64,000 nucleotides of DNA from Mayamaea pseudoterrestris (Eukaryota). Both the position numbers and the translations under genes were made by a program. The stretch lies in contig BROI01000011.1 of assembly GCA_027923505.1 (NCBI GenBank), positions 868,001-932,000 of the forward strand. The letters are read 5' to 3'. Within the stretch, counting starts at the first letter, position 1. Each line of letters begins with the position of its first letter. Under the pieces are notes generated by a model, which was not told the DNA's origin, did no database searches, and saw only the letters and a list, made by a program, of their open reading frames with translations. Shown piece by piece: positions 1-64,000 of the stretch.

Positions 1-3000
1 CTTGTAGCGCAGCCTGAATAATGATGTTGGCACCATTCTGGTGTAATTTGGGCACCTACAGGGCTTGCTGTAGGGGCGTTTGAATGTCATGGCATCTGCG
101 GGCTGAGACTGGTGACAAGTTGTCACCAAATACATTGCCATCCCCTGAGACACCAGCCAAGCCTACCATCTTGTAGTGCAGCCTGAAAAATGATGTTGGC
201 ACCATTCTGGTGTAATTTGGGCACCTACAGGGCTTGCTGTAGGGGCGTTTGAATGTCATGGCATCTGCGGGCTGAGACTGGTGACAAGTTGTCACCAAAT
301 ACATTGCCATCCCCTGAGACACCAGCCAAGCCTACCATCTTGTAGCGCAGCCGGAAAAATGATGTTGGCACCATTCTGGTGTAATTTGGGCACCTACAGG
401 GCTTGCTGTAGGGGCGTTTGAATGTCATGGCATCTGCGGGCTGAGACTGGTGACAAGTTGTCACCAAATACATTGCCATCCCCTGAGACACCAGCCAAGC
501 CTACCATGTTGTAGCGCAGCCTGAAAAATGATGTTGGCACCATTCTGGTGTAATTTGGGCACCTACAGGGCTTGCTGTAGGGGCGTTTGAATGTCATGGC
601 ATCTGCGGGCTGAGACTGGTGACAAGTTGTCACCAAATACATTGCCATCCCCTGAGACACCAGCCAAGCCTACCATCTTGTAGCGCAGCCTGAATAATGA
701 TGTTGGCACCATTCTGGTGTAATTTGGGCACCTACAGGGCTTGCTGTAGGGGCGTTTGAATGTCATGGCATCTGCGGGCTGAGACTGGTGACAAGTTGTC
801 ACCAAATACATTGCCATCCCCTGAGACACCAGCCAAGCCTACCATCTTGTAGCGCAGCTGGAATAACGATGTTGGCACCATTCTGGTGTAATTTGGGCAC
901 CTACAGGGCTTGCTGTAGGGGCGTTTGAATGTCATGGCATCTGCGGGCTGAGACTGGTGACAAGTTGTCACCAAATACATTGCCATCCCCTGAGACACCA
1001 GCCAAGCCTACCATGTTGTAGTGCAGCCTGAAAAATGATGTTGGCACCATTCTGGTGTAATTTGGGCACCTACAGGGCTTGCTGTAGGGGCGTTTGAATG
1101 TCATGGCATCTCGGGCTGAGACTGGTGACAAGTTGTCACCAAATACATTGCCATCCCCTGAGACACCAGCCAAGCCTACCATCTTGTAGCGCAGCCTGAA
1201 TAATGATGTTGGCACCATTCTGGTGTAATTTGGGCACCTACAGGGCTTGCTGTAGGGGCGTTTGAATGTCATGGCATCTAGGGCGCCAAAGGCTCGGCTG
1301 AGACTGGTGACAAGTTGTCACCAAATACATTGCCATCCCCTGAGACACCAGCCAAGCCTACCATCTTGTAGTGCAGCCGGAATAATGATGTTGGCACCAT
1401 TCTGGTGTAATTTGGGCACCTACAGGGCTTGCTGTAGGGGCGTTTGAATGTCATGGCATCTGCGGGCTGAGACTGGTGACAAGTTGTCACCAAATACATT
1501 GCCATCCCCTGAGACACCAGCCAAGCCTACCATCTTGTAGCGCAGCCTGAATAATGATGTTGGCACCATTCTGGTGTAATTTGGGCACCTACAGGGCTTG
1601 CTGTAGGGGCGTTTGAATGTCATGGCATCTGCGGGCTGAGACTGGTGACAAGTTGTCACCAAATACATTGCCATCCCCTGAGACACCAGCCAAGCCTACC
1701 ATGTTGTAGTGCAGCCTGAATAATGATGTTGGCACCATTCTGGTGTAATTTGGGCACCTACAGGGCTTGCTGTAGGGGCGTTTGAATGTCATGGCATCTG
1801 TGTGCTGAGACTGGTGACAAGTTGTCACCAAATACATTGCCATCCCCTGAGACACCAGTCAAGCTACCATGTTGTAGTGCAGCCTGAAAAATGATGTTGG
1901 CACCATTCTGGTGTAATTTGGGCACCTACAGGGCTTGCTGTAGGGGCGTTTGAATGTCATGGCATCTGCGGGCTGAGACTGGTGACAAGTTGTCACCAAA
2001 TACATTGCCATCCCCTGAGACACCAGCCAAGCCTACCATCTTGTAGTGCAGCCTGAAAAATGATGTTGGCACCATTCTGGTGTAATTTGGGCACCTACAG
2101 GGCTTGCCGTAGGGCGGAGACGAGGTTTGGCACGCGGGCTGAGACTGGTGACAAGTTGTCACCAAATACATTGCCATCCCCTGAGACACCAGCCAAGCCT
2201 ACCATGTTGTAGCGCAGCCTGAAGAATGATGTTGGCACCATTCTGGTGTAATTTGGGCACCTACAGGGCTTGCTGTAGGGGCGTTTGAATGTCATGGCAT
2301 CTGCGGGCTGAGACTGGTGACAAGTTGTCACCAAATACATTGCCATCCCCTGAGACACCAGCCAAGCCTACCATGTTGTAGTGCAGCCTGAATAATGATG
2401 TTGGCACCATTCTGGTGTAATTTGGGCACCTACAGGGCTTGCTGTAGGGGCGTTTGAATGTCATGGCATCTGCGGGCTGAGACTGGTGACAAGTTGTCAC
2501 CAAATACATTGCCATCCCCTGAGACACCAGCCAAGCCTACCATCTTGTAGCGCAGCCTGAATAATGATGTTGGCACCATTCTGGTGTAATTTGGGCACCT
2601 ACAGGGCTTGCTGTAGGGGCGTTTGAATGTCATGGCATCTGCGGGCTGAGACTGGTGACAAGTTGTCACCAAATACATTGCCATCCCCTGAGACACCAGC
2701 CAAGCCTACCATGTTGTAGCGCAGCCTGAATAATGATGTTGGCACCATTCTGGTGTAATTTGGGCACCTACAGGGCTTGCTGTAGGGGCGTTTGAATGTC
2801 ATGGCATCTGCGGGCTGAGACTGGTGACAAGTTGTCACCAAATACATTGCCATCCCCTGAGACACCAGCCAAGCCTACCATCTTGTAGCGCAGCCTGAAT
2901 AATGATGTTGGCACCATTCTGGTGTAATTTGGGCACCTACAGGGCTTGCTGTAGGGGCGTTTGAATGTCATGGCATCTGCGGGCTGAGACTGGTGACAAG

Positions 3001-6000
3001 TTGTCACCAAATACATTGCCATCCCCTGAGACACCAGCCAAGCCAACCATGTTGTAGTGCAGCCTGAAAAATGATGTTGGCACCATTCTGGTGTAATTTG
3101 GGCACCTACAGGGCTTGCTGTAGGGGCGTTTGAATGTCATGGCATCTGCGGGCTGAGACTGGTGACAAGTTGTCACCAAATACATTGCCATCCCCTGAGA
3201 CACCATCCAAGCTAACCATCTTGTAGTGCAGTCTAAATAATGATGTTGGCACCATTCTGGTGTAATTTGGGCACCTACAGGGCTTGCTGTAGGGGCGTTT
3301 AAATGTCATGGCATCTGCGGGCTGAGACTGGTGACAAGTTGTCACCAAATACATTGCCATCCCCTGAGACACCAGCCAAGCCTACCATGTTGTAGTGCAG
3401 CCTGAAAAATGATGTTGGCACCATTCTGGTGTAATTTGGGCACCTACAGGGCTTGCTGTAGGGGCGTTTGAATGTCATGGCATCTGCGGGCTGAGACTGG
3501 TGACAAGTTGTCACCAAATACATTGCCATCCCCTGAGACACCAGCCAAGCCTACCATCTTGTAGCGCAGCCTGAATAATGATGTTGGCACCATTCTGGTG
3601 TAATTTGAGCACCTACAGGGCTTGCTGTAGGGGCGTTTGAATGTCATGGCATCTGCGGGCTGAGACTGGTGACAAGTTGTCACCAAATACATTGCCATCC
3701 CCTGAGACACCAGCCAAGCCTACCATGTTGTAGTGCAGCCTGAAAAATGATGTTGGCACCATTCTGGTGTAATTTGGGCACCTACAGGGCTTGCTGTAGG
3801 GGCGTTTGAATGTCATGGCATCTGCGGGCTGAGACTGGTGACAAGTTGTCACCAAATACATTGCCATCCCCTGATACACCAGCCAAGCCTACTAGGTTGT
3901 AGTACAGCCTGAAAAATGATGTTGGCACCATTCTGGTGTAATTTGGGCACCTACAGGGCTTGCTGTTGGGGCGTTTGAATGTCATGGCATCTGCGGGCTG
4001 AGACTGGTGACAAGTTGTCACCAAATACATTGCCATCCCCTGAGACACCAGCCAAGCCTACCATCTTGTAGTGCAGCCTGACAGCCTGAATAATGATGTT
4101 GGCACCATTCTGGTGTAATTTGGGCACCTACAGGGCTTGCTGTAGGGGCGTTTGAATGTCATGGCATCTGCGGGCTGAGACTGGTGACAAGTTGTCACCA
4201 AATACATTGCCATCCCCTGAGACACCAGCCAAGCCTACCATGTTGTAGCGCAGCCTGAATAATGATGTTGGCACCATTCTGGTGTAATTTGGGCACCTAC
4301 AGGGCTTGCTGTAGGGGCGTTTGAATGTCATGGCATCTGCGGGCTGAGACTGGTGACAAGTTGTCACCAAATACATTGCCATCCCCTGAGACACCAGCCA
4401 AGCCTACCATCTTGTAGCGCAGCCTGAATAATGATGTTGGCACCATTCTGGTGTAATTTGGGCACCTACAGGGCTTGCTGTAGGGGCGTTTGAATGTCAT
4501 GGCATCTGCGGGCTGAGACTGGTGACAAGTTGTCACCAAATACATTGCCATCCCCTGAGACACCAGCCAAGCCAACCATGTTGTAGTGCAGCCTGAAAAA
4601 TGATGTTGGCACCATTCTGGTGTAATTTGGGCACCTACAGGGCTTGCTGTAGGGGCGTTTGAATGTCATGGCATCTGCGGGCTGAGACTGGTGACAAGTT
4701 GTCACCAAATACATTGCCATCCCCTGAGACACCATCCAAGCTAACCATCTTGTAGTGCAGTCTAAATAATGATGTTGGCACCATTCTGGTGTAATTTGGG
4801 CACCTACAGGGCTTGCTGTAGGGGCGTTTAAATGTCATGGCATCTGCGGGCTGAGACTGGTGACAAGTTGTCACCAAATACATTGCCATCCCCTGAGACA
4901 CCAGCCAAGCCTACCATGTTGTAGTGCAGCCTGAAAAATGATGTTGGCACCATTCTGGTGTAATTTGGGCACCTACAGGGCTTGCTGTAGGGGCGTTTGA
5001 ATGTCATGGCATCTGCGGGCTGAGACTGGTGACAAGTTGTCACCAAATACATTGCCATCCCCTGAGACACCAGCCAAGCCTACCATCTTGTAGCGCAGCC
5101 TGAATAATGATGTTGGCACCATTCTGGTGTAATTTGAGCACCTACAGGGCTTGCTGTAGGGGCGTTTGAATGTCATGGCATCTGCGGGCTGAGACTGGTG
5201 ACAAGTTGTCACCAAATACATTGCCATCCCCTGAGACACCAGCCAAGCCTACCATGTTGTAGTGCAGCCTGAAAAATGATGTTGGCACCATTCTGGTGTA
5301 ATTTGGGCACCTACAGGGCTTGCTGTAGGGGCGTTTGAATGTCATGGCATCTGCGGGCTGAGACTGGTGACAAGTTGTCACCAAATACATTGCCATCCCC
5401 TGATACACCAGCCAAGCCTACTAGGTTGTAGTACAGCCTGAAAAATGATGTTGGCACCATTCTGGTGTAATTTGGGCACCTACAGGGCTTGCTGTTGGGG
5501 CGTTTGAATGTCATGGCATCTGCGGGCTGAGACTGGTGACAAGTTGTCACCAAATACATTGCCATCCCCTGAGACACCAGCCAAGCCTACCATCTTGTAG
5601 TGCAGCCTGAAAAATGATGTTGGCACCATTCTGGTGTAATTTGGGCACCTACAGGGCTTGCTGTAGGGGCGTTTAAATGTCATGGCATCTGCGGGCTGAG
5701 ACTGGTGACAAGTTGTCACCAAATACATTGCCACCCCCTGAGACACCAGCCAAGCCTACCATCTTGTAGCGCAGCTGGAATAATGATGTTGGCACCATTC
5801 TGGTGTAATTTGGGCACCTACAGGGCTTGCTGTAGGGGCGTTTGAATGTCATGGCATCTGCGGGCTGAGACTGGTGACAAGTTGTCACCAAATACATTGC
5901 CATCCCCTGAGACACCAGCCAAGCCTACCATCTTGTAGCGCAGCTGGAATAATGATGTTGGCACCATTCTGGTGTAATTTGGGCACCTACAGGGCTTGCT

Positions 6001-8980
6001 GTAGGGGCGTTTGAATGTCATGGCATCTGCGGGCTGAGACTGGTGACAAGTTGTCACCAAATACATTGCCATCCCCTGAGACACCAGCCAAGCCTACCAT
6101 CTTGTAGCGCAGCCTGAATAACGATGTTGGCACCATTCTGGTGTAATTTGGGCACCTACAGGGCTTGCTGTAGGGGCGTTTGAATGTCATGGCATCTGCG
6201 GGCTGAGACTGGTGACAAGTTGTCACCAAATACATTGCCATCCCCTGAGACACCAGCCAAGCCTACCATCTTGTAGCGCAGCCTGAATAATGATGTTGGC
6301 ACCATTCTGGTGTAATTTGGGCACCTACAGGGCTTGCTGTAGGGGCGTTTGAATGTCATGGCATCTGGGGGCTGAGACTGGTGACAAGTTGTCACCAAAT
6401 ACATTGGAATAATGATGTTGGCACCATTCTGGTGTAATTTGGGCACCTACAGGGCTTGCTGTAGGGGCGTTTGAATGTCATGGCATCTGCGGGCTGAGAC
6501 TGGTGACAAGTTGTCACCAAATACATTGCCATCCCCTGAGACACCAGCCAAGCCTACCATCTTGTAGCGCAGCTGGAATAATGATGTTGGCACCATTCTG
6601 GTGTAATTTGGGCACCTACAGGGCTTGCTGTAGGGGCGTTTGAATGTCATGGCATCTGCGGGCTGAGACTGGTGACAAGTTGTCACCAAATACATTGCCA
6701 TCCCCTGAGACACCAGCCAAGCCTACCATCTTGTAGCGCAGCCTGAATAACGATGTTGGCACCATTCTGGTGTAATTTGGGCACCTACAGGGCTTGCTGT
6801 AGGGGCGTTTGAATGTCATGGCATCTGCGGGCTGAGACTGGTGACAAGTTGTCACCAAATACATTGCCATCCCCTGAGACACCAGCCAAGCCTACCATCT
6901 TGTAGCGCAGCCTGAATAATGATGTTGGCACCATTCTGGTGTAATTTGGGCACCTACAGGGCTTGCTGTAGGGGCGTTTGAATGTCATGGCATCTGGGGG
7001 CTGAGACTGGTGACAAGTTGTCACCAAATACATTGCCATCCCCTGAGACACCAGCCAAGCCTACCATCTTGTAGCGCAGCCTGAATAATGATGTTGGCAC
7101 CATTCTGGTGTAATTTGGGCACCTACAGGGCTTGCTGTAGGGGCGTTTGAATGTCATGGCATCTGCGGGCTGAGACTGGTGACAAGTTGTCACCAAATAC
7201 ATTGCCATCCCCTGACAGACCAGCCAAGCCTACCATCTTGTAGCGCAGCCGGAATAACGATGTTGGCACCATTCTGGTGTAATTTGGGCACCTACAGGGC
7301 TTGCTGTAGGGGCGTTTGAATGTCATGGCATCTGCGGGCTGAGACTGGTGACAAGTTGTCACCAAATACATTGCCATCCCCTGAGACACCAGCCAAGCCT
7401 ACCATCTTGTAGTGCAGCCTGAATAATGATGTTGGCACCATTCTGGTGTAATTTGGGCACCTACAGAGCCTGCTGTAGGGGCGTTTGAGAGTCATGGCAT
7501 CTGCGGGCTGAGACTGGTGACAAGTTGTCACCAAATACATTGCCATTCCCTGAGACACCAGCCAAGCCTACCATCTTGTAATGCAGCCCGAAAAATGATG
7601 TTGGCACCATTCTGGTGTAATTTGGGCACCTACAGGGCTTGCTGTAGGGGCGTTTGAATGTCATGGCATCTGCGGGCTGAGACTGGTGACAAGTTGTCAC
7701 CAAATACATTGCCATCCCCTGAGACACCAGCCAAGCCTACCATGATGTAGTGCAGCCTGAATAATGATGTTGCCACCATTCTGGTGTAATTTGGGCACCT
7801 ACAGGGCTTGCTGTAGGGGCGTTTGAATGTCATGGCATCTGCGGGCTGAGACTGGTGACAAGTTGTCACCAAATACATTGCCATCCCCTGAGACACCAGC
7901 CAAGCCTACCATGATGTAGTGCAGCCTGAATAATGATGTTGCCACCATTCTGGTGTAATTTGGGCACCTACAGGGCTTGCTGTAGGGGCGTTTGAATGTC
8001 ATGGCATCTGCGGGCTGAGACTGGTGACAAGTTGTCACCAAATACATTGCCATCCCCTGAGACACCAGCCAAGCCTACCATCTTGTAGTGCAGCCTGAAT
8101 AATGATGTTGGCACCATTCTGGTGTAATTTGGGCACCTACAGGGCTTGCTGTAGGGGCGTTTGAATGTCATGGCATCTGCGGGCTGAGACTGGTGACAAG
8201 TTGTCACCAAATACATTGCCATCCCCTGAGACACCAGCCAAGCCTACCATCTTGTAGCGCAGCCTGAATAATGATGTTGGCACCATTCTGGTGTAATTTG
8301 GGCACCTACAGGGCTTGCTGTAGGGGCGTTTGAATGTCATGGCATCTGCGGGCTGAGACTGGTGACAAGTTGTCACCAAATACATTGCCACCCCCTGAGA
8401 CACCAGCCAAGCCTACCATCTTGTAGCGCAGCCTGAATTATGATGTTGGCACCATTCTGGTGTAATTTGGGCACCTACAAGGCTTGCTGTAGGGGCGTTT
8501 GAATGTCACGGCATCTGTGGGCTGAGACTGGTGACAAGTTGTCACCAAATACATTGCCATCCCCTGAGACACCAGCCAAGCCTACCATCTTGTAGTGCAG
8601 CCTGAATAATGATGTTGGCATGATTCTGGTGTATTTTGGGCACCTACAGGGCCTGATGAAAGGGCGTTTGAATGTCATGGCATCTGCGGGCTGAGACTGG
8701 TGACAAGTTGTCACCAAATACATTGCCATCCCCTGAGACACCAGCCAAGCCTACCATCTTGTAGCGCAGCCTGAATAATGATGTTGGCACCATTCTGGTG
8801 TAATTTGGGCACCTACAGGGCTTGCTGTTGGGGCGTTTGATTGTCACGGCAAGTGTGGGCTGAGACTGGTGACAAGTTGTCACCAAAGACATTGCCATCC
8901 CCTGAGACACCAGCCAAGCCTGCCATTTTGTAGCGCAGCCGGAATAATGATGTTGGCACCATTCTGATGTGATTTGGGTG
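1..8980. repeat. 169-bp tandem satellite array, ~53 copies visible, open at the left window edge
   Basis: Near-identical unit (…GATGTTGGCACCATTCTGGTGTAATTTGGGCACCTACAGGGCTTGCTGTAGGGGCGTTTGAATGTCATGGCATCTGCGGGCTGAGACTGGTGACAAGTTGTCACCAAATAC…) recurs every 169 bp; ORF track offsets are also 169. The last ~3 copies are more diverged. Confidence 0.99.
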
Positions 8981-9283
8981 TATACATGGCATGTTATCGT
9001 AGAAGGATATATGCATATATCCGGACATGCTTCACGACATTAATGGGTGTAACTTGGTGCGACATGCCGTACTTCTTGGCGTTCATGCAGTCTACTCCAA
9101 TGACCCATAAATGACTGGTGGTTCAGCGACATCATCTACCCGGGCCAGTTAATTTAGCATCCTGCGTCTGCTGGTTGGTAATGTTTATGCGCGCGTAGCG
9201 CGCAAAAGTAGTCGTTGCAGACATTGTAAAAGCATTGATCCTTCCACCTCCCGCCCCGCGAATGTGTTCTGGGCCATTTTTTG

Positions 9284-9310
9284 ATGTCACGGCATCTGCG
9301 GGCTGAGACT
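9284..9310 (+). repeat. Isolated fragment of the 169-bp unit
   Basis: ATGTCACGGCATCTGCGGGCTGAGACT matches the monomer with one C/T difference, ~300 bp beyond the array end. Confidence 0.85.
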
Positions 9311-9601
9311 ACCTGCATCCACAATACCTGATGCAACACCTGACGCAACAGCCCATGGCGTCGCACACGCAATCGGGCGTCACTGTTCGTTTACGACTGG
9401 TTTTCAAGAGGTACGATTCGCATTGGAAACGGTATGCAATCTTGGATCTTGGGCCTGCAAGTTGCTTGCAATCTTCGAAACTCACTATCAACACTGCTGA
9501 ACAAGGGCCTTACTCAACACCAGTAGCTAAATCATACAACTGTAAGTGCTTATATTTAAATATTGATCCGTACTATACCGGTAGTTTGTGTCCAGTTTGT
9601 T

Positions 9602-10291
9602 TCATGGCTTGCATGGAGCGTCTTCATCCTCGGCACCTTCATCGATCATTGGCAACAGCGACTTGAAGGACGCTCCGAAGGACGAAAATGATTCGTCCGA
9701 CGCCTTGCACAAAGAAGCATATTCCCGACCCAGTCGCCGCGCCTGGACGTACACCTCGCTCTTTTCCTTAACTTGGCAATTGCGATAAAGATCCAACACC
9801 CTTGCCAATAGCGTAGCAGCCTTCTTGTAACTTCCTGTTTCACCGTAGCAAATGCTCAATCGGTGCAACGTTAAAGCAAACAGCACTCGCGGAATGATGT
9901 CTTGCGCAGCTGCACCAATCCATGCCGCTCTCAAGTAAGATTGAATGGCAGCGTCGTAGTTAAAGTGCGTCTGATAAATCTGCCCCGTAAAGTAATGAAC
10001 TTGAAAAACGACCAATGGAGAAAGTTGACGGGTATTGACAAGTTCGGAAAGCAAATCAGCAAGTTGCAAAAGTTCATCGGCGCAATGTCTGGCACCATAC
10101 TCGCGCAACCGACGAGAAAGGTCTCGAGCTTCTCGCTGTGCCGCTGAAACGACCGATGAATGACGAGAACCGTAGTCAAAGGCTGTGACGAGGAATCGTT
10201 CAAGGCCAGCAATGTCAAAGTCAGTGGAGAGTGTTGGCTTCATTGACGGGTCGCGCTGGCGGCGATGGGATGAGTTGGAGTGTTGCATCAA
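9602..10291 (-). CDS. Hypothetical protein with TPR-like helical repeats
   Basis: 229-aa ORF with TPR-like segments (TGQIYQTHFNYDAAIQSYLRA; LSICYGETGSYKKAATLLARVL). Start codon uncertain. Confidence 0.6.
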   Translation of the reverse strand: MMQHSNSSHRRQRDPSMKPTLSTDFDIAGLERFLVTAFDYGSRHSSVVSAAQREARDLSRRLREYGARHCADELLQLADLLSELVNTRQLSPLVVFQVHYFTGQIYQTHFNYDAAIQSYLRAAWIGAAAQDIIPRVLFALTLHRLSICYGETGSYKKAATLLARVLDLYRNCQVKEKSEVYVQARRLGREYASLCKASDESFSSFGASFKSLLPMIDEGAEDEDAPCKP

Positions 10292-10773
10292 GCTTTACGA
10301 ATGTTTGGACTGTCGATTCAATTTTATGCTTGGAGATCTGCAGCGTACGATGTTCGTGGCGTGAAAGAACATCACCGATTCGAGTGACTTGGCAGTTAGG
10401 TTTCGTTTGAGGTATATCCTCATGACGCCAGTCGCGAAGTGCTCAAATGACGCCAGAAGCAAGTGATCGTCCTTGCATGACACGCATGTTGCGCAATGCA
10501 CACGCTATGAATGGTTGATCGTGCGAAAGAGTATTCATGATCATCGAGTCAGCGCCAGTGCCGCACCGTTACTCGTCATCGTCATCGTCATTCTTCTACC
10601 ATGACGACGAACGCGACGCTCGAGTCGCGAGTCAGTTGGACTTAAACAAGAACGGCATTGCATGCCAAGTTTACGATGTTGCAGAGGCTTTACTGATGCC
10701 AATATTGTTATAAATCAAGATGCTTGCGGTCGTCTGTAAAAGAATGCGCAAGAAACCACTTGTCGATGCAATC

Positions 10774-12006
10774 ATGATTGCTCAGATCATTGCTCGTCTC
10801 TTTCTATTGACTTTGACGGATGCTTTCTACGGAGACGCTCCACTCTTCGGCGCCATGCAAGTAAGAAACGGGCATGCGACGAGAGATTTGCATTCGAGAC
10901 AGGTCGGATACTTCGATACGTCATCAATACCTCTGTTCATGGGAAAGGGCGACGGCAAGACGAAGCGAAAGAAGAAGAAACCTCTTTCGACTGCTTCAAT
11001 TGCTCCGGCGATTACTAGCAGCAACCCAATTCCAGCTTCATCATCGTCTCAAAGCCAGCCTCTCCGCGTAACGAACGACATTAACGTCCCCATTCGTCAT
11101 CAGATTCAAATGGCCCGAATCAATAAGCAACTTTCATCAAGTGGAAGCAGCTTTCGACAGCAAAAGCGCACGGCCTATCGACGGTCCGTCACGGAGGAGG
11201 AAGCTGAGTCCAAGGCGCTGGAGCGCAAGCGGCGCGGCCAAGATCCAGATTGGGATGTCATTCTTTCTCGCAATCGAACGTCCCCGCTGGTGATTGTTGA
11301 CGGCTACAACATTATACACCAATGGCCGCGATTGAAGAAACACATGACCAAGGGAGATACGGCGCGTGCTCGACAATTATTGATCGATGACTTGGAAAAT
11401 CTGCGAACCATTCGCGGATGGCGAATTGAAGTAGTATTTGATGGCACCCGGCGCAATACGGCTGGAGCACTTGGGCATGGCCATCGAGGATCACATAGAC
11501 CCTCGACGGCCGACAAGCAGTCAAAGGCATCCATTTCCAAACACGGCGTTCGAGTCGTTTACTCTGGTGTTGGTACGGAGGCTGATACATACATCGAAGC
11601 GCGAGCGCATCGGGCGCAAAACGTTACGCAAGGAGAAATGACAAGCTCATTTATCATTGCGACTGACGATAGCATGATCCGTCTGGCAGGCCAGAATGCT
11701 GGGGCAGTTTGTATGGGCGCTGAACGCTTTGTCAATGAGCTGAAGGCGGCAAAGGAATCGATTGGCTTTCTCGTTGAGGCTGCTGTAGCCCGAGCCAATG
11801 GCCACGTTATTCGACCTGAAAAATTGCGAAGTACGTCGATACATACGTTTGGACGAGGATCCGTACTCATTGAAGATAAGCGCAATCGAACAAAAGCCCG
11901 TGTCAAAGCGCCTGATATTGATTTCAAACTAAACATTGAACTGGAGGAAAAGAATGGACTGCACTGGGCGTTTGTCCCTCCCAATCGAACAAACAAATTT
12001 TCATGA
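10774..12006 (+). CDS. YacP/Rae1-like NYN-domain ribonuclease, probably plastid-targeted
   Basis: Motifs LVIVDGYNII, VVFDG, EADTYIE and ATDD. The N-terminus MIAQIIARLFLLTLTDAF resembles a diatom bipartite presequence. The ORF track starts at 10720. Confidence 0.8.
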   Translation: MIAQIIARLFLLTLTDAFYGDAPLFGAMQVRNGHATRDLHSRQVGYFDTSSIPLFMGKGDGKTKRKKKKPLSTASIAPAITSSNPIPASSSSQSQPLRVTNDINVPIRHQIQMARINKQLSSSGSSFRQQKRTAYRRSVTEEEAESKALERKRRGQDPDWDVILSRNRTSPLVIVDGYNIIHQWPRLKKHMTKGDTARARQLLIDDLENLRTIRGWRIEVVFDGTRRNTAGALGHGHRGSHRPSTADKQSKASISKHGVRVVYSGVGTEADTYIEARAHRAQNVTQGEMTSSFIIATDDSMIRLAGQNAGAVCMGAERFVNELKAAKESIGFLVEAAVARANGHVIRPEKLRSTSIHTFGRGSVLIEDKRNRTKARVKAPDIDFKLNIELEEKNGLHWAFVPPNRTNKFS

Positions 12007-12271
12007 CAATGCTAGCGACGCCAACGCTATCTACATTGTGCCTGCACACACTGCGAAGGTTTCGCAACTGCTCGTTTTGGACGTAAGCAGCAACCGGGCT
12101 GACCAGGTAATAAAGTATGAACTGTATTACTGGCAGCGAGAACGGACGGCGACTGGTCTTCTATAATGCTTCAGCTTGCTGAGCCTAAAATAAAATAAAG
12201 CATACAATTGGCAATGTTTATCTGCTACCTTACAAGTATCGCCGCATAAAAATTCTTGTACTCTCTTTATC

Positions 12272-15200
12272 CTAGCGCTGCTCCTCCTGAAGCGACTCGA
12301 TAATCGTTTGGAACTTTGCGTTGCCTTTGACTCGCCCAACAAAGTCTGCAAAGACGCGCGAGTTCATCGTTCCTTCGAGGCTCTGGAGAGCCAGAATCAC
12401 TCGCACCGCACTCTTGATCCAGTCGTTAAGTCGTTCTAACTCAGTACCAGCTTTTTGACCTGGCTTCTTGTTCAGAGTCTTTTCAAGCGGCTCAACAAAG
12501 GTGTCAATGGAAGCAGCAATGTATGTCGGATGCTGCGAAATCATGGAAATGACAACTTGATGAGCATGCAACTGAATATCTTCTGCATCAGCCAGCGCCT
12601 TAATGAGGATTGGAATGAAACCGGGAACATCCATGCTTTGTGGAAGTGTCTCCAAACATGTGGCAAAGATGCTAAGCGTAACTTTCCGGAGCGGAAGTGC
12701 ATCGTCAACCTTGTGCGTGAACGGTCCAAGATCTACCTTGCGCTCTAATTTTAGATCTGAAATCTCGTACAAGGCTGGGACAATCTCGCCTTGTAGCAGC
12801 GAGCTGATGGTTTTTGGCATTGCCTTAGCAGCCGCGTAAACCATAAGCAGCGCAGCGTGGCGAACTCCCAGTTCCTTCTGTTTCAGCAACTGTACGTATG
12901 TGGGCATGTGCACAGTCAGTTGCGACGAGTCAACTTTCCCAGCTATCGCAAGTTTTACGCAAGTAGCCACCGTCCAACAAACATGCGAATTCTTTTTGGA
13001 AACTTCGTCGTCTTCCGGAAGGTAGCCATCAGGAGCACTGAAACTTGCGTGACTGCGTTGAATATCGGCAAGCTTGGATAGCATTGTTTCTGGCTGAACG
13101 CACGACAAGGAGCCCATGCACTCCGCAACCATCGTCCTAACACTTTCTTCTTCAGTACCGCAATATTTTTCAAGCGGAATTAAAATCATTTGGACACTGG
13201 ATGCAAGACTCACTCCGTTGGAAACTCGAGAACTGCACTGAATAAACTCGCGCAAGGCTGACAGCAACAAATATTGCTGTTTCATATTGTCTTCATCAAG
13301 TTTCGAGACAATGGTCGGCAAGAATGTATCTTGTGACCCGACGCAAGCGTTCCCAAGCGAGTAAGCCGCCGCTGACTTAAGCTCTTCAACTGAGGCGTCA
13401 AAGTACATAAAGTAAACGGTTTTTAAACGATCCGTCGCTCCGTCAACTTCTCCCAAATTCAACATCCGGCCGAGGTCGCCAGTTATCAAGAGTGACAGCT
13501 GAACCTGCCGCACCTCAGATGATGCGACACTATGTTCCAATAGCGCAATAATCTCATTGAGTTCCTTCTCTCTGTCCGCTGGAGGAGCAACAAGCAAGAT
13601 GACAGCGATGCACTTTGCAATATTATAAATCCCATGTCTAGAAATCTTGTCATCCACACGCTGACGCAAAAGAAAGAGGAGGTCGCTGAATGTTGCTGCC
13701 TGGCTAGCAACCATTTGCTGAAACAATTCAAGAACAGATTCAAGTGCATGGTCTTGCAATAAACTTGATTTAGAAAGAGCAAGTGCAGGTTCAAGGCAAT
13801 GTGCTTTGGCCGCGGTCCCGGCTTCTGGGCATACCTGCAAGACTGAAATGCAAACCCGCCTTATTAAAACAACAAATGAGTTAGTGTGCTGGTATAGACG
13901 GATTGCATAATACAACTCTCTACTCACAAGCTGAGGTGACACAAGTGCAAATCGCTGTCGACAATCAGCGAAGCAATATCTTGCAGGAGGGAGGAGAAAA
14001 GCGTGCCGTCGGTCAAAATAGGATGCGAGCCATGGTTTATGACAATGATGTCGAGGGCTTCCAACGCGGTCTGCTTCAAGCTTCGACTGGCATACTTCAT
14101 GAACGATGCCATGACGGAAATCGAATCGGCCAGTATAGACGAAAGATCCATCCGAGTGTCGTCCATAGAATCATCTCGAGAAGCAGCAGCAACAACGGCA
14201 ATCGTTTTAATTGCCGCGATACGGGTCGTCTCATTTTTCAATCGCTCCAGCAACAGTTGTAACAGCCGATCTTGCTTTGGTTTGTCCAGGCTCCCATGCA
14301 GCGACGACAACAGAGAGCCACACGCAAGAAGGGCGCACTCTTTGATTTCCTGGTCGACGTCATACGCAGCAAGCAGAGGCTCAATTGCTTCGTAAAGCAT
14401 GTCGGCAACAACTTTACCCTCATTCTTTTTTGTAGTCGTATCAGCATCGCTCGCATACCCGACAACAAAGTACTTTGGCACCGCAGCAATCGCTCTAAGC
14501 GCTTCGGCAATGATTTTGTACCATTGCTCCTTTACAGCTTGACAGACCTCCGGCAGCAAGGTTCGGAGGCCAGTTCGGACGTGAATTGGATCAAGATTTG
14601 TGCTTGTCAGCATGGCATGTACCAACGACAACCCGTCCAGACGTAAAGCCTTGCTAGTGCCTTCACGATGCGAGTTACCATCGCTACTACCCGACAACAA
14701 AGTACGTAGGTGTTGAAACACCGAAGAAATTTCGCTTTGCCCACCGACGCCGCCGGGCGCTTTGCTCAAGGTGGAAAGAAGTGCTAGAGCGCTCGACTTG
14801 GATCGCTCATTTCCCTTCTTTACCCCAAGCACCTTTTCGCAAGCTTTCACAAGCTTCGGAGCATACTCTTTCCGCACATCAATGTCAACCACAGACGAAT
14901 TGGATGTGTCCATTTCGTTTTGTCCAGCAAAACTAATGACTCCAGCCTGCGCAGCCTGAATCGTCTCGTCCAAAAGCAGAGTGAAGCACTCAATAATCTC
15001 CACCCGACAGTTCTCCTCACGTTCCTTAAAGCGTCCCACTACAGCTTCCGAAACACGCGCCGTCTTTCCGCAACGAACTGCGTACTGCGTCGTCCATAGC
15101 GCGGAAGGATCGTGCTTCTTGGACTGAACAACAGCCTTCAAGGCACGAATCGCACTGCGGCGGACCTTCCAGCTTTCATCGTCGTCGTCATCCTCATCAT

Positions 15201-16446
15201 CTTCCTCATCGTCATAGTCATTGTCTTCGTCATCGTAATCATCTTCAGCATCCTCCTGCTCGACCACAACTTCGTCTGACCCGTACGAGTAGTTCGGGTC
15301 GTAGGCCGTGTAAGCAAGCGCCGCCTGGATGATCTTTTCAAGGTGGGGTTCCACTTCATTGGGACAGCTTCGAACAAACGACTCAAAACCCATAAAACAT
15401 GACTCTCGGAGTTCATTCGCCAAGGCCGTCGCTGCATCGCCCCTGTTATCGCTGTCCATGGCAACGTCAGTCCCTTCGTCCATGTCTTGATCCTCATCGT
15501 CATCATCGCCCGTGACGGCATCCTCTGGATCCGTAAACCGCAAGAAGATGGGCAAGATACGATCGATTTGCTGCTGTCCAAGACGATGCCCAACTTGTCC
15601 AGACACGGCACACATGGTGCGAATCAAAGCGCGCGTGTCGGCATTCTTTTGTGAAGGCATAGTTCCAGCGGCCGAGTGAGCTGACCGCGTCTTGCGCCGC
15701 CCAACCTTGCCAACTCCCTGAGCCATGTCAATTTGACTCAATAAGCTTTCCACCATACGCATCAACAAGGCATCCGATAGGACAACAGAAAGACAAGCCA
15801 TGGTAGTTCCGGCGCGCTTGCGAGCGACTGGATAAGGCGACTCAGAAAGCTGCTTGAGGCACGTTTGTAGAATTGGTTCATGCTGCTTGACCACCGATGC
15901 TGCAGACCCACCAAAACGCTGCAACAAATCCGTGAGAATATCAAAGCAAGCAAGAATGATCTCCTCGTCTTCCGACTTGACGCCCCGCTCCAAAATGCGT
16001 GACACTAGCTTTTCCGCCACCTTGTTTCCCATGCTCGCCGGAACCGTCTTTACCAACGTTCGAAGACCAATCGCGTACACGTCACGCAGCTCCGTCTTGG
16101 AAGCATCAAGTACTTGATCCGTTAAAGAGTCTTCAATCTCAAGAACAAGCTCCTCTTGAACAGTAATCAAAAGCACGCTCAGAGTCTTGACCGCCACTGC
16201 TTGTACGTCATGCGACTTGTCGTGCAATAGATTCAACACGGCCTTGCAAATGGACCGCTCCGTCGACGTATCAAGCGTCGCCATTGCCGCATTGTCCGCA
16301 TCGGCGCCTGGATTGCTTCCATACTGCTGCTGGTGGCGCTTGAGAACCTCGCAAAGATCCGACGTGGCCATATACCGCTCGTCCTTGTCGTAATGCTCCG
16401 TCTTTTTGAGAAGGGCGGGGATGCTGACGGAGAGAGCGTCGGTCAT
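12272..16446 (-). CDS. CAND1: Cullin-associated NEDD8-dissociated protein 1 (2 exons, intron 13860-13927)
   Basis: N-terminal DKDERYMATSDL, central YDPNY…DDDDESWKVRRSA, C-terminal RKVDLGPFTHKVDDALPLRK. A GT-AG intron joins the two ORFs in frame. Confidence 0.95.
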
Positions 16447-16828
16447 TGTGGTTCAGCAGAGTAATAGAGAGATAGACGAAAGGGTTGCTGCAAAATACAA
16501 GATAGCTGTCAAAGACTGTAGTCCGAGTGCCAAGGAAGCACGACAGTCTTGAGAATTCTCATGGTCGACCACAGCGCGCGCCGCGACGATGAGCAAAGAT
16601 CCAACCGGACCGACGGACAGACGCTCGCCGCCACCTTCCTCTATGTACCGGTACGGTAATGAAAGCTACCGCATCTAATCAAATTTTTAAAGTACTAGCA
16701 GTTCCATCTGCAGCCGTCCTGACAATTGGCTAGTGACTTTAAATAATGTTGGAGCTAATAGAGACTACGTTGAAAGAAATGCACGAGCTTTCATCGTGCT
16801 TTTTGCTTTACCTGAACTGTATTCGTAC

Positions 16829-19822
16829 CTACTTTCGACTAGACTCGTACATCAGATGATTCACAACAATTTCTGCAGCCACATCAGCAAACTCCTTCAA
16901 AGAGACAGCCGTGCAAGCAGGCTGAATATCATAGGCTTCCGAAACAATAGTATCAGCCAAGTCCATCGCGTGAGCCGTCCAGTACCAGGGTGCCAACGCA
17001 GAGTCGCCATTGTCCGTCGCATGATATGATTCATCGAGTGTCATCAGCATGTTGACATGCGAAGTTGCATTCAAACGCTCCACTGCATCGTTCAAAGAGC
17101 GAGACATCCACGCTGCGGTGTCCGAGCAGACTTGGTAGTAGTTCAAGACCAATTTGGGAAGAATCTTGGATCGAAGCTGGATACGTTCCGTATGGCGGCG
17201 ACTCTCGTCGTTGTCAACCACGAGGGAAGTCGCCTCATTAGTCTTGGCATCGTCGCGCATGAGAAGCCAGCCACCAGGGAAGGCCAGGACAGCCGCGAGG
17301 CTCTCGCGAGCAGCATGGGCGCGCACCTTGAGCCTCTGGCTGATCGCTCGCTTTTCCTGGATCAGCTCGCGCTCTTGCATTTGGCGCGCAATTGGCGCAC
17401 TAATAGAGTCTAACTTACTTGGATCAACTTGGTCGTCGACCACGCTTGGACATGCATCTGAAGTTGCAATCGCCTCGATCCATGCCTTGTAGTCAAAGTC
17501 AGCTTTCAAATACAATAGGTACGCCGCATATTCAGTCTTGAGGTCTTCCATCTCGTTCGATACGTCATCATCAAAGTGACTGATACGATCCAACATCTTC
17601 TTCTCCAATTCTTCGTCGTCACGAAGAGTATTTTCGACAAAAAGCTCGGCCGATGCCATCTTACCAGCCAGCAGAAATTGACGAAAGAGGGTGTTCGTAA
17701 ATTCCAAAGCATGATGCAAGTGCTTTTTCGAGAAACTGAGCCACTTGATGCAATCCATCATTTGAAGGTCTGACTGAGTTGGGGTATCAGGATCAATGTC
17801 ATCAAAACCATCGTTCAATATGCTGTCGACAACGATGCGTATAATTTCCGTATCAAGGTCAGGCACCAAAAGATGATCATGAAGCTGCTCCACAACTGTG
17901 CGCCGCTCATCGGGACTTGTGATCGGCAGCAACAACGGAGGAAGGCAATCCAAAATGCTTTCGGTTGGCAACATTGAAGCATACAAGACACGCATGTACC
18001 AAAGATCGTCTCGGGCAGCCAAGATCCGCAAATAACTCTGTAATGCCCGGTTCTTAATGTCATAAACACCAGGAATCCCGTCCGCGAGGGTTGCATCGGT
18101 GGACAATACATCAAGATACATGAGCAAGTGAACGAAAAAGCGTGTGAAGGATTCATCTGACAGGAGTCCTTGCTCAATCTTTGTAATGCATTCGTGCAAA
18201 AAGTCAATGACAGCGCTTTCGCCAATCAAAAACTTTGCGGTCATTTGAGATGCAGGGTCATCGCACTGCATCTGCGGGTAAGGTGTCGACTTTAGCATAT
18301 CGATGATTTGACCTTCCTCCCAATTTGAGTAATCGCTCGTCGCCGCCAGGTGTTCGATCTCGCTCGTTTCGAATTGAGTTCCCGGGTAAGGACCCTTCGC
18401 ACGTCGATGATTGTTGTATCGGTGAAGAATTTCGTCTTCGAGTCTGCCAAAGACGGATCGAAAGGTAACGTACAATCCCTTTTCCCACGAGCGCAGCGTC
18501 GGATTCTGCAAGGCAGCCTGCAAATTACACCCCAAGACGGCATGAATGGCACCTTGCTCCTCGCAGCAGACTGAAATTTGCTTCTCAGCCATCTTTGCCG
18601 CCTTGATCCATTGGAAGCGCCGCCAGAGCGGTCGGCGGTCGTTGCCCGTTACATGGTACTCGACACGTTGCGCGCCTGGATTAGTCACTTGCTGATAACC
18701 CAATGGCTCTTCGCCCGTAAAGACAATGGCTCGCCACGGCACGTTGCTATCCTTCCAAAGCATTTGCGCGTCGGGATTCCGACCAGCCAGTAGAAGCGCC
18801 AATGAGCACTCGAAAAGTTCCGCATCCTTGTCTGTCTCTGGTAATCCCTGCTTCTTGAGAATCAACGAGTCCTCCAAGTATCGCACCTGCCGGGGTCGCG
18901 TCACTCCACTCGGAAGAACGTGATGAAAGCAAGCTTCCAGCCAACGGATGATGAGAGCATGACGCCGAATAAAACCTGGGGCCGCATTGCTACTCATGTG
19001 GCTCAGCACTGCTTTTGGGTGTTCGCTCACCTTGTCCGCCAGTTCTTCCTTGAACGCTTCAAGCTCAATCTGACGACGGCGCTTGGCATCACTCGCATCA
19101 TTCCAGAGCAAAAAATCAATCCCAAGTTTCCGCAACATGCTCAAGAGCAACCAAAAGTTGCCTTGCTTTCGATGCGCAGCACTTGCATTCTCCCAGCAGG
19201 TTCGCTGCAAGGCTTGCAAAAAGTCCACTTCCATCCGACATTTTTCATTCTCAGCATGCAGCTGCTGACTTTGGCGTTCAGACTGCAGTCGCTTGGCATT
19301 GACAAACGCCAACGTTGCCTCATAAAAGCGCAAATAGTCAATATGGCTGCTCGCGCCAGAGGGGATGGATCGCTGCGTAATGAGCCGCGATGATGGCGTC
19401 GTACTGTACGGAGATGACATGGGCGAGTAAAACTCGCTCGACGTGGTACTGCTGGCGCTCGAAGGTGTTCGTCTCTGCTTCTTGCTTTGATTGCTCATGA
19501 CTGGCGTGTTGGATCGCTCTAGATTCGACTGGCGCTTGGGTTGAGGCGTTGCGGTGCGAGTCAGCGTCGGTAAACCCGTCGGTTCATCGTCGTAGTCGTA
19601 ATTATCATCTTCCATATCTTCGACTTGTTCTTCAGGAAAGTCACTCTCTGTCTCGGAACGTAACCATTCCCTCTGTTCTTCAATTCCTCCAAAGTCAAAC
19701 GTCCCAGGGTAATGACGAGACGATGAAAAGGATTGAAGGCTTGCACGGACCTTTGCGGCGGCGCGAGTAGCAATGTCCTCCAAATCAGCCATGTCGACGT
19801 CTGAGTCATCTTGGAGCGACAT
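16829..19822 (-). CDS. NUP107: Nucleoporin Nup107/Nup84-like
   Basis: ~1000-aa helical protein with LLLAGR…WRA…G…GNDRRPLWRR and WE motifs plus a C-terminal GGWL, as in the Nup84/107 family. Confidence 0.7.
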   Translation of the reverse strand: MSLQDDSDVDMADLEDIATRAAAKVRASLQSFSSSRHYPGTFDFGGIEEQREWLRSETESDFPEEQVEDMEDDNYDYDDEPTGLPTLTRTATPQPKRQSNLERSNTPVMSNQSKKQRRTPSSASSTTSSEFYSPMSSPYSTTPSSRLITQRSIPSGASSHIDYLRFYEATLAFVNAKRLQSERQSQQLHAENEKCRMEVDFLQALQRTCWENASAAHRKQGNFWLLLSMLRKLGIDFLLWNDASDAKRRRQIELEAFKEELADKVSEHPKAVLSHMSSNAAPGFIRRHALIIRWLEACFHHVLPSGVTRPRQVRYLEDSLILKKQGLPETDKDAELFECSLALLLAGRNPDAQMLWKDSNVPWRAIVFTGEEPLGYQQVTNPGAQRVEYHVTGNDRRPLWRRFQWIKAAKMAEKQISVCCEEQGAIHAVLGCNLQAALQNPTLRSWEKGLYVTFRSVFGRLEDEILHRYNNHRRAKGPYPGTQFETSEIEHLAATSDYSNWEEGQIIDMLKSTPYPQMQCDDPASQMTAKFLIGESAVIDFLHECITKIEQGLLSDESFTRFFVHLLMYLDVLSTDATLADGIPGVYDIKNRALQSYLRILAARDDLWYMRVLYASMLPTESILDCLPPLLLPITSPDERRTVVEQLHDHLLVPDLDTEIIRIVVDSILNDGFDDIDPDTPTQSDLQMMDCIKWLSFSKKHLHHALEFTNTLFRQFLLAGKMASAELFVENTLRDDEELEKKMLDRISHFDDDVSNEMEDLKTEYAAYLLYLKADFDYKAWIEAIATSDACPSVVDDQVDPSKLDSISAPIARQMQERELIQEKRAISQRLKVRAHAARESLAAVLAFPGGWLLMRDDAKTNEATSLVVDNDESRRHTERIQLRSKILPKLVLNYYQVCSDTAAWMSRSLNDAVERLNATSHVNMLMTLDESYHATDNGDSALAPWYWTAHAMDLADTIVSEAYDIQPACTAVSLKEFADVAAEIVVNHLMYESSRK

Positions 19823-20030
19823 GTTTAAATCACAAAAGTCGAAAGAAGTCAAGCAATACCTGTATTACTCGTCAATGACAAGACGATGGGTGCATCGCGC
19901 GTGGTGGATGCGCTTGGTTGTGTGGCAGCAGCACCATCAGTCATTACCGCTACGATAGTCACAAAAACAGCTGTTCCGCGGTGACACTTTTGTTGGGCCT
20001 TTGGGTCATCTCATTTTTCTCGATTCCACC

Positions 20031-21461
20031 ATGAGGATGTTCCGTCGTTCTACGACTACAAGTCTGCTTTTATTAACATTGCTAGCTGCGGCAAGCTCAT
20101 CACTAGCAAGCGTTCACGCTGAGCAGAACGACAAGCAGATCTTTCATAACCAACTGATCGAACAGACCCGTCAACTCATTCAAACTGTCAATGAGGCGAC
20201 TGCTTCATCTCCGGAGAGGTCATTACTAACCATCCGAGGCTTACAAACACAAGATGAGGCCGACTATACGACAGTCCTAGATGATGGGACGACGGTAGTC
20301 TCCATACAGCCCATCTGCCGCGCCCTCGAACAAAACTTCGTCCACAACGTGACATGCACCTGCACTGGATCAAGCCTATCCTTCTTCAGCATTACTTGCC
20401 GCTACGACGAGTCTGTCTGCAGCTTGACAGGAACATCATGTGGTTCACCGGTGCTCGCATTGAGCATGGTCAATTTTGCCGCTTTTAGTGCCACGTCTTG
20501 CGTCTACAATTACACACGAAACAACGTGGAGCTACCGGACGTTTGCATCTCTCTTCAAACTTGTCCGTACGCAACGACGAGTGACGCTGGCATTCAGCAG
20601 CAAAGCTTTTGTGGCTGCATGGCGCAAGTAAATGGGAAATCATGTTCCGAGTGCAGCCTGTGTCGCGCTGATGAGAGTGGATTGGTCATGGACAACAGTC
20701 CAGGGTCGGCAGCAACGACTGGCGTATTCTTGAACTGCAGCAATCAGAATGCTGAGTTTATCACCGAGTCATGCAGTGCGCTGGATCTTGATTTGGATGT
20801 GTCTGGCTTATCATCGGCTATGAGGTAAGTGGTTGGGTCAATGACGTTTGATTTGAGCTTCGTGTATATGTTGTCAAACGAGTTGCTTACGCGTCGCCTT
20901 GCGTCTCCACGTGACAGCGGATTTCTCCCCAATTTCAATGGCCTTTGTAGTCAGTTGGAGAGTGGACTTGATAATAAGATTGCATGCGACTGCAGCGACT
21001 CCGGCGGTGGCAACTTCAACGTGACATGCAAGACCACTGACGAACAATGCTACAAGGACAAGAATGAAACAGTCTGCGGCCAAGTCCAATCCCTGGTATT
21101 GGTCGAGGAAGGCATTGTGGCGAATGTGACGGCATGTTCTGACTACTCCAAGCCGCACAACTTGGAACCAATGTGTGTATCGTTTGCATTGGAGAAAGGC
21201 AGTGATCAGGAGAATCGCATCGTCAACTGCGACGCCTCGTACGACGGCCAACCTTGCTCGTGTAGCCTTTGCGACAACAATCAAGGCGTCAATCTCGACT
21301 GCACTAAGGCCGCGCCGTGGGCCAAGATTGATTCATGTCAGCCGATTAACAGTGTGTACGAGTTCCTTCCTGCCTTTCCCGACGCACCCAAATCAAGCGC
21401 AAAGACACTCACGATAGGTGGTATATCTGTTATGCTATTGCTATTCGGCTTCGTCTGTTAA
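20031..21461 (+). CDS. Secreted or surface Cys-rich protein with two internal repeat domains (intron 20825-20917)
   Basis: Signal peptide; two similar Cys-rich units (C..LE….C.C…F.VTC…CG…NGxxC..CSLC…GV.L.C); hydrophobic C-terminus (TM or GPI). Confidence 0.75.
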
Positions 21462-22016
21462 AATATCTTTGCTCGATAAACAAGTGGCCCATCGTGGTGG
21501 ACGATTTTTGAATGAGATAGTAACGAGTTGCGCTCGATTTGGGTGGGGTGGTCGAAGTGTGCAACGGCTTATCGCAAATAAGATGAAAAGTGCTGCAAAT
21601 AGTTTATATACATAGACATGTATCATATCTTGAGTTTGCTTGATGTAGGAACTAGCAAGAAGTTGGATTTGAGCTAAAATAGACGATCAATTAGTTGCAT
21701 TAGCAATGACAGTGTAAAAGTGACTCTCGCTTCGCAGTGCTACGTTTGAGCTGTAGTGACTGGCACGACCTTGCGAAATTGCTAAGTGAAAGAAGCTTTT
21801 TGTTAAACGTCCATCCTTTTACCAATGGAAAGGTATAAATCAAGTACAGTATATCTGTGTGCTTGTTTAGGGTAGCTGGACAGCGTCTGGCTGCCGCTGC
21901 GCCGCGACGGCAAACAGAAACGGCGACGCGCGAGAGATCGCAAGATCCGTCGCTGCGCGCAACCGCGAAATTTCTTTGCACAAGTTGTCGAACCTTTCTC
22001 CGCAGCGACGCTTCCA

Positions 22017-22481
22017 ATGGATCCACCGCCACCAACATCGTCTAACGACTCTGCTGACCTTCCAGAGAATCGCTTCGAACTCGAATTGGAGTTTGTCCAG
22101 GCACTAGCGTCGCCGGCCTACCTGCACTTTCTTGCCACCTATCGCGAAGGAAATGGGCCAGTCTTACTTCAAGATCCTCAATTCATTGAGTATTTAAAGT
22201 ACTTGCGCAAAACTTGGACACGTCCAGAGTATGCGCGATTCATACTGTATCCGCATGCCCTCTTCTTCCTCGAGTTGCTTTGTGGAGAATCGAACGGAGG
22301 CGCCGATGTTTCCACGGTGGCACGCGAATGGTCCCAGCCAGGCTTTCGAGACTTTTGTCATCAGCAACAATTCTTGGCGTGGCAGCATCGACATAGAACT
22401 TTATATGGAGGAGGTAACGTTGAAGCATCTGCCGCGACAAACGAGGACGGCGTAGCTCCGTCTGATGCTGCTAATAGTTGA
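22017..22481 (+). CDS. MED31: Mediator subunit 31 (SOH1)
   Basis: RFELELEFVQALASPAYLHFLA…FIEYLKYL…W..PEYARFILYPHAL..LELL is the SOH1 signature. Confidence 0.93.
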   Translation: MDPPPPTSSNDSADLPENRFELELEFVQALASPAYLHFLATYREGNGPVLLQDPQFIEYLKYLRKTWTRPEYARFILYPHALFFLELLCGESNGGADVSTVAREWSQPGFRDFCHQQQFLAWQHRHRTLYGGGNVEASAATNEDGVAPSDAANS

Positions 22482-22801
22482 CACTTGACACCTCGAGAGC
22501 AAGTCAAGGATCAGTTGCGAGATTACAGTGCGAGAATGTATTAAAATCAGAAAGGAGGGACCAGAACAATTTGGCATATGTAACGAGAGAGCTTATGCTT
22601 TCTGTCTTGTCGTTCATTGAATTGAATGCGCGCAATTATTGTCGGCTGTAGTGAACGAATGTTGCGCAACGCACACTTCGCTCCTGGTTTACCTTCTTTT
22701 CAGGCGCATACAACATAAACAATACTTTTTACAGATAAACATGTAAACTTTGTTAAAATTCGTGGCTTAACAGACCAGGACCGCCCGATGTATTGCCATG
22801 T

Positions 22802-23806
22802 TTAGTCCTCGTGAAAGGACGTACTTGCTAGCCCAGCGTTTCGCGTCGCCACTCGCTCCGTAGCTCGATGGTTCGACTGCAATGGCGGCGGCATGTAGAT
22901 GCGTCCAATGCCAGCCCAGAAAACGTAGGCTGTAATGAGCAGAACGACGCCAACCAAGGGAAGTGAAACGGTACATCCAAAGCTAAAGTAATTGGCCATG
23001 GTCATGAGGGACGCCGCAAGGTGCGTCGATAAGCAGAGAAGCAACGCCAAGTTCCCTCCATGGCGCGAGTTGCCAAACCAGCCACCGACGCGGACCGGCG
23101 TATCCTCGTCTGCGTCGCCGCGATGAAACATGAGTCGACGCCGCATCCCAAAGAACGTAAACAGCATCCAAAAGATATCCATTACGAAAAAGCAAAAGGC
23201 ATATATTGCCGATATTACCAGAGTTGGCAGCGCTGGACAACTTGGTTGGTACAAGACTCCTCCATTGTTTGTCGCTTCACTCGCCAACAAGGTTCCGTAG
23301 AGCATAATCGCATGCATACCTCCAAATCCGCACCCAGCGGCGATTCCACAAGAAGCATCGTTCAACTGCAACTTGAGTTTGGCCATTTCTGCCCAATTGG
23401 AATGAGCTTCCGCCGATACGCGACGACCTCCAGCAGTCGCGCGAACGCTGGCTTCCGTTGGAACGCTTTGCTGCGTGTTTGCGGCAGCTTCCGCTTGCTG
23501 CTTTTCGACGCTTTGCTGAATGACAGCTTCCACCTTGTGGTAGACGGCGACAAAGACGCATCGCGCAATGAATTGAAAGAATACTCCTGGTAGAACTGCC
23601 GAAAGCGCACCTCCCAAACCAATCTTGTCCAACACAAACCAACATAACGAGGCTGGCAGCGCTCCAAGGGCGAGGAAGACAAAGGCAGCCGAGGTGACGA
23701 CGATTACGAGTTGCGACTTTTGGTAGATGATTAATCCAAAGACGGAGAGAAAGGGACCAAAGGCGATCAGGGCTGACCCAATGGTCAAGGTAAAGTTGGA
23801 GCTCAT
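22802..23806 (-). CDS. APH1: Gamma-secretase subunit APH-1-like
   Basis: Multi-TM protein with N-terminal GSALIAFGP, QFIAR, a GCGFG GxxxG motif and a conserved His in THLAAS. Confidence 0.8.
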   Translation of the reverse strand: MSSNFTLTIGSALIAFGPFLSVFGLIIYQKSQLVIVVTSAAFVFLALGALPASLCWFVLDKIGLGGALSAVLPGVFFQFIARCVFVAVYHKVEAVIQQSVEKQQAEAAANTQQSVPTEASVRATAGGRRVSAEAHSNWAEMAKLKLQLNDASCGIAAGCGFGGMHAIMLYGTLLASEATNNGGVLYQPSCPALPTLVISAIYAFCFFVMDIFWMLFTFFGMRRRLMFHRGDADEDTPVRVGGWFGNSRHGGNLALLLCLSTHLAASLMTMANYFSFGCTVSLPLVGVVLLITAYVFWAGIGRIYMPPPLQSNHRATERVATRNAGLASTSFHED

Positions 23807-24115
23807 GGTTGTGTGATTTTGTTGATGAGCTGAAATGGTTTATGCGTGCCATGGTCTCGAGCGAGACGAACCTCACCCAACGGTGGAAAATGTCGTACTG
23901 GGTCTCAACGACATTCTAGCTATCGTAGCCTTAAAACTCGCCTTATCAGACACAGACATTGAATCCCACTGATATTACAACATCTTCTATAGATACCAAC
24001 ATTTTCGTAAATAAATAATTCTATACGAAAATTCACGTCTCACACGATCCCCATAGTCAGGACGCGATGCGTTCCTACCCTGTTGTCGCCTTGCACCAAA
24101 ATCAAAACTCGTACC

Positions 24116-26616
24116 TCATCTCCTCGCTTCGCAGGCCCCAGCTCCGGGACAGCAAACGTTACAGCATGAACATGATACCTCTGGAACGCTGCCACCACAG
24201 TCAGCCCATAGCTCAACTCCCATATCATTGACTGCCTGACATACATCGCTGGACACTGTTCCATTGAGATTGTTGTGCTCAAGGCCAATCTCGTCAATCC
24301 TGGTGAGCTGGCCCAGGGAGGATGGCACTTGGCCAGTCAATTGGTTCTCAAACAGATACAACTGTCTCAGTCCACCCAAGTCGCCGATACAGTCTGGTAT
24401 GGTGCCGGTCAACTCGTTCTCGTCAAGAAACAAGGCTTCGAGACTTGTCATTGTGCACAGCGAGGATGGTATTGAGCCATACAGTGCGTTCGCCGACAAG
24501 TAGAGGCCACGCAGCGCAGTGTTGCTACTCAGAGTGGATGGAATGGTGCCCTGAAGTTTGTTGGCGCTCATGAAAAGGATTTCTACAGTTTACAAAGTGA
24601 ACATCCAGGAGTGAGCATCAGATGAGAATGTAGGCAATTTATTACAAAGTCACGCCCCTTCTCTTACTTACCAAGCCGTTCTAGCGACGAAAAATTGTCA
24701 ACAACTAATCCCGAGAACTGGTTCTCCTGAATATAAAGATTCACAAGCCCGGCCATGTACGAAAAATCTGGAAGGGTGCCTCCGAGTCGGTTGCCGGCAA
24801 TGTTTAATGTCACAATCGAATCCATCGGCATTGTCTCGTTCAACAAGAAGCCGCCGGTGAAGTTGTTTTTGGCCAAGGACAAATATTGGAGATTGTTGAG
24901 TTCACTGAGCGCTTTCACAGGCAGGGTTCCGATGAATTCGTTTCGGTCAAGGTCAATTGACTTTAGTTGGCTTGCTCCGGCAATTTCGGCAGGCAGCGTG
25001 CCCCGTAACTTATTATTCTCCATGTATAAGTATTCCAAACTGGAGAGTCTTGATATTGATGAAGGAAAAGTACCGGAAAAGGAGTTGAAGCTCAATCCGA
25101 GGTATTGTATCTGTGTGTTGGCGAGGCTGTCGAAGGGAATGGTACCGAAAAGCTTGTTGTGCGTTAACACAAGCGTTTTCAAGCCTGTCAACGAGCCTAC
25201 CTGCGACGGGAAAGTGCCTTCTAACCTGTTGTCCTGCAAATTTATATATGTGAGCTTCGTCATGCGTCCAATCTCGACAGGAACCGTGCCTGTCAGCAGG
25301 TTGCGATAGAGTCCCATCTGGCGAAGGTTCTTCAGGTAGCCAAATGTTGTCGGAATCGTTCCCGTTATCTTCTCATCGTTGACAATCAAGTTCTCCAGAG
25401 TTAGGAGATAGCCCAATTCGGAAGGGAGATTCCCGTTCAGCCCCAAATAATCTACATAAAAATGATGAAATCGTCGCAATTGAGCTTTGTATACTTCAAT
25501 GTCCCAACAAGCCCGCATTTTTGATCTCTTGCACTTACCAAAGGCAATCGCCAGCACTTGCTCATTATCATTACACATCAAACCTGTCCACGCCTTCCCA
25601 TTTTCATTTTTGCATTCGTCGCTGACCAACCAATTATTGTCCGTCCAAGTTGTTTGCCCGCCAGTCGCAAAATACAAAGCCACCAGAATATATCGTTGCA
25701 GTACTCGCTCGCCGGGGATAGCATGTGCGGGATGCATCCATAGTGTGTCGTCGTAGAGTAACCAGTCGCGAGCCTTGGCTTGCGGTGATATTGGATCAAC
25801 TAAGGTTTTTGCACTGGTTACCCGTTCCAAAATCTTGTCAAGAGCTTGCTCGCGAGCCAATGCCGACGAAGAAGACGAGCTCCGGCCTTTATCATTGGCC
25901 GCCTCATTGCTTCCACCAAATATTGCGACAGCGACGGCAATGATCGCGCCGATCAAGACGACAGAGAGTACAACGAGGCCCACGACAATCAGCTTTCGTC
26001 GATTTGGTTGGTCGTCGTATTCATCAGCATGTGGGCTCAGATTCGTTCCATATCTCATTTTCGACACCGAGGAGCTCATACCGCGATTGCTTGTCTGGTT
26101 TCTATAGGAGGGTGATTTGAATGTCATTGAAGGCGTTCTGAAAGAGGATGTGATGCTTGCCGCTTTTGACTTGACTGACGACGCCAAGCTTTGAATGGGC
26201 GTTGAGCCACTGCTGCCGCTGCTGCTGCTACTTTTTGATGAAGCTGACAGAAATGCATGTCTATCGCTGTCTACAGATCTAAGCGAGGGGCCTCCGGACG
26301 CCATGCCATTATCGGCAGGGGCGCAGCTTTCAAGGTCGTTGTGCTGCGACATTGTGACGCTGATCTCTTCATCGTTTTGCAATGTCGATGGACGCAACTC
26401 ATTAGGATTATGTCCTCCAATAAGAGCACCTCGTGACCTTCGAAGCTCCGAAATGGTTTTTGTGTTACGAGATGGCATGGAGCTCATTGTGCGAGTCGAT
26501 GGAACAGCAGCCGTCGGCGGATCGAGAGACGCACTCAAGGACGTCGCGTCGTCCTCGTCGTCAAAAGGATTTCTAGCAAGCGACTTAGAAGGAGAAGGGT
26601 CTTCGCCGTGCATCAT
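24116..26616 (-). CDS. Membrane-anchored leucine-rich repeat protein (introns 25452-25538 and 24583-24671)
   Basis: Disordered N-terminus, one TM segment, SPQAKARDWL…QRYILVALYFATGG…W cap, plant-type LRRs (L..N.L.GTIP) and a C-terminal ADC…CSCCNVC. Confidence 0.9.
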
Positions 26617-26918
26617 GGTGAAGTAGATTGTTCTAGGTCGTGCTGTTAGTCAGTTTTTGTCCATCATTCCCAACTGTCGACGAAAGAGCCGCCGCCGAAA
26701 ATTTGATCGTCGCAACGCTTTCATCGCGCATCAAGCAGTGGATGCGCGCAGCTCGCCTCGCTCGCTACTCACCGCGTGCGCTATGCCATATAGAAAGGGC
26801 AGCAGTGTTATGAGTTAACGAGCGCTGACCAGCTGTGCGAAGAATCTCGCTATCGTCTTAGCAAAAATGCCGCTAGCGCTGTAAACATACTCTCCTATGA
26901 TCATATTACAAAGAATAT

Positions 26919-29507
26919 CTAGTACGAGTTCGACGTAGAGCGCGAAGTCGTCACAAATGTTAATCTTCCACCAACAGGCGCCTGGGTAAATCGATGTTGC
27001 GAGAATTGGGCAACATTATTTGCCCTACCCCATGCATACTTCTCGTCAGATGTCCGCTGCTTTCTCTGCTTCGTGTCAGGTGAGCTCTGGGTGCTATTTT
27101 GTATAGAAGAAAGGCTTCCAGTTTCTGTTGCCGATAATCTGGTGGCTTGATTGCTTCGAACCTTTCGAGGCGATTCCTCGTCCGAAGAGCTTGGGCAAGG
27201 ACTGGCAATATCGAGGCCGGTTGGTCGAAAGGCTGATGGATGTCTGGTTACCTTTGCTGCTGCCTTTCTCCGCTTGCGAGTTTTGTTACGTCGATCTCCA
27301 TCTGACTCATCCGAAGAAGATAGGCGGACATCATATATGATACTGACATAATCTCTTTTACGTTCTTGAGCATCGCGAGAATTTTTGGCATTTCCGCGCA
27401 CCCCATTTGGTGTCTGTTGACTAGTTCCAGTGCCCTGGCTCATGTTGTAAGGACTAGATCGTATAGATCTTTTGCGAAGAGGCGAGCCGACCGACAAAGT
27501 AGAGCCACCTTGTGTCCGGCTTGGCGCTAGGGGTGGTATCGTCGACTGTCTCGTCGGATGAACCACTTTTGATGCCACATCAATGCCACTAGGAGCAAGC
27601 ATATAATTATCATCATCAGAGTCAGAGCTGGGCAAGTCGGCGTACATGCCAGTCGCACGAGAGGCACTCTCATGCCGTCCGATTGCCGATGCAATCCGCA
27701 CGTCATTAGAGTCGCTTGCTCTGGTTACTTTGAGGTGACTAACTGGAAGTGTCTCCACATTGTCATTGATTGGTGGTTGCTCAGCCTTTCCTTTCGGAAG
27801 TCGCTCGCTTGCGCCACTGGCGTACGCAGTTCCGCCTTTCCGAAAACCTAGTAAACCTTCGACAGCATCATCATGCGCCGATACATTACCCAACAATGTA
27901 CTAATTACATTGACACTGGCAGCAGGTTCAAACGACGTCTTTTCAGCAGGTCGCCGTTTCGTAGTCAACCAGCCTGTTGACGACTGAGCTGTGCTTTTAT
28001 ATTGATTGCCGGTCAGAGTAAAGGTTTGTAAATTGCTTTGCGACCGTGCTTCTAGTAGTTCTTCCGTATATTGCGGCTCAGATTCTCTCGCCATCGTATG
28101 TTTCTCGGTACTCAGTGGATCAATTCTAGGCAAGCTTGCTTTTTGGCCTCCGTCGTCGTCAACTTCCGAGTCCGAAGAAAGAAAATCATCATTCTTGCCA
28201 GACGCAAGCACATCGACTCGACATGAAATTGCCGTCTTCTTCAGTATCTCCATCGGAGAAATTGAGGAGCCATTGCTATTCAACCGACGCCGTGGACGAG
28301 GTAACAGCGGCGAATCGTCCGAGGACGATGATGATGTGGACGAAGACGAGGGTGATTGCGGCGACGTCCGACCATTGCAGGCAGGCTCATGTTGCTTCTT
28401 GTCGGCGTCAGTTGTAGATTCATCTTCCAAACTCTCCATCATTTGCGTCTTTGTCTTCTTGGCCATTCGATCGTCAATTAGCTTTGTCCCTTGCGCGATC
28501 ATTTTTTGCAAATCATTCAACTGCTTTTCGAACGCTGCCATGTTTCCAGATACTTGTTCGTTCATTGCCGCTTTTTTCATCCGAAAATTTTGAATCGGTC
28601 GAAACATGCCTGGATGCTGAACCAGTTCTCCCTTGAGCAACTCCTTGATACGCTTGACTTGATGGTCCGACGGCAAAAACTCGCCGTTCGACAAGACGAG
28701 TGGAAATTGTCGTTTGGGGTCAGTGTTCCAAACCTGAGCAACGCATCGGCCTTCTGGTCGTCCAGCGACATACATGGGACTGCAATATTGAATGACATCG
28801 CCGGGTCGGAGCGGCTCGTTTGACGATTCATTCAAGTCGACGCAATACGACTGACCCAAGTCTTGCTCATAGGGAAGCTCCAATTCGCTGTCCGAAGACG
28901 AGGAAGAATCAATTTGCAAGGGACGCTTTGATGTATTAGCATGCTTCCCATTGCTCAATGACTTGCCAGCTGGCTTTATGGCGCGCTTTGCTACAGAAGC
29001 AATGAGTTGTACCTCGTCATCGCTGTCGTCGCTCGAACTACTACTCTGCGTGTCATTCAACTTTGATTGAAACGTCTTGGCTGGCGTCGTCCTCTTGGAC
29101 GCAGTAAATTGTACAAGAGGTAATGGAGGGCTTGTGAACTTCTTTGCAGCGGAAGAATGACGTTGATTTGCGCAATTTTTGCGAGCCGAGGCTTGCTTGC
29201 CTCGAGAAGCAGTCGTAATCGATTTCGTTGCAGCAGCTGCTGCAGGAGTATGGTAGCGCTGTCGCTTCTTTGTCTGCGAAGTTACTACTTGCTGTTTCTG
29301 TAGCTCCTGAATTTTTTCATGCATTGGCGGAAGGATTGGTTTACCGCGAGGAAGCTTCGGATGCTTCTTGTTTGGATTGCCAATGCAAAGTTTGCGCAGT
29401 GGTTGTGCAGCTGCCGATTTTCGAGGCGGCAATTGGAGCGACTGCGTCGAGTGAAACGAAAGCTGCGACTCAAGCTTCTCGTCGTCATCTGATGCGTTCC
29501 GCGGCAT
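26919..29507 (-). CDS. Hypothetical, largely disordered Ser/Lys-rich protein
   Basis: 862-aa ORF with one small globular-looking segment (LRPGDVIQYCSPMYVAG…PLVLSNGEFL); family not recognised. Confidence 0.7.
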   Translation of the reverse strand: MPRNASDDDEKLESQLSFHSTQSLQLPPRKSAAAQPLRKLCIGNPNKKHPKLPRGKPILPPMHEKIQELQKQQVVTSQTKKRQRYHTPAAAAATKSITTASRGKQASARKNCANQRHSSAAKKFTSPPLPLVQFTASKRTTPAKTFQSKLNDTQSSSSSDDSDDEVQLIASVAKRAIKPAGKSLSNGKHANTSKRPLQIDSSSSSDSELELPYEQDLGQSYCVDLNESSNEPLRPGDVIQYCSPMYVAGRPEGRCVAQVWNTDPKRQFPLVLSNGEFLPSDHQVKRIKELLKGELVQHPGMFRPIQNFRMKKAAMNEQVSGNMAAFEKQLNDLQKMIAQGTKLIDDRMAKKTKTQMMESLEDESTTDADKKQHEPACNGRTSPQSPSSSSTSSSSSDDSPLLPRPRRRLNSNGSSISPMEILKKTAISCRVDVLASGKNDDFLSSDSEVDDDGGQKASLPRIDPLSTEKHTMARESEPQYTEELLEARSQSNLQTFTLTGNQYKSTAQSSTGWLTTKRRPAEKTSFEPAASVNVISTLLGNVSAHDDAVEGLLGFRKGGTAYASGASERLPKGKAEQPPINDNVETLPVSHLKVTRASDSNDVRIASAIGRHESASRATGMYADLPSSDSDDDNYMLAPSGIDVASKVVHPTRQSTIPPLAPSRTQGGSTLSVGSPLRKRSIRSSPYNMSQGTGTSQQTPNGVRGNAKNSRDAQERKRDYVSIIYDVRLSSSDESDGDRRNKTRKRRKAAAKVTRHPSAFRPTGLDIASPCPSSSDEESPRKVRSNQATRLSATETGSLSSIQNSTQSSPDTKQRKQRTSDEKYAWGRANNVAQFSQHRFTQAPVGGRLTFVTTSRSTSNSY

Positions 29508-30143
29508 GCTTACATATAGTTTTTGGGATGCAGGAAAGACGTGTTGTTACCGCAGTGCAAAAGCTGTGATGGTGGACGACTGGACGAATGATCGAAAATG
29601 TGCCATGGTCGCTCAATCTTCACGCCAACGGCCAGTCACGTGTCGTCAGTCCCGAATGAAACGTCATTCTATATTCCCGAACCTCTTCTTTGCTCAATCG
29701 TTTCTGGCGAAGAACCCGATCGCCGTGACTTGCTAAATTTTTCGCAGAGCTGTTGGCGACAATCCACGCCGATCGATCCGTTCACTGTTGCGCTGCTGGT
29801 AAGTCGATTCCACCATGGCTTGTGCTACTGACGGAGTATAGTTGCATGCATTTACTGTATCGATGTTAGAGAGATGTATATGAAGTGATTTGATGTGCAT
29901 AGAGTTACGGCTCCGACTGGTCTGATTTCGAAACTTTGGTCCGTGACGTTTGGCGCTCCATCAGAGTTGTTCGCTCCTCGCTATTGCCAAGAAGTGGCTA
30001 TATTTCGTAGTAGTCTTCAAGATGGCGTTACCATTGCATCCAATGTGCTTTGTATTCACTCAATATTTCCTCTTTCTTCTCCGTCTCTAGTGGTTGAATA
30101 CTCCGCGTCGTTAAATTTGAAGCCTCCTCCACCCAATTGCATC

Positions 30144-32015
30144 ATGAGCAGCCTCGACACTGAAAAGGAATCAGACTATGGCTTCATCTTCAAGGTCTCT
30201 GGACCGCTGGTCGTTGCTGATGGCATGAGCGGAGCTGCCATGTACGAACTCGTCCGTGTCGGCCATTCCAAGCTTGTCGGAGAAATTATCAAGCTTGAAG
30301 GCGACACTGCATCCATCCAGGTCTACGAAGACACTTCTGGATTGACGGTCGGTGACCCAGTCCTCCGCAAGAAGGCTCCTCTTTCCGTAGAACTCGGACC
30401 TGGTATCATGGGAACCATTTTTGATGGTATTCAGCGTCCGCTCGAGTCTATTTTTGTCTCGTCGGGAGACGTTTACGTTCCAAAGGGAGTGGACGTTCCT
30501 TGCTTGTCGCGCGACAAGCGCTGGACCTTTACGCCGACAGATTTCAAGGAAGGACAGCCTGTCGCTGGAGGAGACGTCATCGGAATTGTTTACGAGAATG
30601 AGCTCATCGATTCGCACAAGATTCTCTGCCCGCCCAATGTCTACGGAACGGTCACCAAGATTCACACTACTGGTACCGATGGCAACGACCAGTTCTCGGT
30701 TGACGACATTGTCATGGAAGTCTACAATGAAGCGCAAAGCAAGACGCACAAGCTGACGCTCTCGCACTTTTGGCCTGTTCGTCGTCCCCGTCCCATTGCC
30801 GAGAAGCTTCCAGGCAACCAGCCCCTCATTACCGGCCTTCGCGTCATTGACGCTCTCTTTCCGTCGGTGCTTGGTGGAACATGCGCGGTTCCTGGAGCCT
30901 TTGGATGCGGAAAGACTGTCATTTCCCAGTCGCTGTCCAAGTTTTCCAACTCTGACTGCATTGTCTACGTTGGTTGCGGAGAGCGCGGTAACGAGATGGC
31001 GGAAGTTTTGTGCGATTTCCCTGAGCTTACCATGACGATCAAGGACGAGAATGGCAAAGACAAGGAGGTTGGTATCATGAAGCGTACTACGTTGGTCGCC
31101 AATACCTCCAACATGCCTGTGGCTGCCCGTGAGGCTTCGATCTACACGGGTATCACCTTGGCCGAGTACTTTCGTGATCAGGGCATGAACGTTTCCATGA
31201 TGGCTGACTCGACCTCGCGTTGGGCCGAGGCCCTTCGTGAAATCTCTGGTCGTCTCGGAGAGATGCCTGCCGACAGTGGATACCCTGCCTACCTTGGTGC
31301 TCGTTTGGCTGCCTTTTACGAGCGCGCTGGACGCGTCGCCTGTCTTGGTTCGCCGACTCGCGAGGGTACTGTCACTGTCGTCGGAGCCGTCTCCCCACCA
31401 GGTGGTGACTTTTCTGATCCAGTTACTGCTGCTACGCTTTCCATTGTCCAAGTCTTTTGGGGTCTTGACAAGAAGCTTGCCCAGCGAAAGCATTTCCCAA
31501 GTTTGAACTGGCTGATCTCGTACACCAAGTACATGCAGGTTCTTGAGCCATATTTCAACAACATGGACCCGCAGTACTCGTACTTGCGAAACCAAGCGCG
31601 TACTATCCTTCAGCAGGAGGACAACTTGAGCGAGATTGTACAGCTTGTAGGAAAGGAGTCGCTCTCGGAGGACCAAAAGGTTGTCATGGAGGTAGCCAAG
31701 CTCATTCGCGAAGATTTCCTTGCGCAGAATGCCTTTACAGAGCATGATTACACTTGTCCCTTGGCCAAATCGGTTGGCATGCTTCGCGTTATTGTCACCT
31801 TCTACGATTTGTGCCAAAAGTCGATTGCTGACTCGAGCTCGGACAATAAGCTGACGTATGCTCACATCAAGACGGCTCTGGCTCCTATCATCCAGAAGGT
31901 AATTGATACCAAGTATGTTGACCCCAAGGCCAAGGCGGATGACATTGCGGCTGGCTATGACGTGATTGTCGAGGAGATGAAGCGCGAGTTTCAGCAATTG
32001 ACGGACGGCATCTAA
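30144..32015 (+). CDS. ATP6V1A: V-type H+-ATPase catalytic subunit A
   Basis: [10 protein letters not shown]-loop [33 protein letters not shown] and [14 protein letters not shown]. Confidence 0.98.
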
Positions 32016-32281
32016 GTGATGCGTTCATTGGAACAGAGGAAGTTAATCGACTATAAAGAATCATTTACTATCTGTTACTTTTGCTTAGTACACTATACTA
32101 CGAATAAAAAGAAAAGCTATGCAATGCTATGAGTTATGAGCGGCAAGGAAGCGAGTTTTCGGCCGAGGCCACGTGGGAGCGCGTCGCATCGGCGGGTTCC
32201 GGAACTTTCGAAAATGCCGGCCGACGCTCATTGCGCCGTCGCATGAATGCTCACATTTTGACCGACACCCCACAAACGAAA

Positions 32282-33199
32282 ATGACATCAAGACTACCTT
32301 TTCTATTGCTATGCTTGACAAGTGTTGTATCAGCGTTTGCCATTAACGGACAACCAGCCTTTCAAGCCAGGACGTCCTCACTCGCTAGCTCAACCATCAG
32401 CTCTTCGCTTACGACAGAGCTCAAGCCTCCAGCTGCCTTGTATGATGGAGCAGTCGCAGCTGGAGCAGCCAAAGCCTCTGGATCATTTGCAAAGACCTTT
32501 AAGCTTGGCGTTGTCGCAGGTTGTCATATTGCCTTTGGCATGTTCCTTTCATGTTCCGTCGGAGGAGCTTGTCCAGGCCTCGCCGCGTCGAATCCAGGCT
32601 TGCAAAAGATTGTCGCAGGAGCATTTGGACTGCCGTTTGGACTCATTATGACTCTTGTGACGGGAGGAGAATTGTTCACTGGCAATACGGCCTTGGTGAC
32701 GGCTGCTCGCGTCGAAGGCAAGATTAAAACCAAGGACTTGGCTCGCAACTGGTCGGCATCCTACCTTGGGAACTTTGTTGGCAGCTTGCTGCTCGCCTAT
32801 TTGGCCTTCAAAAGTGGAACATTGGGAGCCGCTCCAGGGGCCGTGAATATCGCGACTGCGAAATGCTCCTTGGCGTGGGATGTTGCCTTTGTACGTGGCA
32901 TTCTCTGCAACTGGCTCGTTTGCATGGCCGTGTACATGGCCAGTGGCTGCTCGAGCATGATTGGCAAGATGACAGCCGTCTGGTTTCCTATTAGTGCTTT
33001 TGTGGCTCTTGGCTTGGACCATTCTATTGCCAACATGTTTATCATTCCGCTCGGCATTATGCGAGGAGCGGAGATTACGGTTCTCCAAATGTTCACCAAG
33101 AATCTTATTCCGGTCACGCTCGGCAACATTGTCGGCGGTGCACTATGTGCCATGATGCCTTACGGGTCAACGTTTGGCAAATGGACCGAGAAGAAGTGA
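32282..33199 (+). CDS. Formate/nitrite transporter (NAR1/LCIA-like), plastid-targeted
   Basis: GGELFTGN, GNFVG, GILCNWLVC, DHSIANM and VTLGNIVGG motifs. The N-terminus …VVSAFA is a signal peptide plus ASAFAP-like motif. Confidence 0.93.
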   Translation: MTSRLPFLLLCLTSVVSAFAINGQPAFQARTSSLASSTISSSLTTELKPPAALYDGAVAAGAAKASGSFAKTFKLGVVAGCHIAFGMFLSCSVGGACPGLAASNPGLQKIVAGAFGLPFGLIMTLVTGGELFTGNTALVTAARVEGKIKTKDLARNWSASYLGNFVGSLLLAYLAFKSGTLGAAPGAVNIATAKCSLAWDVAFVRGILCNWLVCMAVYMASGCSSMIGKMTAVWFPISAFVALGLDHSIANMFIIPLGIMRGAEITVLQMFTKNLIPVTLGNIVGGALCAMMPYGSTFGKWTEKK

Positions 33200-33335
33200 G
33201 ACGCTACATTTGTTTTTTGCTACTGATTTCTTGCTCGCCGCGAGCAGCTTCCACTGCTAATTTTGATATTTTGACTACCAGTGGTAGTTTTTTTGACACC
33301 AATTTTTTGCAACTACAGACTACTTTTGCCACGTT

Positions 33336-34046
33336 TTAAAGTTCCTCTTCTTCCTCATCAATCTCATCAAGTATTTCGTCAATAGCCGGAATCAAATCGA
33401 GAGGCTCTACGCCATTAAAGACTTGCACGCCGCCCCTGTGATCAATCACGTAGTAAGTCGCAAAGTTCCACTTAATGTTTGCAGGTCCAGCCTCCCGCTT
33501 CAAAAACAAATATACTGGATGTGTCTCGGGCCCGTTCACGTCAATCTTCTCCATGACAGTGCCATGGAATCCTTTCTTTTCGCAAAATTGAGAGATTTCT
33601 TCACTACTTCCTGGCTCCTGGGCACCAAATTGGTTACATGGAAAGACCATGACCTCGACGAAGTCGTTTTCGTAATGCTCATGAAGCTCCTTCAAGCCTT
33701 TGTAATGCGAGTCAGTGTATCCGCACTGACTTGCAACGTTTGTGATCACCGTTACAATACCTTCAAACTCATCGAAATGGATCTCTTCTCCTTCAATGTT
33801 ATTAGCCGCCAAGTCAAAGAATGAATCAATGTCTGCAATCTTGGCTTCGTTGGCCTGCACGACTTCGGCAGCCTTGGCACAACTCGTAGCGCAATTGGTG
33901 CTCATGAAATCAGAGTTCGACTCGCATTCGCCAGCCTCGGCCCATCCTGGACACTCGGGCTTGACGTCGGCAGCAGGAACATCATCCGCGACCGACAAGG
34001 CGAGAAGCGAAGAAAGGAGGGAAAGAGTAAATGCGATGGATCTCAT
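33336..34046 (-). CDS. Cys-type glutathione peroxidase with N-terminal ShKT domain
   Basis: Signal peptide; CPGWAEAGECESNSDFMSTNCATSC (ShKT); NVASQCGYT, FPCNQFG and WNF motifs; ends in EEL. Confidence 0.92.
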   Translation of the reverse strand: MRSIAFTLSLLSSLLALSVADDVPAADVKPECPGWAEAGECESNSDFMSTNCATSCAKAAEVVQANEAKIADIDSFFDLAANNIEGEEIHFDEFEGIVTVITNVASQCGYTDSHYKGLKELHEHYENDFVEVMVFPCNQFGAQEPGSSEEISQFCEKKGFHGTVMEKIDVNGPETHPVYLFLKREAGPANIKWNFATYYVIDHRGGVQVFNGVEPLDLIPAIDEILDEIDEEEEEL

Positions 34047-34453
34047 CGTGCTGTGATAGTGGCGTTGCTTAAAAGAAGGCTGCTGAAAGTACCGGTAGTC
34101 ACCTAAGAGTTTGTGATTGAAGTGTTAAATGCACCGCTGTTATGGTACCGTACGTGTAACCTTCGTTGTCATGGTCATTTTCACCTTGCTCCATGTCTGC
34201 AATGTCGCATCGAAACTCATTTGACGGAACCCACGCCAAGAGTCGCCAGTCAGTTTTTAAGCTACTACCGTAGGGTAGTAACCTTCTAACACCTTAAAAT
34301 GATACGGCGACAATTCTGTCATCATCGCGCAAGCTATATGTACCAATTGAAAATGTTGTTCTATCTATATGCGTTTTTTGTCGTAAATTATTGCACGAAG
34401 ACGCGACGCAGACGCACCCACGAGACTTTGCATCCTTGATCTTTCACACAAAC

Positions 34454-35914
34454 TTACAAGCTCGACTTGGACCATGCAGCGCCATCATCCACCGTGTTGC
34501 CTTCTCCTTGCAAGCTATAATCATTTGCGTCCAGCTCTCCAATTGTCTCTTGATCTTCAGCTTCGCGCATCATTTTCGAGACGGTGTTGTCTCTCGTAAA
34601 AATGGTCGGGTCTTCCAGCATACTAATCTCGTCATCCTGTCGCACCTCAATGAATCGGTCCGTGGGAGTCATAAACGATGTATTGGGTGTGCTTTGTTGC
34701 TGAGACGGTGGTCGATGCATGCGCTCCGCAAGGCTCTGCTCAAAGTCCTTGTCGACGCCCCGCTTGTCATTGTTTTGGAGCCGCTTGCCGAGGAAAAAGC
34801 CAGCGAGCAAAACGACACTTAACAGTGCGACCACACCGACCGCAGATCCGACAATGACACCCAGACTAGCTCCCTCCTTCTCGTCCTCTTCGTCCGATGG
34901 ATTGGCAACCTCCGGCGACGTGACACCCGCAGTTGGCGACTTGGTCGGCTCCCGTGTGAGTTGCAAATCGTCATCAAAAGTGACATCGTCATCTGCACCT
35001 GACGCAGAGGGACTTGGACCGGCTTGTGGAGACGATCCGTCTGGTACCGAAGGTTGCAGAGTCGCTGAAGTAGCATCGTCATCGCCGGCCACTGGTTGGG
35101 ATGGTCCGCTAACTGGATCTCCATTTGGCTTGTACGAACTCACCGCCGGACTGGGCGTATACGCTGCCACTGGAGATGGCGTTGGAGGCGGTGACGTTGG
35201 ACTTGACACTGGCGAAATTGGCGAAAAGGTTCCAGGCGAGACACCACTTTGCGACGTGGGCGCGATTGTTGGTACTGCATCGTCATCTGTGTCATTTGCG
35301 TCGTCATCGTCAACAACAACATCATCATCAATGTCTCCCGCCGTTGCATTATTCGCAGCATCATCCGTCTGCGAGACGGTGACATCATCGCTATCTGCCA
35401 AGCATGCGTAGCAGTCGCCCGTAATGTAAAAGGTAATGCTCAAAGTTTCATCAGTGCTATCCAAGGTAAAGCAACTTCTGCTGCCAGTATCAGCGTCTTT
35501 GCCTTGTACCAAGTATTCTGGAGTCGAAAGTCTTGCGTACATGCTGGAAACATCAAATTCCCGATCGCACGTAGAATCGCCATCGCTGCTGCTGCAGTCT
35601 GCATTGGTGCATCCGCTCTGATAGATTCCAACGTCTCCCGACGAAAGACATTTCGCAACATAATTTCCTAAAAGTCGATCGCTGGATCCGCTGATTGTTC
35701 GCATTGCGTTGCATTGTTGATTCGCCATCAAAATGCCGACAGAGTCGGGTGACGCTTCTCCGCTTTTGCAATCGTCGGCACTGTCAAAGACATTGAGTCT
35801 CAACCGACAGCTATTCCCAGCGTTGACGCTATTTTCTGATAAAATTAACAGTGAAATCGAAAGGAATATCAGCCAGTTCCGTCTTGGTTGCTGCGTGATT
35901 GTAATAGGCGTCAT
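34454..35914 (-). CDS. Type I membrane protein with Cys-containing ectodomain and Pro/Ser/Asp-rich stalk
   Basis: Signal-like hydrophobic stretch, Cys-rich domain, PTS-rich linker and a TM segment (LGVIVGSAVGVVALLSVVLLAGFFL). Confidence 0.75.
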   Translation of the reverse strand: MTPITITQQPRRNWLIFLSISLLILSENSVNAGNSCRLRLNVFDSADDCKSGEASPDSVGILMANQQCNAMRTISGSSDRLLGNYVAKCLSSGDVGIYQSGCTNADCSSSDGDSTCDREFDVSSMYARLSTPEYLVQGKDADTGSRSCFTLDSTDETLSITFYITGDCYACLADSDDVTVSQTDDAANNATAGDIDDDVVVDDDDANDTDDDAVPTIAPTSQSGVSPGTFSPISPVSSPTSPPPTPSPVAAYTPSPAVSSYKPNGDPVSGPSQPVAGDDDATSATLQPSVPDGSSPQAGPSPSASGADDDVTFDDDLQLTREPTKSPTAGVTSPEVANPSDEEDEKEGASLGVIVGSAVGVVALLSVVLLAGFFLGKRLQNNDKRGVDKDFEQSLAERMHRPPSQQQSTPNTSFMTPTDRFIEVRQDDEISMLEDPTIFTRDNTVSKMMREAEDQETIGELDANDYSLQGEGNTVDDGAAWSKSSL

Positions 35915-36346
35915 GCTCGATGCAGAGTCTATAAGTGGCTGTTCCTCTTCCGAATTTGTCGCAAGCAGCTTCGTTCGCAAAAAGAAATATTCAACCGTCT
36001 ACCGGTAGAGACCTGCAATATTATATTCTTGCTAGCGTCCTTGTAGAGACTATCAGTATCCTATATCTCTACACCAGCGGGAGCCGCTCACTTGTTTGTT
36101 TCGATTTGTTCCTTCGACCAAGCGCAGTTCGTGTAAAGCACGCCGCAAGGGGGCACTCGATCGGCGACGTGGAGCCGCGCCCGCGCGCTACACATGATTG
36201 GCGCGCATGATTGCGCGTGCTTGTTTATGGCAATGTGACTGCAATCACGAATTATTGAAGCAATCAATGACTGTGAAAGAAAAATGAGTTGATTTAAAGG
36301 TCTCACTTTCAATTATGGCACAAAAGACATTTTATATATATAATTA

Positions 36347-36448
36347 TTCTACAAAGCAGTGGTTCAATCAGTACTCTTGTATGGCAGCGAATTGTGGAAC
36401 ATGAGTTCCCCTATGCTGAAGATGTTACAAGGCTTCCACCACCAGGTA
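36347..36448 (+). pseudogene. Fragment of non-LTR retrotransposon (RTE-like) reverse transcriptase, C-terminal/thumb region
   Basis: Manual translation gives FYKAVVQSVLLYGSELWNMSSPMLKMLQGFHHQV, matching the Y.A.V..vLLYG.E.W…L..FH pattern of RTE-clade LINEs. Flanked by AT-rich junctions and too short for the ORF track. Confidence 0.75.
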
Positions 36449-36705
36449 ATAGTAACTAATACTTTATATTACTAGTGTCAGAGCCTAGGAGGGGAGGAAC
36501 CACTGTCGGGGATTGGTATCACAGTGACAACCCCTGCTCTCTGGAGGCCAGTTTCAAATGAATGTAGCGATAGCTAAAAAGGGTGCACTGCTGGCACATT
36601 CAACCTTGTGTTTGGTGCAACAAAATCATCCATAGCTGCTTCCAAGCAGCTATGTTATGGGAAGGCAGTTCAGACATCCACACAGGAACCAGCTCCATAG
36701 TGCTT

Positions 36706-36874
36706 ATGCCGTGACATTTAAACGCCCCTACAGCAAGCTCTGTAGGTGCCTAAAATACACCAGGAAGGTGCCAACATCATTATTCATGCTGCGCCACAAC
36801 ATGGTAGGCTTGACTGGTGTCTCAGGGGATGGCAATGTATTTGGTGACAACTTGTCACCAGTCTCAGTCCGCAG
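36706..36874 (-). mobile_element. Single inverted full-length 169-bp satellite monomer inserted in the second island
   Basis: Ungapped reverse complement of the 169-mer (about 11 substitutions by eye). An empty copy of the target is at ~37050-37075. Confidence 0.9.
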
Positions 36875-37399
36875 CAGTGCATGGCCTTCCAAACCTACCC
36901 ACAGTTGTAGTCTTGCCCCATTAATTCCATTCGGCTATGCTTGGGGACATGCTTGTGGTGAGACTGGTGCATATAAATCATCCAGAGCTGATTCTTAGCA
37001 GCTATGGTATGGGAGGGCAATCCAGACATCCACACAGGTACCAGCTCCATGGTGCTACAGTGCATGGCCTTCCAAACCTACCCACCATGGCATATGTGGA
37101 GGTGGATACGCAGTGCAACTGACCATCTTATGGCCCATCATGACAACACACATGATGCAAAAGATATTGCAGGGCTCAGCAGGCAATGCAGATGATCCCT
37201 GCTGCCAAAAAGGGAGCAGTGCTGGCACATTCAACCATTTCTTATATGTGCGGAGTCTCAGGGCATAGTGATGGCTTCCCACTTAAGACGGCGAAAAGTC
37301 CACCCAGGTGCACCGCAACAAAATTGTAGACCTTGTCTCACCTCATATGTAACAACTTATGGACAGACTTCAATAGTAATGGCTTTTACACGACAGGAT

Positions 37400-40300
37400 A
37401 AATGTTCAAGTCCATGTTAGTTGTATTATGGGGTCTGGAGGCCATTTCGGAAGTCTCACTTGCCACTTGAGGTGCACCACTGGCAGATCCAACAAGTTGT
37501 TAGATCTGCTCAGTCTCACCATGGCATATGTGGTGGTGGATACTGCAGTGCAACTGACCAACTTATGGCCCATCATGATAACAAACATATATTAAAGATA
37601 TTGGAGGGCTCAGCAGGCTATGCTGATGATCCCTGCAGCCAAAAAGGGAGCAGGGCTGGCACATTCAACCAGTTGTTGAATGTGCAAAGTTTCAGGGCAA
37701 AGTAATGGCGTTTACACCCAAATTGACAAGTCTATGTGTTGCAATGACTGTTAAGGTCCATGTTTGTTGTATTATGGGGTCTGGAGGTCATTTTGGAAGT
37801 CTCACTTGCCACTTGAGGTGCATTGCTAGCAGATCCAACAAGTTGTAGGATCTGCTCAGTGTCTCACCATGGCATATGTGGAGGTGGATACTGCAGTGCA
37901 AATGACCAACTTATGGCCCATCATGACAACACACATGATGCAAAAGATATTGGAGGGCTCAGCAGGCAATGCTGATGATCCCTGCAGCCAAAAAGGGAGC
38001 AGGGCTGGCACATTCAACCAGTTGTTGAATGTGCGGAGTTTCAGGGCATAGTGATGGCTTTCACACCCAAACAGACACGTCTATGATTCCCAATTACTGT
38101 TAAGGTCCATGTTTGTTGTATTATGGGGTCTGGAGGCCATTTTGAAAGTCTCACTTGCCACTTGAGGTGCACCACTGGCAGATCCAACAAGTTGTAGGAT
38201 CTGCTCAGTGTCTCACCATGGCATATGTGGCGGTGGATACTGCAGTGCAAATGACCAACTTATGGCCCATCATGACAACAAACATGATGCAAAAGATATT
38301 GGAGGGCTCAGCAGGCAACGCTGACGATCCCTGCAGCCCATCATGATATGATACATATATTAAAGATATTGGAGGGCTCAGCAGGCTATGCTGATGATCC
38401 CTGCAGCCAAAAAGGGAGCAGGGCTGGCACATTCAACCAGTTGTTGAATGTGCAAAGTTTCAGGGCAAAGTAATGGCGTTTACACCCAAATTGACAAGTC
38501 TATGTGTTGCAATGACTGTTAAGGTCCATGTTTGTTGTATTATGGGGTCTGGAGGTCATTTTGGAAGTCTCACTTGCCACTTGAGGTGCATTGCTAGCAG
38601 ATCCAACAAGTTGTAGGATCTGCTCAGTGTCTCACCATGGCATATGTGGAGGTGGATACTGCAGTGCAAATGACCAACTTATGGCCCATCATGACAACAC
38701 ACATGATGCAAAAGATATTGGAGGGCTCAGCAGGCAATGCTGATGATCCCTGCAGCCAAAAAGGGAGCAGGGCTGGCACATTCAACCAGTTGTTGAATGT
38801 GCGGAGTTTCAGGGCATAGTGATGGCTTTCACACCCAAACAGACACGTCTATGATTCCCAATTACTGTTAAGGTCCATGTTTGTTGTATTATGGGGTCTG
38901 GAGGCCATTTTGAAAGTCTCACTTGCCACTTGAGGTGCACCACTGGCAGATCCAACAAGTTGTAGGATCTGCTCAGTGTCTCACCATGGCATATGTGGCG
39001 GTGGATACTGCAGTGCAAATGACCAACTTATGGCCCATCATGACAACAAACATGATGCAAAAGATATTGGAGGGCTCAGCAGGCAATGCTGATGATCCCT
39101 GCAGCCAAAAAGGGAGCAGGGCTGGCACATTCAACCAGTTGTTGAATGTGCGGAGTTTCAGGGCATAGTGATGGCTTCCACACCCAAACAGACAAGTCTA
39201 TGAGTCCCAATTACTGTTAAGGTCCATGTTTGATGTATTATGGGGTCTGGAGGCCATTTTGGAAGTCTCACTTGCCACTTGAGGTGCACCACTGGCAGAT
39301 CCAACAAGTTGTAGGATCTGCTCAGTGTCTCACCACGGCATATGTGGAGGTGGATACTGCAGTGCAAATGACCAACTTATGGCCCATCATGACAACACAC
39401 ATGATGCAAAAGATATTGGAGGGCTCAGCAGGCAATGCTGATGATCCCTGCAGCAAAAAAGGGAGCAGGGCTGGCACATTCAACCAGTTGTTGAATGTGC
39501 GGAGTTTCAGGGCATAGTGATGGCTTCCACACCCAAACAGACACGTCTATGATTCCCATTCAATGTTTAAGTCAATGTTGGTTGATTATGGGGTCTGGAG
39601 GCCATTTTGGAAGTCTCACTTGCCACTTGAGGTGCATTGCTAGCAGATCCAACAAGTTGTTGGATCTGCTCAGTCTCACCATGGCATATGTGGCGGTGGA
39701 TACTGCAGTGCAAATGACCAACTTATGGCCCATCATGACAACAAACATGATGCAAAAGATATTGGAGGGCTCAGCAGGCAATGCTGATGATCCCTGCAGC
39801 CAAAAAGGGAGCAGGGCTGGCACATTCAACCAGTTGTTGAATGTGCAGAGTTTCAGGGCATAGTGATGGCTTCCACAGCCAAACAGACAAGTCTATGAGT
39901 CCCAATTTTTGTTAAGGTCTATGTTGGTTGTATTATGGGGTCTAAAGGCTATTTTGGAAGTCTCACTTGCCACTTGAGGTGCACCACTGGCAGATCCAAC
40001 AAGTTGTTGGATCTGCTCAGTCTCACCATGGCATATGTGGTGGTGGATACTGCAGTGCAAATGACCAACTTATGGCCCATCATGATAACAAACATGATGC
40101 AAAAAATATTGGAGGGCTCAGCAAGCTATGCTGATGATCCCTGCAGCCAAAAAGGGAGCAGGGCTGGCACATTCAACCAGTTGTTGAATGTGCGGAGTGT
40201 CAGGGCAAAGTAATGGCTTTTACACCCAAATGGACAAGTCTATGAGTTCAAATAAATGATCAAGTCCATGTTGGTTGATTATGGGGTCTGGAAGCCATTT

Positions 40301-41290
40301 TGGAAGTCTCACTTGCCACTTGAGGTGCACCACTGGCAGATCCAACAAGTTGTAGGATCTGCTCAGTGTCTCACCATGGCATATGTGGAGGTGGATACTG
40401 CAGTGCAAATGACCAACTTATGGCCCATCATGACAACACACATGATGCAAAAGATATTGGAGGGCTCAGCAGGCAATGCTGATGATCCCTGCAGCAAAAA
40501 AGGGAGCAGGGCTGGCACATTCAACCAGTTGTTGAATGTGCGGAGTTTCAGGGCATAGTGATGGCTTCCACACCCAAACAGACACGTCTATGAGTCCCAA
40601 TTACTGTTAAGGTCCATGTTTGTTGTATTATGGGGTCTGGAGGCCATTTTGGAAGTCTCACTTGCCACTTGAGGTGCACCACTGGCAGATCCAACAAGTT
40701 GTTGGATCTGCTCAGTGTCTCACCATGGCATATGTGGCGGTGGATACTGCAGTGCAAATGACCAACTTATGGCCCATCATGACAACAAACATGATGCAAA
40801 AGATATTGGAGGGCTCAGCAGGCAATGCTGATGATCCCTGCAGCCAAAAAGGGAGCAGGGCTGGCACATTCAACCAGTTGTTGAATGTGCGGAGTTTCAG
40901 GGCATAGTGATGGCTTCCACACCCAAACAGACACGTCTATGAGTCCCAATTACTGTTAAGGTCCATGTTGCTTGTATTATGGGGTCTGGAGGCCATTTTG
41001 GAAGTCTCACTTGCCACTTGAGGTGCACCACTGGCAGATCCAACAAGTTGTAGGATCTGCTCAGTGTCTCACCATGGCATATGTTGTGGTGGATACTGCA
41101 GTGCAAATGACCAACTTATGGCCCATCATGACAACACACATGATGCAAAAGATATTGGAGGGCTCAGCAGGCAATGCTGATGATCCCTGCAGCCAAAAAG
41201 GGAGCAGGGCTGGCACATTCAACCAGTTGTTGAATGTGTGGAGTCTCATGGCATGATGATGGGTCCCACACCCTCATTGACAAGACTATG
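37400..41290. repeat. 349-bp tandem satellite array, ~11 copies, with degenerate copies from ~36580 to ~41800
   Basis: Unit (…TATTATGGGGTCTGGAGGCCATTTTGGAAGTCTCACTTGCCACTTGAGGTGCACCACTGGCAGATCCAACAAGTTG…) recurs at ~345-350 bp and contains two 27-bp dyads. Confidence 0.98.
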
Positions 41291-42456
41291 AATTTAAATC
41301 AACTTTAACCTGATTGGTGTTTGTATTCTATGGTCTGGGGACCATTTGGGCAGTTGGATTGGCCACTGATGTGCACTGCCAGCAGATCCAAGAAGTTGTT
41401 GGATGCGCCAAGTCTCACTGACCATGGTGCACATGATGATGTAAACTGACTGTGAGGTGCAACCAATGACATCATTGGCCCCAACATGTCGACAAACATG
41501 AATGGCTTGGATTTGGAGGCTCAGCAGGCAATGCTGATAATCCCAGTAGCCATGAGCGGTGCACTGCTGGCACATTCAACCTTTTGTTGAATGTGCGGAG
41601 CCTCATGGCATGATAATGGGTCCCATACCCTCATTGACAAGACTATGAGTCTTATTCAACCATAAACTGAATACTCCTTCCAACTCTATCATTGGCTGAA
41701 TCATGTCAACGAACTCGAATTGAAAGGAATTGATGGGCTCAGCAGGCAACACTGATGATCTCTGTAGCCAAGAAGGGTGCACTGCTGGCACTTTCAGCCA
41801 AGGTCCCTTTGGAATATGTCCCATCCCATATTGGATCTTAATCTATGATTAGTGCTTCAATTGGCAATTATCTTGAACTGGAGGCATGAGGCAAGCAGGA
41901 GGCAAGTGTGCGTCAAATTGATGGAGGCGGCGGTCATAGTGCCTTTAGAGCAATGTTAGCTTACTAATACACATAACGTGCATGGGACCCTTATGGCTTG
42001 TGTTGGGCTGTCCTGCACTTGCCATCTAACTGGTAGCAGGAGGAAAGCAAAGCTGATGCACAAAATATTTACGTTTGAGAGGTAAGATATGCATAACATC
42101 CGGTACATGTTCATGCTGAATGCTTTTAAACCAGCTGGCAAACATTGGGATGCCAACTCATTTTGCAATTATTATATTGCACATGATCAACAAGGACAAT
42201 ACGCACCTATTCAATTTATTTGGAGTTAGCTTGGGCTTCTTATCAATCAACTGATGTTTTGGTTCAACGTTATATTGCTGGCATTGACTTGGGCAAGATG
42301 TAGTACCACTGTTTACAACTGTGACAAGGCAATGACTATGAGCCAATTCGCGTGATATGCCTACAAGATGGATGCAACTAAAGGGTAAAATGGGCACAAT
42401 GCTGTAGCTAGTACCATACTTATCAACCCGCTCGCCAAAAGCATGTAACTAAACTA

Positions 42457-43590
42457 TCACAGCAGGAGGAGCGTAAAGGCAAATGCAGCAAATGCAGTAA
42501 ACCTCATTGCTTCGATACTTAGACTAGACGAAACATCCTCACCGACTGATCTTCTATCAGCGCTAGGAGCCGCCGACGGTGCTCCGGTAGCTTCGACTTC
42601 GCTTATTATTCGACTGGAAAAGGGGCACCACTGCGAATCGGGCAAGAATGACGCAGTACCAACTTGCGCCAGGTTAGCCTCAACCTCGTCAATACCGGCG
42701 TCACATGTTTCTGGAAAGTATGCCGAGAAGTAGACAGACGAAGGAGCCAAGTAGAAGGACCAGTTGGGATTCCAATCAATCGATTCCTTGACAATGGTGC
42801 CTCCCACCACGAGAAAATTGTCCACGGCCGTGAGCTCTTCACGCGCCGTCTGAATGTTTGCTAGGTCCGTAATGCGAACGATAAAGTGTTGACTCGTATC
42901 CGAAATGTCATCGCGGTTTGCCGAGGCGACAAAGTCGACAAACGTCAAGGGCGCCACCGTGGGGCCGAACGGAGTGGGCATTGGTGAAACTAGCGTCGGC
43001 GCCTGCGACGGAACATCTGACGGTGCATCCGAGAGTGATTCTGAGAGCTCCTCCAACACTCGCGTGCTCCAAGGACACCAAAAATTGTTTGGCAAAAAGT
43101 CAGTCCCAACTGTGGCAAGGTTATCTTGCACGTACTCGACGTTGGCGTCGCATACTTCAATGAACATTTCACCAAAAGTTACAGTGTCTGGATCCAGATA
43201 AAATGACCATTGGGGATAGTTCCATGGTGCTGACTCTTTGACGATTGTACCCGCAATAATTTGAAAGCCTTCCGTTTTGGCAAGCTCTCCTCGAGCAATC
43301 GCAATGGCATCAGGATTAGTGATTCGAGCGATAAAATGTTGGTCCGTATTTGAAATGTTTTGCGAATCAGTCGTTACCAAAAAGTCGACGAAAGCTTCAT
43401 TACTTCCAGTTGCATTAGATGGAGTTGCGTTGACTGGTAGAAAGGCCACTGATGGAGCCATTGATGTGATGGATATCGCCGGAGTAGGAGTCGCGCTTGT
43501 CTGTGTGACGGTAGGTGCTGGAGGGGACGATGATTGCGCAGCTGCGCAACCAGCGAGCAAAAGTGGTAGAAGCCTCCTTACAGTCATCAT
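42457..43590 (-). CDS. Surface protein with two tandem BP74-N / CaM-BP15-like domains
   Basis: Signal peptide; two copies of FIxRIT…I..AR.EL…GTIVKE…WN..WSFYL.P…E.CDA…FLP…WCP.S.R; hydrophobic C-terminus. The family name is recalled, not searched. Confidence 0.8.
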   Translation of the reverse strand: MMTVRRLLPLLLAGCAAAQSSSPPAPTVTQTSATPTPAISITSMAPSVAFLPVNATPSNATGSNEAFVDFLVTTDSQNISNTDQHFIARITNPDAIAIARGELAKTEGFQIIAGTIVKESAPWNYPQWSFYLDPDTVTFGEMFIEVCDANVEYVQDNLATVGTDFLPNNFWCPWSTRVLEELSESLSDAPSDVPSQAPTLVSPMPTPFGPTVAPLTFVDFVASANRDDISDTSQHFIVRITDLANIQTAREELTAVDNFLVVGGTIVKESIDWNPNWSFYLAPSSVYFSAYFPETCDAGIDEVEANLAQVGTASFLPDSQWCPFSSRIISEVEATGAPSAAPSADRRSVGEDVSSSLSIEAMRFTAFAAFAFTLLLL

Positions 43591-43945
43591 GGAGAATGAA
43601 CAATTCACAAAAGCTCTCTACCAAGTAGGCGCCTGGCCAGGCTGTGCTTCCGATATCAATTCAATTTGTGGTTTTGATTTTGTCGGTCACTCGCGAAAAC
43701 GGACCTTGACTGTTTAAACCGGTGCGACGGTCAAAAGCAGTCATCAATCGTGCACGAAACTTTGGGACCATGCTTGCCGATACCGAAGTAGCGGGAGTTG
43801 TGTGCAAGAAATGTAATTAGCTAGTGCAACAAACAGCCATTTCAGCTACTATGTACTCTTATAAAAAGGAGACTGTAAAGTTAATGCCTCCAGATCTTCA
43901 GTGTTTCATTTGTTGTACATTCAATTGGTGCAAAATGCTTTAGTG

Positions 43946-45184
43946 TCATAGAAGAGCAAGCACAAGAAGTAGCAAGTTTGAATGCACCATTGCCAGGCCC
44001 GTCCACATAACTTTGATGTGATCTGCCGACGAAGAGGATGACTCGTCTTCGTCCGACCCGCCGGAGCCATCACTGGTTGGTCCAGTCGCCGGAGAATCAT
44101 TTGGCGACGAGGCGCCACCACCATTGCTGTCGCTAGTACCGCCGCCAGAAGAGTCTGTAGGAGTGTTTCCGCCCCCAGACGAAGAGTCGGTGGGAATGTC
44201 GCCACCGGAAGACGTTTCAAGTTCGCGCAGTATCCTACTGGTGGATGGACACCACTGCAGGTTTGGCAAATATGTTTCGCCGGCGTTTGTTAGATCCAAT
44301 TGAATGAACTTGACCGAAACGTCGCATGTTTCCGAGTATATTGCAGTGAGGCTGACAGTGCTTGGTCGAATGTAAAAGGTCCAATTTGGGTTCCATGAAG
44401 CCGCTTCCTTGTTGATGGTGCCCGTTACAACCAAAAAGTCAGAATCCTTGTCGACCTCATTGCGAGCAGCTTCAATCGTGGATGGATCAGTGATGCGGAC
44501 AATGTAATGTTGACTCGTATCCGAAGGGTTACTTCGATCTGATGTGGCAACAAAGTCAGCCATGGTCGCTGGTGTGACAGTAGGTGATGGAGTCGCTGGC
44601 TCAGTGCCACCGCCGTCGATTCCAGTTCCACCACCCGCAGCAGATGGAGCGATAGTGACTACTGGCGCCTCTGTTGGAGGTATTGTTGGAATAATCAAAG
44701 TGGGAGATGCAGTCGGCGACGGTGTTGGTTTGGGTGAACTCGTTAAAGGGAAAGCTTCGAACGAACAAGTAGCTCCGTCAATGTTAAGCGTGTCAGTGTA
44801 GCCGATCTATAAATCGAGATAGGTTCGTGTCAGTATTGAATCATAAACGAGTGTTTCCTCTCAGTTGCTGTTGCTTACCTCTGTTTGAAAGGAGACTACC
44901 AATGCCGTGGCAAGTATTGTATACGATCCTGCTGCAGCATACGCATGACTATACGGTACAATTTCACCGTCTTGCACTGTTCGATTCTCCGTCGATATGG
45001 CCGTCGCATCACCCCAATCAATGGTAAATGCATAGTCCGAGTCGCCAAAGTTCTTAATGTATGTCAAGGTAACATTTAGCCCCACGCATGTCGGTGGTGA
45101 CTCTGCATTCCAGGCGCCCATGATTTCCTGCGCTGATGCGCAAGTAGCGAGTATAGCGGCTAATAGAAGTCTATAGAGAATCAT
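43946..45184 (-). CDS. Paralogous surface protein with a PKD-like domain and one BP74-like domain (intron 44807-44878)
   Basis: Signal peptide; FTIDWGD…HAYAAAGSYTI (PKD-like); the same WNPNWTFY…ETCD…WCP domain as its neighbour; Ser/Gly stalk and hydrophobic tail. Confidence 0.8.
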
Positions 45185-45472
45185 TTGCTTCAATCGGGTG
45201 TAATTAGAGAAGATAAGCCTGCCATTCAAGCTATGATGGTTGACTGCGAAAAGGTCATGGCATGGTCATGCATTTTTGATCTTGCTCGTTTTGTATCGCA
45301 GTGTTACTTACGAGTACCGCTACGACTAACAAAATCTTTGTGTCACGCTGGATCCATCGAAGCGCGACGAATACAATCATGCCATTATAGCTTTGCCTCA
45401 TCAGTCAGGATCTGATCCGAAACTCAAGTCTTTTACTTCGCTACATCTTTCTCCAAGCTTTTGCTAGATATA

Positions 45473-47518
45473 ATGGGCGAAGCAACGGTTACGACGCAAT
45501 ATCGGTGAGTTTGACGAGCGTGTGCTTGGCAAATGTGCAAATGTGAGATCCGTTTTCTCGGTTTGCATACATTTCAATGTTCCTCAACCTCTATCACTCT
45601 CTTCTACAGTATTGAACATGACCTCATCGGCGATGAAAAGGTTCCAATCTCTGCATACTATGGCATTCAGACGCAACGCGCAATGTTGAACTTTGACATT
45701 ACAGGTGTACCCATTGCGCACTTTCCAGAGCTCATTCGAGCCTTGGCAATGGTCAAAAAGGCCGCGGCGCTGGCCAACCATGATTTGGGGCAATTGAGCA
45801 AGGAGAAAATGGATGCTATTGTCTTTGCTTGCGATGATATCATTGAGAATGACGACCTACTTGATCGTACGTTGAACAATCGTTGTTGGCATTTATCATT
45901 TATCCGTTTATTTTCTCGTGTCTTACTCTCATCTTCGGCTTGCCTTTGTCATGCAGAGTTTCCTATTGATCTAATCCAAGGCGGCGCTGGGACGAGTTCC
46001 AATATGTGTGCGAACGAGGTAAGACAATTCTGCTTGCAAGTCTTGCTTTCTTGCTCGTCGGACAATGAGAGTTCGAACGTCGCTCATCCACACTTGTTCC
46101 ACAACAAACAGGTCATTGCCAATCGAGGTCTCGAGCACATGGGCTACAGGAAGGGAGATTACCAGCACTTGCATCCGAACAATGATGTCAACATGTCGCA
46201 GTCCACCAACGACGTTTACCCAACGGCAGCGCGACTGGCGATTGTATTTTCGGACGATCCACTGGTCGAGTCGGTCAAGCATCTCATGGCGGCATTTGAC
46301 GAGAAGGCGGAGGAGTTCAAGGATGTACTAAAACTGGGTCGAACGCAGCTGCAGGATGCCGTGCCCATGACGCTGGGACAAGAGTTCAAGGGTTGGAGCG
46401 TTACACTGGGCAAGGATCTTGACCGCATGGAGCAGCTCGCCGATCTATTTGCAACAGTCAATCTGGGTGGGACGGCTATTGGAACTGGAATTAACACTGA
46501 TCCAAAGTATGCTGGCATTGTCATGAATAAATTGGCGGAAGTTACTGGTCTGGATATTCATACTGCACCGGACATGATTGAGGCCAGCTCGGACATGGGT
46601 GATTTCTTAATATTTTCGGGAATGCTTCGACGTTTGGCCGTCAAGCTGTCCAAGATTGCAAATGACTTGCGCTTATTGTCGAGTGGACCGCGAGGCGGAA
46701 TCAATGACATCAATCTGCCAGCCGTGCAACCGGGGTCTTCAATGTATGTACTCATGCAGAAACCTGTGGCTCTTGCGATCCACTCGCTGCTGGTCTGTTT
46801 CTCACGATTTATCTTTGTTTTCACTGCATAGCATGCCGGGCAAGGTTAACCCTGTCATTCCGGAGGCTGGTACGTGCCGCTTGTGACAAATATGAATATG
46901 TGACCGTTGAACTTGCTAACGCGACGCATCTTGTTGCCTCCAGTGAATCAAACGGCGTTTCAGGTCATTGGAAACGATTTGGCCATTACCATGGCCGCGG
47001 AAGCAGGCCAGTTACAGCTCAACGCAATGGAGCCGCTGATTGTATACAACTTGCTTTCAAACTTGCGCATGTTGACCAACGCATGTAACATGTTGGCTGA
47101 TCGATGCGTGCGTGGGATTACGGCGAATGTCGAACGCTGCAATACCCTTGTCCGCGATAGCATTGGCATTGTGACCGCATTCTCGCCGTTCATCGGGTAC
47201 GAAAAGTCGACGGCGATTGCGAAGGAGGCCCTCCTGACTGGTCGAAACGTTTTGGATCTGATCAAGGAAGAGGGCTTGCTCAGTGATGAGAAGATTGAAG
47301 CCATTATGAAACCCGAAAACTTGACAGGGCCGAGCTCACTGTTCAACCAAAAGAAAATTCCGGAGATGAGCCGGGAACACACGCACATGCGAGTCTCCAG
47401 CATGGATGCGTCCTTTTTCAACATGACCTTGCTGCAAGGAGACGCTGCTCTTCCACGTCCTGTCCATCGACGATCCCAAACGTCGGGCGCTTTTTCAAAG
47501 CGAATTCCGCCGTCGTGA
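45473..47518 (+). CDS. aspA: Aspartate ammonia-lyase (aspartase), 6 exons
   Basis: YYGIQTQRA, QGGAGTSSNM, SQSTNDVYPTA, GRTQLQDAVP, spliced GSSIMPGKVNPVIPE and AEAGQLQLN. Introns at 45505-45609, 45867-45956, 46019-46111, 46744-46831 and 46870-46943. Confidence 0.92.
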
Positions 47519-47695
47519 GTGCCACGAATGGTCGCGTCCATTCAGCGCTGCTAACGTATGTCCTAAAAGACAATATAGGCTTTAGATATGGTTTATAGAC
47601 GAGTTATTAGTTAGCAAAGATCGCATGTACAAAGAACTGGCCCTTTCTCGCATCTCCCAGTTTTTGAGTTAGCTGAGTCAGAGTCTCAATGATCC

Positions 47696-48265
47696 TCAAA
47701 CACCCCCGCTCTCCCTTACGTCTTGTGTCGTCATCATGACGTCCGTTAGAGTAGCCATGACTTCACACCAGCTCTGCCTGACCCTTAATGTCATCACGTC
47801 GCTGCCCAGGATTTCTTCCATGGTGTCACACAGTGCAAGTCGCATCATTTGATACATGTGCGGCTCAACACCGTACTTTGCGTGCTCTGATCCGAGTTCC
47901 AAAAGCATGTCCGTCAACGCCTCCGTGTCTGGACCGATCATATCAAGCGCTTTATCAACCATCTGGATTGCTGTCACGCCTTGGCGAGCGTGCGTTTCCT
48001 CGTTGTCGATGACTGGAGTATTCTCAGACGTCCTGATGAGCAGTTTGGCTTCCGGGCAACGAATAAAGAAACTGGACTTGGAGACAATCATATATTTGGT
48101 TGAGAGTTGTGACTAAGAGTTATGCTCGTGCTTCTCGTTTCATTGAACAAGGACGTACTGTTGGTAAAGCTTGGTGCCGGCCTCGCTTTCGTGCATCTTC
48201 TTGGTTCGCAGCTTTTCCCACGACGCCATGACATTGGCTAGATCATCGTAGTTGATGTCACGCAT
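47696..48265 (-). CDS. Single-domain globin (intron 48072-48158)
   Basis: A-helix SWEKL, G..LY..FF..CPEAK, proximal LGSEHAKYGV and H-helix SW give a 3/3 globin pattern. Confidence 0.82.
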
Positions 48266-48622
48266 CGTGTTGAAAGTACTGGGTAGTGATGATGTAGGAG
48301 CAGCGGGCCCTATACGTGTATTTTCATCATGGTGTCGCTCGTCTGCCAAAGCGAGGGTATATCGATGTCGAAAAAGTCATTGCGGCACTTGAACGAGAAG
48401 CTTGAAGTCTGCATTTGAGTCGTGCCAAAATATAAATACATAAGCCCTTGTTCCAAGAACTTCAATGACGACGGAATGAACGAACGATCACGCGGTGATC
48501 TTCAGCTAGCGTAACCTATTTATTGTGACTTTCACAAGCCAAGTTACGCAAAAATTATACAGCATCTATCATCAAATCTATCTATACCATCATCAGCAGC
48601 AGCGGCCATCCATGAAACTCTT

Positions 48623-50047
48623 TTAAGGCTCAGCCACGTGGTATTTCAAAGGCTGGCGTTCACTTCCAAAGGTTGAAACTGACAAGTTGTCGTCGTCTTC
48701 GTCCCCGTCAAGGCTGGTCTCGGCATCATTCTTCTCCTCCAAACACTTGCAACCGAAAAAGAAGATTGCTCCAAAGGCAACAATCACAGCAACTATTCGG
48801 TAAACAAATCTGTCACCATTGGCTTGCACGACAAAGCCTCCAACTCCGACGCCCAATATTCCGCCAAGGCCTCGAAAGGACTGCGCCAAACCTTGTCCGC
48901 TTGCCTGGTATCCTGGCGGCATGAGCTGGGCGACAAAATCGACAATGGCAGTCTGGGTGCATGCGTATGTAATGCCATGGAGTGGCTCGAATAGCAGCAC
49001 CATCCAGCCATGCCCCTCGGGAACGTAGGAGTAACCAACCACTCGGACAATGTAGCACGAGCAGGCAAGGAGTAGCATATTACGCGAGCCAAAGCGCTTG
49101 AGAAGCTTTGGTGCCACTTGAAACACAGGGACTTCAAAAGCAATGGTTAAAATAATGGTCCAACCCATGATTGTGTAAGTGCTGCCGAGCGTCTCAAAGA
49201 ATAGAAAGCTAAAGTTGTCCGCGACGGACTGTCCAATCGCCAAGCAAAAGGCAGCCGTAAAGAATGCAATTGAGGGTAGCGAGGAAAGCAGCAACCCGGC
49301 CAAGGACCGCAGTGTGAGCTCTGGCTTATCGGGGACGGGCCGTTCCGTGATTTGGAGCGAGGCATAGTGCGTGGTTGTCTGGTATGTCTGCTGCTCTTGC
49401 TCCACCAAGTCATCGAGGTCGTCAATAATGTCGCTCGATCGCTTCATATATGTTGGTCGAAGCTTCTGCTGGTGAATGACGTAGATAAAGAGGCACGATA
49501 GCATGGCAGGGCCAGTGATCATCGTCATCAAATATACAGCTCGAAAGCCAATATTCTCGACGAGAATGGAGAATCCCCAATGCGCCATTGCCCACCAAAT
49601 GGCTCCGTGCAGTCGCTCCTTTCCGTAGTCGGCCCTTCTCTTTTCTCCCAAGTAGTCAATCGTCATGCCATCCAAAACAACGGTAATCAACGACGCAAAC
49701 CCCGAGTATATGGAACGCAACGCAATGTGCTGCCATGCCCTCGTGGCCCATCCATGGCAGAGTGTCGCAAATGACGCGCCAATGATTCCGAGTGCAATGA
49801 CTTGCGCGCGGCCTTGCTTGGGATTCATTCGCTCTCGGTGATCGGCCCATGCGCCCGCAGTTCCGTTTCCAATCATATCGACGAGTCGCGCAATGCTCAA
49901 GGCAATGCCAATCTCCGACTGATTCAACCCCAAATGTTCGAGGAAAGGACTGAGAAAGCATCCTGCAGTGACAGTCATCCATATAAAGACTGCCGCATAG
50001 AGGAATCTTGGTCGTTCAATATAGTCGAGAACTTGTTGCGGCAACAT
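48623..50047 (-). CDS. MFS transporter (MFS_1-like / MFSD6-like)
   Basis: About 12 hydrophobic segments; GAWAD, DYGKERLHGAI, FEVPVF and EPLHG motifs. Confidence 0.88.
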   Translation of the reverse strand: MLPQQVLDYIERPRFLYAAVFIWMTVTAGCFLSPFLEHLGLNQSEIGIALSIARLVDMIGNGTAGAWADHRERMNPKQGRAQVIALGIIGASFATLCHGWATRAWQHIALRSIYSGFASLITVVLDGMTIDYLGEKRRADYGKERLHGAIWWAMAHWGFSILVENIGFRAVYLMTMITGPAMLSCLFIYVIHQQKLRPTYMKRSSDIIDDLDDLVEQEQQTYQTTTHYASLQITERPVPDKPELTLRSLAGLLLSSLPSIAFFTAAFCLAIGQSVADNFSFLFFETLGSTYTIMGWTIILTIAFEVPVFQVAPKLLKRFGSRNMLLLACSCYIVRVVGYSYVPEGHGWMVLLFEPLHGITYACTQTAIVDFVAQLMPPGYQASGQGLAQSFRGLGGILGVGVGGFVVQANGDRFVYRIVAVIVAFGAIFFFGCKCLEEKNDAETSLDGDEDDDNLSVSTFGSERQPLKYHVAEP

Positions 50048-50310
50048 GATTACCACGTTATTTGCTGTCAATCACAGATTGTGTGAAGCGTGTTGATGAT
50101 GGCTTTGAAAAAAGTGATGGGGTGGCTGATGTTTAAGCGATGATGCGATGGGATATGAAGTGGAGTCGATCAACGATGTCATGTTGCATGTGTGTCGGTC
50201 TTTCGGTAATTTGAATGGCCAATGCCTTCCGACGGCTTCACGACTGGCACGTCACACGTGGTTAACTGCAAGAAGAATGTCTCTTGTTAAGCACTACTCA
50301 TTGTTTACAG

Positions 50311-51174
50311 TTAATGGATTAGCGTTGCAAGTATGCCAATGGCAACCATAGCCCTCGAAAATGTTAGTAAAGGCAACGCGTGGCTCGCATCGGAATGAGT
50401 CGTTGTTGTCGGCTCCGACGAATCTGAACCGGGAATAGCTGGTGGTTTCTCCGCAAATACAGGCGCAATGGGAGAAGGTGACTTGGTAGTCGCAGCTTCT
50501 ACAGTTTCACTCGTGGGAAGTATAGCCTGCAGTGGAGTTGGAGCAAAGGAGCCATCGCACCTCGGTTGTATGGGCGACAAACACGCTGAGACATTGCTGC
50601 TATCCGACTTGGCATCGACCAGATTGGCTTCTATCATCATGGAACCTTTACACGCGCCAGTGTTTAACACGATAATGCCAAAGGACGCCTGATTGCCAGC
50701 AATGCCTTGGTACGAGAATGCGGAACATAGTCTCGTGTTACTGCTGAGATTGCCGTTGCACGCAAGGTTTGGCGTCGTCGCTCCAAATAATACATCAATG
50801 TCTGCCGTAGTTTGTGGCGCAAAGGGACAGCCGCCTGTCGCAAAGGTGTCAGCCGTCGCGACGAGTCCATCCGTGCGGTTAAACAATCCGTTGGATCCAT
50901 GACTAACCGCTACGGAAAGATTTGTTGTTGAGATAGTGTTCGAATCACTGTTGGCGAACTGAAAATTGAATGATGCTGCTAGCCTTTCTCCAACGGCAGG
51001 GCAAGCTACTTCCAGGGGCACAAAGACTTGTATCAATCGCCCATCAAATGTTTCAACCGAGCAAAGATCGTCTGCTTGGATTGTGGCAATGATTGCGATT
51101 GCCAACACGAGCAAGGCGTACCGAAAAGCAAGTGCTTGACAATGACATGCGATGGAGGTGCGAGCAGACAACAT
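50311..51174 (-). CDS. Hypothetical secreted or GPI-anchored protein
   Basis: 287-aa ORF with signal peptide, Cys-containing domain, Pro/Thr stalk and hydrophobic tail. Confidence 0.65.
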   Translation of the reverse strand: MLSARTSIACHCQALAFRYALLVLAIAIIATIQADDLCSVETFDGRLIQVFVPLEVACPAVGERLAASFNFQFANSDSNTISTTNLSVAVSHGSNGLFNRTDGLVATADTFATGGCPFAPQTTADIDVLFGATTPNLACNGNLSSNTRLCSAFSYQGIAGNQASFGIIVLNTGACKGSMMIEANLVDAKSDSSNVSACLSPIQPRCDGSFAPTPLQAILPTSETVEAATTKSPSPIAPVFAEKPPAIPGSDSSEPTTTTHSDASHALPLLTFSRAMVAIGILATLIH

Positions 51175-51724
51175 GTTGAATGTTGATACTCATCGGGATC
51201 GCAACTAAATACTGCGTCTCATGTGTGACTGCGATGTTTATAAGTCTCCGACGCATCGTCTTCGTCGCCATCAAGAGACTATTCTTGCTGGAATACTATC
51301 TTGCAGTCACTTGCTCCTTCAGTCGCGGGAAGAAAAGGTGATGGCCTTCTGATTCTCGGTGGGTGCGATCGAGCAGGCCGAGCATTGGAAAGCGCGCGCC
51401 GAATTGAGTCACAGTTGAGCGCCGATACCGGTAGGATCCGCTGCTATGCAAGGAGTGCCGAGTTAAATTGGGCTGCCTTGCAGTGCAGTTGCTTGCCTTG
51501 TCTAAAAGGTGATGCAGTTGAATTCATTTCGAGCTTCTGTAATGAGAAAAGACCGCTGAAAATCGTTTGCTGCTGTCTTTGATGTTCGACTCGTAACCAT
51601 TGCCAGCAAACATTCAGAAAACATGACTGGAAAAGGTTTCAATGTAATGAATTTAATCTAATCTATTATGTTTATGTTATAAGACTTGATGCTTGCTTAT
51701 GCAGAAACAGCTGTCACGTCGAAA

Positions 51725-53231
51725 TCATGGACTGGGCTTGGACATGACGACGTTCCAGGTACCGTTAGCAGCAGGAATAAAAATCGGCGGATGCACGAGC
51801 TTTGCTTCCTCTGGCAGCAGGTCGGTGAGAAGAGGTGCAGCTGAAGAGGATTGCAGCTTGATCTCAACGTTACGAATATCTGCAAGCTCCTCCTCTTCCT
51901 CGTCATCAATCCACTTGGAGGTGGTGTACGCCGATCGTCGCTGCGACTTGTTTTCGTCGAGGACACCCATGACATCCTTTCGAATTGAGTCACACAGAAT
52001 CGACAAACGGAGCGACCCTTGAAAAGGATCCTCAATGGTGTAACCAATTTGGTAAACACCAAACAAAACCCAGGCAATGCAGGCGGCGACGGGGCCCGTC
52101 ATGAACCCAACGTCCTTCACGAGGGCAAATGGCAGCGTGAACAGCCACAGCGTCAAACTCCGGAGCGAGTGACGCGCATAGTTCAGCGGAACGGCTGTCT
52201 GGTGAATCCTTTCGCATTCGCCAATGGCGTTGGATAGTTTGTCAATGCTGCCAAGCATTGTCAATCGTTCGCGTGAGGTAAAGTGTGGGCTGTACGGAAT
52301 GTCCATAATGAGCTCACCGAGTCGGTCGCAAACCCACAGTGGACGGTTCTGAGACCAGGCAACTCGCTTGAGAGCCTTGGGCGTAAAGAGGCTCCAAGGA
52401 AGGTTGCGCTTGTCGACGTAACACTTTTTTGGCTCCGCATCCTCCGGTTCCACGACATGGTGTCGCGACTCGAAACGAGTTTCAGCCGCAAAGAGTGGTT
52501 CCGCGAGGCGCAGTCGATGCTCTGGTGATATACTGTCGGGGTTTGACTCGCACAAGCATCCCTTCTGGCGAGAATAACCCGATCGAACGTGGTGTCTCAG
52601 TAAATATGGATAGGCTGCTGTGAGTTTCAGTATTTGTTCGTGCTTCTTTGCGCCCATATCGTTGCGATATAAAGTGACCAAGCGACTCAGGTTGCGACTG
52701 ACAGATAATATGTTTTCCCAAATCTTTCTTCCTTCCTGCGATTCAAAAGCAAGTTGGCAAAGTTGAGGTTATGTTATAGATTTCATATACATTCAAACGA
52801 CCTCGATTACTCACATTGAATCGTTGATAGGCACTGTTGGTGCGGAATACAAGTAGCAAACTGAGGGCGCTCACCAGAAAACCATGCGCAGTTCCGGGAA
52901 TGCAAATTGTGTTTCCGATCAGTTTATGCAAAAGGCTCACGACGGTTGAAAAGGCAGCCACTGCCAACACGGGGCTTTTTACTTCCCGAAGGACTTCAGA
53001 ATGTGGGAGCGATTGAATATTGTAGAACCAGTCTGACGCAGCGTGACGATTGTTGACGAGCGACGAGCCCGTATAAAGTTCGAGCCGTGTGGTGGTCACT
53101 CCGACTTGATCCGATGGGCTCAAACCAAAACTCCTGCGTGCGATGGGCTTACTGTTCCGGCCATTGGCAACGAATGCCAATGATGGCGCAGTCGCCGAGC
53201 TTGCAATGAACAACAGAAAGCAATACCTCAT
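51725..53231 (-). CDS. Bestrophin-like (UPF0187/VCCN1/BST) anion channel, plastid-targeted (intron 52736-52814)
   Basis: LSLLLVFRTNSAYQRFN|EGRKIW, CERIHQTAVPLNYARH and IEDPF motifs; signal peptide followed by LAFV. Confidence 0.9.
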
Positions 53232-53963
53232 GGTGAAGATGCACTGAACGGCAGTTGAAAATGATAAAGTGATCAACTTTTGCTAAAATTGGATAGTCGT
53301 TGTTCCAAGAAGAATCATGGGCCAGAGAGTCGTTTGAATCTGAGCCCGACAGATGCGGGTCACCATCGCTACAAGATTCGTCATCGTGGTCCTGCAAGAT
53401 GGTGCGTCGCTCCATGTGCTCCGATTCGCCATTAAATGTACTGTAGCTTCAAATGTACAAAAGATGGGTCACAATGACCTAAAATGTAGCAGAAGGCCTT
53501 TTCCAAGTTGAATCGTGCCGAGTCCCTCCTATGCCACGCCGTCGACCATGGGCCAATCAAGATCAGACATGGGGAAATGAGAAAGCCGGACTCGTCCGTT
53601 TGATCCGGGAGCGAAGTCTGCCTCAAGTTGCATGGCCAAAGTTGGCAAGTATGTAAAGGATTATGGTTTGCGACGACAAGATACGAGCAAGCTTATTGAA
53701 AAGCTTTTACATCGTGCAGCGGGACTTTCGAATGAGAGCCCCAATGAGCTACATAACGCGCCAATGCGGGTCTTCATTTCAGCCAATCAGCATCGTCCAG
53801 CCATTAACTATGCGACACGTGACTCCGGGCGCAACGGAACACGAAAAGCGAACAAGAACAAAACCTCGCCATCTCCGTGTCGCTCCTTTGACAACTCCTT
53901 CCTTTGGCTCGCACAGAATTTAAAGACGAGTTAAAACTTCAACGCCTGCTACAAACAATCGCC

Positions 53964-54746
53964 ATGATGGATGAAGAATGGGAATACTCTCCTCGCTCGA
54001 CAATCCTCGCTGGGGACTTGACCTTGTTGCCTCCATTTCTTGTGGACGACGAGCCTCATGGAGTCTCACTCGAAAACTTTATTCGAGAGGTTCCCAATGT
54101 CGTCAAGGATCGACAGTTGCGTGGAATACCAGCAGGATCAGAAGAAGACCCGATTCAGAACCTCTTTGGGTGAGTATGTGTATACACAATCTGTGCATGT
54201 TTGACATTTCTGCTCGCCCACGGCCATAATTCTCAATCTCTCACCCACATTGTTCGTTTCCTCGGTCATTGATTCTGCAGGCGTTTGAATCTGGAGCGGC
54301 GTGATTGGGAACGATTTGCGCACTTTGATCCACTCAAGCCATATACCCGTAATCTAGTCGCGTCTGACGGCAAGACGTACACGCTCTTGGTTCTTTGTTG
54401 GAACGGCGAGTCGCCCATCCACGATCACCCTTGCGATGGTTGCTGGGCCCGGGTCTTGCAAGGATCTGTTCGCGAGTGTCGCTATCAAAAGGTCGACGGT
54501 AGCGACAAGCTTCTCTGTACGCAAGAGACTGTCATGGAGGAAGGCGAAGTCATGTTCATGGAAGACTCGATGGGCTATCACAAGATTGGGTGCACCGATT
54601 TAAAGCAGCCATCGGTTACCTTGCATTTGTACACGCCACCATATCAGAGCTGCAAGATTTTTCTCAATGGAACGCGCAAGTCGAGCGAAGCAACTGTATG
54701 CTTCTACTCGATCAATGGAGTAAAGGTACAGCGATGCGGAACTTAG
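53964..54746 (+). CDS. CDO1: Cysteine dioxygenase type I (intron 54170-54280)
   Basis: YTRNLV, LCW…SPIHDH…C, GYHKIG and LHLYTPP motifs. Confidence 0.9.
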
Positions 54747-55002
54747 ATGCTTATTAGAATGGCGACTTTCGATCCTTTTTCGATTATCAAGCAGCAGATC
54801 CGTGTATGCATCTTAGCCGACGACAAAATTAAATGAAATTATCAATATACATACATAACGACAAAAGTCCATATAATGTAAGGCCTATGAAATGAAGCAA
54901 CCTCATGCCTCGCATGCAAATCGTCGCTCGATACCAAGAGTAGCCACACCAGTACATTCGCACCACAGCAGCAATGACTGCTTGATCCGGCGTATATCGG
55001 AG

Positions 55003-55800
55003 CTATACAGGATTCTGTCCGTTCGTGTCTTCCGCCGACAATCCCACCGTCGGTGGTCTATAAGACTGGTTCGCTTCCGGCCATGTACATGACAGGAAGA
55101 CGGAAAAGCATCCTGCAGCCAGCCATGCGAAAAATGTAATCCATTCAAGTCCTCTCACACCAGACGTGTTCTGGCCCTTCATTCCCAGACAAAGAAACGA
55201 GACAAACACGAGGAAGAAACCCTTGCCTTTGAGGCCGTACATGAACCCAAAGTTTCTTCGAAAGCTTTTATTCAGATTGCCGAGTTGGTGCCACCAAATC
55301 GTTTCGTACAGGAACAGCAGAACAGCAAAGATGACCATGTAAGTTGCCAAAAAGCCTTCCGAAATTTGCGAAACTTGTTTGGGCTTGAAATGGATCAAGG
55401 ACAAAATGCCCAACGTCGCCATCAAGGCGGCCAAACCGCAGTTAACCAATGAGAGCAGAACGATAAAGCATCTTGCTCGGTTACTGATAGAATTGCATAC
55501 ATAAAGGTAGACTTTGTAAGATAATGGTCAACCGCAGCGTCATTATGATTTGACCAAGAGAGCCGTTGGGCATTCTCGAACATCAAGATTCCGTTGACCG
55601 CGAACGACTTAACGATGACACGGAATCTCACATGTCCATCGACGAAAAGCAAACCTCCATTTTACTCACAGTGCAGAGCCCGAGTTCACATTTTGACCGG
55701 TTCCAATCGGAGCATTCACAGCCATAGGAGTTCCAGGGTTTACTGTCACCGAGTTGCCGGTGCTGCCCGGGCTAGCCCAATCTGGATCGCCGTACGCCAT
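55003..55800 (-). CDS. COPI-associated / Tvp15-like Golgi membrane protein (intron 55484-55669)
   Basis: Small multi-TM protein with Y…FA.LL..YE…NFGFMYGLKGKGFFLVF. Exon 1 was reconstructed manually. Confidence 0.72.
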
Positions 55801-56015
55801 GGTGTTGGTCGACTCGCGATTTTGTGTTGCTCGCCGGCAAAACTCGGATTCCGATAGCTCGGAACCTTAACACGTAAACTGGCTCGGCTTGCTCGCGCAC
55901 CGGCGGAGCACCGACCTTTGGCGATGGCGTCGTTGACGACTCGTCTCGTCCACAATGGTGAGCGCCACAATTGCAGCCGCTGACATTCTCATTCTACTCC
56001 CCAACACTAGCAGCC

Positions 56016-56687
56016 ATGGCGCCAGCTCTGTACGCCGGACGCGACAACCGCGCAGCAACCAAGCAGCAAATGATGGACAACATTGAGAGCGAAAAGTTTG
56101 ACCCTGCCAACGTCGACCCTCGCAGCAAAGAAGATACCCAAATGTTCATCGATCATATGCAAGCCAAGCTGGACAACCAAATTAACTTGCTGAAAGCTGA
56201 AAAAGAGAATCAGCTGAACAAACTAAAGCAAGTCTTTGGTAATGGCATGTTGAAGATGGCCAAGGGAACGCGAAAGATGACCATTGCAGAGTTCAACGCT
56301 GCGAATTCATGCGACATTGTTTCCATCATTCGCAAAACCAAAGAACTGTCTTCCACCTCGTCAAACGATGCTTCTTTAACTACTCCGTCCATGATTCGTC
56401 GCAAAGGTGCAGAGCCGACGCCTCGAACCGTCCGACGCGGAGAGCAAGTGGTGTCGTGCAACGGATCGCCAGTCGACCTCTACGAAGAAGGGACACTAGT
56501 AGCTACAGTCACCAAGAATAGTCGACGAGAGCCAAGCATGGAAATTCATGTCGGTCAGGGCAAGTTCATTAATATTGGTGATGCTGACGAACTCAAGGAA
56601 GCCAGCACGGCGGAGAAGGCAGTTGCCCATGACAATTTGAAGGCCCTCCGCGCTCAGATTGATAACCTCATGAGCAAACACTGGTAA
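56016..56687 (+). CDS. Borealin-like chromosomal passenger complex subunit
   Basis: Coiled N-terminus ending MLKMAKGTRKMTIAEF, plus RTVRRGEQVVSCNGSPV, resembling Borealin motifs. Confidence 0.65.
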   Translation: MAPALYAGRDNRAATKQQMMDNIESEKFDPANVDPRSKEDTQMFIDHMQAKLDNQINLLKAEKENQLNKLKQVFGNGMLKMAKGTRKMTIAEFNAANSCDIVSIIRKTKELSSTSSNDASLTTPSMIRRKGAEPTPRTVRRGEQVVSCNGSPVDLYEEGTLVATVTKNSRREPSMEIHVGQGKFINIGDADELKEASTAEKAVAHDNLKALRAQIDNLMSKHW

Positions 56688-56821
56688 CGCGAACCAATGG
56701 AATAACCAATGAGTGGCTGGCAAGGCGAGAGAATTGCAATATATATATTAGCTTCATAAATTAGCGATCAGAAAAAACAATTTTGGCTGTTAAATTCGTC
56801 GTCGTAGCTGCTACTGCGCAC

Positions 56822-59801
56822 TCATCCACGAAATAACGACAGAGTGGTATCAGGCGTGATAACATCGTCGTCTGCGAGCTCTCGTACTAAGTTAATAGGT
56901 CTTTCCCAAAGTGCAACTGCTCCACGAGACGTTGCATCCTTTGACAGTAAGCGAAGCGTTTCAGTCTTTGCCCCACGGAGCAGAGCCATTGCTTCAACGT
57001 TGCCGACGCACACAAGCTGGTGTTTTGCTCTGGTCAATGCAACATTTACCCTTCTGTTATCGATAAGAAAGCCGGCAGTGTCCAACCCGCGGACGAAGGA
57101 TACAAGGACTACATCGGCTTCGCATCCTTGGCTCGAATCAACAGTGCTTACAAATATCTTGTCAAACCCTCGAGCGCGAAGTTTCCTCCGTATCAATGCA
57201 ACTTGCGCTTTATAAAACGTAATAACGCGAATCCGATCGACAGACTGCCATTCATTATCACCAACGGCGCGATTTCCGAGTTGCTGCACGAGCTGCACAA
57301 TAACTTCGGCTTCGCCGTGATGGCTTATACACGCGTCGGATACCGATGCCATACCACGGACTTGGTAAAATGTGTATGACGGGCAGTCGATTCTGTTAGC
57401 GTTTCCTCCATACGCATGGCTGCAGACATTTGGTCCGTTTTCAATGGAACTTCCGTAGAATCGTGACGCCGGAAAGGAAGCAATTTGCGGGTGCATGCGA
57501 TATTGACAGTTCATTAAAATGTAACCAAACTGACAGCCATGCATAAGTCGCTCATGCAAACTTACATCCAGTCCCAAGCGCTTGGCGCGATCACTGACAA
57601 CAACTGATGGTAGCTGCTTCGGATCACCGACTATAAGAAGTCGCTTTGGGTGACGCTGAAACGGAATGTAGAGATCAGGTTCGGTTGCTGCAGCAGCTTC
57701 ATCCACTACCAAGTCATCAAAGTCAGTGGTGAAGAGAATGGATGGCGACCCCGAGCTGCATAAAGTGCAAAAGACTGCCGCTGCTGTTCTCATGAGCTCA
57801 TTCTTTACGACGAGCGGGTCAAGCTCGCGAAATTGTTTGATGAACTTATGCAGCTCCTTGACAATCGGCTCATACGCCCGACTTGCGGTGCATTTGAGCT
57901 TATGCAGTTTGTCAATCGCTTCATCTAGCTTATCCATGAGACTTTGAGGAATGTCCGGGAGAGAGCTCTTCATCCGAGTATGAAGACGGTCGCCTTCGTC
58001 GCACAAAGTGTTTAGCTTTGCCTCGTTCACTGTGCCCGTGCGCAGCCCTTCTGCAAGATAATTGCTAACCTGCTCCCAAGCCATTGCCATATTTTTCTGC
58101 CAAGATCCAAGAAAGTATGGTTTTAAAACATCTGGCATACCACTGTCTCGGAGCTTGTCCTTGTTCCCTGTCACAATAATATTCAAATTTATGTTCTCGT
58201 CCTCGGACAACTCACTGACAAAACGAGTTGCTACAATTGACACTGCCTTGTTAGTCGGAGCGCACACCATGATGCGCTTGTGCCCCTCGTGCCGGTTTCG
58301 TACATATCGAAGAAGAATGGACACTAGGAGTGTCGACTTCCCCGTGCCGGGAGGCTAATAGGAGGAATGAAAGAAAGTCAGTCACAAGGCAGTAGATATG
58401 CTGAAAAATACTTGAACTTACTCCCTGTGCGATAGTTATTGATCCGGGCGTCGATGTTAGAAAGGTGTGCGCTACTCTTGCCTGCGACTTATTCAGCCGT
58501 GCTAACACAAAATCGTCGGTAGTTCCTTCGTCAACAGAAGGATCAGTAATTGTGGGTGTCTTCCCCAACAGTGTATTGATAAAAGGAACTTCCCGAGCCC
58601 GACACGTCGTTACTGCATGAAATTGTCGGCTGAGGCTCACAAAGGTCGCTTCAATGGGGATCAACTTCATTCCCTCGCCATCGCAACGCCCATGCGGCGA
58701 TTTCCATACGTCGTCTTGAGCATTCGGTAGGTTTAAAGCAAGTACATCGAAGTGCTTCTTTTTCATTAAGCGGTCCTTATGACATGGCTGGATGACGGCA
58801 AAGGATATAACGTCAGATCCACACGTCTGCATTAAACATACCCCACCACCCTGCAAGCATTCAAGTTCTGCGTCAGTAAAACGATCCTTCTTTGGGTCGA
58901 CATGCGTAGACCTCCTTTTTAAAGTATACGTTATAAAACTTTTTAGAGAAGAAGTTGGTTCATCAAACACATTTTCGTCCATGACAATTAGATCTTCGAA
59001 ACTTTCGAAGTACTTTGGTTTCTTTTGATTCCACAAGGGCGTGAGAGCCTGCGCCAAGACTTCGCGCGCCTCCTCCAGAACCAACGACGCTCGGACTTCA
59101 AAATGCTCCTTCACCGTCTCCTGCCTTGGCGGAATCGCAGCCTTGACTATCGCCAGATCTGTGCGTTCGCAAAGCTGCTCCCATAGTGCAAGTGAGGCAT
59201 TGACATTGTCCTTGGAGTTGACATAGTCCTGTGGAGGTGTCCGGAACATTGCAGCATAAAAGGCATAGTATCCTTGCCTCGCATAATCAGATATTAAAGC
59301 CACGACACTCGGAGAGGCTACACGAGGAGATTGATGAACGTCTCCTCGGATTGGTGAGCACGCCGAACTGTGATCAAGTTGGAAAGACGTTGAATCACGA
59401 CGCAGCGATCCAGGCTCGTGTTTAATAGCCAGACGCTCAGCAGTTCGAGGCGGCGACTCAACGAGGGTAGCATTCGACGTTCGCTGCTTCTTCGCATATG
59501 GATTGATAATGACTTGAGGTTGAGCTGCAGGTGTTGCGGCCGCGAGGTGCTGCACATTTTGCAGCTTTGTCGCGGTCGCAGGCTCCAACAAACGCGTACT
59601 TGTTGCCAGAGAAATTCCGTCATGTTCTTCAGCAGGTTGGAATGTCCTTTCGGTAGGCGAATTTGCAAAACAATCAGACGCTTCAGAATGGTAGGTTCGT
59701 TTCGTCTGTGATAATGATGTCGCATGTTGCGATGGTCGAGCACACGCGACACCATCTTCGTCGGGAGTCAGCTCATAGTTCTGGAGCGTGTTCATTTCCA
59801 T
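56822..59801 (-). CDS. Upf1/Sen1-like superfamily 1 helicase (intron 58355-58421)
   Basis: Spliced QG|PPGTGKS, CAPTNKAV, VVDEAA, GDPKQLP, QYRMHP, TVDSSQGCEAD and RRVNVALTRAK. Confidence 0.92.
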
Positions 59802-60244
59802 GCCTTTTCTGTAGTGAATTTCAAGATAGCCGAGAAGGAGGTGCAAACCTGTCGATCAGTTTGAAATGAGGCTATGATTAAGGCAGCAAGAGCAAGTGCT
59901 GCTCTGTCTGTCAAGTGTCACTGGGCTGGACTAGCGTATCCGGATGGGCAATGAGAAAGCTATCGCTTGATTTTGTTTATGAGACATCAGACTCGCTTTA
60001 ACCAGCAAAGCCTGCAAAGTTTACTGCATTCCGACAAAGTCTGCTGGTTCAACCTTCGAAACTGCCAGCGACGATCGCCCAATGGGTCGGTCACTGCGAC
60101 ATCAATTCGGTCGTGTATTTAAGTACCGCTACGACTTCGATCGAATTGATCTGCCATCGACCATGGCGCGCGCAACCACAAAGCATAGTGCTTTGGATGC
60201 ATTGGTAGAACTCGTTGCATCCGGCGCTGCACGCATTGGAACTG

Positions 60245-60886
60245 ATGGAGCTCTCCTTCGCATCAGCAGTGCAACGAAACGAGCCATGGCTGTACTTTGC
60301 GGCTGGTGCGCTGCTTCCCACGCTTGCCTATGCATTGCTCTTGCGACGAAGCAACAAGAACAAAACTGTAAGCAATCATCAGCTACGAGCCGTCAGTAAA
60401 GAGTCAGAAAGAAATGAAGGTAACGCATACGACGACGATGAAGGCGAAGAGGATGAGTCCGACGAAGAAAGCGAGGATGAAATGAACCTTGCAACGAAAG
60501 GTGGACCATCCTCGGAATGGAGTTACAGTCACGCTCCCTACAAGATGGTATTTTGCGTCAATACTTCACTGAAAGCCATGGGCAAGGGTAAAATGGCCGC
60601 GCAGTGTTGCCATGCCGCCGTTGGGTGCTACAAGCGAGCGCTCAAGCAATGTCCAAAGGCGCTGCAGGCATGGGAGTATTCGGGCTGCGCCAAGATTTGT
60701 GTCAAGAGTCCGGACGAGGATGAAATGCTAGACATTGCCGCCAAGGCCTTGTCACTGGATATTCCAGTATATTTGGTACAGGATGCTGGTCGGACGCAGA
60801 TTGCTGCTGGATCAAGGACTGTTTTGGGTTTGTTTGCTCCAGTCAGCGTCTTGGATGAAGTGACTGGTCACTTGAAACTTATGTAG
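60245..60886 (+). CDS. PTH2: Peptidyl-tRNA hydrolase 2
   Basis: N-terminal TM; KMVFCV…MGKGKMAAQCCHA, KICVK and DAGRTQIAAGSRTVLG. Confidence 0.95.
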   Translation: MELSFASAVQRNEPWLYFAAGALLPTLAYALLLRRSNKNKTVSNHQLRAVSKESERNEGNAYDDDEGEEDESDEESEDEMNLATKGGPSSEWSYSHAPYKMVFCVNTSLKAMGKGKMAAQCCHAAVGCYKRALKQCPKALQAWEYSGCAKICVKSPDEDEMLDIAAKALSLDIPVYLVQDAGRTQIAAGSRTVLGLFAPVSVLDEVTGHLKLM

Positions 60887-61123
60887 ATGCAAGCGTATTT
60901 CTTGCTACTAATATACTGTCCAGCATCTTGGATGAAGTGACTTGTCATCTATAGCCAATGTACTGGATGGATGCGTATCTCTTTACTGCTATTGCATTGG
61001 CATACTGATAATATAGGAGCATGAATGGATGTACTTTTTCTATACGGTTAAATAAATGAAACTGCTACAGATAAGTTGCGTGCACTCGTGCCAAATCCCC
61101 GACCGAATACACCCCATGCATTC

Positions 61124-64000
61124 CTACAGTGCTTGCACTGGTAACGACTCAGGCTGTTGTCGCTTTGTAGGAGAGGAAGCCGCCGACCCCGGACGGCTGT
61201 CCTTCTTCTTCTTGCTAGGGGAGTCCTTCTTCATCGTAGCCGACATTTTGCCGCCAGAGTAGGCGTCTGGACCAAACTCATTTGTAATAAACTTCTTGAA
61301 AGATGCACTGTACCAGCGATTCTTTATGTGGTTCTCTGATCGACTCGACTCAAAGTACTTGGTCGAAATTTCAACCCAGCGCTTTCCTAGCTTTTTGTGG
61401 CCCTCCCACAATAGCAAGTCGTCCTCGCGCGCAAATGGAAGATGGTTAATGTTCGGATTCAAATGATTGACCCAACGATCACGAATCTGCTTGCCGACAC
61501 GTCCCGGAAGCTGCTGCGCCAAATCCGACCATCGAGTAAAAGGTTGCTCGCTGGAATTGCCAACCGCGTCAAGTACAATGGCATCCTCGTGGTCTGTCCA
61601 TTGCCCCTTGCGTACGCCTGGCTTGAGATAGCGTATCCAGCGCTCGTGGCACTCCTTGGCGGATCGCCCGCATTGTAGTTCCTTGGCAATCGGTTCCCAA
61701 TCGCGTGGATTCTTGTACTTCTTCATGATATCCGTCAGACGCATATCTTCTTCCTTGTTCCAACCAAACGAGCTGCTCTTGCCTTCATATGGCGACGAGA
61801 GAATGTGCGTTGGACGATGCGGACCAGCCTTGGCAACCATGCTAGGCGGTGCTCGAAACTCTGGAGGCGGCTGAAACTGTCGACCGTGCTGGTGCATCAT
61901 GCGAAGTCCAGGCGGGCCATGCGGAGGCGATGTGCGACCACTGTCCTCCGAAAAGTTGCGCATCATTGGCGGAGGGTAATTCTGGTACGATCCAGGCCCA
62001 TATCCATGGTAGCTGCCAGCAGAGCCCCATGACGGTGCATGAGGAGGATACGGCCCTTGGAAGCCAGGACCTCGGCCTTCGTACATTGGCGCATGCGGAC
62101 CGTCATAGCTCATCATACTGTCCGACCGACTAAATCCACCGTGATAATGCCCGCCTTCAAACGATTGGTTGCGACTCTCCAGTGCTTGATGAGAGTGCAT
62201 GTTATGATGGTGATGCTGCGATGACGGTGCCAGGTTTGAGTGATGCATTGGCGGTGGCCCGTGGTCTTGACTTGCGCTCGCTCCAAGCATCGGATAGTCT
62301 TGCGTAAACGAAAAGCTCGACATAAGTCCATTACCCGCGCTCACGGCGCCAAAGCTATCTTGCGGTGCAATCTCCCACGATGGAATTTGTCCAACCGCTG
62401 GATGTCGGCCTTCGTGAGGTCCGCCACTTCCATCAACATTCATCGGAGTCATGGTCGATGCGGAAGAACCCGGTCGCGAAGATGTTTCTGGGTGACGAGG
62501 CATGGGTGGAGCCGACTCGAGAGAATACGAATATGAAGGCGGCTTGCCGTAAAAGCTGTCAATCGCCGACGATGGTTCCTTTCCGTACAGAGTGCTCGTG
62601 TGCGGCGACTTGATGATTATTTTTGACTCATGCTTTGGCTTGCTGGGAGATGAGGGTGGAGTACATTCAATCGAAAGTGGACTCGTCTTCTTTTCATTGT
62701 CAAGACGAACCTTCTTGGACGACTGAGTCACTTCATCCGACGGCGCCTTGCGAAGCTCCGTCGCGTCAGCATCCTCCTTGGTATCCATTTCCTCCCTGAC
62801 GTCGTCTCCATCGTGCGTCCGCTTTCCAGTCGTCGCTTCGGTTGCTGAATTGAATGAAAAGTGTGTCTCGCTGCGCTCGTGGTGATGATGCGACGAGGAC
62901 GGAAGAAGTAATCCACTGCTTCCACTTCCGCACTTCATGAGATCAAGCGAACCGTCCGAGGCATTATTAGGACTCGTTGCAAAAGTTCTTTGCGAAGAAT
63001 CCTTCTTGAGCAATAGTTCCTTTGACTTCTTGTCATGCATGGGTGACTGCGCCGACGCAACCGACGAGAGCGAATCAAGAGACGATTGCAATTTTTGCTT
63101 CTTCAACACCATCTTTTCCACTCCTTCCGTCGGAGAATTGGTCAGACTGCTACTATTTGAATGCGCTCTTGTCAATGCGACTTCCTTGCTTGCCTCGGAA
63201 TGATCATCGTGATCATTGTCATGATGCAAGTGATGATGTTTTCGCTGCCGTCCCAATCGTCGTCGCATTTCCTCCTCGTCCACCGAAGTGACTTGATTCA
63301 GCTGACCCCATGAAGCATCACCCGACAAGGAAGCTTGATCGGCATGCATGGCTGGTCCGTAGTGCGGAGAAACATCCATGGCGTTCGGATTATGCGACTT
63401 GTGCCCCTTTTCCACGCTTCGGTCGAACGAATTGGAAACGGCGCGCGAAACGGCAGCTGCCCGCGAGTAAGGTTCCTGCTGCTGATGCTGCATCATGTGC
63501 GCATGACTTGGATATGATGGAGGACGAGCATGCGGTGGCGGCGGGCCGCCTCCAGTGTAGGATGACGGTAGTGGCGGTCCCCATGATGGTCCAGCCGTGT
63601 CGTAACCTTGAAATGGAGGTTGCTGCGGCGGGCCTCCGTACATGTGCGGAGCCGGTCCATGGTGTGACGGAGGCTGCTGTCCTCCTCGGTAGGGGAGCCG
63701 ATGCTGCTGCTGAAAATTGCCCGGAGGCGGTGGTCCTTGGTAGTGATGATCGTAGTGATGCGGCTGCGGTGGCGGCGGACCATACGCGTGGTTCGGACGA
63801 CTGTAACTGGCGTAAAATCGACCCGCTCCAGGTGATACTTGCATGGGCGCTCCTCGATGGTGATGATGCTGCTGATGCTGTTGATGATGATGCGGCGGAA
63901 AATTATGCTGTCGCTCATGAGGTTGAAAGGCGCTGTTTCCTGTCGACACGCTGGAGCGGCCTTCCAAGTTCCTCGCTAAGCTGCTGGATGGATACTCCAA
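61124..64000 (-). CDS. Three-repeat MYB transcription factor (5' end outside the window)
   Basis: Three MYB repeats (WNKEED…, KGQWTDHED…, PFAREDD…RSENHIKNRW) after a long His/Pro/Gln-rich region. Confidence 0.92.
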   Translation of the reverse strand: MEYPSSSLARNLEGRSSVSTGNSAFQPHERQHNFPPHHHQQHQQHHHHRGAPMQVSPGAGRFYASYSRPNHAYGPPPPQPHHYDHHYQGPPPPGNFQQQHRLPYRGGQQPPSHHGPAPHMYGGPPQQPPFQGYDTAGPSWGPPLPSSYTGGGPPPPHARPPSYPSHAHMMQHQQQEPYSRAAAVSRAVSNSFDRSVEKGHKSHNPNAMDVSPHYGPAMHADQASLSGDASWGQLNQVTSVDEEEMRRRLGRQRKHHHLHHDNDHDDHSEASKEVALTRAHSNSSSLTNSPTEGVEKMVLKKQKLQSSLDSLSSVASAQSPMHDKKSKELLLKKDSSQRTFATSPNNASDGSLDLMKCGSGSSGLLLPSSSHHHHERSETHFSFNSATEATTGKRTHDGDDVREEMDTKEDADATELRKAPSDEVTQSSKKVRLDNEKKTSPLSIECTPPSSPSKPKHESKIIIKSPHTSTLYGKEPSSAIDSFYGKPPSYSYSLESAPPMPRHPETSSRPGSSASTMTPMNVDGSGGPHEGRHPAVGQIPSWEIAPQDSFGAVSAGNGLMSSFSFTQDYPMLGASASQDHGPPPMHHSNLAPSSQHHHHNMHSHQALESRNQSFEGGHYHGGFSRSDSMMSYDGPHAPMYEGRGPGFQGPYPPHAPSWGSAGSYHGYGPGSYQNYPPPMMRNFSEDSGRTSPPHGPPGLRMMHQHGRQFQPPPEFRAPPSMVAKAGPHRPTHILSSPYEGKSSSFGWNKEEDMRLTDIMKKYKNPRDWEPIAKELQCGRSAKECHERWIRYLKPGVRKGQWTDHEDAIVLDAVGNSSEQPFTRWSDLAQQLPGRVGKQIRDRWVNHLNPNINHLPFAREDDLLLWEGHKKLGKRWVEISTKYFESSRSENHIKNRWYSASFKKFITNEFGPDAYSGGKMSATMKKDSPSKKKKDSRPGSAASSPTKRQQPESLPVQAL

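Follow-up and report, generated by a model that had tools for sequence, protein, structure and literature searches.

A Single Inverted Unit of a 169-bp Satellite Lies in Another Repeat, beside an Empty Copy of Its Target, in a Diatom Genome

The spreading of unit-length satellite DNA through circles has already been described in flies, beetles, and humans, and the locus considered here would appear to be a further example. The closest described case is in the Drosophila simulans clade, where Rsp-like satellite has inserted into 1.688 clusters and truncated repeats at the ends, summing to a whole monomer, are presented as the mark of circle reintegration (Sproul et al. 2020, PMC7403614). Single alpha-satellite repeats in human euchromatin, most of whose sites carry 2-10 bp duplications, have likewise been given a circle-mediated model (Feliciello et al. 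2020, PMC7719264), and the eccDNA of tandem repeats is described as coming in exact multiples of the unit (Cohen et al. 2010, PMC3225859). For the Cast satellites of Tribolium castaneum, which occur in gene-rich regions, circle insertion and carriage by transposons are the two routes named (PMC11610590). Non-LTR retrozymes are hammerhead tandem repeats that give rise to monomeric linear and circular RNAs, according to the account of Cervera and de la Pena (2020, PMC7229834).

At our locus, one unit of a 169-bp satellite stands inverted within a copy of another repeat, here called R, and an empty copy of R follows it in the window (the whole stretch of DNA that was analyzed, 64,000 nucleotides, to which all positions refer). 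The observation of exactly one unit next to an empty paralogous site is confirmed, and the insertion looks real. As in the Rsp-like case, one satellite lies inside another repeat and has an integer length, and end joining or microhomology at a break is the route proposed there. However, the fly insertions, as PMC7403614 describes them, are multi-unit arrays with recurrent junctions and 4-7 bp of microhomology, and their circles were sequenced, whereas ours is one case of a single unit with 0-1 nt of overlap.

The human alpha repeats are also solitary copies of about one monomer in or beside other repeats, and in the account of PMC7719264 each insertion is unique, no role of transposons is seen, and divergence comes later. 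Those copies are often fractional (0.8, 0.9, or 1.3 units), whereas the copy here is exactly 1.00 unit and has no flanking duplication. Tandem-repeat circles of the kind described in PMC3225859 would provide the unit-length intermediate, monomer circles of ~170 bp being below the gel resolution of that report. The 169-bp satellite resembles Cast in lying among genes, and array ends are more variable than interiors in the description of Cast; that description covers arrays surveyed across the whole genome, whose junctions fall at poly(A)/(T) tracts, whereas the junctions here have no such tracts (PMC11610590). Retrozymes, at 150-450 bp and mobile via unit-length RNA, are short tandem repeats too, but the ribozyme that defines them in PMC7229834 is absent here, and GC content here is ~51% rather than low. 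The satellite-like repeats of the Pacific oyster that sit on Helentron-derived elements (PMC7492417) form comparable dispersed short copies, whereas no carrier is visible at our locus.

Among the matches listed for literature on diatom satellites, tandem repeats, or centromeres, as judged by title and the start of the abstract, none describes a diatom satellite, this one included. A clean filled/empty pair with an exactly unit-length insert makes a textbook-quality example of satellite units escaping their arrays, and the lineage is that of the diatoms, although one such case extends the list of examples without establishing any new principle. Should the genome show many integer-length copies, unit-length intermediates would become open to direct tests, and the organism may be one that can be cultured.

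The inserted unit and its target repeat

Table 1. Coordinates of the satellite and repeat features in the window
Feature	Position	Strand	Details
169-bp satellite array	1..8978	+	Tandem Repeats Finder, monomer table, and consensus; cut by the window start; ~53 units
Decayed 32-nt satellite piece	9279..9310	+	Unit positions 152-169 plus 1-15; spans GGCAT^CTGCGG; lies past a 301-bp unrelated segment
Left flank, copy 1 of R	36613..36704	+	85.9% over 92 nt to 36965-37056, E 2e-25
Junction base T	36705	+	A in the empty copy (37057), G in the satellite; a substitution or one filler base
Single inserted 169-bp satellite unit	36706..36874	-	Opened at GGCAT^CTGCGG; 157/169 positions as in the array consensus
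Right flank, copy 1 of R	36875..36902	+	100% over 28 nt to 37058-37085, E 1.5e-8
Empty copy 2 of R	36965..37085	+	Site at 37056-37058
349-bp satellite array	37081..41300	+	Tandem Repeats Finder core ~37403-41291; decayed pieces to ~41700; family separate from R and the 169-bp unit

Tandem Repeats Finder resolves the large array, at a period of 169, into 37.8 copies over 1-6406 (96% matches) and 15.2 copies over 6407-8978. Our consensus was drawn from 44 full-length ungapped units (a BLAST search had returned 55 HSPs in the array), and these clean units are on average 98.4% identical to it. When a dimer of the consensus was compared with the window by BLAST, the insert aligned over 169/169 positions without a gap, on the minus strand and at 92.9% identity (E = 2.9e-69); against single array monomers its identity was 88.1-93.5%. 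Outside the array the same search gave only two matches in the window, the insert and the short decayed piece (at 9280-9310), and nhmmer over 9000-64000 found no satellite copies besides the insert and that tail (at 9279-9353), all other rows having E values of at least 0.005. The family is a satellite by its makeup, with a head-to-tail array and one solitary copy, beyond which the window contains no full unit outside the array.

The satellite would have G at 36705, where the flank of the insert has T, and A at 36875, where the flank has C. These mismatched bases mean that the similarity stops at both ends of the insert and that its length is 169. The description in the first-pass annotation of exactly one ungapped, inverted unit opened at GGCAT^CTGCGG is therefore correct as to both extent and phase. 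An alternative count of 168 plus one shared A would apply if the empty site reads ...GCTTACAG, as a weak joint among the Logan contigs hints. By simple arithmetic, a fragment with random ends would come within 1 nt of a whole unit in about 3/169 of cases, or 1.8%.

The insert differs from the local array consensus at 12/169 positions, and 7 of these 12 are at columns that are invariant in the 44 units. At five of the differing places the letter in the window is a minority one, making up ~5-34% of the satellite-contig depth in one public run (X1); the letter frequencies come from Logan contigs of four public runs aligned at 90% likeness. Variant arrays with the insert's letters exist elsewhere. 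Given the 12 differences, the donor may be an array other than the one at a distance of 28 kb, and the earlier view of it as the insert's own array went further than the evidence on the source; given the variant arrays, the 7% divergence of the insert is not a clean age.

The flanks of the insert recur in the empty copy, 352 bp downstream for the left one and 183 bp for the right one, much as had been reported (~350 bp, without the insert). Besides the divergence of the left flank (85.9%), the two copies of R differ by the insert and by T36705 versus A37057. The junctions read GTGCT T/ATGCC on the left and CCGCAG/CAGTGC on the right, with an overlap of 0-1 nt. The right flank begins with CAG immediately after the terminal CAG of the insert, and this doubled CAG is found at the right junction only. 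Neither a direct duplication spanning the junctions nor an A-run was seen, in keeping with the first reading, which had found no clear target-site duplication or poly-A. Likewise, no motif is common to both junctions, where the Feliciello model has one of 2-10 bp.

The two flanks are not alike in their relation to the satellite. The right flank patchily resembles, in phase, the array sequence that would come next (P = 0.006 with random 32-mers of the window as the control and 0.0185 with shuffled sequence), and nhmmer carries the satellite match on to 36904; the left flank has no such in-phase similarity (P about 0.5-0.6). The patchy similarity on the right is a weak hint that resemblance to the satellite guided the piece into place or primed copying.

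Two other identities for R were considered and rejected. If R were an old unit of the 169-bp satellite, simple unequal exchange would account for the structure, but R aligns with that unit no better than shuffled sequence does (P = 0.14-0.17 inverted, 0.31 forward). Nor is R part of the 349-bp unit, which only 36572-36609 and the sequence from 37083 onward match. R constitutes a separate repeat family, distinct from both the 169-bp and the 349-bp units. In X1, the summed contig depth, which is a rough guide and not a copy number, is about 4,500-5,300 over R at 36610-36691 and ~260 over nearby unique sequence, and it reaches ~62,000 in the bin at 37020-37060, which crosses the empty site. The filled right junction is touched by only one of the contigs listed, at a depth of 169 in X1. 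The contrast between ~62,000 and 169 in that run points to the empty state as the usual one among members of R.

Public-run contigs over the locus

Parts of the stretch are contained in 6 of the 7 public runs listed, which come from two studies; no RNA run among those listed contains it. Among the 32 contig pieces listed (there are 22,761 more), none bridges 36705/36706 or 36874/36875 with at least 31 letters on each side. One X1 contig (record 5) spans 36867-36962 with 0 differences and takes in the last 8 letters of the insert together with the flank. Three further joints, which might be empty or alternative forms, fall below the 31-letter rule. The first, in X1, connects 36704 to 37056 (depth 193, side 26) and resembles the empty form with a left flank of the copy 1 type, which could be another allele or a paralogue; the others connect 36697 to 36934 (X2, side 28) and 36854 to 37046 (X1, side 27).

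The 169-bp satellite reaches a summed depth of 2.6-13 million in X1 and, by this rough measure, is very abundant and a large component of the genome. In all, contigs of four public runs that are labeled as different organisms (X1, X2, X4, and X5) contain it in great abundance. Two of these runs (X4 and X5), from the same study and labeled as other organisms, have the satellite at high summed depth, yet neither covers the unique bins at 36200-36568. The signal in these two runs could reflect shared ancestry or carry-over between the libraries of one study.

Two observations concern the sequence just upstream of R. In one contig each from X1 and X2, position 36258 is joined straight to 36579, skipping 320 bp, with 34 letters on the shorter side; the 36258-36579 segment is therefore missing from some form of the locus, be it a second allele, a subgenome, or a paralogue. 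The unique sequence at 36214-36419 is represented in both X1 and X2 by two contig forms, one with 2 differences and the other with 9 differences plus 8 gap letters in 198 nt, which suggests two well-diverged haplotypes or subgenomes.

Searches with short satellite motifs reached further afield. A 22-nt invariant motif matched a metagenome contig at 1 locus, and we set this match aside as chance, only a 23-nt palindromic stretch being common to it and the satellite. Two satellite motifs gave 0 matches each in viral contigs, and contigs of prokaryote genomes gave 0 matches.

How one unit may have left its array

The best explanation is a one-off insertion, at the DNA level, in which a member of R received exactly one unit of the 169-bp satellite, the major one of the genome. 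As for the route, we hold it about as likely as not that the piece was extrachromosomal and one unit long, probably a monomer circle, and that it was end-joined into a break. A unit would have left an array as such a piece, most likely as a circle looped out by recombination between neighboring units. The circle would then have been opened at an arbitrary point and end-joined into a double-strand break, overlapping it by 0-1 nt and leaving no duplication. The donor was presumably a variant array, which may or may not be the neighboring one in the window, and once inserted the unit would have been outside the homogenization of its array. The 12/169 differences and the minority letters fit both an origin in a variant array and the absence of later homogenization.

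The integer length of the insert is the one feature that informs on the route, and it favors a unit-length piece, in view of the ~1.8% expected from random ends. A whole number of units, opened at any phase, is the signature of circle reintegration, and the insert has 169/169 nt. A longer insert that had since collapsed by recombination between its units would yield exactly 1.00 unit only if its original length had been a whole number. Part of what the first-pass annotation proposed thus stands: a unit-length intermediate predicts the integer length, a signature of the Sproul type. The processed RNA monomer that it offered as one form of this intermediate fares poorly, with no ribozyme, unusual fold, or poly-A to go with it. 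Against a circle, this is a single case (n = 1), and neither its phase nor its integer length can be generalized. The similarity of the right flank might rather be a sign of templated copying that patchy homology had primed. The junctions also have none of the 2-10 bp duplications of the human repeats, and no contig among those listed bridges either junction by the 31-letter rule, both of which count against this reading. A double-stranded circle of 169 bp is also close to the stiffness limit of DNA, which counts against the circle as well.

Templated repair of a break in R, in which sequence was copied from a satellite array (by SDSA with a template switch, by MMBIR, or by polymerase-theta joining) and the tract came to one unit by chance, is a possible but doubtful alternative. 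The in-phase similarity on the right, which nhmmer extends beyond the insert, could have primed such copying, and for the Rsp-like insertions the alternatives under discussion include interlocus conversion and MMBIR (PMC7403614). However, nothing would halt synthesis after exactly 169 nt, so that unit length to within 1 nt would arise by chance at the low rate given above. The left flank, moreover, lacks satellite similarity, and R as a whole is dissimilar to the unit.

It is unlikely that units are released at a fixed phase, by preferential breakage or cutting at GGCAT^CTGCGG, and captured at breaks as linear unit-length pieces. Of the six places in the array that bear indels, three lie within 29 positions around the opening point, and that point falls within a small imperfect palindrome, GCA-TC-TGC. 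The indel enrichment is weak, though (binomial P = 0.067), and the zone was chosen post hoc. The edge of the array that is visible in the window breaks at other positions of the unit: the last clean unit stops at unit position ~122-125 (8975-8978), and the 32-nt tail ends at unit position 15 (9310). This edge is ragged, and its phase differs from that of the insert. Many contig joints do lie near the unit ends, but they are biased, as the reference unit ends there. The weak X1 joint from 36854 to 37046, if real, would be a junction between satellite and R at another phase. A more ambitious version, and one that we consider quite unlikely, has the satellite propagate itself, with unit-length pieces repeatedly released at a fixed phase (through a cut at GGCAT^CTGCGG or an unrecognized self-processing RNA or DNA circle), reinserted, and seeding new arrays. 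The single insert, the weak indel enrichment near the opening point, and the abundance of the satellite in four public runs are compatible with it.

We regard it as very unlikely that a small mobile element is represented by the unit, or that an RNA monomer was processed, possibly circularized, reverse-transcribed, and reinserted in the manner of a retrozyme. Unit length is the sole evidence for this reading, and hammerhead tandem repeats of 150-450 bp are described as behaving in this way in animals (PMC7229834). Rfam gave 0 families in the whole window at the gathering score and 0 matches at E values up to 10 in six array units (6407-7420, 1,014 nt), and around the insert it gave six rows at chance level (E = 2 to 8.4). 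The words CUGANGA and GAAA, which belong to the hammerhead core, are absent from both strands of the unit. By the Rfam and core-word searches, then, the self-cleaving ribozyme that a retrozyme has in every unit was not found. The folds are ordinary, with z scores for the dimer of -2.16 as DNA and of -0.71 and -1.85 as RNA.

The marks of other mobile elements were equally absent. ARAGORN found 0 tRNA genes in the window and no tRNA-like part, and none of the features of a SINE or retroposed copy (an A-rich 3' tail, a target-site duplication, a Pol III head) was seen at the insert. At the phase of the insert the terminal inverted repeat score is 4/12, a value that 58 of the 169 phases equal or exceed, and the insert has neither the terminal inverted repeats nor the target-site duplication of a MITE or cut-and-paste transposon. 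Helitrons begin with TC at the 5' end, terminate in CTRR at the 3' end, and insert between A and T. The unit does not conform to this, reading CTGCGG...GGCAT one way and ATGCC...CGCAG the other. The sequence around the insert shows no carrier element, both sides being repeat R, which also occurs empty. In short, nothing marks the 169-bp unit as a mobile element, and the absence of a target-site duplication, poly-A, terminal inverted repeats, an Rfam family, and a tRNA-like part means that no transposition machinery is implied. With the hammerhead also lacking and the array edge at another phase, the first reading's suggestion of a small mobile element is not upheld.

Least likely among the readings weighed is an assembly artefact in which a chimeric read or a polishing error put one unit here: the extreme abundance of the satellite favors misjoins and none of the contig pieces listed bridges a junction by the 31-letter rule, but record 5 of X1, which may be the assembled sample, holds 8 letters of the insert, the insert is atypical (7 of its 12 differences being at invariant columns), and exactly one unit between intact paralogous flanks would be a rare product of such an error.

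Array edges and genomic setting

The interior of the 169-bp array has irregularities of its own. One unit, at 6365-6486, contains a 47-bp deletion (unit positions 43-89, joint at 6406/6407), to which the 122-bp period reported by Tandem Repeats Finder corresponds, and there are an 8-bp duplication at 4074 and a net insertion of 13 nt at 1280-1295. Between the last clean unit and the 32-nt tail lies a 301-bp segment (8979-9279) that has no second copy in the window and contains short palindromes, including one 18-nt inverted match within the segment. It appears to replace ~27 bp of a unit, in the manner of an insertion into the last unit of the array.

The inserted unit precedes the first recognizable 349-bp unit by ~375 bp, and its target R lies at the decayed, ragged edge of the 349-bp array. 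The first unit of that array (37278-37400) is decayed, as is the far edge, and a 70-bp insertion at 38318 gives a Tandem Repeats Finder period of 419. Between the 169-bp and 349-bp units there is borderline similarity at best (P = 0.03 for the inverted strand and 0.39 for the other).

Both arrays lie between genes in gene-dense DNA, where long open frames for common eukaryotic proteins abound. GC content is ~0.47-0.52 over arrays and genes, rising to 0.54 in the final 2 kb. Pfam hits were obtained for 18 of the 25 long open frames scanned, and the proteins of the window include CAND1, Nup107, Aph-1, V-ATPase A, a formate/nitrite transporter, and a glutathione peroxidase with a ShK domain. For the lyase frame (45515-46831), the best protein match comes from Mayamaea pseudoterrestris, a raphid pennate diatom, at 81% identity, and the next named hits come from other pennate diatoms at 62-64%. 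These matches make the host a diatom-like stramenopile. CAND1/TIP120 is split over two overlapping open frames on the minus strand (12272-14170 and 13924-16452), by an intron or a frame shift. Just past the 349-bp array, two adjoining frames on the minus strand (42457-44806) form a tandem pair, each with a BP74_N domain (E = 5e-60 and 1e-25).

What the first reader, a model, noticed from the sequence alone, without database searches (positions are those of the whole stretch)
40681..40905. The 349-bp unit is a dimer of ~179+170 bp halves whose 27-bp dyads differ by mirror-compensated changes
Seen: dyad A GCAGATCCAACAA-G-TTGTTGGATCTGC (40685-40711) and dyad B GCACATTCAACCA-G-TTGTTGAATGTGC (40864-40890). 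Both follow CTG and precede an AGT(C/T)TCA-like motif. The left-arm differences (G>C, C>T) are mirrored in the right arm (C>G, G>A), while the rest of the two halves has diverged strongly. Inference: symmetry itself is being maintained, either by selection for a hairpin, cruciform or dimeric-protein site, or by template-switch correction between arms.
Basis: partly seen in the sequence, partly recalled or inferred. Interest (0 to 1): 0.75.

Follow-up and report, generated by a model that had tools for sequence, protein, structure and literature searches.

The report
Conserved palindrome box in diatom satellite
A very abundant tandem repeat of a diatom carries, twice per 349-base unit, a 27-base palindrome that changes more slowly than the rest of the repeat and whose two arms have changed together; this is a known kind of satellite-DNA feature, seen here in a new group of organisms.

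Summary
A 349-bp tandem repeat (37403-41291) is an old dimer of 179 + 170 bp halves. Each half carries a 27-bp dyad, and these are far beyond chance (25 sites against 0 in 100 shuffles). Dyad A is a perfect 13+1+13 palindrome; dyad B pairs at 12 of 13 positions.

The left arms differ at three positions, not two. Two differences are mirrored in this window. The third (A>C at position 12) is mirrored by T>G at 40879 in about 40% of the depth of the best-holding public run.

The dyads are the slowest-evolving part of the repeat:
- 22/27 identity between halves against 80/156 elsewhere.
- 2/54 against 58/295 variable columns among array copies.
- 11/108 against 134/410 differences in decayed edge copies.

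An unrelated 169-bp satellite in the same window (1-8999) has its own invariant palindrome with the same central 9-mer, ACAAGTTGT.

Against strict maintenance, most single changes are uncompensated and only 3 of 11 array A dyads are perfect. The covariation rests on two or three events in one genome.

The host is a diatom. Best reading: a conserved, DNA-level palindromic box in a higher-order satellite. Whether hairpin formation, a dimeric protein or arm-to-arm copying keeps it symmetric remains open. It is a new member of a known kind.

The parts
37403..41291 (.). 349-bp satellite array, about 11 units, each made of an A half (179 bp) and a B half (170 bp)
   Evidence: TRF rows with period 349, 92-94% matches. 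nhmmer finds alternating A and B halves. Contigs of run X1 join the unit's end back to its start, which shows tandem order (table 5).
40685..40711 (.). Dyad A, a perfect 13+1+13 palindrome. As a hairpin it extends to 40680-40717 (CACTG...CAGTG) with a one-base bulge.
   Evidence: DNA fold -17.5 kcal/mol, z -7.3.
40864..40890 (.). Dyad B, 12 of 13 pairs (C/T mismatch at pair 12). Identical in all 10 array copies that were aligned.
   Evidence: DNA fold -12.1 kcal/mol, z -4.7. T>G at 40879, which would make pair 12 a C:G pair, holds about 40% of depth in run X1.
40636..40707 (.). Family-wide conserved block 1: about 50 nt upstream plus most of dyad A
   Evidence: Summed contig depth in X1 is 0.6-1.03 million here, against 33,000-59,000 at 40720-40743 (table 2).
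40804..40899 (.). Family-wide conserved block 2: about 60 nt upstream plus dyad B
   Evidence: Summed contig depth in X1 is 0.5-1.17 million, with the unit's maximum over the left arm of dyad B (table 2).
41209..41830 (.). Decayed right edge of the array: older B, A, B(partial), A(partial) and B-like copies with partly eroded dyads
   Evidence: nhmmer hits at 41209-41376, 41381-41562, 41566-41658 and 41696-41781. In the four diverged copies compared (three here plus the one at 37221 on the left edge), dyads differ from the array consensus at 11/108 positions against 134/410 elsewhere.
36545..37402 (.). Mosaic left edge. It holds a B-type module joined to a third repeat type with its own palindrome (36631-36654), one reverse-oriented 169-bp unit (36702-36861), and partial A and B halves.
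1..8999 (.). 169-bp satellite array of 53 units that runs off the window's start. Each unit has the palindrome TGGTGACAA-G-TTGTCACCA (for example 3329-3347) and a second dyad GCACCTACAG-GGCTTG-CTGTAGGGGC (for example 3440-3465).
   Evidence: TRF. The first palindrome is exact in 53 of 53 units. It sits inside the longest invariant run, 29 columns, permutation p 5e-5.

Best explanation
The two dyads are diverged copies of one old palindromic box. The box belongs to a very abundant diatom satellite whose 349-bp unit is a higher-order dimer of two ancient monomers of about 175 bp.

Shown:
- The box, with about 45 nt upstream of it, is the slowest-evolving part of the repeat.
- The differences between the A and B boxes sit at mirrored positions and stay complementary.
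- The central base is free to vary.
- A second, otherwise unrelated satellite in the same window has an invariant palindrome built on the same central 9-mer.

Inferred: the box works at the DNA level as a symmetric element. It is a hairpin- or cruciform-prone site, possibly read by a symmetric protein. Its symmetry is restored after a change in one arm by arm-to-arm copying (template switching, or repair on the folded strand). Repeat variants that keep the box are then the ones that persist and spread through the arrays. What the box does for the cell or for the repeat (satellite chromatin or centromere, or promotion of array amplification) is not shown.
For: Reality of the dyads:
- 25 sites against 0 in 100 shuffles.
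- Fold z-scores of -7.3 and -4.7.

Dimer origin:
- The halves align outside the dyads at z 4.5, p 0.001.
- The upstream 45 nt are 23/45 identical, p 0.0005.
- Older B copies carry GGTGCACTGCTGGCAC where A has GGTGCACCACTGGCAG.

Slower evolution of the dyads:
- 22/27 identity between A and B against 80/156 aligned columns elsewhere, Fisher p 0.003, and against 23/45 upstream, p 0.012.
- Among array copies, 2/54 dyad columns vary against 58/295 elsewhere, p 0.0027.
- In four decayed edge copies, 11/108 against 134/410 differences, p 1e-6.
- In run X1, 3107 contigs were laid. Summed depth is about 1 million over both dyads and their upstream blocks, falling to 33,000-59,000 between them.

Symmetry:
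- Pairs 4 (G:C to C:G) and 7 (C:G to T:A) changed on both sides.
- P = 0.0028 that 5 random arm changes leave 12 or more of 13 pairs.
- The formal pair count gives 2 pairs with changes on both sides, and the covariation score of 0.151 is reached by 7 of 500 shuffles.
- In X1, T>G at 40879 (364,628 of 918,815 depth) turns the one mismatched pair of B into C:G.
- In X1, G>A at 40684 (316,168 of 780,987) adds a 14th A:T pair to dyad A, a form also present in the window at 39642-39670.
- X1's tallies by kind of change are fully accounted for by the displayed rows for G>C, T>C, T>A, T>G, A>C and C>A. Half-converted states such as G>C at 40688 or 40887, or T>C at 40870, are therefore below 5%.

Centre free to vary:
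- G>T at the centre of B holds 39% of X1 depth.

Second family:
- The 169-bp satellite's palindrome is exact in 53 of 53 units and centred in a 29-column invariant run, p 5e-5.
- A diverged solo copy keeps 38/38 arm bases, against 12/115 differences elsewhere and 1/7 in spacers, p 0.038.
- Its central 9-mer ACAAGTTGT equals that of dyad A. My estimate of the chance of this for two 1-nt-spaced palindromes is about 4 x 4^-5 = 0.004.
Against: Independent events are few.
- All covariation comes from the A/B split (two pairs) plus one polymorphism in one run.
- A single arm-copying event could have made several of these at once.

Most single changes are not compensated.
- 7 of 11 array A dyads carry T>A at 9' and 1 carries G>A at 8'.
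- B keeps its C/T mismatch in all window copies and in about 60% of X1 depth.
- G>A at 40701 (18% of X1 depth) breaks pair 11.
- None of the 11 changes in the edge-copy dyads is mirrored.
- 6 of 13 pairs depart only by unpaired cells.

Conservation is not confined to the dyad.
- The upstream blocks are as deep in X1 as the dyads.
- The 169-bp family's other dyad varies like its surroundings, with 7 of 26 columns variable.
- So palindromes as such are not all kept.

Limits of the read data.
- Table 3 shows 40 of 83 variant rows, and 13 X1 places at 5% or more are hidden and could lie in the dyads.
- Whether 40877T and 40879G sit on the same copies cannot be told.
- Contigs drop rare variants.
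- Runs X4-X6 mirror X1's depth profile (r 0.93-0.98) at 1e-4 to 8e-4 of its depth. They may be carry-over within one study and are not independent species.

Other gaps.
- No similarity between the 169-bp unit and the A/B modules beyond the core (14 comparisons, smallest p 0.054).
- No structure probing, binding or location data exist.
Confidence: 0.42

Rival explanations
1. The box is the binding site of a sequence-specific homodimeric protein, with half-sites around ACAA/TTGT and a free central base. Symmetry is kept because each half-site must fit the same protein surface.
For: - The central 9-mer is shared by dyad A and the unrelated 169-bp satellite's invariant palindrome.
- The central base varies freely: G>T holds 39% in X1, and the spacer changed in the solo copy while 38/38 arm bases did not.
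- The sequence, not only the pairing, is conserved.
- Palindromes lacking this core are not specially conserved. These are the second dyad of the 169-bp unit and the third-type palindrome, whose second copy at 36982 is eroded.
Against: - The outer arms differ completely between the families, and at two or three pairs between A and B, yet are symmetric in each. A protein reading only the core would not demand this.
- The B core differs from A's: ACCAGTTGT, and with the X1 variants ACCATTGGT.
- 13-bp arms are long for a eukaryotic factor (general knowledge, recalled).
- No protein is identified, and binding is not testable here.
Confidence: 0.25
2. The box has no function. Symmetry is a by-product of mutation, either by template switching within quasi-palindromes or by the same context-dependent mutation hitting both arms. 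The apparent conservation comes from concerted evolution of the arrays.
For: - Template switching is known to extend and restore arm identity and to create compensatory changes in hairpins. Sources: PMC8794818 and PMC5453318 (abstracts in the listing) and PMC3820800 (abstract in the same listing).
- The high-frequency X1 variants at 40684 and 40879 both lengthen or repair the palindrome, and 40877/40879 form a two-change cluster.
- Dyad A can be extended outwards to CACTG...CAGTG.
- Perfect symmetry is clearly not required in each copy.
Against: - A purely mutational process keeps arms alike but does not slow their sequence change, and the dyads change about three times more slowly than the flanks.
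- It should also act on decayed edge copies, where 0 of 11 dyad changes are mirrored.
- The centre change G>T at 40877 is not what copying the left arm would give (read from the sequence).
Confidence: 0.2
3. The dyads are relics of a mobile element: junctions of terminal inverted repeats of tandemly arrayed miniature transposons, or the 3' hairpin of a rolling-circle (Helitron or Helentron) element.
For: - Satellite-like arrays carried by such elements are known in other organisms (PMC7492417 and PMC3879986, titles and abstracts in the listing).
- The module of upstream block plus dyad occurs joined to another repeat type at 36575-36620.
- One 169-bp unit sits alone inside another repeat.
Against: - The arms pair better within a dyad (13/13, 12/13) than across a half, as terminal repeats would have to. 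Right arm of A against left arm of B gives 10/13, and right arm of B against left arm of A gives 11/13, counted from the sequences.
- No CTRR end follows either hairpin within about 20 nt.
- No Rep or transposase domain appears among the 22 ORFs scanned; there is only an SF1 helicase of the AAA_11/AAA_12 type.
Confidence: 0.06
4. Chance plus common descent: the two palindromes are simply inherited from one palindromic ancestor, and the mirrored differences are coincidence.
For: Only two mirrored pairs occur in the window. The A and B rows are not independent samples.
Against: - P = 0.0028 for keeping 12 of 13 pairs after 5 random changes, and 4e-5 for 13 of 13 after 6.
- The flanks between halves are near saturation (about 51% identity in an optimised alignment), whereas the dyads are 81% identical.
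Confidence: 0.05

Closest known systems
[quoted passage not shown]
   Same: Tandem satellite of roughly nucleosomal unit length. Dyad symmetry is enriched over shuffled sequence and predicted to fold. Those authors argue such symmetries may have been selected.
   Different: Those dyads are under 10 bp and were judged by enrichment, whereas here the arms are 13 bp with a 1-nt centre and show arm-to-arm compensation. The word 'compensat' does not occur in that paper. Centromere location is unknown here. The arrays lie among ordinary genes.
Higher-order repeats with a conserved protein box, such as alpha satellite dimers with the CENP-B box (recalled; the box motif is quoted in PMC5889037)
   Same: A unit built of two old, diverged monomers, with a short box that stays conserved while the rest drifts.
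   Different: The CENP-B box is not a palindrome and, as I recall, sits in alternate monomers. Here both halves keep a symmetric box, and no binding protein is known.
Quasi-palindrome correction and hairpin maintenance by template switching (PMC8794818, PMC5453318, PMC3820800; abstracts in the listing)
   Same: One-step changes that make two arms complementary again, and clusters of nearby changes.
   Different: Those cases are RNA genes, human mutation clusters and yeast reporters. Here it would act inside a multicopy satellite, and it does not explain the slow sequence change of the arms.
Oomycete satellites PpSat1 (337 bp) and PpSat2 (143 bp) of Phytophthora parasitica (PMC7290008; outline and passages read)
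   Same: Stramenopile satellites found in a compact genome, with predicted secondary structures.
   Different: They differ in unit length and GC content (36.8% and 58.8%). That paper's main text has no mention of palindrome, dyad, hairpin or inverted repeat (0 occurrences each). They are not the same family.

Membership tests
Satellite DNA with higher-order (dimeric) repeat | Head-to-tail tandem arrangement of near-identical units | tested here: met
   TRF period 349, 92-94% matches. X1 contigs join the unit's end to its start (table 5).
Satellite DNA with higher-order (dimeric) repeat | Unit made of two homologous but diverged sub-repeats | tested here: met
   Global alignment of the halves gives z 7.0. 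Outside the dyads it gives z 4.5, p 0.001, and the upstream 45 nt give p 0.0005.
Satellite DNA with higher-order (dimeric) repeat | High copy number in the genome | tested here: inconclusive
   Summed contig depth in X1 is about 1 million, against 118-261 for the eight longest laid contigs. This suggests thousands of copies, but the run's single-copy depth is unknown and no genome is held.
Centromeric dyad-symmetry satellites | Dyad symmetry enriched over composition-matched or shuffled sequence | tested here: met
   Five dyads with 9 or more pairs occur in about 610 bp of repeat units, against 15 in 49.4 kb of the rest of the window. Fold z-scores range from -2.3 to -7.3.
Centromeric dyad-symmetry satellites | Location at the centromere, or association with centromeric histone | not testable with these tools
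   No chromosome-scale context or ChIP data. The arrays are flanked by housekeeping genes.
Protein-binding box of a satellite (CENP-B-box-like) | Specific binding of a protein to the box | not testable with these tools
   No binding data are available.
Helitron/Helentron-borne tandem repeats | Hairpin about 10 nt upstream of a CTRR 3' end, with a Rep/helicase element in the family | tested here: not met
   No CTRR follows either dyad. No Rep domain appears among the 22 ORFs scanned. The rest of the genome could not be searched.
Tandemly arrayed miniature inverted-repeat elements | The two ends of each unit are inverted repeats of each other | tested here: not met
   Across-unit arm matches are 10/13 and 11/13, against 13/13 and 12/13 within the dyads (sequences).
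Ribozyme-bearing or small-RNA-gene tandem repeats | Match to a known RNA family | tested here: not met
   Rfam gave 0 matches at gathering score over the window. At E <= 1 over 36400-42000 there was one chance-level miRNA match, E 0.4. No tRNA was found.
Template-switch-corrected quasi-palindrome | Clustered changes that equal the reverse complement of the other arm | tested here: inconclusive
   T>G at 40879 equals the complement of the left arm. The neighbouring G>T at 40877 does not, and their linkage is unknown.

The most novel reading that the evidence does not exclude
The CAAGTTG-centred palindrome is a functional hairpin or cruciform element shared by at least two otherwise unrelated satellite families of this diatom. 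Its core (loop and closing pairs) is conserved and its stems covary. It would be read by one structure- and sequence-specific factor, for example the mark of satellite-based centromeres in a diatom lineage, or the priming or nicking site that drives amplification of these repeats.
Probability: 0.15. Interest if true: 0.75.

Novelty: new member of a known kind. Interest (0 to 1): 0.45.

Why it matters
Satellite repeats with short dyad symmetries have been proposed to matter for centromeres and chromatin. Direct signs that the symmetry itself is kept, meaning arm-to-arm compensation, are rare. My searches found no paper on diatom satellites with such features, and none containing these motifs. 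If the box is functional, this abundant repeat gives a simple test system. Two natural variants of one palindrome occur in every unit, and a third lies in a second satellite. These could be used to ask whether cells read DNA shape, a sequence, or neither.

Tried and rejected
- **Whole genome:** none is held for this window.
- **Metagenome scan:** I used a pattern that fixed only the upstream block and left arm. It returned 22 loci, all unrelated (a conserved bacterial gene and random hits, none with a right arm), so no relatives were gained.
- **Other collections:** the degenerate dyad pattern gave 0 matches in genome contigs and 0 in viral contigs.
- **Sequencing runs:** no RNA holder was listed.
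- **Runs X4-X6 (other organism labels, same study as X1):** they hold the repeat at 1e-4 to 8e-4 of X1's depth, with the same profile (r 0.93-0.98). I do not count them as related species.
- **Homology of the 169-bp unit to the A/B modules:** an alignment by eye looked tempting (GGCAC, then the dyad, then GCG...TCATGGCAT). Local alignments were not significant in 14 comparisons (smallest p 0.054), and nhmmer found no cross hits. Rejected as unproven.
- **RNA families and tRNA:** nothing was found. The CTGATGA in the conserved block is not part of a recognisable hammerhead.
- **Oomycete satellites (PMC7290008):** a different family.
- **Protein atlas search with the V-ATPase subunit:** it gave the family but no help on the taxon. 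The formate/nitrite transporter search did help.
- **Literature search for the three motif strings:** 0 papers.

Full report
**What is there**

TRF finds a 349-bp tandem repeat from 37403 to 41291 (period 349, 92-94% matches, with a local 419-bp variant). It also finds a separate 169-bp repeat of 53 units from base 1 to 8978 that runs off the window's start. The finding's two dyads are exactly as quoted, at 40685-40711 and 40864-40890. The next A dyad starts at 41034, which gives halves of 179 and 170 bp.

**Host**

The rest of the window is densely packed with long open frames for ordinary eukaryotic proteins. These include V-ATPase subunit A, CAND1/TIP120, Nup84/107, Aph-1, a formate/nitrite transporter, glutathione peroxidase, PTH2 and Borealin.

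The formate/nitrite transporter's named relatives among the 120 hits listed are all diatoms: Attheya, Helicotheca, Fistulifera, Ditylum, Eucampia, Nitzschia and Bacillariaceae. The closest hit overall is an unnamed sequence at 86% identity. So this is satellite DNA in gene-rich nuclear DNA of a diatom. No whole genome is held for the window.

**Is it more than chance?**

Yes.
- A degenerate pattern covering both dyads finds 25 sites in the window (12 A-type, 13 B-type) and none in 100 shuffles.
- Perfect palindromes with arms of 8 or more and a spacer of at most 1 number 62 in the window. Of these, 57 belong to the two satellites and 5 lie elsewhere, and those 5 have arms no longer than 9.
- As single-stranded DNA, dyad A folds at -17.5 kcal/mol (z -7.3). 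Its stem runs on to CACTG...CAGTG with a one-base bulge. Dyad B folds at -12.1 kcal/mol (z -4.7).

**Corrections to the observation**

- Dyad B is not perfect. Pair 12 is C opposite T.
- The left arms differ at three places (4, 7 and 12), and only the first two are mirrored in the window.
- The perfect A form is the minority in this array. Three of 11 copies are perfect, 7 have T>A at 9' and 1 has G>A at 8'.

**Is the unit a dimer?**

Yes.
- The two halves align globally at z 7.0.
- With the dyads removed they still align at z 4.5 (p 0.001).
- The 45 nt upstream of the two dyads are 23/45 identical without gaps (p 0.0005).
- Older, decayed B copies at both edges of the array carry GGTGCACTGCTGGCAC where the A halves have GGTGCACCACTGGCAG. 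This bridges the two types.

**Are the dyads better kept than their surroundings?**

Four comparisons agree.
1. Between halves, identity is 22/27 in the dyad against 80/156 aligned columns elsewhere (p 0.003) and 23/45 upstream (p 0.012).
2. Among array copies in the window (11 A halves and 10 B halves), 2 of 54 dyad columns vary against 58 of 295 others (p 0.0027). This comes mostly from B (0/27 against 37/143); A alone is 2/27 against 21/152.
3. Four decayed edge copies differ from the array consensus at 11/108 dyad positions against 134/410 others (p 1e-6).
4. In the best-holding public run, X1 (contigs, not reads), 3107 contigs lie on one unit. Summed depth is 0.9-1.17 million over each dyad and the 45-60 nt upstream of it, but 33,000-59,000 at 40720-40743 and at the unit's edges.

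The eight longest laid contigs have depths of 118-261. The conserved blocks are therefore probably present in thousands of copies, although the run's single-copy depth is unknown.

Conservation is not confined to the dyad, however. It covers a module of roughly -45 to +30 nt around it.

**Is symmetry itself kept?**

Evidence for:
- Pairs 4 and 7 differ between A and B on both sides and stay complementary. Five random arm changes would leave 12 of 13 pairs with P = 0.0028.
- In X1, T>G at 40879 holds 364,628 of 918,815 depth. This is the partner of the unmatched C at pair 12, so in about 40% of B boxes genome-wide the third A/B difference is compensated too.
- G>A at 40684 (316,168 of 780,987) adds a 14th A:T pair to dyad A. 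This form is present in the window at 39642-39670.
- The centre of B varies freely (G>T, 39%).
- X1's tallies by kind of change are fully covered by the displayed rows for G>C, T>C, T>A, T>G, A>C and C>A. The half-converted states G>C at 40688 or 40887 and T>C at 40870, and the window's local T>A at 40703, are therefore below 5% genome-wide.

Evidence against:
- Table 3 shows only 40 of 83 rows. Thirteen X1 places are hidden and may lie in the dyads.
- G>A at 40701 (18%) breaks a pair.
- B keeps its mismatch in about 60% of depth and in all window copies.
- None of the 11 dyad changes in edge copies is mirrored.
- The formal count over the 8 distinct window variants gives 2 pairs changed on both sides but 6 pairs that depart only by unpaired cells. 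The covariation score of 0.151 is reached by 7 of 500 shuffles, and those shuffles ignore relatedness.
- The covariation thus rests on two or three events, possibly fewer if one arm-copying event made several.

**A second family**

- The 169-bp satellite has the palindrome TGGTGACAA-G-TTGTCACCA, exact in 53 of 53 units.
- Among 46 full-length units, this palindrome sits in the middle of the longest invariant run: 29 columns, with 62 of 169 columns variable overall, permutation p 5e-5.
- A diverged, reverse-oriented solo unit at 36702-36861 keeps 38 of 38 arm bases of both of the unit's dyads. It has 12/115 differences elsewhere and 1/7 in the spacers (p 0.038).
- Its central nine bases, ACAAGTTGT, are those of dyad A, while its outer arms are unrelated yet again complementary.
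- The units themselves show no significant similarity to the A/B modules (smallest p 0.054 in 14 comparisons; no nhmmer cross hits). So this is either a last relic of common descent or convergence on one core. Either way it points to the box as the constrained part.
- Not every palindrome is kept. The 169-bp unit's other dyad varies like its surroundings (7 of 26 columns). The second copy of the third repeat type's palindrome (36982-37007) is eroded.

**How it most likely works**

Shown:
- An old dimeric satellite.
- A box that changes about three times more slowly than the rest.
- Mirrored differences between the two boxes.
- A free centre.
- A shared core in a second family.

Inferred:
- The box acts at the DNA level as a symmetric element, either a hairpin- or cruciform-prone site or the site of a symmetric protein.
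- Symmetry is restored after one-arm changes by arm-to-arm copying (PMC8794818, PMC5453318 and PMC3820800, abstracts seen).
- Variants that keep the box persist in the arrays.

I lean to structure over a purely sequence-reading dimer because the outer arms differ between families, and between A and B, yet are symmetric in each. I lean against mutation alone because arm-copying does not slow sequence change and did not rescue the edge copies.

A mobile-element origin is unlikely:
- The arms match better within dyads than across units.
- No CTRR end follows the hairpins.
- No Rep or transposase domain was found among the 22 ORFs scanned.

Known RNA families are excluded.

**Comparison with what is known**

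The closest concept is the dyad symmetry of centromeric satellites (PMC5889037). Those symmetries are shorter and were judged by enrichment only. Centromere location cannot be tested here.

Higher-order dimers with a conserved box recall alpha satellite and the CENP-B box (recalled). The oomycete satellites PpSat1 and PpSat2 are a different family.

Searches for diatom satellites with such features and for the motif strings found nothing in the held library. Subscription journals are largely missing from it.

**Verdict**

It is a new member of a known kind and of moderate interest. The evidence comes from one window and one run's contigs. Scans of other collections gave no relatives.

Noticed in passing
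window 36702-36861 (within 36610-37080): Exactly one 169-bp satellite unit, in reverse orientation, sits inside a copy of a third repeat type. The uninterrupted second copy reads ...GGTGCTACAGTGCATGG. The insert is cut at GCAG|ATGCC of the unit, with a CAG microhomology at the junction. This looks like insertion of a single monomer.
   Followed up: partly
window 9279-9308: An isolated 30-bp fragment of the 169-bp unit lies 280 bp beyond the array's end. Its homology stops one or two bases before the position where the unit's palindrome would start.
   Followed up: no
window 36352-36450 (+): A short open frame reads KAVVQSVLLYGSELWNMSSPMLKMLQGFHHQ. From memory it resembles the C-terminal part of retroelement reverse transcriptases. 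If so, it is a transposon fragment next to the array's mosaic edge.
   Followed up: no
window 21980 and 48682: The core ACAAGTTGT occurs twice outside the satellites (about 0.4 expected). Both times it occurs as GACAAGTTGTCG, the form of the 169-bp unit's palindrome. This is probably chance.
   Followed up: partly
window 38336-38405 and 37655-39190: A 70-bp internal duplication makes one 419-bp unit. A block of about 768 bp (one 349-bp unit plus the 419-bp unit) is itself repeated, so the array has a further level of order.
   Followed up: no
window 40775-40796: The 349-bp unit has a third, weaker dyad, CATCATG-ACAACAAA-CATGATG (fold z -2.2).
   Followed up: partly
runs X4, X5, X6: Three runs labelled as other organisms, from the same study as X1, hold this satellite at 1e-4 to 8e-4 of X1's depth. 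Their depth profiles are nearly the same, which looks like carry-over between libraries rather than shared ancestry.
   Followed up: partly
window 42457-43617 and 43946-44806 (-): Two neighbouring genes encode secreted, proline/serine/threonine-rich proteins with BP74_N domains (two and one domain). They lie directly downstream of the array.
   Followed up: no
window 32282-33196 (+): The formate/nitrite transporter starts with a signal peptide ending ...SVVSAFAING. From memory this resembles the ASAF-type plastid-targeting motif of diatoms.
   Followed up: no
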